Source of the DNA: Patescibacteria group bacterium
Lineage (GTDB): Bacteria; Patescibacteriota; Patescibacteriia; 2-01-FULL-39-33
Reading direction: 5' to 3'
Length of the DNA stretch: 32,000 nt
Assembly (NCBI GenBank): GCA_041649575.1
Contig: JBAZMW010000003.1
Location: 159,559 to 191,558 of the forward strand
Positions 1 through 32,000 of this stretch are shown here, in pieces (the first letter of the stretch is position 1; each line of letters begins with the position of its first letter). Under the pieces are notes generated by a model. That model had not been told where the DNA came from. It searched no databases and saw nothing but the letters and a program-made list of their open reading frames with translations. The translations under genes were made by a program, and so were the position numbers.

Positions 1-419
1 AAAGAGAGTTCTTGTTGGGTTTGTTGCTGATTGGCTGCGGTTTCCCCTTGTTGAGTGCTTTGCAGTGGCTTGGTGATCACCTGAAGATAATAGATATTAG
101 CTAGAGTCAGGGTCTCTCTACTGGTATCCTTGACCTTACCAAAATAGACCTGCCCGTTAGACAGAAAAACGGCATACCAGCTGTTTGATGAATAACTGGT
201 TTCGCTGAAGCTGGGCAAATTCAAGCTGGTAAAACGGTCCAGGACAAACCAACCCAAAAAGACCACCACAATTATTACCACTATGGTAATTATAATTTTA
301 AACCAACCCGACCTGCCTCCTCTTTCATAGGCCAACTCGTCGGCCATTTCTACTCCGCCGATTTCTGAATTATCCAGATCGACGTCTGACTTTCTTTTGA
401 TATTTTTTCTGTATTCCAT
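1..419 (-). CDS. hypothetical membrane-anchored protein, 3' end runs off the left edge
   Basis: Absent from the ORF track because no stop lies in the window. Hand translation from ATG 419-417 (GAGGG 4 nt upstream) gives MEYRKNIKRKSDVDLD...GWFKIIITIVVIIVVVFLGWFVLD... It stays open to base 1 and has one clear TM helix. Confidence 0.5.
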   Translation of the reverse strand, partial: MEYRKNIKRKSDVDLDNSEIGGVEMADELAYERGGRSGWFKIIITIVVIIVVVFLGWFVLDRFTSLNLPSFSETSYSSNSWYAVFLSNGQVYFGKVKDTSRETLTLANIYYLQVITKPLQSTQQGETAANQQQTQQELS

Positions 420-508
420 TTTACCCTCATTTTTTAAACAGAGTGAACCCTGTTTAAAATTATTTATTAAATATGTTAATTTTATTAATGTCTCGCTTTT
501 CTATTTTA

Positions 509-1555
509 TTATATTTCTTTCTTTGTTTCAAGCAAGTCTTCCACTGCCACGCTAAGTGCCGTAGCCACCGGCACCGAGAGTAAAACACCCAAAACGCCGG
601 CCAGCCTGGCGCCGATTAAAACCACGATAATCACGATAACCGGATTTAAACCAACCGCTTTCTGCATTACCTTTGGCACTAGAACAGTGTTTTCTAATTG
701 CTGGATGACAATATACAGAATAAATACCCACAGAGCCAAAATCGGCGATTGGGTAAAAGCCACAAAGACAGCGGGTATTGCCCCCAAAAAAGGCCCCAGA
801 TAAGGAATAATCTCCGTCACGCCGGCAAAAAGGGCCAAAACTAAAGCATACTTGACCTGCAAGGCACTCAAGCCAATTAAACAAGCCAGAAAAATAATTA
901 GCGATAAGGCCAGTTGCCCCCGAAACCACAACCCGATTTTTTCCTGCATGCGATTAATCAACTGGGAGACGTAAGGCTGGTATTTCACCGGCACCAAAAA
1001 ACGTAGAGATCTTTTCAGGGCCTGCTCCTCTACTGTCATGTAAAAAGTGAGCATGATAATGATAAAAAAGGAAACAACGCCGCCGAAAAAAGAAAAAATC
1101 GTACCTAAAACGCTATTGGCGGCCAGACCGATATTAGATTGTAGAGCAGCCAGCGAATCGGAGACGCTTTTACCCCAGCCCTGCTGGTCGGAAAAATTTT
1201 GAATAGTACTAAATCCATTGTTAATTTTTTCCCAATAAAAGGGAAAATCTTTGGAAAGCTCGTTCACTTCGATGACAATCGGTGGTATGATTAAATAAAT
1301 CGCTCCAGCAAGAACAGAAAAAAGAACCAGATAAATCAATAAGATGCCCACTACCCGAGGAATCCGATGCCTATGCAGCCACCCCACCCAAGGATCAAAA
1401 GCCGAAGTTAGAATTACAGCCACAAAAACTATCAAAATAATGTTTCTGATATAAAACAAAAAAACCAGAGAAATAACAATTACCAAAATTTTAATCAAGG
1501 TGACGGAAGAAATATTGATCGTTGTTTTTTTGTTTTCCTCTGACATTTTTGGCAA
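509..1555 (-). CDS. AI-2E family transporter (PerM/UPF0118-like permease)
   Basis: 348-aa polytopic membrane protein. The overall pattern (N-terminal TM pair, central loop, C-terminal ...GLNPVIVIIVVLIGARLAGVLGVLLSVPV) is typical of the AI-2E family as I recall it. Confidence 0.75.
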   Translation of the reverse strand: MPKMSEENKKTTINISSVTLIKILVIVISLVFLFYIRNIILIVFVAVILTSAFDPWVGWLHRHRIPRVVGILLIYLVLFSVLAGAIYLIIPPIVIEVNELSKDFPFYWEKINNGFSTIQNFSDQQGWGKSVSDSLAALQSNIGLAANSVLGTIFSFFGGVVSFFIIIMLTFYMTVEEQALKRSLRFLVPVKYQPYVSQLINRMQEKIGLWFRGQLALSLIIFLACLIGLSALQVKYALVLALFAGVTEIIPYLGPFLGAIPAVFVAFTQSPILALWVFILYIVIQQLENTVLVPKVMQKAVGLNPVIVIIVVLIGARLAGVLGVLLSVPVATALSVAVEDLLETKKEI

Positions 1556-1628
1556 AATTTGATTAAACCTTGATTAAATTATAAGCTAGAGTAAAAATAA
1601 TGTCAATCGGTCGGCTGGGTGAAATTCT

Positions 1629-2078
1629 ATGAAAATAATCAATAAAAACAAAGAGGGTCTGTTCAATTACCAGGTACTGGAAAACTTCGAGGCCGGCGTT
1701 GTTCTGACCGGCCCGGAAGTCAAATCGGTCAAGAGCGGACAGGTCAGTCTCAAGGGCAGTTATATTCGACTGGACAAAAATAATGAAGCCTGGCTGATAA
1801 ATTGCCATATTTCTCCCTACCAACCGGCGGCCGGCAGTGTCAAAAATTATGAGCCAACCCAGCCGAGAAAACTGCTACTAAAAAAGAGGGAGCTGCTTTC
1901 GCTGGTGGGCAAAAGCAAGCAAAGCGGCTTGACAATTATACCAACCAGTGTATATACTAGAAAAAGATTAATTAAGGTGGGTCTGGCTCTGGCCAAAGGC
2001 AAACGAGAAATCGACAAACGCGAAACCATCAGAAAACGAGAAGCCGAGCGCCAGATCCAAAGAACCTTAAAAAGATAA
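1629..2078 (+). CDS. smpB: SsrA-binding protein SmpB
   Basis: 149 aa with FEAGVVLTGPEVKSVK...LLLKKRELLSL...GLTIIPTSVY and a basic C-tail, the canonical SmpB pattern. A tmRNA gene lies directly downstream. Confidence 0.9.
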   Translation: MKIINKNKEGLFNYQVLENFEAGVVLTGPEVKSVKSGQVSLKGSYIRLDKNNEAWLINCHISPYQPAAGSVKNYEPTQPRKLLLKKRELLSLVGKSKQSGLTIIPTSVYTRKRLIKVGLALAKGKREIDKRETIRKREAERQIQRTLKR

Positions 2079-2108
2079 AAGTGCTTAACGGTTATTTGAT
2101 AATAATTC

Positions 2109-2501
2109 TGGGGATGTTTTGATTCGATAGCTTGAAATAGCCAAGAGGCAGGCCGAGATTGGCAATTGCTCGTTAACTAACAGCCAAACATATAAGTGCC
2201 AAAAACTTATTAGCTAAAGTCAAAACTGCTTTTAGCGGTTTAGCTTTGGCGCCAGCTGTTGCCTAAACAGGCTTAACAGCCATCGCCTTGCCGACGCCTA
2301 ATAGGCAAATAAGCGGTGTTATATTTTTAGGCTCGACCGGAACCATAGTCTGGAGTTCTGGTTAAAATTTTGACCAGACCGTAGGCCGCCAGTGTTTTGC
2401 TTCTTTCCAATTGGCGGCTGAAACCCAAAGAAGCAAAAGCCTGTAAACCGCTGGGCCAATTTTACAGCTAGACAGGAGCTCATTACTCCTCATCTCCACC
2501 A
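2109..2501 (+). ncRNA. ssrA: tmRNA (ssrA)
   Basis: 5' GGGGATG pairs with 3' CATCTCC followed by A-CCA (2491-2501), and a T-arm-like AGGAG-CTCATTA-CTCCT sits just before it. The internal tag frame runs from GCC at 2198 to TAA at 2264-2266 and encodes AKNLLAKVKTAFSGLALAPAVA. Confidence 0.85.
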
Positions 2502-2535
2502 AAAAAATAATCAACAGTCATAAAAAAACTACTTA

Positions 2536-3093
2536 ATGAGAAAAATTTTTCGGGGCAGAAACTTTCAAGCCGATAAAACTAAATTTTTTCGCGTTAACGA
2601 AAAAATCTTTGCCAAGGAAGTAATGGTGATTGACGAGCAGGGCCAAAAACTGGGTGTCTTGGACAAATGGCAGGCCTTGCAAGAAGCCAAAAACCGCGGC
2701 TTCGACCTAGTGGAAGTCTCACCCAAAGAAAACCCGCCGATTTGCAAAATCATGGATTATGGCAGTTTTAAGTATCAACAAAAAAAGAGTGAAAAAAAAC
2801 AGCGGGCCAAAAATAAAACAACGGAAATAAAAACCATCAAACTATCCAGCCGAATTAGCCAGCACGATACTGATTTCCGCGTCAATCAGGCGTTGAAATT
2901 CTTGGAAGAAAAAAATAAAGTTAAGATTGAGTTGCAATTGCGAGGCCGAGAAAACCAACATGCCGACCTGGCTCGAGAAATGCTGGGAAACTTCGTTAAG
3001 GAAGTCCGGCTGCGCCTGCCAGAAAACAGCTTGAAAGTGGAACAAGAAGTCAAAAAACAAGGCGGCAATCTTTCCGCCATTATCTCTTCGTAA
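2536..3093 (+). CDS. infC: translation initiation factor IF-3
   Basis: FRVNEKIFAKEVMVIDEQGQKLGV...PPICKIMDYGSFKYQQKK... is the canonical IF-3 N/C-domain pattern. The infC-rpmI-rplT gene order is conserved. Confidence 0.9.
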   Translation: MRKIFRGRNFQADKTKFFRVNEKIFAKEVMVIDEQGQKLGVLDKWQALQEAKNRGFDLVEVSPKENPPICKIMDYGSFKYQQKKSEKKQRAKNKTTEIKTIKLSSRISQHDTDFRVNQALKFLEEKNKVKIELQLRGRENQHADLAREMLGNFVKEVRLRLPENSLKVEQEVKKQGGNLSAIISS

Positions 3094-3114
3094 AAATAAA
3101 ATTTAAAAGTTATT

Positions 3115-3318
3115 ATGCCTAAAAAAATAAAAACCAGACAAGCGGTCGCCAAAAGATTCAGAGTAACCAAAAAGAAGAAACTGATGAAAAGAACCGGCGG
3201 CCAGGATCATTTCAATGCCCGCGAGAGCGGCAAGACCAAGCGCGGTAAACGGCGTGACACTCAAATTGCCAAAGCCGACCGCAAAAATGTCCGGCAGTTT
3301 ATGCCTTATAATTATTAA
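3115..3318 (+). CDS. rpmI: 50S ribosomal protein L35
   Basis: 67-aa very basic protein MPKKIKTRQAVAKRFRVTKKKK..., located between infC and rplT. Confidence 0.9.
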   Translation: MPKKIKTRQAVAKRFRVTKKKKLMKRTGGQDHFNARESGKTKRGKRRDTQIAKADRKNVRQFMPYNY

Positions 3319-3335
3319 TCTAATTTTAATTAACT

Positions 3336-3680
3336 ATGCCCCGGGTCAAACGAGGAGTAATTCATACTAAGAATCGCAACAATATTTTGCGCCGCACCAA
3401 AGGCTTTCAGGCCGGCCGCAAAAAACTTATCAAACTAGCCAAAACCGCAGCCACCAAGGCCGGCGCTTACGCTTACCGCGACAGAAAAACCAAAAAAAGA
3501 AACTTTCGTCGGCTTTGGCAAATTCAGCTTAATGCGGCCGCCCGAGAACACGGCTATTCTTACAGCCGGTTTATGGCCGGACTGAAGAAAAACAAGATCG
3601 AGCTCGATCGTAAAATCCTGGCTCAACTGGCTCAAAAAGAGCCCAAAATTTTTGCTCAAATAATAGAAAAGATAAAATAA
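3336..3680 (+). CDS. rplT: 50S ribosomal protein L20
   Basis: MPRVKRGVIHTKNRNNILRRTKGF...YRDRKTKKRNFRRLWQIQLNAAARE is the canonical L20 sequence. Confidence 0.95.
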   Translation: MPRVKRGVIHTKNRNNILRRTKGFQAGRKKLIKLAKTAATKAGAYAYRDRKTKKRNFRRLWQIQLNAAAREHGYSYSRFMAGLKKNKIELDRKILAQLAQKEPKIFAQIIEKIK

Positions 3681-3690
3681 TTCTTCACTA

Positions 3691-3726
3691 AAACCGCGCC
3701 CTTTCTAAAGGGCGCGGTTTTTTTGT
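3691..3726. terminator. bidirectional rho-independent terminator (rplT / giant gene)
   Basis: 11-bp stem AAACCGCGCCC / GGGCGCGGTTT with an 8-nt loop. It is flanked by A-run and T-run and lies between two convergent genes. Confidence 0.8.
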
Positions 3727-3738
3727 AAATCAGAAAAT

Positions 3739-6700
3739 TTAAGCTGTCACTACCTTATCTTGTAAAGGCCGAACCGCCTCTATTACTTTTTTCAAGACAG
3801 CGGCGGGATTTTTACCGGCATAAGGAGCCGAGCGGCTGACCGCCTCGCCAGTGCCCCCCTGATGGCTGGCTTCCATCACCAGTTCGGCGGGGTTGATTCG
3901 GACATCGATATTACTCTCTGCCAAAGTAAACTGCAGGACACCTTTGGTCACCTTGGCCGCCGAGGCCTGGCCAGTTATACCGGCCTCAGAAAGAATCTTG
4001 GCAACTTCTTTGCTGGGAGCGGTGCCGGCTTCAACCAGTCTAGTTAACTTAACCCAGCTTTCAAGGTTTGGAGAGTTTAAGACTTCAGTACCGCTAATTA
4101 GCTTGCCAACCGCCGAGTCGGGAGCGACTTCTCCGCCAGCAAAAGTCAGAACCTTTTTGGCCAAATCGGCGCCATGACTTTCTACCAAACCGTTAAGCGT
4201 CTCGCCAGGAACAACTTTGGGGTTCCCGCTATAGAAACTAACCACTTCTTTGGCCACACCCTTGACTCCCGATGATAAAATTTCGGCCGCTCGGCCTGGT
4301 TCAAGTCCGGCCTCATGCGCCTGACCCATCAGGTCGTAGGCGGACTGATCTAAACTGACACCAGAACCTTTGACCAAGCCGACTACCTGACGCAAATAAG
4401 CATTATTAGACTCTATTTGCGATAGAGTTTTCTCGCTTAGCTTGCCGGCGGCCTGTAAAACCTTTCCTGTATCACCGGTTTTCGGATCAAAAAAGGTGCT
4501 GGCCACTAATTCATTAAACTTATCATTACCGGCTAGTTTGGCCAGATCTTCAGGAGTGACATGATCGATATTAGCCGGTAAACCAAACTCGGTTGGACTT
4601 TTGGCAACCGCGTCTTTGATGGAATCAACCAAATAGGTAATCTTGCCTTCACGAAAGACAGGTAGCTTTTTGAGAGCTTCCGAAGTCATTTTACTAATAT
4701 CTACATCCTTCGGCAGTCCAAGTTCGGCGGGATAGGTCTGGCCGCTTTCTATGGCCTTTTTGACTGTTGATCCGAGCGCTGCTTCGCATTTCTTTTCGAT
4801 AACTCCCCAGACAGTATGCGAACCTTTAGCCTCAACTCCTTCGACGACTTCCAGCGCTTGCTCAAATTCAGTCAATTTTTCCGGCGCTTCCGGCCCAGGC
4901 GCGGTTTCCGTCGTGGCAGATTCTGCTGGCGCGGCACCTGGGGTATGTTCTGTTGGCGCACCGCCCGAAGCGGCTTCTGGCGCACCGGCGTCCGGCACTC
5001 GCGGAGCTCCTTCTGCTGGTGGGTTGCTCCCTTCAACTGTTGGTTGCTCTGCCGGCGCGGCGCCAGGAGTATGTTCTGCTGACGCTCCACCAGGAGCGGC
5101 TTCTGGCGCACCGGCGTCTAGAACTCGCTGAGCTCCTTCTGCTGGTGGCTGGCCTTCCGGCGAAACGCCGGCATGAGGGGCTTCCGCACCGCTTCCGCCG
5201 CTTCCGGCTTCAGCGGCGCCAGTGGCCGCGCCATGACCACGGAGCCATTGCCAAGGCTGAATACCGACAACCAGGCCAGCGGCGGCGGCTATCACGCCGC
5301 GTTGTATTTCTTTTCTTCTTTCAGCTCGGCCGGTTTGCTCTTCAGCTTGATGGGAAGTGCTAATATAAAAATCCAATTGATTAGACAAGGCATCGGCCAA
5401 AGAATAGCCGCTGGTATCAATGGCAGTCAATCTCTCCTCCATTCTAGCCAAACTGGCTTGATACATTTGATCAATAACCGGCTTCATTCTATCGCCAAAA
5501 ACATCTACTTGACGCTTGCCTTTTCTTTCGGCCAAGGCCGTTATTCTGGCCAACTCTTCCTTTAAATCCTTATCGCTTAAACTTCCAAACTTTTTTTCTA
5601 ACCAAGCTTTGGCAGCTTTAGGATCTTTCCTTTTCTCTTTAGCGTATTCTTTATAAATCTTCTGGGCTAATCCTTTATCTCCAAAACGTTTAGTAAATCT
5701 TTCCAGAGCGGCGTCAACACCCATGGCGGTACCGGTACCGCCAAGTATTCTTCTGGCAAAAAAGACAGCGGTCAGCAACGGCGCCGAAGCGGCGAAAGAA
5801 GTGGCAACGGCCGGAGTGGCCAAAGCCACAGCGGCTCCCAACAAAGCGCCGGAAACAATCAGTCTGCCAGTGGCATGACGTTGCCACCATCCTTTAAGTC
5901 TTTCTCCTCTGCTTTTTTCCTTACCTTCAAACTCGGCCCAGACTAGTTGGTTTTCCTTATCATACAAATCAACCAGTCCCTGAGCTAGACGATCTGGAAA
6001 CATGGCCAGAGGACTAAGTTCACCGGTCTGTACTTTGGATCGGATCGACTCTTGCAAAGTCGCTTCATAAGAACGCCTTAACTGCTCTAACTTCTGCTCG
6101 CCCTTCTTGCCGCGGAATTCGGATTTGCCAATAAGTTTCATCCTCTCTCGCCTGGCTTGATAATAGGCCTTGCGGGCTTGATCTAGGGTTGGTTTGTCTT
6201 CTTCAGTCTCAATTATTATAGGTCCTTCACCAGTTTTATCTGATGGAGGAAAAGGAGCGGCATCATCTTCCTCTTCATGAGACTTTAGTGTCGATTCTTC
6301 CGATTCATCTTCTAATTCATCTTCCGGCTTCTTTCCTGATTCCTCAAGCTCACGCACAAGACGTTCAGCCTCAGCTAGATCAAGAGGTGCTGACTCTGAC
6401 TCTAATGGAGGCGCTATTAATTCCACATCAAGAACCGACTCAATCCAAGTCGCGTATGCCTTATTATCGACAAAATTAAAGGTACGTATATAGGGTTTTT
6501 CTCCCTCTTCCACTAAACCAAGAAATTTTTCTTCATAGGTCGCTGATAAATAAGTGACTCTTATCATGCTCCCTGGCTTAATACCCCTAAATTTTTCCAA
6601 AAGTCTTTCTGTTCTTTCGGCCGGACTTTCCTCTGGCAACGGTGAAGGTCTTTCTGCTTCTTCGTCTGGATTTTCACCCGACTCCGGAGCTGGCGGCGGT

Positions 6701-9585
6701 GGAGGAGGGAGAACTTCCCCAGATAAATCCCCAAGCGGTGCTTCTGAATCATCTGGCCGCATCACTTCAACGCTCTCTATTCTATTGGTATTTTCTTGCC
6801 TGCCATCTTCAAAAAGCAACAGCATCCCGGCTGTGGTATCCACCAATCCCCTGAAGTCTCCGATAAAACTCGATCCGTCCGTACAGACCCCTGCTAGTTT
6901 ATCGCCAGGCTTACAACCGCGAAGTACTGCAAGTACTCTTTCTATTCTTTCTTTATCTTTTTTATCTTTATCTTCGGCGTCAGACTCTACCGGCGCAGGC
7001 CTAGGCGTTTCAACCGCCTCACTGGTCGCCGTCACCCTAGCTCTAACAATCTCGCCACCCGGCTTAGTAAAACCCATAGTAACAACCGCAGCAACTTTTA
7101 GATTACGGCCCTTGGGACCTTCAGTAAATGTAACCTCATGATACTTCTCATTAATATTATCGCCCAGCTGAACTAGCCAAAGTCTAAAACCAAAACTTTG
7201 CATTAACCCTGATAAATATCCGACTTTTGCGGTTTCAAAAACGGGACCATTAACCGCATCACAATATTCTCTGCCAATTTCATCTACCAAAACTTGCACC
7301 GCGTGCTCTCTGCTTTCTGTTTCTATTTTGTCTTGTAATCCTCTAGCGCCAGCAGCTAGCTGTCTCATCCCCAAGGCTTCTGCTCTGCTAAGAATTGCTG
7401 AGAGCATGGCTTGCAGCTCTTGCTGTTCCGCGCTAAGCTCTGCTTCTGCTTTTTCGTCTCCTTTTGGTGTTTCTGGCGCCGGCTGTTCGATGGCCGGTGC
7501 TAACACCTCAATCTTTGTTATTAAAGAAAGAAGGATCTTTTTTGGCTTTAAGTCACTTGGTTTGCCTTTGATCTTTACGCGGTCACCTTCCACTCCATCA
7601 AAAAAGCCCTCTTCTTTCATTCCGCCCAAATCTACCAAAATCCTAGTGCCAAGCGGCAAATCTTTTAATTGATCGGCTGTTACTTCCCGTCCTGACTGCT
7701 TAGCGCCTAACCGCTCGGCTACCTCATTCATTATTTGCAAAGCACATTCCCGAACCAAACCTCTGGCGGTTTCTTCTTCGGCGCTTTCTTTTTTGGGCCG
7801 ATAACGAGCCTCTTGGCCGGCTGCGTTTGCAGCTGTTCTAAAAAGAGTATTTTCTAAAGCAACCAAATCTTTAGGAAGAACTTTTTCTTCCTGCTCTGTC
7901 ATGTTCTGGATGATTCTTTGTTTTGTTTCCTCTAAAGCCTTTTTGAAAGCAGGCAAAAATTTAGTCTCAGATTCACCACTTCCTTCTCCTTTTAATTCTT
8001 GATCTTTCGAGCCATTCACTTCGGCCATAATTTGCTCCGCGCACGCGCTAACCAGATTTAGAACAGCCGGCTCCTCGGCATGCTTCCAGCCTTTTGTCGC
8101 CCTGATAGTTTTGTCGAGAATCGACTTTTCTAATTTATCTTTTTCTTCCGGCTTAATCCTTCTTCTCTCACTCTTCATTCTTTTGACTATCTCCTCTCGC
8201 GTCTGGTCTAATGCCTCTTTAAAAGCTTCCAAGAATGCCTCAAACTCATTTTTTTCCTCCCCCTTTCTGATAATTTCAGTGTCAATGCTTTCGCCAACCT
8301 CGCACTGGGCATTACCCTGTAATAGAATACGACAATTTTTGGCTTTTCTAATAGCCAGCTTAGCGCCATCCTCAACGACAAATCTGCTATCTGTCGCACT
8401 CTCGACTTCCATGGATATCCCGGCTCCGATCTTTTCTCTGCGCCTGTCGTTCATCTCTCTTCTTCTTACTGTTTTGAGCCCCGATCCTGGCTTTTCTTCT
8501 ATAGATCCGCCATTCTTCCCGGTGGTATCAAGCTCGGCTTCAATTTGTTCAGCGAAATTTTGGGATGCTTGGCGCACCAGGTCTTTTTCGGCTGCCGACT
8601 GCGCCTCCAAGCCGGTTTCTTTTTGGACGTCACGCTCAACTGTCCCAAAAAATATAGTTTTTTGCATATCATTGGCTTCTTGCGCATCATCAGCGCCAGC
8701 TCTAATTATGGTTATAAATTCTTGCCTTCTTCCATTTAAAACCCTCTCAAAAACAGGCAAAAACCTGTCTCTAAATTCCGGTCTGATTTCTGGCGACTCG
8801 GCCGCTGGAGCCCCTCCTTTTATTTCTCCTTTAAACGCGGCATGGGTTTCACGCAGCCCCTCTAATTCAGCTACAACTGCTTCTAACTCTTTATATAAAG
8901 GATTAAATTCATCTCTTAAAGCTTCTATATCTTCACCTATACTCTCTAAAGCCTGCACACTAAAAACCTTATTTATTAAAAAACCCAAAAAACGTTCAAT
9001 TATTTCAATCTCCTGATTAATGATTTTTTGAGCCCACTCCGGCTTGGCCTCTACCTTGGCCCTGACACTCGATAAAATAGTTTTGCCTTCAACTATGCCT
9101 GATCTCTCTTTGGCCGCGTTAACTTCTGCTCTAATTTGATCAAGAGCAATTTCGGCTTCTGCCGTCTCGGCCGGTGGCGGCGGGATTTCAACGCCAACTA
9201 CGGGGAGATGTAATCCTAAAACTGATCTGGCATTATCAATAACCCACCGAGCATTTGCCTTGTTGATTACTCCACCACGCCCTTCTTTCTTGAAAGTGTC
9301 AGACATATCCAAAATGTGCTCCAGTCCGGCTAAGAGCTCATCTAATTCCGGCGCCTGCAGGTCGGACAAATCGGACAAAGCATTAAAAGAATCTACAGCA
9401 GCCCTGAATTCTTCTACTTCTGGTTCCTTTCTTCCTGAAAGATTAGTCTTTATTCTCAAAAGAGCCCTATTTATTCTTTTTCTTTTTTCCTTGTTCTCTT
9501 TTCTCTCGGCCTCTGTTGCCTCTCCTTCGGCTCCGGGCTCAAGCTCGTCTTCTTTGTCTGGAGTTTTTGGTTTATAATCTCCCAT
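3739..9585 (-). CDS. giant (1948 aa) acidic coiled-coil / membrane-spanning protein of unknown function
   Basis: Single uninterrupted ORF. The N-terminal ~1150 aa are Glu/Lys-rich helical repeats plus three small beta-domain repeats. A hydrophobic TM pair (LIVSGALLGAAVALATPAVATSFAASAPLLTAVFFA) and a later TM (GVIAAAAGLVVGI) follow. After that comes a Pro/Ala/Gly-rich tandem repeat and a ~500-aa C-terminal domain. Confidence 0.8.
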   Translation of the reverse strand: MGDYKPKTPDKEDELEPGAEGEATEAERKENKEKRKRINRALLRIKTNLSGRKEPEVEEFRAAVDSFNALSDLSDLQAPELDELLAGLEHILDMSDTFKKEGRGGVINKANARWVIDNARSVLGLHLPVVGVEIPPPPAETAEAEIALDQIRAEVNAAKERSGIVEGKTILSSVRAKVEAKPEWAQKIINQEIEIIERFLGFLINKVFSVQALESIGEDIEALRDEFNPLYKELEAVVAELEGLRETHAAFKGEIKGGAPAAESPEIRPEFRDRFLPVFERVLNGRRQEFITIIRAGADDAQEANDMQKTIFFGTVERDVQKETGLEAQSAAEKDLVRQASQNFAEQIEAELDTTGKNGGSIEEKPGSGLKTVRRREMNDRRREKIGAGISMEVESATDSRFVVEDGAKLAIRKAKNCRILLQGNAQCEVGESIDTEIIRKGEEKNEFEAFLEAFKEALDQTREEIVKRMKSERRRIKPEEKDKLEKSILDKTIRATKGWKHAEEPAVLNLVSACAEQIMAEVNGSKDQELKGEGSGESETKFLPAFKKALEETKQRIIQNMTEQEEKVLPKDLVALENTLFRTAANAAGQEARYRPKKESAEEETARGLVRECALQIMNEVAERLGAKQSGREVTADQLKDLPLGTRILVDLGGMKEEGFFDGVEGDRVKIKGKPSDLKPKKILLSLITKIEVLAPAIEQPAPETPKGDEKAEAELSAEQQELQAMLSAILSRAEALGMRQLAAGARGLQDKIETESREHAVQVLVDEIGREYCDAVNGPVFETAKVGYLSGLMQSFGFRLWLVQLGDNINEKYHEVTFTEGPKGRNLKVAAVVTMGFTKPGGEIVRARVTATSEAVETPRPAPVESDAEDKDKKDKERIERVLAVLRGCKPGDKLAGVCTDGSSFIGDFRGLVDTTAGMLLLFEDGRQENTNRIESVEVMRPDDSEAPLGDLSGEVLPPPPPPAPESGENPDEEAERPSPLPEESPAERTERLLEKFRGIKPGSMIRVTYLSATYEEKFLGLVEEGEKPYIRTFNFVDNKAYATWIESVLDVELIAPPLESESAPLDLAEAERLVRELEESGKKPEDELEDESEESTLKSHEEEDDAAPFPPSDKTGEGPIIIETEEDKPTLDQARKAYYQARRERMKLIGKSEFRGKKGEQKLEQLRRSYEATLQESIRSKVQTGELSPLAMFPDRLAQGLVDLYDKENQLVWAEFEGKEKSRGERLKGWWQRHATGRLIVSGALLGAAVALATPAVATSFAASAPLLTAVFFARRILGGTGTAMGVDAALERFTKRFGDKGLAQKIYKEYAKEKRKDPKAAKAWLEKKFGSLSDKDLKEELARITALAERKGKRQVDVFGDRMKPVIDQMYQASLARMEERLTAIDTSGYSLADALSNQLDFYISTSHQAEEQTGRAERRKEIQRGVIAAAAGLVVGIQPWQWLRGHGAATGAAEAGSGGSGAEAPHAGVSPEGQPPAEGAQRVLDAGAPEAAPGGASAEHTPGAAPAEQPTVEGSNPPAEGAPRVPDAGAPEAASGGAPTEHTPGAAPAESATTETAPGPEAPEKLTEFEQALEVVEGVEAKGSHTVWGVIEKKCEAALGSTVKKAIESGQTYPAELGLPKDVDISKMTSEALKKLPVFREGKITYLVDSIKDAVAKSPTEFGLPANIDHVTPEDLAKLAGNDKFNELVASTFFDPKTGDTGKVLQAAGKLSEKTLSQIESNNAYLRQVVGLVKGSGVSLDQSAYDLMGQAHEAGLEPGRAAEILSSGVKGVAKEVVSFYSGNPKVVPGETLNGLVESHGADLAKKVLTFAGGEVAPDSAVGKLISGTEVLNSPNLESWVKLTRLVEAGTAPSKEVAKILSEAGITGQASAAKVTKGVLQFTLAESNIDVRINPAELVMEASHQGGTGEAVSRSAPYAGKNPAAVLKKVIEAVRPLQDKVVTA
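4923..5148 (-). repeat. 2 x 126-bp in-frame tandem repeat inside the giant gene
   Basis: 100-nt cores at 4923-5022 and 5049-5148 align with few mismatches. They encode PPAEGA(Q/P)RV(L/P)DAGAPEAA(P/S)GGA..EHTPGAAPAE twice. Confidence 0.8.
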
Positions 9586-9610
9586 ATAAATTAATTATTT
9601 TTATAATCAA

Positions 9611-9928
9611 TTATTTTAAATTCTCGCGCCAAGCCGCGACATCGCCGGCCAGCTGTTCTTTGAAATTGGTGACCTCTTCCAAAATTATCGCCTGCAGATC
9701 AACCTTGCCGTTCAAAAACTGTCCGATTTCTTCGTCGGAGACGCCTTTGGCGGTGAGTTTGTCAAACTCCAACTGATCCGGCTCGGAGAACTCATCCATC
9801 AGACGGAAAGAAACGCGGTCGCTAACCACCTCGTTTAGTTTGGTGAGTAAAACTTGTTTTTTGGCTTCATCCAGGTTTTCCAGGCCCAAAATGTTGAAAA
9901 CATTCTGATCCAAAAAGAGTAAATTCAT
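9611..9928 (-). CDS. small acidic hypothetical protein (resembles a CPR-restricted DUF family; tentative)
   Basis: 105-aa ORF ending 25 nt upstream of the giant gene on the same strand, so probably co-transcribed. No motif I can assign. Confidence 0.55.
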   Translation of the reverse strand: MNLLFLDQNVFNILGLENLDEAKKQVLLTKLNEVVSDRVSFRLMDEFSEPDQLEFDKLTAKGVSDEEIGQFLNGKVDLQAIILEEVTNFKEQLAGDVAAWRENLK

Positions 9929-10145
9929 AAATTTTATTTATTTTTTATTGTTAATTATTGAATTTTGTTTAAAATAACAGTATTCCAGCTAGAGCTTAAT
10001 CTGGCTGTCTGAATATATTATACCAAACAAAGAGAATTGGTGAAAGGGTGGCAAAATAAATAATTATTAACTAATTTTATTTATACTTTTTGGCTAAAAT
10101 TAGATAATATTCTTGATAAAAAAGAAGCTTTTTTCTCAACTACTA

Positions 10146-10174
10146 TTGACAAATTATTTATGGTATGCTATAAT
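10146..10174 (+). promoter_or_regulatory. consensus sigma70-type promoter of GC-rich unit A
   Basis: TTGACA (10146-10151), 17-nt spacer, TATAAT (10169-10174). The extended box TACTATTGACAAA...GTATGCTATAAT is shared with the promoter at 18386-18414. Confidence 0.7.
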
Positions 10175-10259
10175 GAGTAGTTCGGTAAGTAACCGAAAGC
10201 ACATCACAAAGGCAGCCCTGGTAATGACACCGGGGTTCGCAAGAGAAAAGGAGAAGACG

Positions 10260-11240
10260 ATGGGTACGGACACAGGAATAGAGGACGATGTGGTGATTAT
10301 TGGTGAGGACACCGGCATCGCTGACACCGGCATCGCTGACACAAAGACGAGTCGGCCGAAGCGTAAAGTCGGAATCTGGCGGATCGTGCTGGGCCTGATC
10401 GGCCTGGCGCTCATCGCCTTCGCGGCATTGACCGCGTACGGCCTGATCGTCAAGACCGACGCGATTGACCGGCGTGTCGTCGTGCTGGAAAATCGCGTCG
10501 ACGGTTTCGACGAACGCATCAAGGCCGGTGACGAGGCGGTCGAGGACATCTCCAAAGCCACCGACGATCTGTGGAGGCGAATGGCGAATGTCGAGAAACG
10601 CTTCGACAAGGATGGAGAATTCGCGAAGACCGTGGCCGCGGTTGCCAAGACCGCCGAAGACGTGACGGCGCTGCAAGCCGCGGTCGATGAAATCCCCGAT
10701 GCCATGGCCGAGGCCACAGCTGGAATCGAAGGCCGGGTCAAAGCCCTCGAAGACGGCGCCGCGCAGGCACAGGAGAGGGCCAGCCGCGAGCTCCTGATGC
10801 TCAAGGTTGCCGAGATCCGCCGCGCGAATCCGGCGAGCGATGTCAGCGCCATGAGCGACGCGGACATTGGCAAGACGCTGGCTGGCAAGGGCGGCAACGA
10901 TTTTCGCAAGAAGATTGAGGCCGCATACGTCAGCCTCGGAGCCAAGCCTGTCGTCACGGCACCAGCTCCGGCTCCAGCACCGGCACCAGCGCCAGCGGTA
11001 AATCTGGCTGAGGTAGAACGCCGGCTGGACGCGGCCGAGAAAGAAGTAAAACTTGTCGGGCAAGCCGCCAAAACCTTGGCGACGAATCCTGACAAGCCGA
11101 AGCACCTGGTGCGTGGCGCCAAGGCGAGGGCGCTCAAGCTGTTGGTGGATGTCCCCGACGACTTGCCACCCGCCTCCGCAAGACCGGCATCCCCGAAGAA
11201 GGACAACGTCATCCGGCCGGAGTTCGGGGACCGGCCGTAA
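10260..11240 (+). CDS. single-pass membrane protein with extracytoplasmic coiled coil and (PA)n linker, unknown function
   Basis: I place the start at ATG 10260 (AAGGAG 6 nt upstream), not the track start 10113, which overlaps the promoter. It has DTGI(A/E)D repeats, the TM helix IWRIVLGLIGLALIAFAALTAYGLIV, Ala/Glu-rich helices, and APAPAPAPAPAPA. One hand-counted 60-nt line is 62% GC, against 38% for a pyk line. Confidence 0.65.
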   Translation: MGTDTGIEDDVVIIGEDTGIADTGIADTKTSRPKRKVGIWRIVLGLIGLALIAFAALTAYGLIVKTDAIDRRVVVLENRVDGFDERIKAGDEAVEDISKATDDLWRRMANVEKRFDKDGEFAKTVAAVAKTAEDVTALQAAVDEIPDAMAEATAGIEGRVKALEDGAAQAQERASRELLMLKVAEIRRANPASDVSAMSDADIGKTLAGKGGNDFRKKIEAAYVSLGAKPVVTAPAPAPAPAPAPAVNLAEVERRLDAAEKEVKLVGQAAKTLATNPDKPKHLVRGAKARALKLLVDVPDDLPPASARPASPKKDNVIRPEFGDRP

Positions 11241-11274
11241 CACGTACCTTTGATCGCGCACCTCGTGCGTTAGC

Positions 11275-11320
11275 CCCCCCAGACTCTGGCAGTTTCATAG
11301 AGTCTGGGGGGTGAATTATT
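11275..11320 (+). terminator. hairpin terminator of unit A
   Basis: 12-13-bp stem CCCCCAGACTCT / AGAGTCTGGGGG with an 11-nt loop, followed by a weak T tract. Confidence 0.6.
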
Positions 11321-11344
11321 TTAGAGAGATTTTGCTTTTATATA

Positions 11345-11373
11345 TTGACTAAACAAGACAAAACTGATAAAAT
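11345..11373 (+). promoter_or_regulatory. sigma70-type promoter upstream of the tRNA-Asp region
   Basis: TTGACT, 17-nt spacer, TAAAAT. It is followed by ATATTTATGGATT, the same 13 nt that span the upstream edge and the 5' end of the intact tRNA-Asp. Confidence 0.55.
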
Positions 11374-11399
11374 TATTTTTGATATTTATGGATTACTGC

Positions 11400-11463
11400 C
11401 CCCGCCAGAATGACTCTGTCGGGCTGGCGCCCGACTGAACGGCGTTCAGCCGTTCGGGCGGGG
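11400..11463. repeat. degenerate member of the CCCCG-(Y)-(R)-GAAT three-way-junction element family
   Basis: Outer stem CCCCGCC / GGCGGGG encloses hairpins GTCGGGC-tggc-GCCCGAC and GAACGGC-gttca-GCCGTTC. Its 5' end CCCCGCCAGAAT resembles CCCCGTAGAAT of the next element. Confidence 0.5.
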
Positions 11464-11473
11464 CTCAGTCTTG

Positions 11474-11524
11474 CCCCGTAGAATACTGCTAAAGCAGTAG
11501 CGCCAGAGGCGCTATTCTACGGGG
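11474..11524. repeat. perfect 51-nt three-way-junction element (copy 1)
   Basis: 11-bp outer stem CCCCGTAGAAT / ATTCTACGGGG directly encloses ACTGC-taaa-GCAGT and AGCGCC-aga-GGCGCT, with no unpaired junction bases. Confidence 0.7.
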
Positions 11525-11528
11525 TGAA

Positions 11529-11563
11529 GTTAGAGCGCTCCCCCTGTCACGGAAGAGGGTCGC
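11529..11563 (+). pseudogene. decayed internal fragment of tRNA-Asp (D-stem 3' half to start of T-stem)
   Basis: GTTAGAGCGCTCCCCCTGTCACGGAAGAGGGTCGC matches GTTAGAGCGCTCCCCTGTCACGGGAGAGGTCGC of the intact gene, with 2 single-base indels and 1 mismatch. Confidence 0.7.
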
Positions 11564-11704
11564 CGTAGGCGACGGGCAGAAGCGAGCCATGAGCAAAGCG
11601 AATGAAACGAGCGTAGATGAATGCGACCATGGGAGCATTCGGCTCTGCCAGGAAACATCGGGTGCAACCCGCGACCGTCAAACTTTTTACAAGTTAATAT
11701 TTAT

Positions 11705-11778
11705 GGATTGGTAGCTCAGTTGGTTAGAGCGCTCCCCTGTCACGGGAGAGGTCGCGGGTTCGAGTCCCGTCCAGTCCG
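11705..11778 (+). tRNA. tRNA-Asp (anticodon GTC)
   Basis: Hand-folded cloverleaf with acceptor GGATTGG/CCAGTCC, D arm GCTC-AGTTGGTTA-GAGC, and anticodon arm CTCCC-CTGTCAC-GGGAG. T arm is GCGGG-TTCGAGT-CCCGT and the discriminator is G. CCA is not encoded. Confidence 0.9.
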
Positions 11779-11789
11779 CTGGATAAAAC

Positions 11790-11819
11790 AAAAATCACCC
11801 TTGCGGTGATTTTTGTTTT
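11790..11819 (+). terminator. terminator after tRNA-Asp
   Basis: ATCACC-cttgc-GGTGAT hairpin extended by A/T pairs, followed by TTTTGTTTT. Confidence 0.7.
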
Positions 11820-11956
11820 ACTACACGAAGTGGAGAGGGGCTCGAACGGGTTGGCAGCGAGGCAAATCCGAAGGATGCAGCCGAGCGTCAAAAATTGCGA
11901 GCTGGCGCAGCAATTTTTGCCAACCCAGGACAGAGTGAGCAAAGCGAACGCCGAGA

Positions 11957-11973
11957 AGTCCCGTCCAGTCCGC
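11957..11973 (+). repeat. 17-bp direct repeat of the tRNA-Asp 3' end (att-like scar)
   Basis: AGTCCCGTCCAGTCCGC is identical to 11763-11779. It is followed by its own terminator hairpin at 11984-12007. Confidence 0.75.
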
Positions 11974-11983
11974 ATTTTTCTAG

Positions 11984-12007
11984 TCAGCCCCAAGTGGGCT
12001 GATTTTT
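11984..12007 (+). terminator. terminator following the displaced tRNA 3' fragment
   Basis: TCAGCCC-caagt-GGGCTGA followed by TTTTTG. Confidence 0.65.
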
Positions 12008-12082
12008 GAGAATAAAAAAGAGCGGCGATCCACACGACGGTGAATCTCCCGCTCTACAATGTCCTGATAGCCTTTCAGCGGT

Positions 12083-12811
12083 TTATCCTCTGCCACCGCC
12101 GACCAGTGCGCGTAACGCGTTGAACATGCCATCAGCCACTTGTGTCCTTCGCGTATCCATGGACTCAAGCATGGCATCGATCCTGTCGAAGCCGTCTCGA
12201 CCGTACTCAAGAAGTGTTGGGCCATAGAATAGCCGCGTGAACAGTTCATTACCGACAAAACTCCATTCGGTGTAAGGCGTCTCTGAGTAACCGTCAGAGT
12301 TGTCGTGGATGTCGAAAACCCTGTTGGTGTGCGTACCGGCGATGAGAATATCGCCACCCTCGACTTGTCCGGTTACAGTCACCAACGCCTGTTGAAGCCT
12401 CTCCATAAAATACTCCTGGTACCACTCCCTGACTTTCGTCAGGACAATGTTTCTCGATTCCTCCGGAAGATTGGTGACAATGTGCCCGGTCTGCCTCGGA
12501 CTGAGCCTGACCATCGAGTTGCTGCTCAACTTGTCCAAGAACACGCCCAGACCGATGTTCAACCAGAGGCCATCCGTGAGGTTGAGAATGGGAGAGTTGA
12601 TGATAAAGATGTGTGTCCTAGCTTGATCTGGGTCCTGGGCAATTCGACGAATGACCTCCAGTCCGTCTTGTTGGTTGAGACAAAGGTGGGGACGAAAACA
12701 GCTTTCTTTCGCTTGCACTAGGGCAGCAATTCCCCTGTTAAGATCCTGGTGCAACTGTGACCGGTCGTCAAAGTCAACCAGTAGGGTGTGGCTTTTCTTC
12801 TGATCCGACAT
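12083..12811 (-). CDS. hypothetical protein (GC-rich unit B, leftward gene)
   Basis: Start moved to ATG 12811 (GAGGAG 6 nt upstream), giving MSDQKKSHTLLVDFDD... No TM helix and no motif I recognise. A hairpin plus T-run lies downstream on the minus strand at about 12008-12055. Confidence 0.6.
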   Translation of the reverse strand: MSDQKKSHTLLVDFDDRSQLHQDLNRGIAALVQAKESCFRPHLCLNQQDGLEVIRRIAQDPDQARTHIFIINSPILNLTDGLWLNIGLGVFLDKLSSNSMVRLSPRQTGHIVTNLPEESRNIVLTKVREWYQEYFMERLQQALVTVTGQVEGGDILIAGTHTNRVFDIHDNSDGYSETPYTEWSFVGNELFTRLFYGPTLLEYGRDGFDRIDAMLESMDTRRTQVADGMFNALRALVGGGRG

Positions 12812-12913
12812 ATTCTTCTCCTCGATGTTGACCAAAGAATGTACGATTGTTAAAAAGGTATACTAAATTAAGTATTTTGTCAAATACTAAAACATAATAA
12901 CTCATTATTACTA

Positions 12914-12942
12914 TTGACAAGCCTAATATCTTGTGCTAAACT
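12914..12942 (+). promoter_or_regulatory. sigma70-type promoter of the unit B rightward gene
   Basis: TACTATTGACAAG box: TTGACA 12914-12919, 17-nt spacer, TAAACT. Confidence 0.55.
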
Positions 12943-13021
12943 TACCAGTTATCGATTTTGAGTCAGTACTTTGTGTAGAGCACGACAAACCGGTTCCGTG
13001 ACATGAACAGGAGGACGACCA

Positions 13022-13399
13022 GTGAAAAACCACAATAGTTATGCCACTTACCAACCGAGCGACCAGCGGCTTCGCGAAGCCGACCACTGGGAGGTCTGGG
13101 ATAAGCTACCGCCCGAGCTCAAGTTTGAGGCAGTGGCGGCTCGCGACCCCTCTCTGACCGCTCTGTGTGCCCGAGACAAGGGCGTGTACGTCTGGGTATT
13201 CCCGCACGCTGTACCTTCGGTCCAAAGTGGCATTGGACCATTCATGGCTCTAGGGTCGCGACGCGGCAAGGATCGCATGGACTTCATCGTGACAACTCCT
13301 TCGGCGGATGACCCCATCGCGTTCGCCAAAGCCGAGAATGCGAGAAAGCTGAGGGAGCTGTCAAAGGGCGCCAAGGGTCCGAAGAACCATCAGAAATGA
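13022..13399 (+). CDS. hypothetical soluble protein (GC-rich unit B, rightward gene)
   Basis: GTG start with AGGAGG 7 nt upstream, 125 aa, no recognisable motif. A GCCGCA/TGCGGC hairpin plus T tract follows at about 13437-13466. Confidence 0.55.
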   Translation: MKNHNSYATYQPSDQRLREADHWEVWDKLPPELKFEAVAARDPSLTALCARDKGVYVWVFPHAVPSVQSGIGPFMALGSRRGKDRMDFIVTTPSADDPIAFAKAENARKLRELSKGAKGPKNHQK

Positions 13400-13516
13400 G
13401 ATGGGCGGTCGTCAAAGCCGCTACCGTCTCAACAACGCCGCATCAGCTACCTGGTGCGGCCGTTTTAAATAATAATTTTGTTATACAGATACCAAAAGAG
13501 TTAATTTCCATCCACT

Positions 13517-13670
13517 CCAGAGTCCTCCGCCTAAGCTAAAGTTTTGGCGGACAAGTAAAACCTGCCTTGACTCGCGTCAGGCCTGGCGTCGCCGAAGGCT
13601 ATGCCAAAGGCGCGTGAGGCAGGTCGTCCCGCAAGTCTCGGCAAAATAAACTCAGGACTCAATCACTTCC
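13517..13670. repeat. GC-rich structured intergenic element (family with 14605-14720)
   Basis: Nested stems GAGTCC/GGACTC, TCCGCC/GGCGGA and ACCTGCCT/AGGCAGGT. Contains the 17-nt motif GAGGCAGGTCGTCCCGC (13616-13632). Confidence 0.5.
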
Positions 13671-13746
13671 AAATCAATAAAATTTGCAAAAAGCGCTTTA
13701 TATTTGATATAATAAAAACACGACTTAAAAAATAATTTATCTAACT

Positions 13747-13950
13747 ATGCAAAAAATAGCTACAAGCATCTTTATCTTCGCGTCAATTGTTTTCGGCGTT
13801 ATAGGAATTTTAGTAGTTTTAACAATGCCAGGACCCGGCAGAACGAATTCGGATCTGAATGAATTATTTATTAGGCTTCTGTTCGCGACTGCCTTTATTA
13901 TACTGCCTTCATTTGCATTAAGCATCGCCGGTAAGTATCTAAAAAAATAG
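13747..13950 (+). CDS. small two-TM membrane protein
   Basis: 67-aa AT-rich ORF with two hydrophobic helices. A TTGCAA...TATAAT promoter-like sequence lies about 50 nt upstream, and a hairpin terminator follows at about 14083-14108. Confidence 0.5.
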   Translation: MQKIATSIFIFASIVFGVIGILVVLTMPGPGRTNSDLNELFIRLLFATAFIILPSFALSIAGKYLKK

Positions 13951-14187
13951 ATTCCGATTTTAAACTTCCTTAGTCCAGTCTTTATATCAGATGTTCTTCT
14001 TTTTTTAATTCCATTGGAATATCAACAATACCCCCGTGCTCTTAAAAAATTTACAATCTCAAAATTAATAAAAAAATCCCCATCAATGGGGGTATTTTTA
14101 TTTTCTGTCTTCTCTGGCGCCTATAATTACTGCCGCTATTACCAAAATTGTTAAAACCATAACTCCAAACAACATCATACCAAAATT

Positions 14188-14559
14188 TTACTTAATCTGT
14201 TTTTTCTTTTTAAACCAGCCGACGAGAAACAAGATGCCGATCAAAAACGCGACGCCGGAAAATTGTGCCGCCCATAATAATAAATACCACTCGAATTGAT
14301 TTCTCGCTAGCGCGGCCAGATACAACGCGCCAGCTAAAATAAAAATAGTTCCCCCAACAATTTCATATTTCCAAGAGATTATCAGAATAACCAGCAGCAC
14401 CAAGGCGGGAATATTGTGCATGAACAAACCGACAACCGTTCCCCAGAAACCCAGCTTCATATCGAAAATGTCCAGCGAAAACAACATCAAAAACAAAATA
14501 AACAAAATCGACAATATCCTTGGAATCCAATATATAAATCTATTAACATTATTCCTCAT
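14188..14559 (-). CDS. four-TM membrane protein, unknown function
   Basis: 123-aa hydrophobic ORF with host-like AT-rich composition. Confidence 0.55.
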   Translation of the reverse strand: MRNNVNRFIYWIPRILSILFILFLMLFSLDIFDMKLGFWGTVVGLFMHNIPALVLLVILIISWKYEIVGGTIFILAGALYLAALARNQFEWYLLLWAAQFSGVAFLIGILFLVGWFKKKKQIK

Positions 14560-14604
14560 ATTTATTGTTTTATTTATATAATCAGTCTTTGAGTTTATTA
14601 TACC

Positions 14605-14720
14605 ACTTCCTGCCCGTCTCGCCCAATCCGGAATTTTAAAACCCGCCCCGACTCAACGAGGCTGGTGCGAGGCAGGTTGTCCCGCGGTCAGAACAGCTGC
14701 CGGTCGGCGCCAAGGCGGCT
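14605..14720. repeat. GC-rich structured intergenic element (second copy of the family)
   Basis: Has the CCTGCC...CTCGC 5' arm and GCGAGGCAGG 3' arm. Contains GAGGCAGGTTGTCCCGC (14669-14685), which differs at 1 nt from the motif at 13616-13632. Confidence 0.5.
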
Positions 14721-14810
14721 GCTTTAAAAATTTTAATTTTTTGCAAGCTGCACCAATGAATGTTAAAAATATTTCTTAAAAATAAATCAACCTTAAAATT
14801 TCTGGTAAAT

Positions 14811-14840
14811 GAAAAAGGCCACCGCGACGTGCGATGGGCC
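14811..14840 (-). terminator. terminator of GC-rich unit C
   Basis: GGCC..CGC-gacgt-GCG..GGCC hairpin, followed on the minus strand by TTTTTC. Confidence 0.5.
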
Positions 14841-14861
14841 TGTAGTCACTTCGCCACCTGT

Positions 14862-15641
14862 TTAGGCGGCTTCGTAAAGGTTCTGGTTGTAGTACTCCAA
14901 CCGCAGACGGCCACGGCTGCCCTCGCCCGGTACGCCGACATACTTGGTGACGCCGCAGTTGCGAGGCTTTTGTTCTTCGTCCAGTACGATGAACTCCTCG
15001 GCCGAGAGACGTTCGTAGTTGGCGCGCAGAGCCAGAATGTTCAAGTGATGGGTGACGGCCAAAACCCTCTTGCCGGAAAATTCCCGGACCAGGGTGTTGG
15101 CCCAATCGCGGTTACGCTGGCGCACATCAGGAACATTCTCACCCTGAGGGTAGCGATACCAGTAGCGACCCTCCAATTGATACAACGCGCGCTGTTCCGG
15201 ATGAAGAGCAAAAAACACTCTCAAATCGTTGTAGACGTTGACCAGGCCGTGTTCCTGTTCCCGAATCCTTTCCTCTTCGTAGTACTTCACTCCTGCCAAC
15301 TCCGGCCAACCGGCAATTAGCCCCCGCCAGGTCGCCTGCGTGCGAGCGTAGGGAGAAACGAAGACTACATCAGGCAGGTCTTCTATCTTACTAAGCGCCA
15401 GCCCCGTCTTCGTTGCCCGCGTGGCTTCGGCATCAGCTAGAGGTGCATTGGCATCGCTTACACCGAGACGATACTTCTGCCACACCGCTATAGCCAATGC
15501 CCTACACCTATCAGTTTCTGGGTTTTCGTCATACTTTCTGACGAACTGCCGATAAAGATCGTCCGCCTCCTTCATCCACTTGAGCTGGTTGTAGGCAGAA
15601 ACATCGTGCCTTATGGCAATGATACAGGCTGGCCATTTCAT
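14862..15641 (-). CDS. histidine phosphatase superfamily protein (phosphoglycerate-mutase-like)
   Basis: Start set at MKWPAC (GAAGGAGG 10 nt upstream). Motifs are IIAIRHDVSAYN (an RHG-type box with D in place of G), VFVSPYARTQATW, EQEHG and VLAVTHHLNILAL. Confidence 0.65.
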   Translation of the reverse strand: MKWPACIIAIRHDVSAYNQLKWMKEADDLYRQFVRKYDENPETDRCRALAIAVWQKYRLGVSDANAPLADAEATRATKTGLALSKIEDLPDVVFVSPYARTQATWRGLIAGWPELAGVKYYEEERIREQEHGLVNVYNDLRVFFALHPEQRALYQLEGRYWYRYPQGENVPDVRQRNRDWANTLVREFSGKRVLAVTHHLNILALRANYERLSAEEFIVLDEEQKPRNCGVTKYVGVPGEGSRGRLRLEYYNQNLYEAA

Positions 15642-15821
15642 GGGCGTCAAGCCTCCTTCAAAAGTCACTCTCGCTGCTCTGGCAATCTGTCGTTACCGCC
15701 AGAAACCCAGAAATCCCTCTCGTCTATAAACCACATAAAGAACGGTTCCAGTTCATCGATCGCGTCGCTCCAAACGTCCTAATATTAAACGTTCAATCTC
15801 CCTTGTGTTGGAGAATAAATT

Positions 15822-15850
15822 ATTTTATTATATAAATTCCTTTTTGTCAA
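15822..15850 (-). promoter_or_regulatory. sigma70-type promoter of unit C
   Basis: On the minus strand: TTGACA, 17-nt spacer, TAAAAT. This leaves a leader of about 175 nt before the CDS. Confidence 0.55.
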
Positions 15851-15865
15851 CTGTCAAATTTTCTA

Positions 15866-15893
15866 AAACCCTCCCGATTAATCGGGAGGGTTT
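15866..15893. terminator. hairpin terminator after the pilin-like gene
   Basis: 12-bp stem AAACCCTCCCGA / TCGGGAGGGTTT with loop TTAA. Confidence 0.65.
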
Positions 15894-15917
15894 CAATTTT
15901 CAAACTCCGAGTTGCTT

Positions 15918-16433
15918 TTATTTTATTCCCAAAATTTCAAAAATCATTTTCAGAATAACATAGGAGAGAAAAATAATCACCAGGCCGGCAATCGCCCAGA
16001 TCATGGTGTTTTTGCCTTTAGTCACCCGGCCGGAATCGCCGCCGGAAACCATCCAGAGCAAGCCGCCGTAAATGAAAGCGATCAAAGCCAAGACTCCGGT
16101 GAACCCCAAGGCGGCGGTGATAATGTTTTTGGTGATGACTTGCACCGCCTCAATGCCTTTTTTGCCGCCGGTAATGCCCTCCAGGGGATCTTTCAGACTC
16201 TGGGCCGAACCAGCGCTGCCGCCAGAAACACCTGTACCTTCTGGAGCGGAAACACCTGTACCTTCGGCGACACATTCCCCAACCTCAGAAAAAGGGTCGG
16301 CAAAACTACAGATTTGACCAGGGCCGCAATCGGCTTTAGTAGTACAAGCTAAAACGATATTAGTGAGAGATAAAAATAAAAAAACAGAAAAACCAAAGAA
16401 TGTTAATATCAACCAACCGCTTTTTCTTTTCAT
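15918..16433 (-). CDS. secreted TrbC/VirB2-type (type IV secretion) pilin-like protein; tentative
   Basis: Signal/TM segment, a Cys-containing mature N-terminus, then two C-terminal TM helices separated by GGDSGRVTKGKN. This architecture is recalled from CPR T4SS-pilin families and was not verified. Confidence 0.45.
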   Translation of the reverse strand: MKRKSGWLILTFFGFSVFLFLSLTNIVLACTTKADCGPGQICSFADPFSEVGECVAEGTGVSAPEGTGVSGGSAGSAQSLKDPLEGITGGKKGIEAVQVITKNIITAALGFTGVLALIAFIYGGLLWMVSGGDSGRVTKGKNTMIWAIAGLVIIFLSYVILKMIFEILGIK

Positions 16434-16506
16434 AATATGTTATTAAATGGTATATATTAATTCAATTATAGCTAATGGCAAAAATAAAGTAAATAACAAT
16501 TTTAAC

Positions 16507-16550
16507 AAAAAGAAAAACGGCCCGAGTTGCGCGATGCAACCCTGGCCGTT
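16507..16550 (-). terminator. terminator of the three-gene GC-rich operon (unit D)
   Basis: AACGGCC...GGCCGTT stem with an inner GTTGC/GCAAC stem, followed on the minus strand by TTTTTCTTTTT. Confidence 0.65.
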
Positions 16551-16594
16551 GTAGAACCGGTTGGAATTGGAATAGGTGGGTGATACAAGGCCGA

Positions 16595-17182
16595 CTATGA
16601 GAAGCGTATTCTCCTGATATGGACCTCTCCAATGGAGAGGCCGTGGAGAACCAGCTGACCCTCACCGTCGATCTTGATCACCTCGTCGCTGGCGATCGTC
16701 TGATAACCGCCCGCCTTCTGCTTGATCTTGAAAGGAGCGGTTACGCGACTAAACTCCACGACGTCACCCGGGAAGATGGCCAGGCCGGAGCTGATCGGCT
16801 TACCAGGGCAGAACTTGATGTCCCTTTCCTCCACCGATCTGATCGTCTTGGCCTTGGGCAACGAGGGCAAGCGAATGGCGCTGACTTTCGCCGCCACCTT
16901 CGCCTTGGCGTCGACCAGGTACGCGGGACGATAGATCGTCACCAGGACCAAGGCCAGGCCTAGTCCAGCAGTGACGTAGAAAGCCTTTTTCTTGCCCATG
17001 GCCTCCCAGACGATCCCGCCGATACCCAGAAAAATCATCAGGGCAATAGTCGCCTGAATCGGAATCCTCGCATGCTGGTCGTCTTCCTGTGACCAGAAGA
17101 AGACGCCCAGGATAATCCCGATAACTACGGCGAAGGCAATCACCTTGCCAACCTTCTTAAGAAAACCCCAGGCTTCCTTCAT
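16595..17182 (-). CDS. membrane protein with C-terminal beta-rich domain (unit D, gene 3)
   Basis: Start at MKEAWGF (GGAAGGAGG upstream). Its ATG overlaps the stop of the upstream gene as ATGA. Three TM helices are followed by a ~95-aa soluble domain. Confidence 0.6.
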   Translation of the reverse strand: MKEAWGFLKKVGKVIAFAVVIGIILGVFFWSQEDDQHARIPIQATIALMIFLGIGGIVWEAMGKKKAFYVTAGLGLALVLVTIYRPAYLVDAKAKVAAKVSAIRLPSLPKAKTIRSVEERDIKFCPGKPISSGLAIFPGDVVEFSRVTAPFKIKQKAGGYQTIASDEVIKIDGEGQLVLHGLSIGEVHIRRIRFS

Positions 17183-17751
17183 GGCAGCATCCTCCTTCCT
17201 AGTAGCTTCCGCAAGATTTCGACTATGCCTTGGCCAGCCAGTTCGGACTTCAGATCCTTCCAGAATGTCCAACTCCCGGCACCCGTGGCACTTCCGGCAC
17301 CACCAGCACTTCCGCTGACCGTACCACGTTTGGTAGCACCGGCCAGGGTATTGTGTATAGCGTCAGCCAGCTCTTCGCGAAAGCTGAGTATCAGATACAC
17401 AATGGCTACTGGCCAAGTGAAGAAGGCCGCCTTCCACCACCACCATGACGGACAGTTATTGGCCGGTGACGGTGGCGTCTCATAGCCAAACACTTTGTCG
17501 AGCTGATGGAATATGTCTCGGCTGGCCGAGAAGAATAGCCCTTCGCCAAAGCCAACGAAGAATGCTTCCGCCGTGAAGACGATGGCGACGATAACCAGTC
17601 CGCAGGCACGGTAGTTATTGTTATACACCAGCCGCGCCGCCAGGTAGCCACAGTCGTAACTGATTCTCTCTGTCGTCATGCATGCCAGAAAGAGAAACAG
17701 CCCGACCGCTCCCGCCAAGAAGGCGAGATTGAGTATTATCCAGTTGATCAT
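17179..17751 (-). CDS. polytopic membrane protein with WWWW motif and Gly/Ser/Ala-rich tail (unit D, gene 2)
   Basis: 190-aa ORF with ATGA start/stop overlaps to both neighbouring genes. Confidence 0.6.
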   Translation of the reverse strand: MINWIILNLAFLAGAVGLFLFLACMTTERISYDCGYLAARLVYNNNYRACGLVIVAIVFTAEAFFVGFGEGLFFSASRDIFHQLDKVFGYETPPSPANNCPSWWWWKAAFFTWPVAIVYLILSFREELADAIHNTLAGATKRGTVSGSAGGAGSATGAGSWTFWKDLKSELAGQGIVEILRKLLGRRMLP

Positions 17752-18251
17752 GACCGCGTCTCCTTTCTGTTCTTCTCTGCCTTGGGCCGTATTACCCCAC
17801 GACGAACCAGTTCGTATTCGCGAACTTCCCTAAATGCGCCCCAAAAACCACCCATGTAGGACTTCTTGAATCTCGGTCCCAATATCGTGACGGTCTTGGT
17901 GTTCGCCTGGCTGCCCTTGTCCCTGAAGGTGAACATTTCACGTTTACCTCTGACTTGGTGCTCGTGGTGCCCACTTCCCTTTTCATCGGTAATGATGATC
18001 TTCTTCTTCCCGTCGTGGAGCATCACGATTTCGGTGCGTGGAATGGGTCGACCATCCTCGGTGAACTGAACGACGAATGCGGTTTGGCCGTCATCGTCCG
18101 TGTCAAAGGTCACCTCAATATCGTACTCCGCAGCCGCCGGCTTCTTCTCTTCTTTCTTGGAATCGCCTCTCGACTGGCCGCACTTCACGCACCTACCGGC
18201 CTTGAAGAAATTCACATTTCCACAGCCGCACGTCCAACTCTCGTTTGCCAT
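17748..18251 (-). CDS. zinc-ribbon (RanBP2-like) protein (unit D, gene 1)
   Basis: Start at MANESW (AAAGGAG upstream). WTCGCGNVNFFKAGRCVKC fits W-x-C-x-C-x3-N-x6-C-x2-C. A ~130-aa beta-rich domain follows. Confidence 0.6.
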   Translation of the reverse strand: MANESWTCGCGNVNFFKAGRCVKCGQSRGDSKKEEKKPAAAEYDIEVTFDTDDDGQTAFVVQFTEDGRPIPRTEIVMLHDGKKKIIITDEKGSGHHEHQVRGKREMFTFRDKGSQANTKTVTILGPRFKKSYMGGFWGAFREVREYELVRRGVIRPKAEKNRKETRS

Positions 18252-18385
18252 GGCCTTACTCTCCTTTCCTAATCCAACCGTTCTGTTAAAGAACTGGGCT
18301 GGAAACCGTTTTCCCTTGTTATACCCCTCTTCGCCTTGAAAAGGAGTCATTTCAGGGGAAAGCCGTTCCTCCAGCCTAACATATA

Positions 18386-18414
18386 ATTATAGCATACTAT
18401 CAATATTTTGTCAA
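18386..18414 (-). promoter_or_regulatory. consensus promoter of unit D
   Basis: The minus strand reads TACTATTGACAAAATATTGATAGTATGCTATAAT, i.e. TTGACA-17-TATAAT. About 31 of 34 positions are identical to the unit A promoter. Confidence 0.7.
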
Positions 18415-18487
18415 TAGTAAATTAAATAAATAAAAATAGCTAAATTTAGCTAAAAACTTAAAACGCAAAGGTTAAAAAAATATAGAG

Positions 18488-19324
18488 TTAATCTTCTGCT
18501 TTAGGTTTTGAATTTTTACGCCTCGACTCGCCGAAGGCGAGACAAGTAGCTTTGACTTTCAATATCCCTACGCCAGCTATGATTAATAGAACACTGATTA
18601 TTTGCGGCAGCCTGATTCCCCACCACAGAGCCGTCTCGTCGATACGGATAAACTCCATAAAAAATCTGATCAGCCCATAGCCGATAAAATAAATGGCCAA
18701 GAGCGACCCTGGCCGGCAGTTGTTTTTTCTGGCCAAAAGAAACAAGATCAAAAACAAAACAAAATCCAAAACAGATTCATACAAAAAAGCGGGCTGGAAA
18801 TATCGGTTTGACAAAAAAATTTCCGGACGATTTTTCGGTTCGATGGGAATGCCCCAGGGCAAGTTGGTGGGCCGACCAAACAACTCTTGATTGAAATAAT
18901 TGCCCCAGCGGCCAATGGCCTGGCCCAGGGCCAGAGCGGGAGCAGCCAAGTCGACTACTTGCCAAAAGGAAATTTTCTTTTTTCGGCTCCAAAAAATTAC
19001 CACGATGATGCCGCCAATAATGGCGCCATGAATCGCCAGGCCGCCTTGCCAAATTTTAAAAATCTCCGGCAAGTTGTGACTGTAATAGGACCAATCCAAA
19101 ACAAAAACCTGATAAAGACGGGCGCCCAAAATACCGCCGACAGCCAGCCAAAGGCCCAGGTCTAAAGCCAGCTCAAATTTTAGGCCTCTTCTTTTGGCCA
19201 GAGAGCCGGCGACCAGAATGCCCAGAAGCAAGCCCAAGACGATTATCAGACCATACCAGCGAAACGAGAGCGGCCCAAACTGGAAGATAATCGGCTGCGG
19301 ATAAAAATAATGAAAAAAATTCAT
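18488..19324 (-). CDS. lgt: prolipoprotein diacylglyceryl transferase
   Basis: FRWYGLIIVLG...GARLYQV...WQGGLAIHGAIIGG...GRWGNYFNQELFGRPTNLPWGI are canonical Lgt motifs. Confidence 0.9.
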   Translation of the reverse strand: MNFFHYFYPQPIIFQFGPLSFRWYGLIIVLGLLLGILVAGSLAKRRGLKFELALDLGLWLAVGGILGARLYQVFVLDWSYYSHNLPEIFKIWQGGLAIHGAIIGGIIVVIFWSRKKKISFWQVVDLAAPALALGQAIGRWGNYFNQELFGRPTNLPWGIPIEPKNRPEIFLSNRYFQPAFLYESVLDFVLFLILFLLARKNNCRPGSLLAIYFIGYGLIRFFMEFIRIDETALWWGIRLPQIISVLLIIAGVGILKVKATCLAFGESRRKNSKPKAED

Positions 19325-19342
19325 ATCTTAAAGTATAACAGA

Positions 19343-19381
19343 AAAATAAAAAAAATCGACCCCCGAACCGGAGTTCGGGGG
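19343..19381 (-). terminator. rho-independent terminator of the orphan unit E
   Basis: 9-bp stem CCCCCGAAC / GTTCGGGGG with a 4-nt loop, followed on the minus strand by a long T-run. Confidence 0.75.
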
Positions 19382-19425
19382 AATTAAAGCTTTGACCAAA
19401 GAAGTTCGCTTGGAGCAGTACAGGA

Positions 19426-19650
19426 TTACGTGGTGCCGCAATAGGCTGGCCGGTGGGAGCTGCGTCGCACAGTTCCTCTTGGCGGCCTTTCGGCTCTCCT
19501 GATCCGAGGGCGCTGAAGCGTGTTGGAGACTATCTGGTAGCCTCTCGCGACCAAGTCGCGGATGAATGCCTTCACCCTTCCACGTCCTTTCACCAGTGCC
19601 ATATGCAGCTGATCCTTCAAATCCCGATACCTGACAAGATACCTTCTCAT
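19426..19650 (-). CDS. possible 74-aa arginine-rich small protein (alternatively the unit is a non-coding RNA)
   Basis: MRRYLVRYRDLKDQLHMALVKGRGRVKAFIRDLVARGYQIV..., with AAGGAG 9 nt upstream. The frame is open further upstream, to 19743. No homology recognised. Confidence 0.3.
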   Translation of the reverse strand: MRRYLVRYRDLKDQLHMALVKGRGRVKAFIRDLVARGYQIVSNTLQRPRIRRAERPPRGTVRRSSHRPAYCGTT

Positions 19651-19751
19651 GCGCCATCGCTCCTTATGTTTTCCTCTGCCAGAATGCCCTATACTCATTT
19701 TCGACCAATCGGTTATGACCCTCCTTTCCAATGTCCACAGCATGATTGTTT

Positions 19752-19780
19752 ATCATAGCACCAGGCAGGAGGTTTGTCAA
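19752..19780 (-). promoter_or_regulatory. sigma70-type promoter of unit E
   Basis: On the minus strand: TTGACA, 17-nt spacer, TATGAT. Confidence 0.6.
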
Positions 19781-19802
19781 ACTTATCTTAAAGAAACTAC
19801 GT

Positions 19803-21263
19803 TTAAACGGTTTCCACCTTGACCAAATTGGTCTTGCCCTGGCGGCCAAACGGATGGCCGGTGACAATAATTATGGTCTCGCTTTTTTTGGCCAGCTTGG
19901 CTGTTTGCACCAATGTCTTGATTTTGGCAATCAGGGCTTCGAAAGAATTAACCAGCGGCAAAACAAAAGCGCTCACCCCCCAGCTTAGGGACAGCTGATT
20001 GGCGGTAAAAACTGAGGGAGTCAGGGCAATGATAATGGCTTTGGGTCGAAAGCTGGAAATGTTTCTGGCGGTGGCGCCGGAAACCGTGGCGCAGGCAATC
20101 AACTTGACCTTAGTCAAATCCTCGGCCAAATCCTGGGCCACAAAACTCATTATTTTATTAAGCGATTGATTTTTGTATTTGTTTTCTTTGGCTTCTTGCT
20201 CCTCTATCTCCCTGGCCTCGATTTCTTTGGCAATGCGCGACATCGCCGCCACGGCTCTAAGCGGATACTGACCGGTGGCGGTCTCTCCCGAAAGCATGAT
20301 GGCGTCGGTGCCGTCTAAAACGGCGTTGGCCACATCGGAAACTTCGGCGCGCGTCGGCAAAGGATTTCTGATCATCGAATCGAGCATTTGGGTGGCGACA
20401 ATCACCGGCTTGCCGGCTTGCCGGCATTCGTCGATAATCTTTTTTTGAATCAGAGGCAAGTCCTCAAAGGGCAGCTCGATGCCCAAGTCGCCGCGGGCGA
20501 TCATAATGGCGTCGGCCGCCGCCAAAATTTGCGAAAAATTCTTCACCGCTTCGCGGCGTTCGATTTTGGCAATAAGCTTGGTGTGCGCGCCACTAGTCTT
20601 GCTGCTGCCAGCCGGATAATATTTTTTTTCCAGAGCAAAAATCTTTTTTCTTAAATTGACAATGTCTTTGGCGTCTTTGACAAAAGAGAGGGCGATAAAA
20701 TCAACTTTGTTTTTGACGCCAAAATCGACATCGGCTAAATCCTTTTTGGTCAGTGGCGGACACTTGATAAGCGATTTAGGAAAATTCATGCCTTTGTGGG
20801 ATTTGATGATGCCGCCGGTGATCACTTTGCAGACAATAGTGTCATTTTTGATTTTGGTGACGCTTAACTCAATGGTGGCGTCGTCGATTAAAACCGGCTG
20901 ACCCGCCTTGAGGTCGCGGTATAGCTCTTTATATTGAATGGGAACGACGACAGCGGATTGGGACGACACTTGGCGCTTTGGGGGCACTAAAAAAACTTCC
21001 TGGCCGCGGCTGACTTTCAGGCCGGCTTGGCCCACTTCGCCGATACGAATACGCGGCCCCTGCAAATCCTGAATAATGGCCAGCTGGCTTTTCAGGCTTT
21101 TGGCCACGGAACGCAAATTACCGATAAGCAACCGGTGGTGCTTGTAGCTGCCATGGGAAAAATTAAGACGCGCCACATTCAGGCCGGCTTTGATCATTTT
21201 TTCCATAATGATTTTGGTCTGAGAAGCCGGGCCAATGGTGGCTACGATTTTGGTGCGTTTCAT
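19803..21263 (-). CDS. pyk: pyruvate kinase
   Basis: MKRTKIVATIGPAS...NVARLNFSHGSYKHH...MIARGDLGIELP...VATQMLDSM are canonical motifs. Confidence 0.95.
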   Translation of the reverse strand: MKRTKIVATIGPASQTKIIMEKMIKAGLNVARLNFSHGSYKHHRLLIGNLRSVAKSLKSQLAIIQDLQGPRIRIGEVGQAGLKVSRGQEVFLVPPKRQVSSQSAVVVPIQYKELYRDLKAGQPVLIDDATIELSVTKIKNDTIVCKVITGGIIKSHKGMNFPKSLIKCPPLTKKDLADVDFGVKNKVDFIALSFVKDAKDIVNLRKKIFALEKKYYPAGSSKTSGAHTKLIAKIERREAVKNFSQILAAADAIMIARGDLGIELPFEDLPLIQKKIIDECRQAGKPVIVATQMLDSMIRNPLPTRAEVSDVANAVLDGTDAIMLSGETATGQYPLRAVAAMSRIAKEIEAREIEEQEAKENKYKNQSLNKIMSFVAQDLAEDLTKVKLIACATVSGATARNISSFRPKAIIIALTPSVFTANQLSLSWGVSAFVLPLVNSFEALIAKIKTLVQTAKLAKKSETIIIVTGHPFGRQGKTNLVKVETV

Positions 21264-21275
21264 AAAAATTAATTT

Positions 21276-21599
21276 TTACAACTTGATGGTTTTGACAATC
21301 CAATCGCCCAGGCTTTTGGCTGGCTGGGCTAAAAGGGGCAGGCCCCATTTCTCTCCCTGCAATGCCTTGATGATGCCAATGATAGCCAAAATGCCAATCA
21401 AAATATTGATCATCCAGCCAAAGACCGGGATCAGCATCAAGACCACGGAAACCACAAACAACAAAACTCCCTGACTGGCGTGGAAGCGGACGAAGTCGCT
21501 TTTTTTCCTGACGGCCAGAGCCACCAGGCTTAGGATCCAAAGATAGCTAATGGCACCCCAGATTTTTTCTTCTTGAGAGACGGATTTTTGTTCCGGCAT
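21276..21599 (-). CDS. small membrane protein (DUF4870-like; tentative)
   Basis: GAISYLWILSLVALAVRKKSDFVRFHASQGVLLF pattern with three TM helices. Confidence 0.6.
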   Translation of the reverse strand: MPEQKSVSQEEKIWGAISYLWILSLVALAVRKKSDFVRFHASQGVLLFVVSVVLMLIPVFGWMINILIGILAIIGIIKALQGEKWGLPLLAQPAKSLGDWIVKTIKL

Positions 21600-21616
21600 A
21601 GTTTTGAAATTATTTT

Positions 21617-22045
21617 TTAATTTTTGTTTTTGGAATGAAAAATAAAAACTACCAGTAGCGGCACCAGCGCTCCCACTACAGCCACCAAAACGGTTTCGGT
21701 AATCAGATTAAAAAGTTTCCACAACTGGAAACCGTCGAAAAGCCTGAAAATCGCGACTACCAAGCCGATGACCAGGCCGGCGCAACCGCCAGCGATGGCG
21801 GCAATAGGCAAGCTGCGGCCAAAAACCTTAATCACCCGCCAGCCGATAAGCAAAAAAATGATTAGTCTGATAATCCAGGCCAGCAGCTCGTTTTGGCTAA
21901 AAATGATTCCCGCCTCGAAATTTCTGGACCAGCTGCGGAAAGCCAATTCCAGAATCAGAGCCAAAAGCAGCCACCATTTGATAAAAGAAAAATAAACGGT
22001 GAAATCTATCGGCTCCCAGGTTTTTTTTGCTTTGATTTCTGACAT
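21617..22045 (-). CDS. four-TM membrane protein, unknown function
   Basis: 142-aa hydrophobic ORF, same strand and composition as its neighbours. Confidence 0.55.
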   Translation of the reverse strand: MSEIKAKKTWEPIDFTVYFSFIKWWLLLALILELAFRSWSRNFEAGIIFSQNELLAWIIRLIIFLLIGWRVIKVFGRSLPIAAIAGGCAGLVIGLVVAIFRLFDGFQLWKLFNLITETVLVAVVGALVPLLVVFIFHSKNKN

Positions 22046-22071
22046 CCACTATTATTATAGCTTATCGGCGG

Positions 22072-22102
22072 GAATAAAAAAACCCTCCCGCTTAAGCGGG
22101 AG
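22072..22102 (-). terminator. groEL terminator
   Basis: CTCCCGC-ttaa-GCGGGAG hairpin, followed on the minus strand by a T-run. Confidence 0.7.
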
Positions 22103-22126
22103 AATTTTTTATTCTTAAAAAATTTT

Positions 22127-23827
<1,701 letters not shown>

Positions 23828-23831
23828 TTAA

Positions 23832-24107
23832 TTATTCAATCACCGCGAGCACATCCTCGTGGCTAAGAATCTTGTATTCTTGCTCGTCGACCTTAACCTC
23901 TTCGCCGGCGTATTTGCCGAACAAAACGCGCTGACCCGCTTTTAATTCCAGTTTATCGATTTTTTCTCCCTTGCCGAGGGCGACAATTTCACCCTCCGCC
24001 TTTTTTTCCTTGTCAATCGTCTCGGGCAGCACGATGCCGGATTTGGTGACTTCCTCTTCTTTTAACGGCTTGACCAAAACACGATCGCCAATTGGTTTGA
24101 TAGTCAT
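23832..24107 (-). CDS. groES: co-chaperonin GroES
   Basis: IKPIGDRVLVKPLKEEEVTKSGIVLP...GEIVALG is the canonical GroES sequence. Confidence 0.95.
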   Translation of the reverse strand: MTIKPIGDRVLVKPLKEEEVTKSGIVLPETIDKEKKAEGEIVALGKGEKIDKLELKAGQRVLFGKYAGEEVKVDEQEYKILSHEDVLAVIE

Positions 24108-24142
24108 ATTTTCTGTTTAAATTATTAATTATTTTAGAAAGT

Positions 24143-24169
24143 TTAGCACTCTATTATTTAGAGTGCTAA
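24143..24169. promoter_or_regulatory. CIRCE operator (HrcA binding site)
   Basis: TTAGCACTC-N9-GAGTGCTAA is an exact match to the CIRCE consensus. It lies between the promoter and the groES start. Confidence 0.9.
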
Positions 24170-24183
24170 CACTTGACTTTGGT

Positions 24184-24212
24184 ATTTTAAACCATAAAAA
24201 AACACCTGTCAA
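24184..24212 (-). promoter_or_regulatory. groESL promoter
   Basis: On the minus strand: TTGACA, 17-nt spacer, TAAAAT, immediately upstream of CIRCE. Confidence 0.7.
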
Positions 24213-24244
24213 GAGGCGGTTTTTGGGCTTAATTTCAAAAATTT

Positions 24245-25273
24245 TCAGACCAACCGATTTTTGACAACTTCTCTTATTCCCCTCGAGAAATTGCAACCGA
24301 TGATTCGGCAATACTTCCGGCAAGAAACAATTTGCTTTCTTTCGGCTTTAGCTGGATGGCTGTTTAAAATATTTTTTAAAGAATTATTTTTCAAATTGCC
24401 AATGGTCGCCCCCTTGAAACATAAAGCCACCGCGCCAGCAGGATAAACCACCACGCTGCGCTGGCCGGCAAAACAACGAAAAGCCAAAACGCTTGGCGGA
24501 TTCAAATAATAATTTTCTATCGCCTTAATGTTGGCCGGAGAATTTTTGATTTTGGGGCGATGAGCGTAGAGCCAGGAAAAAAATTTTTTGACTTCTGCGG
24601 CAGACGGCCAGAGATCGTTTAATAAAAAAATATGTTTTCTGTCCTTGGCGGCCAGCGATTCCACGCTTTCATCCAGCGGCTGCAAAATGACAGCCGTATT
24701 GGTCAGGGAATTCAAATGCTCAATCAGTTCCGGCAAACCGTCAATATTTTGTTTGGCGATCAAAATACCAACCTCCAGTTTTATCCGGCTTTTTTCTAAC
24801 AAACCGATTGCCCGCCTGGCCGCTTCATAACTGGTGCCGGTGCCGCGCAAAAAATTGTGAGCTTCCTGCTCCAAGCTGTAGAAAGAAATTTTAATGGCGT
24901 CCAGGCCGGCGTCCTCCAACTCTTTGACCAGCTCAGCGCCCAGCAGCAACCCGTTAGAATTTAGAGTGACCAAAAAAAAGTGTTTTTTGAGTTCTTTAAT
25001 TAAAGCCAAGGCCAATTCCGGCCTGGTCAGCGGCTCTCCCCCGTTTAATTCGACAAAAGTCCGCGGCGGCAGAGTGGCCGCTAAATCTTTGACGATTTTT
25101 AGCCAGTCGGCGACAGTCAGCTCGTCGGAATTTTCTTGCTGCCAAATAGAGCAAGTCCGGCAACGGAGATTACACCTGAAAGTAAGCAGCAAACTCAAAG
25201 ATTCCGGCGGAACAAAACTCCTGTTAGTGGCATAGCCGGCTGCTAAAAAAATTTTTTTTAAAGCTTTATTCAT
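24245..25273 (-). CDS. radical SAM protein (possible SPASM-type C-terminal Cys cluster)
   Basis: CNLRCRTCSIW is a CxxxCxxC motif, and further Cys residues lie near the C-terminus (CFAG...LCFKG...SCRKYCRIIGC). It overlaps the upstream gene by 8 nt. Confidence 0.8.
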   Translation of the reverse strand: MNKALKKIFLAAGYATNRSFVPPESLSLLLTFRCNLRCRTCSIWQQENSDELTVADWLKIVKDLAATLPPRTFVELNGGEPLTRPELALALIKELKKHFFLVTLNSNGLLLGAELVKELEDAGLDAIKISFYSLEQEAHNFLRGTGTSYEAARRAIGLLEKSRIKLEVGILIAKQNIDGLPELIEHLNSLTNTAVILQPLDESVESLAAKDRKHIFLLNDLWPSAAEVKKFFSWLYAHRPKIKNSPANIKAIENYYLNPPSVLAFRCFAGQRSVVVYPAGAVALCFKGATIGNLKNNSLKNILNSHPAKAERKQIVSCRKYCRIIGCNFSRGIREVVKNRLV

Positions 25274-26597
25274 TTAGTTTTTGATTGCTAAGAGACAGGG
25301 CGCCGGCCAGAAAAAAAGCGGCCAGACCGGCCAACTGGGTTATCAGATAATGATCGAACAAACCGACAAGAAGCAACGCCAAGAAAGCCGGCAGAAAAAA
25401 ATAATTTTTTTGGCGCCAAGCCAGCATAACGGCAGTGACAACAAAAATTAAAAAAGCCGTCAAGCCAAAAATTCCCGTCTCGGAAAAAATCAACAGGTAA
25501 ATATTATGTACCGGCTGAAAATCATAAGCCGGCAATTTTGGATTGTTTTGATAAAGCTGATAGGTGTAGTTGCCGCCACCGACACCCAGGAGCCAATGAC
25601 CGGCTATAAACTTTTTGGCCTGGGATAAAGAAACCGTCCTCTCGGCGATTGACTTTTGTTCCAAGCGGCCTTGGGCTTCGAGCCTGGCAGACGCCAAGGG
25701 CCAATAAATCAAAACTAGAATCAAAGACAAGGCAGCCAGATAAACAGTGAGTTTCGCTAAGTTCGCTCTGGCTGTTTTGACTCGGAAAAAATAAATCAGC
25801 AAAAAAATTAGAAAACCAAACAACAATCCCAGCCAAGCGCTGCGGGAAAAACTAAAAAATAAGCCGGCTAGATCCAAAATCAGAAACAGCAAAGCCAGTA
25901 ATCGCGCCTGGCTCTTGGCGCTGTTGAAATATAAAAATAAAGTGGCGAAGATGGCCAGGAGCAAAAAACCGCCCAAGATATTGGGGTGGGCAAAGGCGCC
26001 GTAAGCTCTTAGCCAGCGGCCGTCGGCAGTCTCCACCACCATCGCGCCCAGCTCGCGCGCCAAGTGCTGGGAAATTCCCAGCCACTTGTTGGCAACGATG
26101 GTTTGAGTCAAAAATTGCCAAATTGCCAAGACAGCCTGTAGCGCTCCGCCAGCCGCCAGGGCCCAACAAATTTTTTGTTTTTTGACTCCGGAGGTTAAAA
26201 TGATAAAAAACAACAAAACCGCTTCTACCAGATGAAACCAACTGTAAAAAGCGGCGGCCGTATCTGATGACCAAAAAATAGACAACAAATTCCAAATTAC
26301 AAAAAATAAAAGACTCAAGACAACGGCAGAACTTAAAGTTAAAAACTTAAAATTTAAAGCTTTTTGTTTTAAGCTTTGAATTTTTAATTTTACGTTTAAC
26401 CCGGCCCATAAAAAAATTATCAGCCACAATAAAATCTCCGTGGCAAAAATCAGCCCCGTGCCATACTGCCACTTGGCGCCGTTTAAGACTCTTTCCTGAA
26501 AAATCCAAACAGTTTGCCAAGGCAACAGGAAAACCAAGGCCAGCAACAAATAACTGACTGGTTTTTCTAAGTTTTCTGGTTTACAAAAGAGAGACAT
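25266..26597 (-). CDS. O-antigen ligase / Wzy-like polytopic membrane protein
   Basis: About 11-12 TM helices. A FSFSRSAWLGLLFG motif is followed by a large loop, as in the Wzy_C family. Confidence 0.7.
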   Translation of the reverse strand: MSLFCKPENLEKPVSYLLLALVFLLPWQTVWIFQERVLNGAKWQYGTGLIFATEILLWLIIFLWAGLNVKLKIQSLKQKALNFKFLTLSSAVVLSLLFFVIWNLLSIFWSSDTAAAFYSWFHLVEAVLLFFIILTSGVKKQKICWALAAGGALQAVLAIWQFLTQTIVANKWLGISQHLARELGAMVVETADGRWLRAYGAFAHPNILGGFLLLAIFATLFLYFNSAKSQARLLALLFLILDLAGLFFSFSRSAWLGLLFGFLIFLLIYFFRVKTARANLAKLTVYLAALSLILVLIYWPLASARLEAQGRLEQKSIAERTVSLSQAKKFIAGHWLLGVGGGNYTYQLYQNNPKLPAYDFQPVHNIYLLIFSETGIFGLTAFLIFVVTAVMLAWRQKNYFFLPAFLALLLVGLFDHYLITQLAGLAAFFLAGALSLSNQKLNE

Positions 26598-27537
26598 ATT
26601 TTTTTTGAACCGCCTGCAAATACTGAAACCGGCGATCGTTTTCGTGGAATTTAAGCATGGCGTCGCTTATCACCACCCGGCCATCGCCCAGCCTGGCCAA
26701 AGACAACTTGGCTGGTGATAATTTTTTGAGCTGCAATTTTTTGGCAAGCGACTCGGCCCAATTGCCCAGCCGGCCGGCCAGCGGCCACTGCCAAAAAATT
26801 TTCCAGCCGCGAGAAAAAGAGCCACCACTAATCTGCCTGACGCCGCTGGGCGCAAAACCAAAAGTGTGCGGCAAAAATTCTTTTAGCCAAGAATTGGCGA
26901 CGAACAAATCATCGGCCGCCGACTGGCCAAAGACCGGCACTAAATTGGTCAGCCAATAGCCTAGATACAAATCATGGCCAGTGATTTTAACAGACGAGAG
27001 GTCGAGATTGTTTTCGGCCGTATAAAAACTAAGGCAAAAGCGGTCGGCCTGCTGATCGGCGCTGGGCCTAAGACCAAGCAAGGTAATGATTGCGGTGGCC
27101 AGGAGACGGACCAAATACAGCCGGCCGGGACTAACCACCAAAAATAAATCGATGTCGCTGTCTTGGCGCAGATTATTAAAACCGAAATTATTGCACAGAG
27201 CCACTGTTTGGACAAAGGGGCAAGCGGCCAAAGCCCGCAAACCTCTCTCGGCCAGCTGGTATTTTTGTTTGGTTAATTGATAGCGCTCTAAACGAGCGGC
27301 TGGTAGCGACTCGCGGCCAAGGAGAAAATAAAAACCGTTCTTGAATCCCAGGCGAGACCGCAAAAAATCACTCTGCGCCAAACAACTAACCGTAGTCCCA
27401 AGCTCCAGCGCCACTGCCTCTGGCTGTTCTTCGATTATTAACCATTTATAAATCTCCCAACTGGTCAGAGGGTAGTCAAATAAATCAAAATAGCAGACGG
27501 TTTTCAAAATTGCTTGTTCCAAAACGGTTATCGGCAT
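26581..27537 (-). CDS. hypothetical protein, possibly nucleotidyltransferase-fold
   Basis: N-terminal YFDLFDYPLT motif and a DSDIDLFLVV (DxD) segment. First gene of the overlapping three-gene envelope operon. Confidence 0.5.
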   Translation of the reverse strand: MPITVLEQAILKTVCYFDLFDYPLTSWEIYKWLIIEEQPEAVALELGTTVSCLAQSDFLRSRLGFKNGFYFLLGRESLPAARLERYQLTKQKYQLAERGLRALAACPFVQTVALCNNFGFNNLRQDSDIDLFLVVSPGRLYLVRLLATAIITLLGLRPSADQQADRFCLSFYTAENNLDLSSVKITGHDLYLGYWLTNLVPVFGQSAADDLFVANSWLKEFLPHTFGFAPSGVRQISGGSFSRGWKIFWQWPLAGRLGNWAESLAKKLQLKKLSPAKLSLARLGDGRVVISDAMLKFHENDRRFQYLQAVQKKYVSLL

Positions 27538-27573
27538 ATCTTCTACTTTATCATAAAACTTATTTATTTTACA

Positions 27574-27602
27574 TTGACATTAAAACCGCAAAATTCTATA
27601 AT
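27574..27602 (+). promoter_or_regulatory. consensus promoter upstream of the LysM-M23 gene
   Basis: TTGACA (27574-27579), 17-nt spacer, TATAAT (27597-27602). Confidence 0.65.
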
Positions 27603-27807
27603 TAAAATCAGCTGCGGTTAATAAAATTGTTTATTTATAACTAATTAACAAGAATCTATTTCTCTCCAGTTAAAGAAAATTTTAACCAAGCTGCTGGCTG
27701 GATCGATAAAAACTGTTGAGATTATCTTTCGACTTTTCGCCAGGCTTTTTAGTGTTCTAAAAGGCCCGTTTTTATTTTGCGCTGAAATCATCCTCAAAAT
27801 AATAATT

Positions 27808-28995
27808 TTGCCGATTTACGGCCGCTACCTCTGGCTAAAAACCAAGCTGGCAAAAAAAACCAACCGCGCCAGCGAAAAAATAATTTTGGTTTTTACCAAT
27901 CGCTATATCATTCATCTACTGGTGCTGGCCATCGGTTTGTTAGTAGTGGGCGTTAATGTTTTGGCCTATGAGACACGCGAGGATTACGGCAAGAACGCCT
28001 TGATTTATAAAATAGTGGGGCTGGAAGACACCTATTTCACCGAAGACACCAGCGGTTCGCAAGAAGAATCTGTGGTTTATAGTTATTTGGAAAAAAACTC
28101 CCAGTTGCAAAGCGAGCCGGCCAGCGCCAACACTGCAGAAACAGATGACGAAATCGACCAATCAGCTTTTGAATTGACACAGGGAGGAGCGGCCCTGGTC
28201 AAACCGGAATTGGCCAGCACCGAAGAAGCCAAAATTGGCGTTAAGGGGCTTAGAAACTACAAAGTGGCGGAGGGCGACACCATCAGCAGTATCGCCGGCA
28301 AATTCGATATTTCCGTTAACACCGTTCTTTGGGCCAATAACTTATCCTTGAATTCTTACATTAAGCCAGGCCAGCAGCTGATTATCCCGCCGGTAAGCGG
28401 CGTAGTCCACACCGTCAAAAAAGGAGACACCCTGGCCAAGATAGCCCAAAGCTATAAAGGCGAATTGGCCCGGATAAAAGATTTCAATAATTTGGATGAT
28501 GAGACCGCTTTAATCGCCGGCGAAAAAATAATCGTGCCGGGCGGAATAATTGTTACCGCCAGAACACCGGCTTACACCCAGGTGGTCACCACCAGAACCG
28601 CCAGTCCGTCAACAATCAATGTGCCTGTCAGCGGCAAAATGGCCTGGCCCAACTCTTGCTACCGTATCACCCAATACTACAAAGGCTGGCGCCATGCGGG
28701 CGTGGATATCGCCTGTCCCTGGGGGGTGGCCATACGAGCGGCCCAGGCCGGCAAAGTCATCAGAGTTCAATATGGCCGAACCGGCTACGGCTATAATATT
28801 ATCATCGACCATGGCGGCGGCAAACAGACCCTCTATGGCCATTTGAGCCGAATCGACGTGGAAGTCGGAGAGTGGGTGGAAAAAGGAGAAGCCATTGCCG
28901 CCGAAGGTTCGACCGGCCGTTCCTCCGGACCGCATTTACATTTTGAGGTGCGCGTTGGCGGCTCGACGGTTAATCCTTTGAGTTATATCAGATAG
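27808..28995 (+). CDS. LysM-domain M23 family peptidoglycan endopeptidase
   Basis: N-terminal TM helix, two LysM repeats (YKVAEGDTISSIAGKF..., HTVKKGDTLAKIAQSY...), and the M23 motifs HAGVDIA and GPHLHFEV. The TTG start is uncertain. Confidence 0.85.
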   Translation: MPIYGRYLWLKTKLAKKTNRASEKIILVFTNRYIIHLLVLAIGLLVVGVNVLAYETREDYGKNALIYKIVGLEDTYFTEDTSGSQEESVVYSYLEKNSQLQSEPASANTAETDDEIDQSAFELTQGGAALVKPELASTEEAKIGVKGLRNYKVAEGDTISSIAGKFDISVNTVLWANNLSLNSYIKPGQQLIIPPVSGVVHTVKKGDTLAKIAQSYKGELARIKDFNNLDDETALIAGEKIIVPGGIIVTARTPAYTQVVTTRTASPSTINVPVSGKMAWPNSCYRITQYYKGWRHAGVDIACPWGVAIRAAQAGKVIRVQYGRTGYGYNIIIDHGGGKQTLYGHLSRIDVEVGEWVEKGEAIAAEGSTGRSSGPHLHFEVRVGGSTVNPLSYIR

Positions 28996-30066
28996 ACAAT
29001 TTGTAATCCTCTGCCTAATCTTATAGCTATTCCCGTGTTTTAACAGTCCTAAATAGGAATTAACGGTTTCTGCTTTAGGATTGTTTTTTATTCTCTTGAA
29101 CATTCTCCGTTTGGCTTTAGCGCGCAGAACGCGGTGATCAAAGAAATGCACCCAGCCCAAGGAATCAAGGCCGGAATTTAGCGTTTTGATAAAAATCTTG
29201 TCGGGATGAAGCGTCAGTTTTAATTTATTTAATAAAAAACCAGCTATTAGTTTAATGATGTTTTCTAAATATCCCCTGTTTTCTGAAAATACAACAAAGT
29301 CATCACAATAACGCAGATAATGTTTTATCTTCAACTGCTGTTTGATAAATTGGTCAAATTCATTTAAATAAATATTAACTAAAAGCTGGGAAGTGAGATT
29401 GCCAAGTGGCAAACCCAGCTCTCCCCCTTTCCAAGGGGGAGTCAGAGGGGGTTTTGAAGATTCTAATAAGACAGAGGATTTCATAACCTCCCCTCGCCCC
29501 TCCTTGGAAAGGAGGGGGAAAGAAATAAAGCTGTCAATTATTTCTTCCAATAGATTTAATATTTTTTGGTCATTGATTTGCCTAGCCAAAATGTCCTTTA
29601 AAATCCAGTGACCAACGCTGGCAAAAAATTTCTTAATATCGCCTTTCAATATCCAGCAGGTTCGGCTGTTGTTCTGGCTAACCTGGTAAGCAAACTTTCT
29701 AAATCTGTTTAAGGCTTTGTGGGTGCCCTTATTAAGTCGGCAGGAATGGGAATCGGCAATGAATTTTCTGTCGAAATATGGATAGAGCTGACGATAGACG
29801 GCGTGATGGACCAGGCGATCGCGCACACTGGCCTTGTGGATGTTTCTGGGCTTGGGATCGCAGATGTTAAACGACTTATAACCGCCATGACGATAATTGC
29901 CATTTGCCAAATCGTGATGAAGGGCGATAAGATTGTCCATGAGACTGAATTCAAATCGCTGGACATCGGCTTTCTGCCTTTTGCCTCGCCGAAATTCCTG
30001 CCAAGCTAAAAGCAAGTTATCTAAAGAAATAATATCTTCAAAAGTATGAGTGAAAACTTTGGCCAT
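28936..30066 (-). CDS. diversity-generating retroelement (DGR) reverse transcriptase
   Basis: RT motifs present: RNIHKASVRDRLVHHAV, GDIKKFFASVGH, LPLGNLTSQLLVNIYLNEFD (the DGR-diagnostic [I/L]GxxxSQ) and YLRYCDDFVVF. No maturase or endonuclease domain. TR, VR and avd lie adjacent. Confidence 0.9.
   Translation of the reverse strand: MAKVFTHTFEDIISLDNLLLAWQEFRRGKRQKADVQRFEFSLMDNLIALHHDLANGNYRHGGYKSFNICDPKPRNIHKASVRDRLVHHAVYRQLYPYFDRKFIADSHSCRLNKGTHKALNRFRKFAYQVSQNNSRTCWILKGDIKKFFASVGHWILKDILARQINDQKILNLLEEIIDSFISFPLLSKEGRGEVMKSSVLLESSKPPLTPPWKGGELGLPLGNLTSQLLVNIYLNEFDQFIKQQLKIKHYLRYCDDFVVFSENRGYLENIIKLIAGFLLNKLKLTLHPDKIFIKTLNSGLDSLGWVHFFDHRVLRAKAKRRMFKRIKNNPKAETVNSYLGLLKHGNSYKIRQRITNCLSDITQRINRRAANAHLKM
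29421..29517. repeat. palindromic (MITE/RPE-like) element inserted in-frame in the RT gene
   Basis: Terminal perfect hairpins CTCCCCCTT-tcc-AAGGGGGAG (29421-29441) and CCCCTCCTT-gga-AAGGAGGGG (29497-29517) are related to each other as inverted repeats. The region encodes FPLLSKEGRGEVMKSSVLLESSKPPLTPPWKGGEL between RT motifs 3 and 4. Confidence 0.6.
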
Positions 30067-30090
30067 CTTAATAAAAATTCTTTTAGGTCA

Positions 30091-30105
30091 CCCCCCCCCC
30101 CCCCC
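30091..30105. repeat. C15 homopolymer in the divergent RT / avd intergenic region
   Basis: 15 consecutive C counted directly. It lies 25 nt from the RT ATG (30066) and 8 nt before the avd TTG (30114). Confidence 0.9.
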
Positions 30106-30113
30106 GCTACAAT

Positions 30114-30485
30114 TTGGAAATTTTGCATAAAACACAAACGCTTTATAGGCTCTGGCATGACTGGCTAAAAGATTTTCCCAAGTTGTCGCGCTATACGCTA
30201 GGAATCAGGGTTGATAATTTATTTATCGAACTGCTTGAAAATCTTTTTGCGGCCAGCTACTTGCCTCGACAAGAAAAATCACCCCTGATTAAAATCATCA
30301 TCAAAAAAATAGATTTGTTAAAATTTTTGATTTGGCTAAGCTGGGAGCTAAGGCTGCTTAGCGACAACAAATATCAGAATCTTTCGCTGCCGCTGGAAGA
30401 AATCGGACGCTCGGCCTGGAACTGGGGAAACCGTTTAGAAAAAACGCCGCCGCTCTGGGCGGAGGCGCAAAAACAAAACGGCTAG
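30114..30485 (+). CDS. avd: Avd-like accessory variability determinant (four-helix-bundle protein)
   Basis: FPKLSRYTLGIRVDNLFIELLENLFAA and LLKFLIWLSWELRLLS...LEEIGRSAWNW parallel the helices of Bordetella-phage Avd (IPRKHGVAREMF..., LRFWLRFL...AEVGRILGSW), from memory. The TTG start is uncertain. The gene is on the strand opposite to RT and TR. Confidence 0.75.
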   Translation: MEILHKTQTLYRLWHDWLKDFPKLSRYTLGIRVDNLFIELLENLFAASYLPRQEKSPLIKIIIKKIDLLKFLIWLSWELRLLSDNKYQNLSLPLEEIGRSAWNWGNRLEKTPPLWAEAQKQNG

Positions 30486-30589
30486 CGGACGACGGCGAAC
30501 CGACAGATGTGGTTCCAATCGTTCTTGGTGTGGTTGACGTACAGGTTGCGCTTAGCATCGTTCCTGTTGAGGTACAGCACCCTGTCGCC
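30485..30589 (-). repeat. DGR template repeat (TR)
   Basis: 105 bp homologous to both VRs. Read on the minus strand it encodes GDRVLYLNRNDAKRNLYVNHTKNDWNHICRFAVVR with 6 AAC codons and 27 adenines. Its last 23 nt (TCTGTCGGTTCGCCGTCGTCCGC) contain no adenine and are identical in the TR and both VRs. Confidence 0.9.
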
Positions 30590-30874
30590 ATCTGTAATGT
30601 GCCGCTGGCCATCAGAACCACTGCCAATTGAACCGCCCAAAAGGCGTCTCTTGGCTGTATCTTGTTTGGGATTTTTACCCTGTCAAATAACATTTTAGAC
30701 CATCGCTTGTGTTTTATCATCCAAAAACCAAAGACATGGCTACAATTTTCTGTTGATATATTTAACGGGGTTTAATCCGCCAGCAAACGGCACCGAGCAG
30801 TTTTTGTTTTTATTTTTGGTATTCCTAAGCCGGTGGCCGAGGAAATATTAACCATATTTATCTTAAATAAATTT

Positions 30875-30932
30875 GAGAAAAAAGAAAAGGTCCGCTCAGC
30901 CAGCTCAAGAATCTGAGCTGGCTGAGCGGACC
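30875..30932 (-). terminator. 19-bp perfect hairpin plus T-run downstream of target gene 1
   Basis: GGTCCGCTCAGCCAGCTCA-agaatc-TGAGCTGGCTGAGCGGACC, followed on the minus strand by TTTTCTTTTTTCTC. Confidence 0.75.
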
Positions 30933-30977
30933 GGGGTCAAGGTCCAAGGGATTGTTGGGGTCAACTGCCCGTCTTGC

Positions 30978-31568
30978 CTACGCTTGCGCTTCGGCAATTC
31001 GGTCAGGCTCGCGGACGACGGCGAACCGACAGACGTGGCGCCAACCGCCCTTGGTGAGGCGGACGTACAGGCCGCGCCCTGCACCGTCCCTGCTGAGGTA
31101 CAGCACCCTGCCACCGGTGGGAGCCGCGACAATCGGGAACTGCCGCTGCAGGTCGGGCTGCTTGGCACCCAGAGTCAATGTTTCGCGGGGCGTGGCTCGG
31201 CGGTAACCGCGCTTCTTGGCTTCGGCCGTGGCATCGTCATCGGAAATGTCGTAGCCCAAGTGTAGCAGTTCAACCACGACTGTTTCCTTCTTGTCTTCGG
31301 TGGGCAGGGGGACGTTGGCTTCGGTGAAGTCGCCGTCAACCCAGTAGCAGGCGATGGCCTCGCGCAACTGCTCACGGGTGAACGAGTGGTCGATGTCGAG
31401 GGCAACCGCGCTCCTCAAACGTTGGCCGACTGCCGCGATTTCTCTGCCGATCACTTCGAGCAAATAGGCGTCCTGACTCACGAACCGAATGTCGCTGGCC
31501 TCACCGCCTTGCGCTACCACTGCTTCGGTGATCACTTGCGCGAGAACTTCAGGATTAATGGTGTTCAT
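30978..31568 (-). CDS. DGR variable (target) protein 1
   Basis: 196 aa, with AAGGAGG 6 nt before the ATG. VR1 occupies the C-terminal ~45 aa. No signal peptide or TM helix is visible. A hand-counted 60-nt line is 72% GC. Confidence 0.85.
   Translation of the reverse strand: MNTINPEVLAQVITEAVVAQGGEASDIRFVSQDAYLLEVIGREIAAVGQRLRSAVALDIDHSFTREQLREAIACYWVDGDFTEANVPLPTEDKKETVVVELLHLGYDISDDDATAEAKKRGYRRATPRETLTLGAKQPDLQRQFPIVAAPTGGRVLYLSRDGAGRGLYVRLTKGGWRHVCRFAVVREPDRIAEAQA
31011..31115 (-). repeat. DGR variable repeat VR1
   Basis: Ungapped alignment to the TR at offset +526. There are 19 mismatches, 17 of them at TR adenines (minus-strand sense). Encodes GGRVLYLSRDGAGRGLYVRLTKGGWRHVCRFAVVR. Confidence 0.9.
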
Positions 31569-31596
31569 TGTTGTTCCTCCTTAATGGTCAGGGTTC

Positions 31597-31648
31597 ACCC
31601 CGTGGAATCCCGACTTCGTCGGGACCGCTTCGCGGTATTCCACGGGGT
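31597..31648. repeat. perfect three-way-junction element (copy 2), between the two DGR target genes
   Basis: Outer stem (A)CCCCGTGGAAT / ATTCCACGGGG(T) directly encloses CCCGAC-ttc-GTCGGG and ACCGC-ttc-GCGGT. Same architecture as 11474-11524, with a compensatory A:T to G:C change in the outer stem. Confidence 0.7.
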
Positions 31649-31656
31649 ACATGGTT

Positions 31657-32000
31657 TCAGGGTTTCAACTGCTCGCGGACGACGGCGAACCGACAGAGGA
31701 GGTTCCAATCGATCTTGGGGTGGATGACGAACAGGTGGCGCCGAGCATCGCCCCTGCTGAGGCACAGCACCCTGCCGCCGGTGGGGGCTGCGATGATCGG
31801 GAACTGCCGTTGCAGGTCCGGGTATTTGGCGCCCAGAGTGAGCACTTCGCGAGGCGTGGCCCGACGATAGCCGCGCTTCTTGGCTTCGGCCGTGGCATCG
31901 TCATCGGAAATGTCGTAGCCCAAGTGTAGCAGTTCAACCACGACTGTTTCCTTCTTGTCTTCGGTGGGCAGGGGGACGTTGGCTTCGGTGAAGCCGCCGC
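31657..32000 (-). CDS. DGR variable (target) protein 2, 5' end beyond the right edge
   Basis: Paralog of target 1. The frame stays open to base 32000 (...GGFTEANVPLPTEDKKETVVVELLHLGYD...), so the track start at 31941 is an artefact. VR2 lies at the C-terminus. Confidence 0.85.
   Translation of the reverse strand, partial: GGFTEANVPLPTEDKKETVVVELLHLGYDISDDDATAEAKKRGYRRATPREVLTLGAKYPDLQRQFPIIAAPTGGRVLCLSRGDARRHLFVIHPKIDWNLLCRFAVVREQLKP
31675..31779 (-). repeat. DGR variable repeat VR2
   Basis: Ungapped alignment to the TR at offset +1190. There are 14 mismatches, all at TR adenines. Encodes GGRVLCLSRGDARRHLFVIHPKIDWNLLCRFAVVR. Confidence 0.9.

What the first reader, a model, noticed from the sequence alone, without database searches (positions are those of the whole stretch)
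10146..19780. Five self-contained GC-rich transcription units interleaved with AT-rich core genes
Unit A spans 10146-11320, unit B 12008-13466 (a divergent gene pair), unit C 14811-15850, unit D 16507-18414 (three genes) and unit E 19343-19780. Each consists of GC-rich ORF(s) bracketed by its own near-consensus TTGACA-N17-TAnAAT promoter in an AT-rich stub, a long 5' leader, and a hairpin terminator. One sampled line is 62% GC against 38% in pyk. The units sit between ordinary AT-rich genes (tRNA-Asp, small membrane proteins, the pilin-like gene, lgt, pyk). None of their eight proteins has a function I can assign, except a histidine-phosphatase fold. This is the classical 'moron' signature: an autonomous promoter-gene-terminator module of deviant composition. 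No phage, integrase or transposase gene is nearby. Possible sources include a high-GC host or partner organism; the (PA)n linker and composition are actinobacteria-like, but this is speculative.
Basis: partly seen in the sequence, partly recalled or inferred. Interest (0 to 1): 0.7.

Follow-up and report, generated by a model that had tools for sequence, protein, structure and literature searches.

The report
GC-rich accessory genes, not phage morons
The five GC-rich blocks are real, separately transcribed genes of a Patescibacteria (CPR) chromosome with a codon usage unlike their neighbours', but two blocks are conserved in the same place in related genomes, so they are this lineage's fast-evolving accessory genes rather than phage "morons" or imports from a high-GC host.

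Summary
The window is part of a 191.6-kb contig of a Patescibacteria MAG.

**What holds.** The five units exist at the stated coordinates. Each has a near-consensus sigma-70 promoter, Shine-Dalgarno-led ORFs and a hairpin terminator. They are GC-richer (52-63%) than the other genes (37-51%).

**What is overstated or not specific.**
- pyk is 50% GC overall, not 38%.
- Equally good promoters and terminators also flank core genes, so the modular layout is genome-wide.

**The real signal is codon usage.** GC3 at two-fold sites is 0.57-0.80 in all eight unit genes and 0.23-0.46 in all 20 other genes, with no overlap. Four-fold GC3 does not differ.

**Against the moron / foreign-donor reading.**
- No phage context was found.
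- Unit C (histidine phosphatase) has hundreds of Patescibacteria homologues.
- Units C and D are syntenic in related genomes.
- Their orthologues there show the same codon offset.

**Still open.** Units A, B and E have no homologue I could find; B and E were never searched globally. The slot holding unit E is empty or holds unrelated small ORFs in relatives.

**Verdict.** This is a gene-turnover zone in a conserved backbone, holding lineage-specific accessory genes. The cause of the persistent GC-rich codon usage is unresolved. Interest is modest.

The parts
10146..10174 (+). Unit A promoter, TTGACA-17-TATAAT with TG extension
   Evidence: 12/12. It is 91% identical over 34 nt to the unit D promoter.
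10260..11240 (+). Unit A gene, 326 aa. It has an N-terminal TM anchor, an Ala-rich coiled coil and a (PA)n linker. GC 0.63; two-fold GC3 0.68.
   Evidence: SD 'aaggagaag' lies just upstream of the ATG. A gene of the same 326 aa was called on the Logan contig L164. No hit in 1.84 billion representative proteins. Only sub-threshold coiled-coil matches in Pfam and NCBIfam. Codon data.
11274..11325 (+). Unit A terminator: 13-bp GC-rich hairpin (CCCCCCAGACTCT / AGAGTCTGGGGGG) followed by a T-rich tail
   Evidence: Read from the sequence. The scan missed it because the loop is 11 nt.
11529..11973 (+). tRNA-Asp neighbourhood (context). Intact tRNA-Asp at 11705-11779. A 35-nt copy of tRNA positions 19-51 at 11529-11563. 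An exact 17-nt copy of the tRNA 3' end at 11957-11973. A 13-nt direct repeat TGAGCAAAGCGAA at 11590 and 11936.
   Evidence: Both tRNA fragments lie 194 nt from the matching tRNA positions. The Logan assembly breaks at 11458-11749.
12083..12811 (-). Unit B gene B1, 242 aa ORFan. GC 0.52; two-fold GC3 0.63.
   Evidence: SD GAGGAG upstream of the ATG. No hit in Pfam, PHROGs, NCBIfam, PADLOC, PDB sequences or phages. The AlphaFold single-sequence model was unusable, pLDDT 35.
12914..13460 (+). Unit B gene B2 with its signals: promoter 12914-12942 (10/12), ORF 13022-13399 (125 aa; GC 0.58; two-fold GC3 0.68), terminator 13437-13460
   Evidence: No family or PDB match.
14819..15850 (-). Unit C: promoter 15850-15822 (11/12), ~175-nt leader, histidine phosphatase gene 14862-15641 (259 aa; GC 0.55; two-fold GC3 0.60), terminator 14837-14819
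   Evidence: Pfam His_Phos_1, 51 bits against a cut-off of 21.7. 639 homologues, the named ones Patescibacteria. Syntenic in L004.
18386..18414 (-). Unit D promoter, TTGACA-17-TATAAT with TG extension
   Evidence: 12/12. Promoter, spacer and initial transcribed sequence are conserved in L089 and L084.
18297..18353 (-). Conserved two-hairpin motif in the ~130-nt leader of the D operon (CCYUUUU...AAGAGGGU, then GGGAA...UUCC)
   Evidence: Leader folding z-scores are -2.8, -4.0 and -2.2 in the window, L089 and L084. Consensus structure has 17 pairs, 3 with compensatory changes. A covariance model found no further copy in 2 Mb of related loci.
16595..18251 (-). Unit D operon. D3 17748-18251: 167 aa, N-terminal RanBP2-like zinc finger, C-terminal GFWG motif. 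D2 17179-17751: 190 aa membrane protein with 'PSWWWWK'. D1 16595-17182: 195 aa, TM segments plus a C-terminal beta domain. GC 0.53-0.56; two-fold GC3 0.57-0.80.
   Evidence: Homologues occur in the same order between lgt and the pilin gene in L084 and L089; a D1 homologue occurs in L004. The D3 start at 18251 is inferred from the homologues' N-termini (MANW.../MANESW). The zinc finger matches RBM10, E = 0.009.
16506..16549 (-). Unit D terminator: hairpin ACGGCC...GGCCGT followed by a T-run
   Evidence: Read from the sequence.
19345..19780 (-). Unit E. Promoter 19780-19752 (11/12). SD plus a TTG-initiated 14-codon uORF at 19708-19664. SD plus a 74-aa basic ORF at 19650-19426 (GC 0.57; two-fold GC3 0.58). 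Terminator 19381-19360 with a T-run, 20 nt before the lgt start codon.
   Evidence: Not unusually structured (z = -0.55). Not called by NCBI; called by the Logan pipeline. Analogous but unrelated small units sit upstream of lgt in L084 and L004; they are absent in L110.
15918..16433 (-). VirB2/TrbC-like 'T4SS_pilin' gene. This is the backbone neighbour of units C and D.
   Evidence: Pfam PF18895, E = 2.6e-9. Conserved next to the D operon in L004, L084 and L089.
18488..21263 (-). Backbone genes lgt (18488-19324) and pyk (19803-21263), which use the core codon usage (two-fold GC3 0.31 and 0.39)
   Evidence: Orthologues are 51-64% identical in L004, L084, L089, L096, L110 and L147.

Best explanation
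The five blocks are ordinary, separately transcribed chromosomal genes of a Patescibacteria (Parcubacteria/Buchananbacteria-like) genome. They make up its lineage-specific, fast-evolving accessory fraction. They sit in the gaps of a conserved backbone: groEL, two small membrane proteins, pyk, lgt, a VirB2-like pilin, then the histidine phosphatase.

**How they work (mostly shown).** Each unit is driven by a near-consensus sigma-70 promoter, as the core genes of this genome are. Each is translated from a canonical Shine-Dalgarno site and closed by an intrinsic terminator.

**Why they look GC-rich (shown).**
- Their proteins hold more Gly/Ala/Arg/Pro and fewer Phe/Tyr/Met/Ile/Asn/Lys residues.
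- They use G/C-ending codons at two-fold sites (Lys AAG 79% against 24%; Phe TTC 68% against 24%).
- Four-fold sites have the same G+C content as in core genes.

**Age of the units (shown for C and D, inferred for the rest).**
- Unit C is a histidine phosphatase found across Patescibacteria.
- Unit D is a three-gene operon next to the pilin gene: a zinc-finger protein and two membrane proteins, with a conserved promoter and leader.
- Both are old residents, present in the same place in related genomes.
- Units A, B and E are ORFans in positions where gene content turns over between relatives. They were probably gained from, or diverged beyond recognition within, the Patescibacteria gene pool.

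The cause of the codon usage is not settled. The functions of A, B, D and E are unknown. By topology (TM segments, coiled coil, pilin neighbour) they look like cell-envelope proteins; this is inference.
For: **Origin and assembly**
- The proteins are annotated as from a Patescibacteria MAG on a 191,558-bp contig.
- A second assembly reproduces all unit junctions.

**Architecture is genome-wide**
- Promoters and terminators are present at the units and also at core genes.

**Codon split**
- Two-fold GC3 is 0.57-0.80 in the units and 0.23-0.46 in the 20 other genes (p = 2.6e-5).
- Four-fold GC3 is 0.67 against 0.63 (p = 0.47).
- GARP residues are 0.31 against 0.23.

**Unit C**
- It has 639 homologues; the 120 best listed are 53-70% identical, and the named ones are Parcubacteria.

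**Synteny**
- L004 reads m142, m105, pyk, [h138], lgt, Band_7, D1 homologue, pilin x2, MarR, His_Phos.
- L084 and L089 read lgt ... D3, D2, D1 homologues, pilin.
- The same codon offset appears in these orthologues (p = 0.001, 0.017 and 0.018).
- The backbone proteins there are only 50-62% identical.
- The D promoter and leader are conserved at the nucleotide level.

**Turnover and wider pattern**
- The pyk|lgt slot is empty in L110 and holds 3 kb of other genes in L096 and L147. In L004 it holds an unrelated small GC-rich ORF. L084 has a similar unrelated ORF directly upstream of lgt, but no pyk on the stretch held.
- Codon-deviant genes occur in 32 of 98 comparable loci.
- Genomic islands and mostly intra-phylum transfer are reported for Patescibacteria (PMC12455944).
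Against: - A distinct codon usage is the classical mark of foreign DNA.
- Within the core class there is no gradient with expected expression: rplT, groEL, Wzy and RT all lie at 0.30-0.38.
- The histidine phosphatase is a strong codon outlier in some genomes (z up to 7) and matches its surroundings in others. Its gene context is conserved only in L004. This fits repeated lateral movement.
- tRNA-Asp fragments between units A and B look like recombination or integration scars.
- A and D3 were searched globally. B1, B2, D1, D2 and E were compared only with family libraries and 163 related loci, so 'ORFan' is weaker for them.
- The word-index search for unit A was swamped by low-complexity words. 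The exhaustive search did not even return a self-hit, so the library may not hold this protein.
- Only 32 kb of the genome was available, so 'core codon usage' rests on 20 genes.
Confidence: 0.6

Rival explanations
1. The units are moron-like foreign cassettes, each recently inserted with its own promoter and terminator, from a GC-rich donor such as an actinobacterial host or a phage.
For: Deviant GC and a sharply different codon usage. Autonomous promoters and terminators. A, B and E have no detectable relatives, and their positions vary between genomes. tRNA-Asp fragments lie beside units A and B.
Against: There is no phage, integrase or transposase gene, and no PHROG hit except a generic His_Phos family. 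There is no phage or viral-contig match. C and D are syntenic in relatives with the same offset. C's named homologues are nearly all Patescibacteria. Four-fold GC3 equals that of core genes. Core genes have the same promoter/terminator design. No homologue points to Actinobacteria.
Confidence: 0.08
2. The GC-rich codon usage is an intrinsic, long-maintained property of one class of genes, not a trace of import. It could be kept by selection (for example translation tuned to a particular tRNA supply or condition) or by GC-biased gene conversion in segments that recombine often.
For: Orthologous D-operon genes and the histidine phosphatase keep the offset in four genomes whose backbone proteins are only 50-62% identical. 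Synonymous sites there should be saturated and any import long since equalised. The DGR target gene at 30978-31568, which must co-reside with its template repeat, uses the same GC-rich codons (0.68), while the RT and Avd genes use the core codon usage. The units carry the strongest promoters in the region.
Against: The histidine phosphatase shows no offset in about half of 65 genomes (median z = 0.58). Four-fold sites are not GC-enriched in the window, which does not fit a general GC-biased conversion. No expression data exist. Ribosomal and chaperone genes do not share this codon usage.
Confidence: 0.22
3. Unit E is not a protein gene in its own right. It is a leader-peptide-containing regulatory leader of lgt, with promoter, uORF and a conditional terminator directly upstream of lgt.
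For: No lgt promoter passed the scan, and the unit E terminator ends 20 nt before the lgt start codon. A strong SD plus a TTG-initiated uORF of 10-15 codons is present in the equivalent leaders of the window, L084 and L004, although the downstream ORFs are unrelated (uORFs read from the sequence). NCBI did not call a gene here.
Against: The transcript is not unusually structured (z = -0.55). The 74-aa ORF has its own good SD (AAGGAG, 9 nt) and coding-like GC1/2/3. -10-like boxes lie between the terminator and lgt (read from the sequence). L110 has lgt directly after pyk with no such unit.
Confidence: 0.15
4. Assembly or binning chimera: GC-rich fragments of another organism were stitched into an AT-richer CPR contig.
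For: Alternating composition on a metagenome-assembled contig.
Against: A second assembler gives identical contigs across all junctions. The same interleaving, with homologous genes, occurs in three other genomes from unrelated samples. AT-rich promoters of the host type are joined seamlessly to the GC-rich ORFs.
Confidence: 0.02

Closest known systems
Phage 'morons' (autonomous promoter-gene-terminator insertions between prophage genes; concept recalled from my own knowledge, Hendrix and colleagues)
   Same: Single genes or small operons, each with its own promoter and terminator and a composition unlike the flanking genes.
   Different: There is no prophage. The flanks are lgt, pyk, a tRNA and a pilin gene. 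The host's core genes have the same modular design. Two of the five units are conserved in place in related genomes.
Genomic islands / islets and flexible 'replacement' islands between conserved flanks; genomic islands in Patescibacteria as surveyed in PMC12455944
   Same: Atypical composition, ORFan-rich content, a neighbouring tRNA with repeated tRNA fragments, variable gene content at equivalent positions between genomes, and likely cell-envelope products.
   Different: The islets are very small (0.4-1.9 kb) and interleaved gene by gene with backbone genes. There is no integrase. They are GC-richer than the host rather than AT-richer. The D operon and the histidine phosphatase keep the deviant codon usage while staying syntenic over deep divergence.
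Histidine phosphatase superfamily, branch 1 (PF00300; annotated PhoE / phosphoglycerate-mutase-like) - unit C only
   Same: The Pfam hit is above the cut-off. The RH catalytic dipeptide and the downstream histidines are invariant in an alignment of 33 homologues.
   Different: This is a Patescibacteria-specific subfamily of about 257 aa with an unknown substrate. It scores far below the cut-offs of the cobC, PspA and RNase H-phosphatase equivalogs.
RanBP2-type zinc fingers (ZRANB2, RBM10) - N-terminus of D3
   Same: The W-x-C...C-x3-N-x6-C-x2-C pattern. A weak sequence match to the RBM10 and ZNF265 fingers. NCBI names the protein accordingly.
   Different: Only one residue lies between the first two cysteines. 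There is no Pfam hit at E <= 0.01. The context is bacterial. RNA binding is untested.

Membership tests
Phage moron | Lies inside a phage or prophage genome, between phage genes | tested here: not met
   Pfam, PHROGs and PADLOC on all window genes found no phage structural, integrase or lysis genes. The flanks are tRNA-Asp, pilin, lgt and pyk. No phage or viral-contig matches.
Phage moron | Own promoter and terminator, transcribed independently of its neighbours | tested here: met
   Consensus scans and sequence reading. This is prediction only, with no RNA data. The same holds for core genes.
Phage moron | Nucleotide composition differs from the flanking genes | tested here: met
   GC 0.52-0.63 against 0.37-0.51. 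Two-fold GC3 0.57-0.80 against 0.23-0.46.
Phage moron | Present or absent between otherwise collinear relatives (an insertion, not an ancestral gene) | tested here: inconclusive
   Not met for C and D, which are syntenic in L004, L084 and L089. Met for the E position, which is empty in L110 and holds unrelated ORFs in L004 and L084. A and B have no collinear relative available.
tRNA-linked genomic island | Integrase or recombinase gene at one end | tested here: not met
   No such domain in any window ORF of 100 aa or more.
tRNA-linked genomic island | Direct repeats derived from the tRNA 3' end bracket the island | tested here: inconclusive
   An exact 17-nt copy of the tRNA-Asp 3' end lies only 178 nt downstream of the gene. 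A 35-nt internal fragment lies upstream. No further copy exists in 32 kb. These are scars, and they do not bracket units A or B.
tRNA-linked genomic island | Atypical composition and patchy distribution | tested here: met
   Composition. A and D3 have no homologue in global searches. B1 and B2 have none in 163 related loci.
Histidine phosphatase superfamily branch 1 (unit C) | Match to PF00300 above the gathering score, with the catalytic RH(G/D) motif and a second histidine | tested here: met
   51.1 bits against 21.7. R11, H12 and H198/H199 are invariant in 33 sequences.
RanBP2-type zinc finger (D3 N-terminus) | W-x-C-x(2,4)-C-x3-N-x6-C-x2-C pattern and a family-model match | tested here: inconclusive
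   The sequence is WTCGCGNVNFFKAGRCVKC, where the first spacing is 1 rather than 2-4. No Pfam hit at E <= 0.01. The PDB phmmer match to the RBM10 finger has E = 0.009.
Diversity-generating retroelement (right end of the window, not part of the finding) | RT plus an accessory (Avd) gene, and a template repeat whose adenines are the mismatched positions in the variable repeats | tested here: met
   RVT_1 at 5e-18 and bAvd at 9e-10. TR 30477-30589 against VRs 31003-31115 and 31667-31779. Excluding mismatches at the repeat edges, 17 of 18 and 14 of 14 mismatches fall at T on the + strand, which is A on the coding strand.

The most novel reading that the evidence does not exclude
Some Patescibacteria genomes may keep two stable codon usages. 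A class of fast-evolving accessory or envelope genes would stay GC-ending at two-fold codons whatever the host genome's composition, even in syntenic orthologues separated by saturating divergence. In this window that class comprises the pilin-linked zinc-finger/membrane operon, a phylum-wide histidine phosphatase, DGR targets and ORFans. This would imply a dedicated force: constant allele replacement from a shared GC-richer mobile pool, recombination-linked biased conversion, or condition-specific translation control. A candidate cis-regulatory leader conserved upstream of the D operon might be bound by its own zinc-finger protein.
Probability: 0.2. Interest if true: 0.6.

Novelty: new member of a known kind. 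Interest (0 to 1): 0.35.

Why it matters
Composition-based island calling would flag all five units as foreign. Here that inference fails for at least two of them, which is a useful caution for HGT surveys in CPR genomes.

If the two-codon-usage pattern is genome-wide and conserved, it would give a simple sequence marker for the poorly understood accessory and envelope gene fraction of Patescibacteria. It would also raise a concrete question about what keeps that codon usage distinct.

The conserved D operon beside the VirB2-like pilin gene, with its conserved leader, is a tractable candidate for CPR-specific surface biology. Otherwise the finding is ordinary accessory-gene mosaicism.

Tried and rejected
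1. **Structured ncRNA in the GC-rich stretches.** Rfam found only the tRNA and tmRNA, at both gathering and E-value thresholds. Unit E folds no better than shuffles. Rejected.
2. **A shared repeat or MITE at unit borders.** A short-word self-BLAST of all intergenic segments found only the A/D promoter similarity, the tRNA fragments and a terminator-like hairpin. The 'gaggcaggtYgtcccgc' resemblance I saw by eye was not supported.
3. **DGR variable repeats inside the units.** None; the DGR repeats are confined to 30.4-32 kb.
4. **Word-index homologue search for unit A.** Uninformative: low-complexity words filled the candidate list. The exhaustive search that replaced it found nothing, not even a self-match.
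5. **Single-protein scans of viral contigs for A, B1 and D2.** These use exact 8-mers and can find only near-identical relatives; they were empty.
6. **AlphaFold on B1 without an alignment.** pLDDT 35, unusable, so no fold search was run.
7. **Homology between unit E, L084's 74-aa ORF and L004's 138-aa ORF.** None by tblastn or phmmer.
8. **A ~194-nt tandem array around tRNA-Asp.** An alignment of consecutive 194-nt units shows no similarity beyond the tRNA fragments.
9. **Covariance model of the D-operon leader.** No further instance in 2 Mb of related loci, and none upstream of the other units.
10. **Translational-selection explanation.** Weakened because ribosomal, chaperone and rarely expressed core genes share one codon usage.

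Full report
**Source and setting**

Exact-sequence look-ups place the window on a 191,558-bp contig of a 'Patescibacteria group bacterium' MAG, with NCBI proteins MFA5029723-33 and locus tags WC518_03170 onwards. The window is 47.5% GC.

Its gene content is as follows:
- Left of the finding: an AI-2E transporter, smpB, tmRNA, infC, rplT and a 1948-aa ORF with no family match.
- Right of the finding: pyk, two small membrane proteins, groEL, a radical-SAM/SPASM protein, a Wzy-like ligase, an M23/LysM peptidase and a diversity-generating retroelement.

Largely yes.
- The scan finds TTGACA-17-TATAAT at 10146 and 18414 (12/12 each), 11/12 matches at 19780 and 15850, and 10/12 at 12914.
- It finds hairpin terminators at 13437, 14837 and 19381.
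- The terminators of A (11274-11311) and D (16549-16517) are plain in the sequence.
- All unit ORFs have canonical Shine-Dalgarno sites.
- Unit genes are 52-63% GC and the remaining genes 37-51%.
- Two Logan contigs from run SRR8542065 are 100% identical to window 2473-11457 and 11750-20427. A second assembler therefore reproduces every unit/core junction.
- Compared with 76 loci of 10 kb or more from related genomes, the window's GC heterogeneity is high but not unique: sd 0.068, against a median of 0.044 and a maximum of 0.078.

Two things are overstated.
- pyk is 50% GC overall, not 38%.
- The promoter-gene-terminator design is not special to the units. 12/12 or 11/12 promoters also precede the AI-2E transporter, the M23 peptidase and groES/EL. 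tRNA-Asp, the 67-aa gene and the pilin gene also have their own signals.

**What makes the units different**

The contrast is in codon usage, and it is sharper than GC alone.

| Measure | Eight unit genes | Twenty other genes | Test |
|---|---|---|---|
| GC3 at two-fold sites | 0.57-0.80 | 0.23-0.46 (no overlap) | p = 2.6e-5 |
| Lys AAG | 79% | 24% | p = 8e-23 |
| Phe TTC | 68% | 24% | p = 5e-11 |
| GC3 at four-fold sites (mean) | 0.67 | 0.63 | p = 0.47 |
| Gly/Ala/Arg/Pro fraction (mean) | 0.31 | 0.23 | p = 0.0014 |
| Phe/Tyr/Met/Ile/Asn/Lys fraction (mean) | 0.24 | 0.31 | p = 0.0041 |

Core genes are GC-rich at four-fold sites but AT-rich at two-fold sites. The units are uniform at about 0.66 for both. 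The DGR target gene at 30978-31568 uses the same GC-rich codons as the units (0.68), while the RT and Avd genes use the core codon usage.

**Are the units foreign?**

*Family searches.* Only two assignments emerged. Unit C is a histidine phosphatase (PF00300), and the gene between C and D is a T4SS_pilin. D3 has a weak RanBP2-type zinc-finger match.

*Unit C.* It has 639 homologues; the 120 best listed are 53-70% identical. Those that carry names are Parcubacteria or Patescibacteria, apart from one 'Binatia' bin.

*ORFans.* Unit A has no hit among 1.84 billion representative proteins. D3 finds only itself.

*Phage link.* Tblastn against phages found nothing for A and B1. For C it found only two distant jumbo-phage matches of 26-32% identity. 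Viral-contig scans for A, B1 and D2 were empty.

*Synteny.* I fetched 80 loci around histidine-phosphatase homologues from species-representative genomes. I fetched a further 80 around lgt homologues from metagenomes.
- L004 (Candidatus Buchananbacteria, 40% GC) reads m142, m105, pyk, [138-aa ORF], lgt, Band_7, 230-aa protein, pilin, pilin, MarR, histidine phosphatase. The 230-aa protein is homologous to D1, E = 7e-8.
- L084 and L089 carry homologues of D3, D2 and D1, in that order, between lgt and the pilin gene. They are 26-41% identical, against 49-62% for lgt and the pilin.
- L110 continues the backbone (M23, the homologue of the 318-aa ORF at 26581-27537, Wzy, groEL, m142, m107, pyk, lgt) with pyk and lgt adjacent and no unit E.

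Units C and D are therefore ancestral residents of this backbone.

*The offset persists in relatives.* In all three relatives, the genes at these positions are again the GC-rich, codon-deviant ones.

| Locus | Two-fold GC3, unit-position genes | Two-fold GC3, backbone genes | p |
|---|---|---|---|
| L004 | 0.40-0.54 | 0.18-0.30 | 0.001 |
| L084 | 0.38-0.45 | 0.22-0.41 | 0.017 |
| L089 | 0.45-0.53 | 0.22-0.39 | 0.018 |

. With backbone proteins only 50-62% identical, synonymous sites should be saturated and any ancient import equalised. That last step is inference from established amelioration arguments.

**What remains compatible with lateral movement**

- The histidine phosphatase is GC-richer than its flanks in 64 of 78 loci (mean +3.9 points). 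It is a strong codon outlier in some genomes (L022 z = 7.0, L026 z = 4.6, L018 z = 3.8). In about half it matches its surroundings.
- The outlier copies are only 50-60% identical to one another, so there is no single recent donor.
- The gene's context is conserved only in L004.
- The position upstream of lgt holds unit E in the window, an unrelated 74-aa ORF in L084 and an unrelated 138-aa ORF in L004. Each is GC-rich with an 11/12 promoter.
- A, B1 and B2 have no counterpart in any of the 163 loci.
- tRNA-Asp is flanked, at equal 194-nt spacing, by a 35-nt internal fragment and an exact 17-nt 3'-end copy of itself. A 13-nt direct repeat lies nearby, and the Logan assembly breaks there.
- Codon-deviant genes occur in 32 of 98 comparable loci, and some recur between genomes.
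- A published survey reports hundreds of genomic islands in Patescibacteria MAGs, with most transfers inside the phylum (PMC12455944).

**Best reading**

The region is a zone of gene turnover in a conserved backbone. Its occupants are the lineage's accessory genes, and they are of different ages.
- C and D are old and vertically retained.
- A, B and E are lineage-specific and of unknown age.
- All are expressed through the genome's normal promoter and terminator grammar.
- 'Moron' fails on its defining context.
- 'Actinobacterial donor' has no supporting hit.
- The cause of the shared codon usage is open. Recurrent exchange within a GC-richer Patescibacteria accessory pool and a maintained gene-class bias both fit parts of the data, and neither fits all.

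**Side results on mechanism**

- The D-operon promoter, spacer and first transcribed bases are conserved in the window, L089 and L084.
- Its ~130-nt leader contains a conserved two-hairpin motif at 18353-18297. Fold z-scores are -2.8, -4.0 and -2.2, and 3 of 17 pairs are compensatory.
- A covariance model found no other copy.
- Eukaryotic RanBP2-type fingers bind GGU-containing single-stranded RNA (my own knowledge). Autoregulation of the operon by D3 is therefore a testable speculation.
- Unit E and its positional analogues each carry a strong SD followed by a TTG-initiated uORF of 10-15 codons (read from the sequences). Unit E could therefore be a regulatory leader of lgt rather than, or as well as, a 74-aa protein gene.

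**Limits**

- Only 32 kb of the genome was available.
- Three global protein searches were allowed, and one was lost to low-complexity words.
- B1, B2, D1, D2 and E were not searched globally.
- No expression or read-level data were available.

Noticed in passing
window 28936-32000: A complete diversity-generating retroelement. RT at 28936-30066(-), bAvd-like gene at 30114-30485(+), template repeat at 30477-30589. Two variable repeats at 31003-31115 and 31667-31779 lie inside two tandem paralogous target genes (30978-31568 and a second that runs off the window). Nearly all TR/VR mismatches fall at adenines of the coding strand. The 62% GC block at the right end is the DGR target region. The target gene uses the GC-rich codons of the units; the RT and Avd genes do not.
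   Followed up: partly
window 11529-11973: tRNA-Asp (11705-11779) is flanked by a 35-nt copy of its positions 19-51 (11529-11563) and an exact 17-nt copy of its 3' end (11957-11973). Both are offset by 194 nt. A 13-nt direct repeat TGAGCAAAGCGAA lies at 11590 and 11936. A 10/12 promoter at 11345 sits 330 nt upstream of the tRNA. The Logan assembly breaks at 11458-11749. This is possibly a scar of integration or recombination; it is unexplained.
   Followed up: partly
window 18297-18353 (-); L089 6539-6597; L084 5663-5727: A conserved two-hairpin motif in the 5' leader of the D operon. The promoter is conserved at the nucleotide level, including its spacer, across three genomes whose proteins are only 26-62% identical. 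L084 carries a tandem partial duplicate (5742-5805). This is a candidate cis-regulatory RNA, based on only three sequences.
   Followed up: partly
window 19664-19708 (-); L084 ~2545-2592; L004 ~5160-5192: Short TTG-initiated upstream ORFs (14, 15 and 10 codons) behind strong Shine-Dalgarno sites, in the leaders of the small GC-rich units that sit upstream of lgt in three genomes. In the window, the uORF stop codon overlaps the SD of the 74-aa ORF.
   Followed up: no
window 10141-10174 vs 18419-18386: The promoters of unit A and unit D are 91% identical over 34 nt, spacer included. B2 shares the 'ACTATTGACAA' upstream context. This is either a shared origin or a strongly constrained extended promoter type.
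   Followed up: partly
window 3739-9585 (-): A 1948-aa ORF with no Pfam match and no homologue in 163 related loci. It has internal 106-nt tandem repeats (4922-5153) encoding Pro/Ala/Gly/Glu-rich segments. Its codon usage is of the core type (two-fold GC3 0.32).
   Followed up: no
L020 7195-9811; L043 2075-5252; L071 3315-16511; L047 4176-6183: Other Patescibacteria loci hold clusters of codon-deviant, GC-richer genes, some right next to the histidine phosphatase gene. One small protein recurs (N-terminus MPNI(H/M)M(V/I)GF...) in both L020 and L043. This hints at a shared accessory gene set with its own composition.
   Followed up: no
window 15865-15893 and 22079-22102: Near-identical (about 92%) GC-rich terminator hairpins lie downstream of the pilin gene and downstream of the groEL gene (upstream of the 142-aa membrane protein gene).
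   Followed up: no

Follow-up and report, generated by a model that had tools for sequence, protein, structure and literature searches.

The B3 architecture, with gene order TR-(avd)-RT, accounts for 90% of the diversity-generating retroelements (DGRs) of CPR bacteria (Wu et al. 2018, PMC5758913), and the B3-type CPR elements correspond to DGR clade 2 of Roux et al. 2021 (PMC8144416). CPR DGRs with two target genes are also common, and those that combine unannotated targets with a B3-like order are already well documented (Wu et al. 2018, PMC5758913; Roux et al. 2021, PMC8144416). The RNA of the Bordetella DGR contains, in this order, a template:primer duplex, a stop duplex, a stem-loop, a single strand and an RT-binding stem-loop, and an Avd-binding stem-loop follows the template repeat (TR) (Handa et al., bioRxiv 10.1101/2023.10.23.563531).

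We analysed a window of 32,000 nucleotides from a Patescibacteria MAG and found that positions 28936-32000 are a genuine DGR of the Patescibacteria (CPR) type. The location is chromosomal, and the targets lie upstream, followed by the TR, a reverse-strand avd and the reverse transcriptase (RT) gene, which is the published B3 arrangement. We fetched and compared 22 related RT-bearing loci, all of which had an identical gene order. The host phylum, the reversed avd between TR and RT, the C-terminal position of the variable repeat (VR) and the presence of more than one target are common to the window and to CPR B3 DGRs, and in both the targets show no domain that can be recognised, no signal peptide and no TM helix. 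Nothing essential differs; the window copy stands out by an insertion in its RT, a P2 loop that is enlarged and a G-run as long as G15. We regard the locus as an ordinary example of a known CPR DGR type; comparison with its relatives revealed a conserved structured RNA around the TR. That it is a chromosomal CPR-type DGR in the order targets, TR, reversed avd and RT, and that it works through the RNA and retrohoming mechanism proposed below, is in our view very likely.

Repeats, accessory gene and targets

The genes, repeats and DNA hairpins of the locus are as follows.

28936-30066, minus: DGR reverse transcriptase, 376 aa, with motif 4 LGNLTSQ and motif 5 YCDD (ORF and profile matches)
29423-29515, minus: in-frame palindromic insertion of ~36 aa (PLLSKEGRGEV...PPWKGGELG) just before RT motif 4 (inverted repeat I1)
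30091-30105, minus: G15 homopolymer, read as C15 on the avd strand, within the 47 nt that separate the divergent starts of avd and RT
30114-30485, plus: Avd-like accessory gene of 123 aa, oriented against RT, TR and targets
30485-30589, minus: TR, 105 nt (repeat finder and recount)
30878-30932, minus: intrinsic terminator of the target-gene transcript, 20-bp stem and T-run (terminator scan)
30933-30950, minus: short CTTGG/CTTGA repeats in the stretch from target 1 to its terminator, a weak counterpart of the array in relatives
30967-31008, minus: imperfect hairpin beginning ~3 nt past the VR1 IMH (DNA fold, z = -2.0)
30978-31568, minus: target gene 1, 196 aa, VR1 at the C-terminus; predicted N-terminal three-helix region and C-terminal C-type-lectin-like domain
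31598-31647, minus: branched GC-rich hairpin, its two arms closed by GAA loops, in the gap separating the two target genes (DNA fold -25.5 kcal/mol, z = -5.9)
31657-32000, minus: target gene 2, C-terminal 113 aa seen, VR2 within; annotated 'partial' (P0004)

The repeat finder returned a family of three copies (30477-30589, 31003-31115 and 31667-31779), which contain the TR, VR1 (31011-31115) and VR2 (31675-31779). VR1 covers residues 152-186 of the 196-aa target 1, and VR2 the equivalent part of its paralog; the 3' end of a coding target is where the VR of a DGR usually lies. We recounted the mismatches in the minus-strand sense over 30485-30589. VR1 differed from the TR at 19 positions, 17 of them TR adenines (the exceptions being C>T at 30587 and T>A at 30554), and all 14 mismatches of VR2 fell on TR adenines [one-sided Fisher tests: p = 7e-11 (VR1) and 2e-10 (VR2)]. 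Adenines thus accounted for 31 of 33 mismatches in the pooled VRs, and 22 of the 27 adenines in the TR differed in at least one VR, numbers identical to those of the original prediction. VR1 and VR2 disagreed with each other at 20 positions, 18 of which are the same TR adenines, which bears out the earlier claim that each copy was rewritten separately. The same bias was seen in 21-22 related loci, where 375 of 419 TR/VR mismatches were on A.

The 23 nt at the 3' end of the TR (30485-30507) are free of adenine and identical in all three copies, and are IMH*-like, as had been described. This end is GC-rich and holds the RFAVVR codons; beyond it we found a single T/G difference at 30484 and then four further homologous nucleotides. 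The TR does not belong to a functional gene: its reading in the VR frame ends in TAG, and it sits within a non-coding RNA. DGRs are expected to carry a hairpin downstream of the VR only. Here, folding predicts hairpins downstream of both VRs, the one at 31598-31647 lying ~24 nt after the VR2 IMH, and the TR too appears to be followed by one. A related locus (L005) has a perfect 11-bp hairpin at the equivalent place after both VRs.

Most DGRs, though not all, encode Avd. The Avd-like protein matched NF033474 DivGenRetAVD (E 5.6e-15, 55.5 bits; cut-off 80), PF22296 bAvd (E 9e-10, 39.4 bits; cut-off 40) and PHROG 3206 'Avd protein of DGR' (E 3.6e-14), and a sequence search of the PDB gave no match. 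Position and orientation of the gene were the same in 22 of 22 related RT-bearing loci, and this synteny supports the Avd assignment. The predicted homologue is probably present, but its strand had to be corrected to plus. With this correction, every element of the complete DGR with two tandem targets that had been proposed (RT, probable Avd homologue and adenine-specific TR/VR pairs) holds.

The two targets are paralogous minus-strand genes with C-terminal VRs, as originally stated, with two corrections: the window ends inside target 2, whose 5' part is outside it (the contig stops at about the same point), and the two are only 89.5% identical outside the VR, differing at 20 of 191 positions. 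Further paralogs occur in the same genome, and the target family comprises at least 4,381 clusters. Neither target nor any of 40 family members had a Pfam, NCBIfam or PHROG match, membership in the FGE-sulfatase, DUF1566 or Lectin_C Pfam families was not found by sequence, and a target-family profile retrieved no match from the PDB. The view that the scaffold cannot be assigned to the classical DGR targets stands at the level of sequence. At the level of predicted structure it needs tempering, as two confident AlphaFold models (pLDDT 89.7 and 94.6) resembled C-type-lectin-like domains weakly: nearly all of the best Foldseek matches of both models were such domains, with weak scores, and known DGR variable proteins were absent among the top 50. 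A new scaffold is thus improbable, and the targets probably do not represent a new fold. A C-type-lectin-like fold has likewise been predicted for unannotated CPR targets (Roux et al. 2021, PMC8144416).

The products would be small proteins of cytoplasmic appearance, each with a compact binding domain of the C-type-lectin-like kind whose last three strands would carry the diversified residues. The VR of the CLec variable proteins (Mtd, TvpA, AvpA and TaqVP; Pfam FGE-sulfatase and DUF1566 types) likewise lies on C-terminal strands of an alpha/beta domain, but the domain in the window measures only ~135 aa and has no sequence match in Pfam or the PDB. The conserved GYRxA...ELL helix start and the RFxxVR final strand of the targets may recall the GxRLPT...EW and GFRxxR motifs of CLec variable proteins.

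A structured RNA around the template repeat

We built a covariance model from 18 related loci and aligned the intergenic regions, from which the following features were assigned (all on the minus strand).

30860-30865: putative -10 box of the TR-RNA promoter, TAAGAT (aligned intergenic regions)
30853: putative conserved transcript start, GGUUAAUA (aligned intergenic regions)
30822-30845: putative 5' leader hairpin (aligned intergenic regions)
30595-30812: structured 5' domain of the TR RNA (covariance model of 18 related loci)
30796-30811: 5' strand of helix P0, in the leader
30469-30483: 3' strand of P0 (AGCCGUUUUGUUUUU), pairing with the leader at 30796-30811 (covariation)
30780-30794 with 30599-30609: helix P1 (covariation)
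within 30595-30812: helix P2, with a 98-nt insertion in its loop (covariance model)
within 30595-30812: J2/3, CAAACAAGAUACA, a conserved single strand
30623-30655: helix P3 (covariation)
30438-30468: GC-rich stem-loop and U6 directly after the TR; terminator-like, candidate Avd-binding stem-loop (terminator scan and fold)

The 12 pairs of P0 were paired in 84.7% of cases across the 18 loci, compared with 42-52% in a slid control, with compensatory changes in 11 of 12 pairs. For P1-P3 (24 pairs) the values were 95.4% and 35-48%, and 21 pairs showed compensatory changes. In both cases, none of 500 shuffles was as good. The model matched the window over its full length with 62 bits (E 3e-14), and its scores in relatives were 85-120 bits. 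It detected the RNA in 30 loci, and in each of them the match lay in the interval from target to TR. Folding of the whole TR-to-RT region, by comparison, was not more stable than shuffled sequence (z = -1.1). Judged by covariation, the TR is embedded in an RNA that is self-contained and covaries strongly, and whose helices would clamp both TR ends. No Rfam family matches the domain, and we found no description of it in the literature searched; a conserved structured RNA around the template of CPR DGRs does not seem to have been described.

By visual reading, a hairpin of different sequence occupies the place equivalent to 30438-30468 in ~17 of 18 related loci. A stricter automatic test for a hairpin plus U-run flagged only six of the 18, because further downstream hairpins confounded the test. 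The assignment of promoter, start and leader hairpin at 30822-30865 is read from the aligned sequences and remains putative. In the spacer upstream of this region, a motif of the CTTGG/CTTGA type is enriched 3- to 6-fold, with a spacing of ~8 nt, in most related loci.

The Bordetella BPP-1 DGR (mtd-avd-TR-brt) shares with the window the RT family, its active-site residues, adenine-specific transfer from TR to VR and a GC-rich IMH-like end, and probably also Avd and a hairpin adjoining the VR. The likeness appears to extend to the RNA. In both, one contiguous strand holds the TR flanks in two adjacent duplexes; next come a stem-loop, a single strand and another stem-loop, and one more stem-loop lies immediately behind the TR. 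The clamping strand, however, lies 5' of the TR in the window and 3' of it, in the spacer, in Bordetella, so that the order of elements is circularly permuted. The two systems also differ in that avd is on the opposite strand in the window and the TR is not co-transcribed in an avd-TR-brt operon; the RNA appears to end at the terminator-like hairpin, and the G-run separates avd and RT. Moreover, the host is a cell and not a phage, and the target is a small protein rather than a tail-fibre protein. The equivalence of individual helices to Bordetella elements, the transcript ends and the priming site are suggested by the order of elements and by covariation.

We propose that the TR is transcribed as its own non-coding RNA of ~415 nt, which would start at ~30853, from a promoter just after the target terminator, and end at the hairpin and U-run at 30438-30468. 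An A-rich leader strand would pair with the pyrimidine stretch that borders the TR on its 3' side (P0), and the adjoining leader strand with the stretch that borders it on its 5' side (P1). P0 and P1 would hold the two flanks, so that the TR loops out between two adjacent duplexes; a small three-way domain of P2, the conserved single strand and P3 would follow. P0 may be the analogue of the template:primer duplex, with the priming nucleotide held near the conserved AUACUUGG junction, and P1, formed with the TR 5' flank, the analogue of the stop duplex. RT-Avd would start cDNA synthesis where P0 and P1 meet and make errors opposite adenines while copying the TR; VR1 or VR2 would then be replaced by this cDNA. 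The A-free GC-rich end, with its RFAVVR codons, and the hairpins adjoining the VRs would guide homing. The general proposal, that in B3-type CPR DGRs the template is expressed on a non-coding RNA of its own, ended by a terminator and of a class new to Rfam, with a 5' domain corresponding to a circularly permuted Bordetella spacer and a P0/P1 clamp, and that the G-run may switch the diversifier, we consider evenly balanced between right and wrong.

Activity and origin of the element

Two sister genomes (L079 and L089) differed at 26 positions in 2.7 kb, 23 of which were in the VR, and 21 of these 23 coincided with TR adenines. This concentration indicates that DGRs of this type are active in nature. 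The window copy itself might nevertheless be a genuine DGR that is an inactive fossil in this genome, with VRs diversified in the past and insertions that represent decay. Two assemblies of the locus have identical VRs, VR1 has the two non-A differences from the TR, and two related loci (L007 and L044) have a TR and target without RT or avd nearby. Moreover, two insertions might impair function: the 36-aa palindromic insertion next to motif 4, carried by only the window and L028 among ~20 RTs of the clade, and the insertion in the P2 loop, which lowers the model score to below the range of the relatives. However, the ORFs of the locus are all intact. The RT keeps its catalytic YCDD and the residues that contact dNTP and template; its insertion preserves the reading frame and also persists in a second lineage, and all RNA helices are preserved around the P2-loop insertion. 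A third, differently diversified VR is present in the same MAG (P0019), and the sister DGR is demonstrably active. We consider a fossil unlikely.

The RT matched Pfam RVT_1 (E 5e-18) and PHROG 1423 (E 3.5e-106). Its LGNLTSQ and YCDD motifs, which had been taken as signs of the DGR type and fit the [ILV]GxxxSQ and YxDD patterns of DGR-clade RTs, are both in the ORF at 28936-30066, and its top sequence match in the PDB was the Bordetella enzyme bRT (8ub7; E 1.4e-34). Residues K29, F66, R74, I76, G182 and Q187 of bRT are conserved, and I181 is replaced by Leu. It is very improbable that the RT comes from another class of retroelement (group II intron, retron or defence RT) and lies next to the repeats by coincidence. 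The top NCBIfam match was indeed the group II intron RT/maturase TIGR04416 (126.6 bits), followed by weaker matches to Drt2, Drt3 and retron RTs, but the match list contains no DGR RT model and the scores are far under the curated cut-offs (126.6 versus 300 for TIGR04416; 40.5 versus 235 for the retron model). In the PDB search, bRT ranked ahead of a group II RT (E 3.9e-19) by 15 orders of magnitude, and the GxxxSQ of motif 4 is present. Rfam searches found neither an intron RNA domain nor msr/msd at the locus. With scores below cut-off and no associated RNA in Rfam, we rejected membership in group II introns or retrons; judged by its sequence, the RT is of the DGR type.

That the repeats are ordinary paralogous gene fragments, with a TR left over as a pseudogene from a third paralog and copies that drifted apart by point mutation or gene conversion beside an unrelated RT, would suit a multi-copy target family whose two members here also differ outside the VR, but this reading deserves next to no credence: it is effectively refuted by the base-specific mismatch spectrum, which is strongly asymmetric towards TR adenines, has VR1 and VR2 disagreeing at the same sites and recurs with the same kind of asymmetry in the related loci, and the TR is embedded in a covarying RNA and syntenic with RT and avd in 22 loci.

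Under the DGR reading, the G-run between avd and RT may have a regulatory function. A run of at least five G was present at the equivalent position in 18 of 21 related loci, G10 being the commonest length. Phase-variable homopolymer tracts are known from divergent or overlapping promoters, for example in Neisseria opc/porA and Haemophilus hifA-hifB. The window resembles these in its long G/C homopolymer, in the very short divergent intergenic gap and in a length that varies between otherwise identical sequences. By analogy, slippage in the hypervariable run may turn the diversifier on and off or set its dosage. The differences in length could also originate from sequencing or assembly. In the second assembly of the locus, the run is G11 instead of G15, which is the sole difference in 10,951 nt.

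Components of the retroelement and natural activity of its type

The original prediction had read this locus as a diversity-generating retroelement (DGR) with one template repeat (TR) and two variable repeats (VR1 and VR2), and our analysis shows this reading to be real and correct. The locus comprises the following features.

28936-30066, minus strand: RT ORF, 376 aa
30114-30485, plus strand: avd-like ORF, 123 aa, on the strand opposite to all other elements
30485-30589, minus strand: TR
31011-31115 and 31675-31779: VR1 of target 1 and VR2 of target 2
30477-30589, 31003-31115 and 31667-31779: three-copy direct repeat (repeat scan)
31007-31306 and 31671-31970: 300-nt duplication, 87% identical, spanning the 3' half of each of two ORFs on the minus strand

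We compared the repeats in the minus-strand sense and recounted over the limits originally proposed. TR contains 27 A. Against it, VR1 had 19 mismatches, 17 of which fell on template A, and VR2 had 14, all on template A (14/14; Fisher tests, p ~1e-10 for each VR). Template A was changed in at least one VR at 22 of the 27 sites; this figure and the total of 31/33 mismatches on TR A are exactly those predicted. Eighteen of the 20 sites that differ between VR1 and VR2 were template-A sites. The last 23 nt of TR, said to be free of A and invariant, proved to be both, and code for CRFAVVR; just past this end, TR reads TAG and both VRs read GAG. These counts demonstrate adenine-specific information transfer.

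The RT matched RVT_1 and the PHROG RT family 1423 (E 3.5e-106). Group II, Drt and retron models of NCBIfam were matched only far under their cut-offs, and no DGR RT model was among the NCBIfam matches. The best match among all PDB sequences was 8ub7 (E 1.4e-34), followed by group II RTs (3.9e-19). We identify 8ub7 with the Bordetella DGR RT (bRT) because of its residue numbering (F66, R74, I76, I181, G182, Q187). The template and dNTP contact residues of bRT are kept in the window RT, except for I181, which is Leu, in agreement with the proposed DGR type. The 123-aa ORF matched NF033474 (E 5.6e-15), bAvd (9e-10) and the PHROG 'Avd protein of DGR' (3.6e-14), all with scores slightly below the curated bit cut-offs; by these sequence similarities it is probably an Avd homologue, as anticipated.

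Target 1 is identical to protein WC518_03280 of a Patescibacteria MAG; target 2 is annotated as 'partial', and the contig ends approximately where the window does. Since the window also carries genes for SmpB, IF3, Lgt, GroES/EL, pyruvate kinase and a LysM/M23 peptidase, we conclude that the locus belongs to a cellular chromosome and not to a phage. A 1,948-aa ORF (3739-9585, minus strand) had no Pfam match at E ≤1e-5. Three further target-family fragments lie at contig ends of the same MAG. Protein P0019 represents a C-terminus and carries a third VR, in which the changes from the TR-encoded peptide fit A-mutagenesis, bar one Trp-to-Cys replacement. Proteins P0041 and P0042 are two distinct N-termini fused to a shared middle region. 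Given this third VR and the two N-termini, the DGR is likely to have three or more targets, on whose shared 3' halves the assembly breaks.

Scanning genomes with the target-family profile yielded 80 related loci (L-numbers below), nearly all in MAGs of Patescibacteria (CPR). In 22 of the 80, RT and Avd were encoded just downstream, always in the order target (+), ~300-400 nt, TR, avd (−), RT (+). TR/VR mismatches fell on template A in 375 of 419 cases (21 loci). Locus L005 also has two tandem targets, with 23/28 and 15/17 mismatches on A. Two near-identical loci from different MAGs, L079 and L089, have 26 differences over 2.7 kb, of which 23 fall within the VR (21 at TR-A), one is the length of a G-run and two are elsewhere. 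These differences, confined largely to the VR and biased to TR-A, are direct natural evidence from a sister lineage that this type of DGR is active in nature. At the window locus, the VRs were identical in both assemblies available.

The window RT contains an insertion at 29423-29515 (codons ~185-215), which is in frame, consists of an inverted repeat with 36-nt arms and falls in the loop just before motif 4. Apart from the window, only L028 has it, in a longer form (7754-7930), and in L005 and L025 this site holds different, smaller insertions.

The gene order TR-(avd)-RT (architecture B3) accounts for 90% of a published CPR set; two targets occur in 13% of DGRs, and most CPR VRs are unclassified ('UVR1-6' or ungrouped) (Wu et al. 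2018, PMC5758913). A CPR-restricted DGR clade has targets without recognisable domains (Roux et al. 2021, PMC8144416). Gene content, order, host, target number and missing annotation of the window locus are all like those of these systems, and it is a typical CPR DGR. The locus alone therefore adds little, as the enrichment of DGRs in CPR, their gene order and their unannotated targets were already known; of greater interest are the family-wide RNA and G-run features reached from it.

Structured RNA around the template repeat

Alignment of the target-to-RT interval from the different loci revealed one fixed plan of elements, which from the target side runs as follows.

VR-adjacent hairpin
CTTGG-like 8-nt repeats
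intrinsic terminator
-10-like box
conserved start, GGAUAGUAGAC, or GGUUAAUA in the subgroup of the window
conserved leader
TR
pyrimidine linker
GC hairpin and U-run

In the 120-150 nt before TR (18 loci), RNAalifold predicted a long-range helix of 12 bp (P1) together with hairpins P2 and P3. Across P1-P3, 95.4% of cells were paired, compared with 35-48% when the partners were slid; compensatory changes occurred in 21 of 24 pairs, and none of 500 shuffles was as good. Another long-range helix, P0, forms between the A-rich strand that directly precedes P1 and the linker that directly follows TR. In an alignment of concatenated, ungapped segments, its 12 pairs were 84.7% paired (42-52% slid) with 11 compensatory, and again 0/500 shuffles did as well. 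A covariance model of P1-P3 found the element in 30 loci, some of them outside the training set, and always between target and TR. Its match in the window (30595-30812; 62 bits, E 3e-14) has a P2 loop enlarged by a 98-nt insertion. TR sits in a conserved, strongly covarying non-coding RNA (30438-30865, minus strand) consisting of P0-P3 followed by the terminal hairpin and U-run.

Rfam 15 contained no family for the TR RNA; its only matches were a sub-threshold SurC on the terminator and tRNAs elsewhere. Matches in a sigma-70 promoter scan were no more numerous than in shuffled sequence, and the fold of the whole TR-to-RT region (661 nt) was not significant (z = -1.1). We found no description of a TR-flanking leader RNA in the literature searched, the reach of which did not extend to Paul et al. 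2017.

In the cryo-EM structure of the Bordetella RNP (bioRxiv 10.1101/2023.10.23.563531), the spacer after TR opens with an Avd-binding stem-loop, followed by a strand that bears the priming adenosine and is base-paired to the 3' end of TR. Two nt further on, another strand pairs with the segment just upstream of TR (the 'stop' duplex), and then come a short stem-loop, unpaired adenosines with a single-stranded 'thumb ring', and an RT-binding stem-loop. The order in the CPR RNA matches this: P0 strand, P1 strand, P2, a conserved A-rich single strand (CGAAUAAGAUACA) and P3. In contrast to Bordetella, these elements lie 5' of TR and the RNA would end at the stem-loop after TR. Judged by order and covariation, the CPR RNA would be a circular permutation of the Bordetella arrangement with equivalent elements. 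The survey in the same preprint took in no more than 40 nt before and 100 nt after each TR, and so would have missed the CPR leader.

In the proposed mechanism, the TR RNA would have its own transcription and termination, giving a transcript of roughly 300-420 nt from the conserved start to the U-run behind TR, priming would occur at the P0/P1 junction, and P2, the joining strand J2/3, P3 and the terminal stem-loop would each have a role. Homing may be guided by the GC-rich end coding for RFAVVR together with the VR-adjacent hairpins. The model offers a concrete, testable location of priming in CPR DGRs, and this comparative evidence, independent of Bordetella, suggests that adjacent clamping of both template ends is a conserved DGR principle.

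The P2-loop insertion of the window (30673-30770) resembles a tandem duplication of part of the P1-5'/P2/J2-3 module (GGUCUAAAAUGUUA...GGGUAAAAAUCCCAAACAAGAUACAGCC); ACAUUACAGAU, just upstream of TR, could take part in an alternative P1-like pairing. The end of the avd ORF coincides exactly with the TR boundary, and its last ~16 codons run antisense to both the terminal hairpin and the 3' strand of P0 (30438-30485); avd mRNA and TR RNA could pair via convergent transcription.

Arrays of [CT]T[TC]G[AG] (CTTGG/CTTGA) with ~8-nt spacing lie between the target stop, or the VR-adjacent hairpin, and the terminator. The window array spans 30933-30950; clearer ones occur in L064 (~6565-6640), L059, L056 and L005 (8620-8660), with as many as 8 copies against an expectation of 1.4. 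They may be a homing mark of the target side or a protein-binding array of the 3'-UTR.

Loci L007 (8800-9045; the same as L053) and L044 (6784-7036) have the TR-RNA domain and an A-biased TR beside a target, with 18/22 and 12/25 TR/VR mismatches on A, respectively. No RT or avd was found within 6-8 kb of them. They may be served in trans by an RT from elsewhere, or may be decayed DGRs.

G-run between avd and RT

A G15 homopolymer (30091-30105, on the RT strand) lies between the divergent starts of avd and RT, which are 27-77 nt apart across loci. A run of at least five G on the RT strand was present in 18 of 21 loci, with G10 in ten, G9 in three, G14, G8, G7 and G5 in one each, and G15 in the window. 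It occupies the same position in L005, L021, L023, L025, L028, L029, L037, L039, L043, L054-L056, L064, L068, L079, L083 and L089. Its flanks are otherwise without conservation, and it is upstream of the RT's own Shine-Dalgarno-like sequence. Exact-pattern metagenome scans for the G-run flanks and for the VR/IMH end (two patterns) returned no match.

Over 10,951 nt, this run (15 vs 11) is all that separates the two assemblies of the window locus, and a run of 9 vs 10 is one of the three non-VR differences between L079 and L089. It is attractive to view the G-run as a possible slippage-prone element controlling the expression of avd and RT, and we regard it as a candidate regulatory homopolymer of a hypermutation system. 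The length differences may also be sequencing or assembly errors at a long homopolymer. We considered whether the run, read as a C-run, is a translated part of avd that confers phase variation by frame-shift. The frame is open throughout in all loci, but in at least seven loci a stop lies just upstream without a canonical start, and in others the start is downstream of the run. A switch of the coding frame is therefore unsupported, and a promoter or 5'-UTR role of the C-run is more likely. The idea that the G-run pairs with the pyrimidine linker was dropped, as the 661-nt fold gave it no support.

Family and predicted fold of the targets

Targets 1 and 2 and 40 relatives had no match in Pfam, NCBIfam or PHROGs, and the target-family profile had none among PDB sequences. 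Word-indexed searching yielded first 6 and then 43 relatives, and every one with a named source was from Patescibacteria. By exhaustive profile search, the family comprised at least 4,381 clusters (50% identity) at E ≤1e-3, and 2,258 at ≤1e-10. Some members have two or three tandem domains, and members of 320-490 aa contain two or three matched stretches. The relatives found were met almost only in CPR MAGs.

AlphaFold2, run with a 40-sequence alignment, gave a pLDDT of 89.7 and a pTM of 0.77 for the whole target, and 94.6 and 0.88 for residues 53-190. In this confident model, three helices at the N-terminus precede an alpha/beta domain, in which the VR would form the last three strands and the intervening loop. 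Nearly all Foldseek matches (PDB, BFVD) were C-type-lectin-like or link domains, including BDCA2, NKp80, DCIR, LOX-1, aggrecan G1, TSG-6 and the C-terminal domain of Bd2740. The scores were weak (E 0.03-0.8, probability ≤0.97, TM 0.43-0.56), and the top 50 included no known DGR variable protein. The scaffold had been called unassignable to C-type-lectin (CLec) or Ig-like targets; this holds for sequence matches, but the predicted model is nearest to CLec-like domains. Most likely, the target is a compact, divergent CLec-like domain and not a new scaffold. A CLec-like fold has also been predicted for unannotated CPR targets (Roux et al. 2021, PMC8144416). This large unannotated family, with a GC content consistently above that of its hosts, can now be interpreted as compact lectin-like DGR targets, which would bind a ligand.

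In L002 (10001-10744), two tandem VR-type domains occur in one 247-aa protein, P0003, whose gene adjoins the rpsL-rpsG-fusA operon and has no RT within 10 kb. The target genes of the window (30978-32000) have a GC content of 62-63%, compared with 47% in the rest of the window. Target GC exceeded that of the flanks in 73 of 77 related loci (median +11.9 points), and the excess spans the entire C-terminal domain, beyond the VR.

Follow-up and report, generated by a model that had tools for sequence, protein, structure and literature searches.

What does a short, branched palindrome do between two target genes of a diversity-generating retroelement (DGR), and how is it related to its twin at a tRNA-Asp locus of the same contig? 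The DNA analysed here, called the window, is a stretch of 32,000 nucleotides forming the last 32 kb of contig C3 in a Patescibacteria genome (G000) of five contigs and 0.92 Mb, estimated to be about 98% complete. A preliminary description had proposed that both sequences share a fold conserved through compensatory changes and that the fold may serve the DGR; the first part of this interpretation stands, whereas a general function in DGRs is not supported. The two sequences, hereafter copies A and B, are probably members of a family of short, non-autonomous mobile palindromes similar to MITEs (miniature inverted-repeat transposable elements) and to Rickettsia palindromic elements (RPEs). The relevant features of the window are listed below, R1 being a covariance model built from family members and run on this genome and on 33 sister genomes.

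11390 to 11700, plus strand: tRNA-Asp-like sequence hosting copy B, recognised by direct repeats with tRNA-Asp, conserved in G026 and G003, no Rfam match
11400 to 11463, plus strand: GC-rich multi-hairpin insert of a different repeat family, no R1 match
11469 to 11529, plus strand: element copy B, the "twin" (R1 65.4 bits, E 5.2e-17; fold z -7.0)
11705 to 11779, plus strand: intact tRNA-Asp (GTC), found by ARAGORN (Rfam tRNA, 69.6 bits)
28936 to 30066, minus strand: DGR reverse transcriptase (RT; Pfam RVT_1, E 5e-18)
30114 to 30485, plus strand: Avd-like accessory gene (Pfam bAvd, E 9e-10), divergent from the RT
30477 to 30589, minus strand: template repeat (TR) of the first DGR, identified as a repeat family with an adenine-specific pattern
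30673 to 30775, minus strand: weak degenerate member of the family, by sequence and fold (R1 23.8 bits, E 7e-4)
30965 to 31006, minus strand: imperfect GC hairpin after the IMH of VR1, by fold (CTGaCCG..TTGCC..GGCAA..CGGgCAG)
31003 to 31115, minus strand: variable repeat VR1, 3' part of target 1 (ORF 30978-31568), an 80% repeat of the TR
31593 to 31652, minus strand: element copy A, a perfect three-way junction (R1 70.2 bits, E 1.6e-18)
31667 to 31779, minus strand: VR2, 3' part of target 2 (ORF 31657-32000, cut by the contig end), an 86% repeat of the TR

The two junctions were indeed found where they had been described, at 31597-31648 and 11474-11524, sequence and fold being in agreement. 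The outer stem of copy A is formed by CCCCGTGGAAT (31598-31608) pairing with ATTCCACGGGG (31637-31647), with an additional A31597-T31648 pair, and encloses the hairpins CCCGAC-TTC-GTCGGG (31609-31623) and ACCGC-TTC-GCGGT (31624-31636), the whole folding at -36.4/-37.4 kcal/mol (z -4.1/-5.0). Similarly, CCCCGTAGAAT (11474-11484) pairs with ATTCTACGGGG (11514-11524) in copy B, around the hairpins ACTGC-TAAA-GCAGT and AGCGCC-AGA-GGCGCT. On both strands of both copies, the minimum-energy fold is a gap-free three-way junction of -32 to -37 kcal/mol, with z between -4.1 and -7.0 and none of 200 shuffles as stable. The 11-bp outer stems of the two copies differ solely by one compensatory G:C to A:T pair, and the inner hairpins keep the fold while being unrelated in sequence, both as previously noticed. 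The 11-mer arm occurs four times in the window when up to one mismatch is allowed (0.84 expected); the full pattern of A and B is present in two places only of the 920-kb genome, i.e. the two copies themselves, and its strict form had no match in 33 genomes of the same family.

Copy A is placed between the stop codon of target 2 and the start codon of target 1, and the distances given in the preliminary description required small corrections. The junction is located 8 nt past the target-2 stop (31657-31659), instead of 9, and 28 nt separate its end from the ATG of target 1 (31566-31568), instead of about 30; it begins 22 nt past the last base of the IMH shared with the TR (31671), a value that replaces the former 27.

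The covariance-model search that the preliminary description had proposed as a check retrieved further copies, so that the genome holds about eight, four strong and four weaker. The strong ones are copies A (31593-31652) and B (11469-11529) in the window, C1:219346-219405 and C2:175223-175282. The C1 copy adds 18 residues in frame (TRPVKSGEAGPLEIVFNR) to a UvrA-like protein, an insert that 11 relatives lack, and the C2 copy lies in frame in the B5 domain of pheT, whose protein is 7-8 residues longer than in five relatives. Among the weaker matches, C4:112434-112481 is an extended stem-loop in the 5' third of the 23S rRNA gene, C4:46564-46673 occupies a tRNA-Pro gene, the window member at 30673-30775 has arms ACCCCGTTAAAT...ATTTGACAGGGT around a 77-nt AT-rich interior between the terminator hairpin of target 1 and the TR, and C3:77506-77548 precedes the target gene of a second DGR, in its leader. 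R1 also matched 15 of the 33 sister genomes, with 1 to 38 strand-hits each, so that the genomes carry from none to about 19 elements, a patchiness of copy number that is typical of a mobile repeat.

Sites filled in one genome and empty in relatives are further markers of mobility and were identified at the uvrA-like gene, tRNA-Pro, tsaE, an epimerase gene and one locus of an Ignavibacteria-like MAG (G034), where a filled and an empty version form a pair. The tsaE site is filled in G031 and G032 and empty in G029 and G019. In a verrucomicrobial NAD-epimerase, a 22-residue element insert is present in nine MAGs and in none of about 25 orthologues. Family members were thus encountered in intergenic spacers, in frame in protein genes, in rRNA and in tRNA loops, and streamlined genomes of 0.9 Mb tolerate them in essential genes (pheT, tsaE, UvrA-like, 23S rRNA, tRNA loops). 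The family is therefore relevant to gene calling, to tRNA and rRNA annotation and to the persistence of mobile DNA in reduced genomes.

Two of these sites deserve a closer description. The tsaE inserts (G031, L268 728-793; G032:C39:4501-4542) occupy the same codon position, directly after the host GTTTAC. Of these two congeners, one carries a three-way junction of the GTTAAAT type and the other a simple hairpin of the GTGGAAT type, two other genera being empty; this site may represent either a recurrent hot spot of insertion or a turnover of the element in place. In G034 (L016 1865-2037 and other loci), a 170-nt MITE with its own inverted ends (AAGGGTATCTCTAA) surrounds the core element; this MITE has a likely TAAA or TTAA duplication and is flanked by direct iterations of ATCCGYG-like heptamers.

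The family can be defined as units of about 40-110 nt, typically 50-66 nt, with inverted ends of 16-17 nt (ATTYA-CCYGTNNAAT ... ATTNNACRGG-TRAAT) and a variable interior. The ends ATTYACCCYGTNNAAT recur in dozens of copies around interiors of 10-85 nt. In Patescibacteria, the interior usually consists of two short hairpins, which yields the gap-free three-way junction, and the commonest form reads CCYGTTAAAT...ATTTAACRGG around such a hairpin pair. A scan of prokaryotes (one genome per species) with the pattern CCCCGTRGAAT-N15-45-ATTCYACGGGG gave more than 119 loci among the matches listed, compared to about 4 expected by chance as estimated from the size of the collection. These belong to Verrucomicrobia, Ignavibacteria-like 'Bacteroidetes' MAGs, WOR-3, Bipolaricaulota, Binatia, Desulfobacterota, Saccharibacteria and other Patescibacteria, with 75 arms counted in one Ignavibacteria-like MAG and 26 in another MAG. 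Their stem is usually 4-5 pairs longer (GTTTA/TAAAC, GCTCG/CGAGC) and their unit lengths peak at 59 and 62 nt.

The covariation claimed from two copies persists in larger sets. In an alignment of 21 members, 85.8% of the structure cells are paired (71.6% in shuffles), and the free positions of the outer stem read GC10/UA9/AU1/CG1 and AU13/GC8 with no unpaired cell. Similarly, an unfiltered scan of a 401-genome sample of the phylum with a less strict pattern, in which two positions of the stem could vary freely, gave matches in 24 genomes, and both free positions were complementary in 30 of 39 matches. Arms are constant between phyla and interiors divergent, with the caveat that the search pattern itself fixed those arm bases; with the same caveat, the conservation of the arms across phyla hints at a possible constraint beyond selfish spread.

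No family of Rfam 15 matches the elements of the window or of 18 further loci, either at the gathering cut-off or at E up to 10; the only Rfam matches were tmRNA, tRNA, TPP and LSU rRNA, none of them at an element (the tmRNA gene of the window, at 2110-2501, scored 111.6 bits). Literature searches for the arm sequence string returned unrelated PCR primers only, and those on CPR with MITEs or palindromic repeats gave nothing relevant to the family. Being absent from Rfam 15 and from the publications found, the family is apparently undescribed so far.

Targets 1 and 2 are tandem paralogues on the minus strand (87% repeat). Over a 100-nt core, VR1 differs from the TR at 16 adenines and one T, VR2 at 13 positions that are all TR adenines, and 18 adenine sites distinguish VR1 from VR2; both VRs were thus diversified. 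The hairpin at 30965-31006 behind VR1 corresponds to the canonical DGR hairpin found in relatives, and VR2 is followed by none. Ten related targets were examined: several have CTGCCYGCC-GGTA-GGCRGGCAG immediately past the IMH, and the three-way-junction element was found in none of the ten. The genome encodes a second DGR on the same contig, arranged as follows:

C3:74705-77411: second DGR, whole locus
C3:74705-75724, minus strand: RT
C3:75704-76096, plus strand: avd-like gene
C3:76149-76256: TR
C3:76707-76814: VR

The VR of this second DGR lies in a 242-aa target and has no obvious canonical hairpin. The leader of the target contains, besides the element at 77506-77548, a CTGCCT-CAGG-TAGGCAG hairpin, and is located downstream of tRNA-Tyr and of a consensus promoter. 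Both DGRs exhibit an unusual cassette order: the avd-like gene and the RT are head to head, and the TR, on the other strand, extends over the 3' end of avd. Paralogues of the DGR targets are truncated at four contig ends (position 32000 of the window, C1:2-292, C4:3-236 and C5:113550-113684), indicating that the target family exceeds the two copies of the window and that the assembly was fragmented by these repeats. The paralogue at C1:2-292 and target 1 share their post-VR hairpin and terminator. A search of metagenomes for close relatives of target 1, in which the spacer between targets 2 and 1 might be empty, found none.

The preliminary description had considered a role of the element in target recognition and had named an association of copies with VRs among its checks. 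The copies are scattered without positional association, which, in the terms of that description, marks a generic REP-like repeat. Homologues of RT, Avd or targets were found at none of 120 listed loci from other phyla. Likewise, of about 80 listed copies in the sister genomes, not one lies less than 36 kb from a DGR RT on its own contig. The closest metagenomic copies have the first hairpin, ACCGC-RAA-GCGGT, in common and mostly lie just past a terminator or a T-rich run, none of them near DGR genes. Since copies occur elsewhere without DGR genes and related targets carry another hairpin, a general function in DGRs is not supported. The element is not a DGR component by family membership, and its site beside the DGR is most likely incidental; a tempting but unsupported DGR annotation is thereby removed. 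Still, the two DGR loci, which make up about 6 kb out of 920 kb, contain three of the about eight copies of the genome in their non-coding DNA. This is more than chance and may reflect either permissive non-coding space or a local function.

Such a local function could have arisen by exaptation, the inserted junction now supplying the hairpin or cruciform downstream of VR2 and keeping target 2 open to mutagenic homing; we regard this as unlikely. The hairpins of DGR targets, as known from phage BPP-1, have a stem of 7-10 bp and a GRNA loop and are found 4-34 bp from the VR (Guo et al., 2011; PMC3240598). Copy A resembles them as a GC-rich foldable element within this downstream range, 22 nt past the IMH, and is the only foldable sequence within 35 nt, none other lying between the end of the VR2 IMH (31671) and the junction. 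A GC hairpin follows the IMH directly in VR1 and related targets and is absent at VR2, which diversified on its own (13 adenine sites compared to the TR, 18 compared to VR1). Lacking a GRNA hairpin and yet diversified at adenines only, VR2 might use the junction as its cruciform, and the presence of three family members in the two DGR loci of this genome would be in line with it. However, the canonical hairpin is a single stem with a 4-nt GRNA loop (GGTA in the relatives of this DGR) and a sequence-dependent role, whereas the element is branched, with a stem of 11-12 bp, two hairpins and GAA triloops, and occurs mostly away from DGRs. Moreover, the other copies at DGR loci are upstream of a target (C3:77506-77548) or of a TR (30673-30775) and not behind a VR, the sister genomes exhibit no association with DGRs, the VR of the second DGR also does without an obvious canonical hairpin, and the diversification of VR2 may predate the insertion. 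By extension, mobile hairpins could represent portable 'target tags' of DGRs that land behind an IMH-bearing paralogue, supply the homing cruciform and thus recruited or retained VR2. This idea appears rather doubtful to us; if true, it would tie the evolution of multi-target DGRs to a selfish repeat that spans several phyla.

A function at the RNA level, where the long outer stem would be a processing or stabilising signal (e.g., an RNase III site or a block to 3'-exonucleases) punctuating polycistronic, pre-tRNA and pre-rRNA transcripts, is improbable. It would agree with the many Patescibacteria copies found in short co-directional spacers, 4-26 nt from stop and start codons, with the copy inside 23S rRNA, which recalls intervening sequences, and with the arm pair that brackets a complete tRNA. 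One strand often has AAA, GAA or GNRA-like hairpin loops, and it is on this strand that the Y-R pair reads U-G in each of the three copies where it is a wobble. On the contrary, the orientation relative to flanking genes is close to even (about 11 sense to 8 antisense), and the copies in the uvrA-like gene, pheT, tsaE and the epimerase gene are in frame and stop-free, which implies that they are translated and not cut out.

That A and B are unrelated look-alike palindromes, as the count of only two exact copies in the genome could suggest, is hardly credible in view of R1 E-values between 1e-17 and 1e-18, of the dozens of family members that sister genomes contain and of more than 119 loci among the matches listed elsewhere against about 4 expected.

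The reading of copies A and B as mobile palindromes is supported by the inverted ends, the variable interior, the filled and empty sites and the lineage-specific expansions. Copy A would then be an insertion into the spacer between targets 2 and 1 and not a designed part of the DGR; it would be co-transcribed with both targets, introducing a junction of -36 kcal/mol in their mRNA. The element may transpose in the form of a folded single strand, aided by an enzyme acting in trans, and the 'peel and paste' chemistry of the HUH/Y1 type would fit best, given that no duplication was seen, the conservation of interior structure over sequence and the frequent TTYAC-like left flank. No direct repeat was seen at the junctions of the uvrA-like, tRNA-Pro and epimerase insertions, which are blurred by divergence or microhomology and give no sign of a classical MITE of the DDE type.

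Several candidate partners and relatives were considered and rejected. No transposase and no autonomous IS with the family ends was found: each of the 20 'single arms' fetched from G034 is paired, at a distance of about 50 nt, with an arm that deviates by one mismatch, and no gene is enclosed; an IS bounded by the arms was hence discarded, each lone arm having a degenerate partner. Y1_Tnp (PF01797) is absent from G000, and the Y1 genes of G034, G035, G037 and G038 have no arms nearby. A RAYT or IS200-type partner was rejected on these grounds, Y1 being missing in G000 and not beside arms elsewhere, and the presence of Y1 genes in this family of genomes being uncorrelated with copy number. The arms also bear what we take to be a likeness to the inverted repeats of ISEcp1-type elements (IS1380) and to the type I-E CRISPR repeat; such a relation was dismissed, as the motif is reversed or the match too short. 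Integron attC sites were excluded by the absence, on inspection, of R''/R' core sites and extrahelical bases.

Several known repeat systems resemble the family. RPEs are repeats of 100-150 bp restricted to Rickettsiales, and we know of no transposase for them. The family is similarly palindromic, with lineage-specific proliferation and copies both intergenic and in frame in protein genes, pheT being invaded in both cases (RPE-7; PMC1779305). It differs from RPEs, as described, by its smaller size, its conserved inverted ends of 16-17 nt, its three-way-junction core and its presence in several phyla, and was found in addition in frame in UvrA-like (+18 aa) and epimerase (+22 aa) proteins and in 23S rRNA. 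With MITEs such as Correia, Nezha and ERIC, it shares a short, non-coding sequence, terminal inverted repeats, variable interiors, filled and empty sites, a variable copy number (0 to about 19 in 34 family genomes) and nesting in other MITEs (G034). However, no target-site duplication was detected at its blurred junctions, and a parent IS sharing its ends was not found either; the element is also smaller than most MITEs and has ends conserved across phyla.

REP/REPIN-RAYT systems and palindromes derived from IS200/IS605 are likewise hairpin repeats, presumably recognised as a folded single strand; they lack target duplication, and none was seen in the family. Its CCCCGTRGAAT variant contains the GTRG motif, whereas the major Patescibacteria variant has GTTA instead; unlike REPs, the element is not only extragenic, has a low copy number and is accompanied by no RAYT gene flanked by arms. 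Finally, one copy resembles the intervening sequences of 23S rRNA, being an extended stem-loop in the 5' third of the 23S gene; to our knowledge, these are not described as a single repeat family common to protein genes, tRNA loops and intergenic DNA. The small three-way-junction core, the cross-phylum ends and a cargo copy replacing the tRNA that it disrupts set the family apart from RPEs and MITEs. Sequence, structure and a covariance model are now given for a family that is common to ultra-small Patescibacteria and several unrelated phyla and appears undescribed.

The cargo copy is located on contig C4:

C4:46459-46859 (L284 560-960), minus strand: tRNA inside tRNA, with the element at 46564-46673, from R1 and sister-genome comparison

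Here, the arms CGCCCTGTTAAAT...ATTTAACAGGGTGAA enclose a complete, foreign-looking tRNA-Pro(TGG), and together they interrupt the resident tRNA-Pro(TGG) at its anticodon loop, a gene that is uninterrupted in G010, G026, G027, G030 and G006. As the cargo is the sole tRNA-Pro(TGG) of the genome, loss of the element would remove that tRNA. A destroyed tRNA-Pro together with a carried replacement suggests an addiction-like route by which a tiny element becomes irremovable. The case is so far unique among the copies examined, and carriage of tRNA as a family-wide trait was rejected, six other long copies (100-112 nt; G004, G014, G031) being AT-rich and devoid of tRNA.

Copy B is also integrated in a tRNA-related sequence, namely within the D loop of the tRNA-Asp-like sequence upstream of tRNA-Asp (GCTC AGT cttg[element]tgaa GTTA GAGC), as deduced from the repeats with tRNA-Asp and the alignment with relatives. 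This host sequence (11390-11700) retains the 5' acceptor strand, the D arm and a remnant of the anticodon arm in which the GTC loop is preserved. GC-rich hairpin inserts interrupt all of these parts, and the anticodon stem is broken in G000. In G026 and G003, the anticodon stem of the equivalent sequence matches, and the acceptor strand resembles that of their own real tRNA-Asp. Differing GC hairpins occupy the same three structural positions in G000 and at least two other genera. The sequence could be either a decayed duplicate whose similarity is maintained by gene conversion or a tRNA-like leader with a function.

One of these inserts, at 11400-11463, had been considered as a degenerate third member of the family, which proved wrong, since it has no R1 match and its 3' half (11428-11462) is 100% identical to C4:47367-47401 of the same genome, a different repeat. 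An insert of the same type occupies the same position in a tRNA-Ile-like sequence that precedes tRNA-Ile(GAT) on C4 (about 47290-47420). A 60-nt stretch of the window at 11596-11654 (AAGCGAATGAAACGAGCGTAGATGAATGCGACC...GGCTCTGCC), without Rfam match, recurs many times in sister genomes, above all G031 and G032, and is probably another small repeat family. Lastly, tRNA-Ser(CGA) and tRNA-Gly(TCC) (C4:89990-90230, L286; C4:46150-46400) are each followed downstream by about 200 nt of GC-rich hairpins with stems GGGTTGGCAG...CTGCCAACCC; the 3' end of the tRNA is then repeated in direct orientation, and these tails look like tiny att-flanked insertions.
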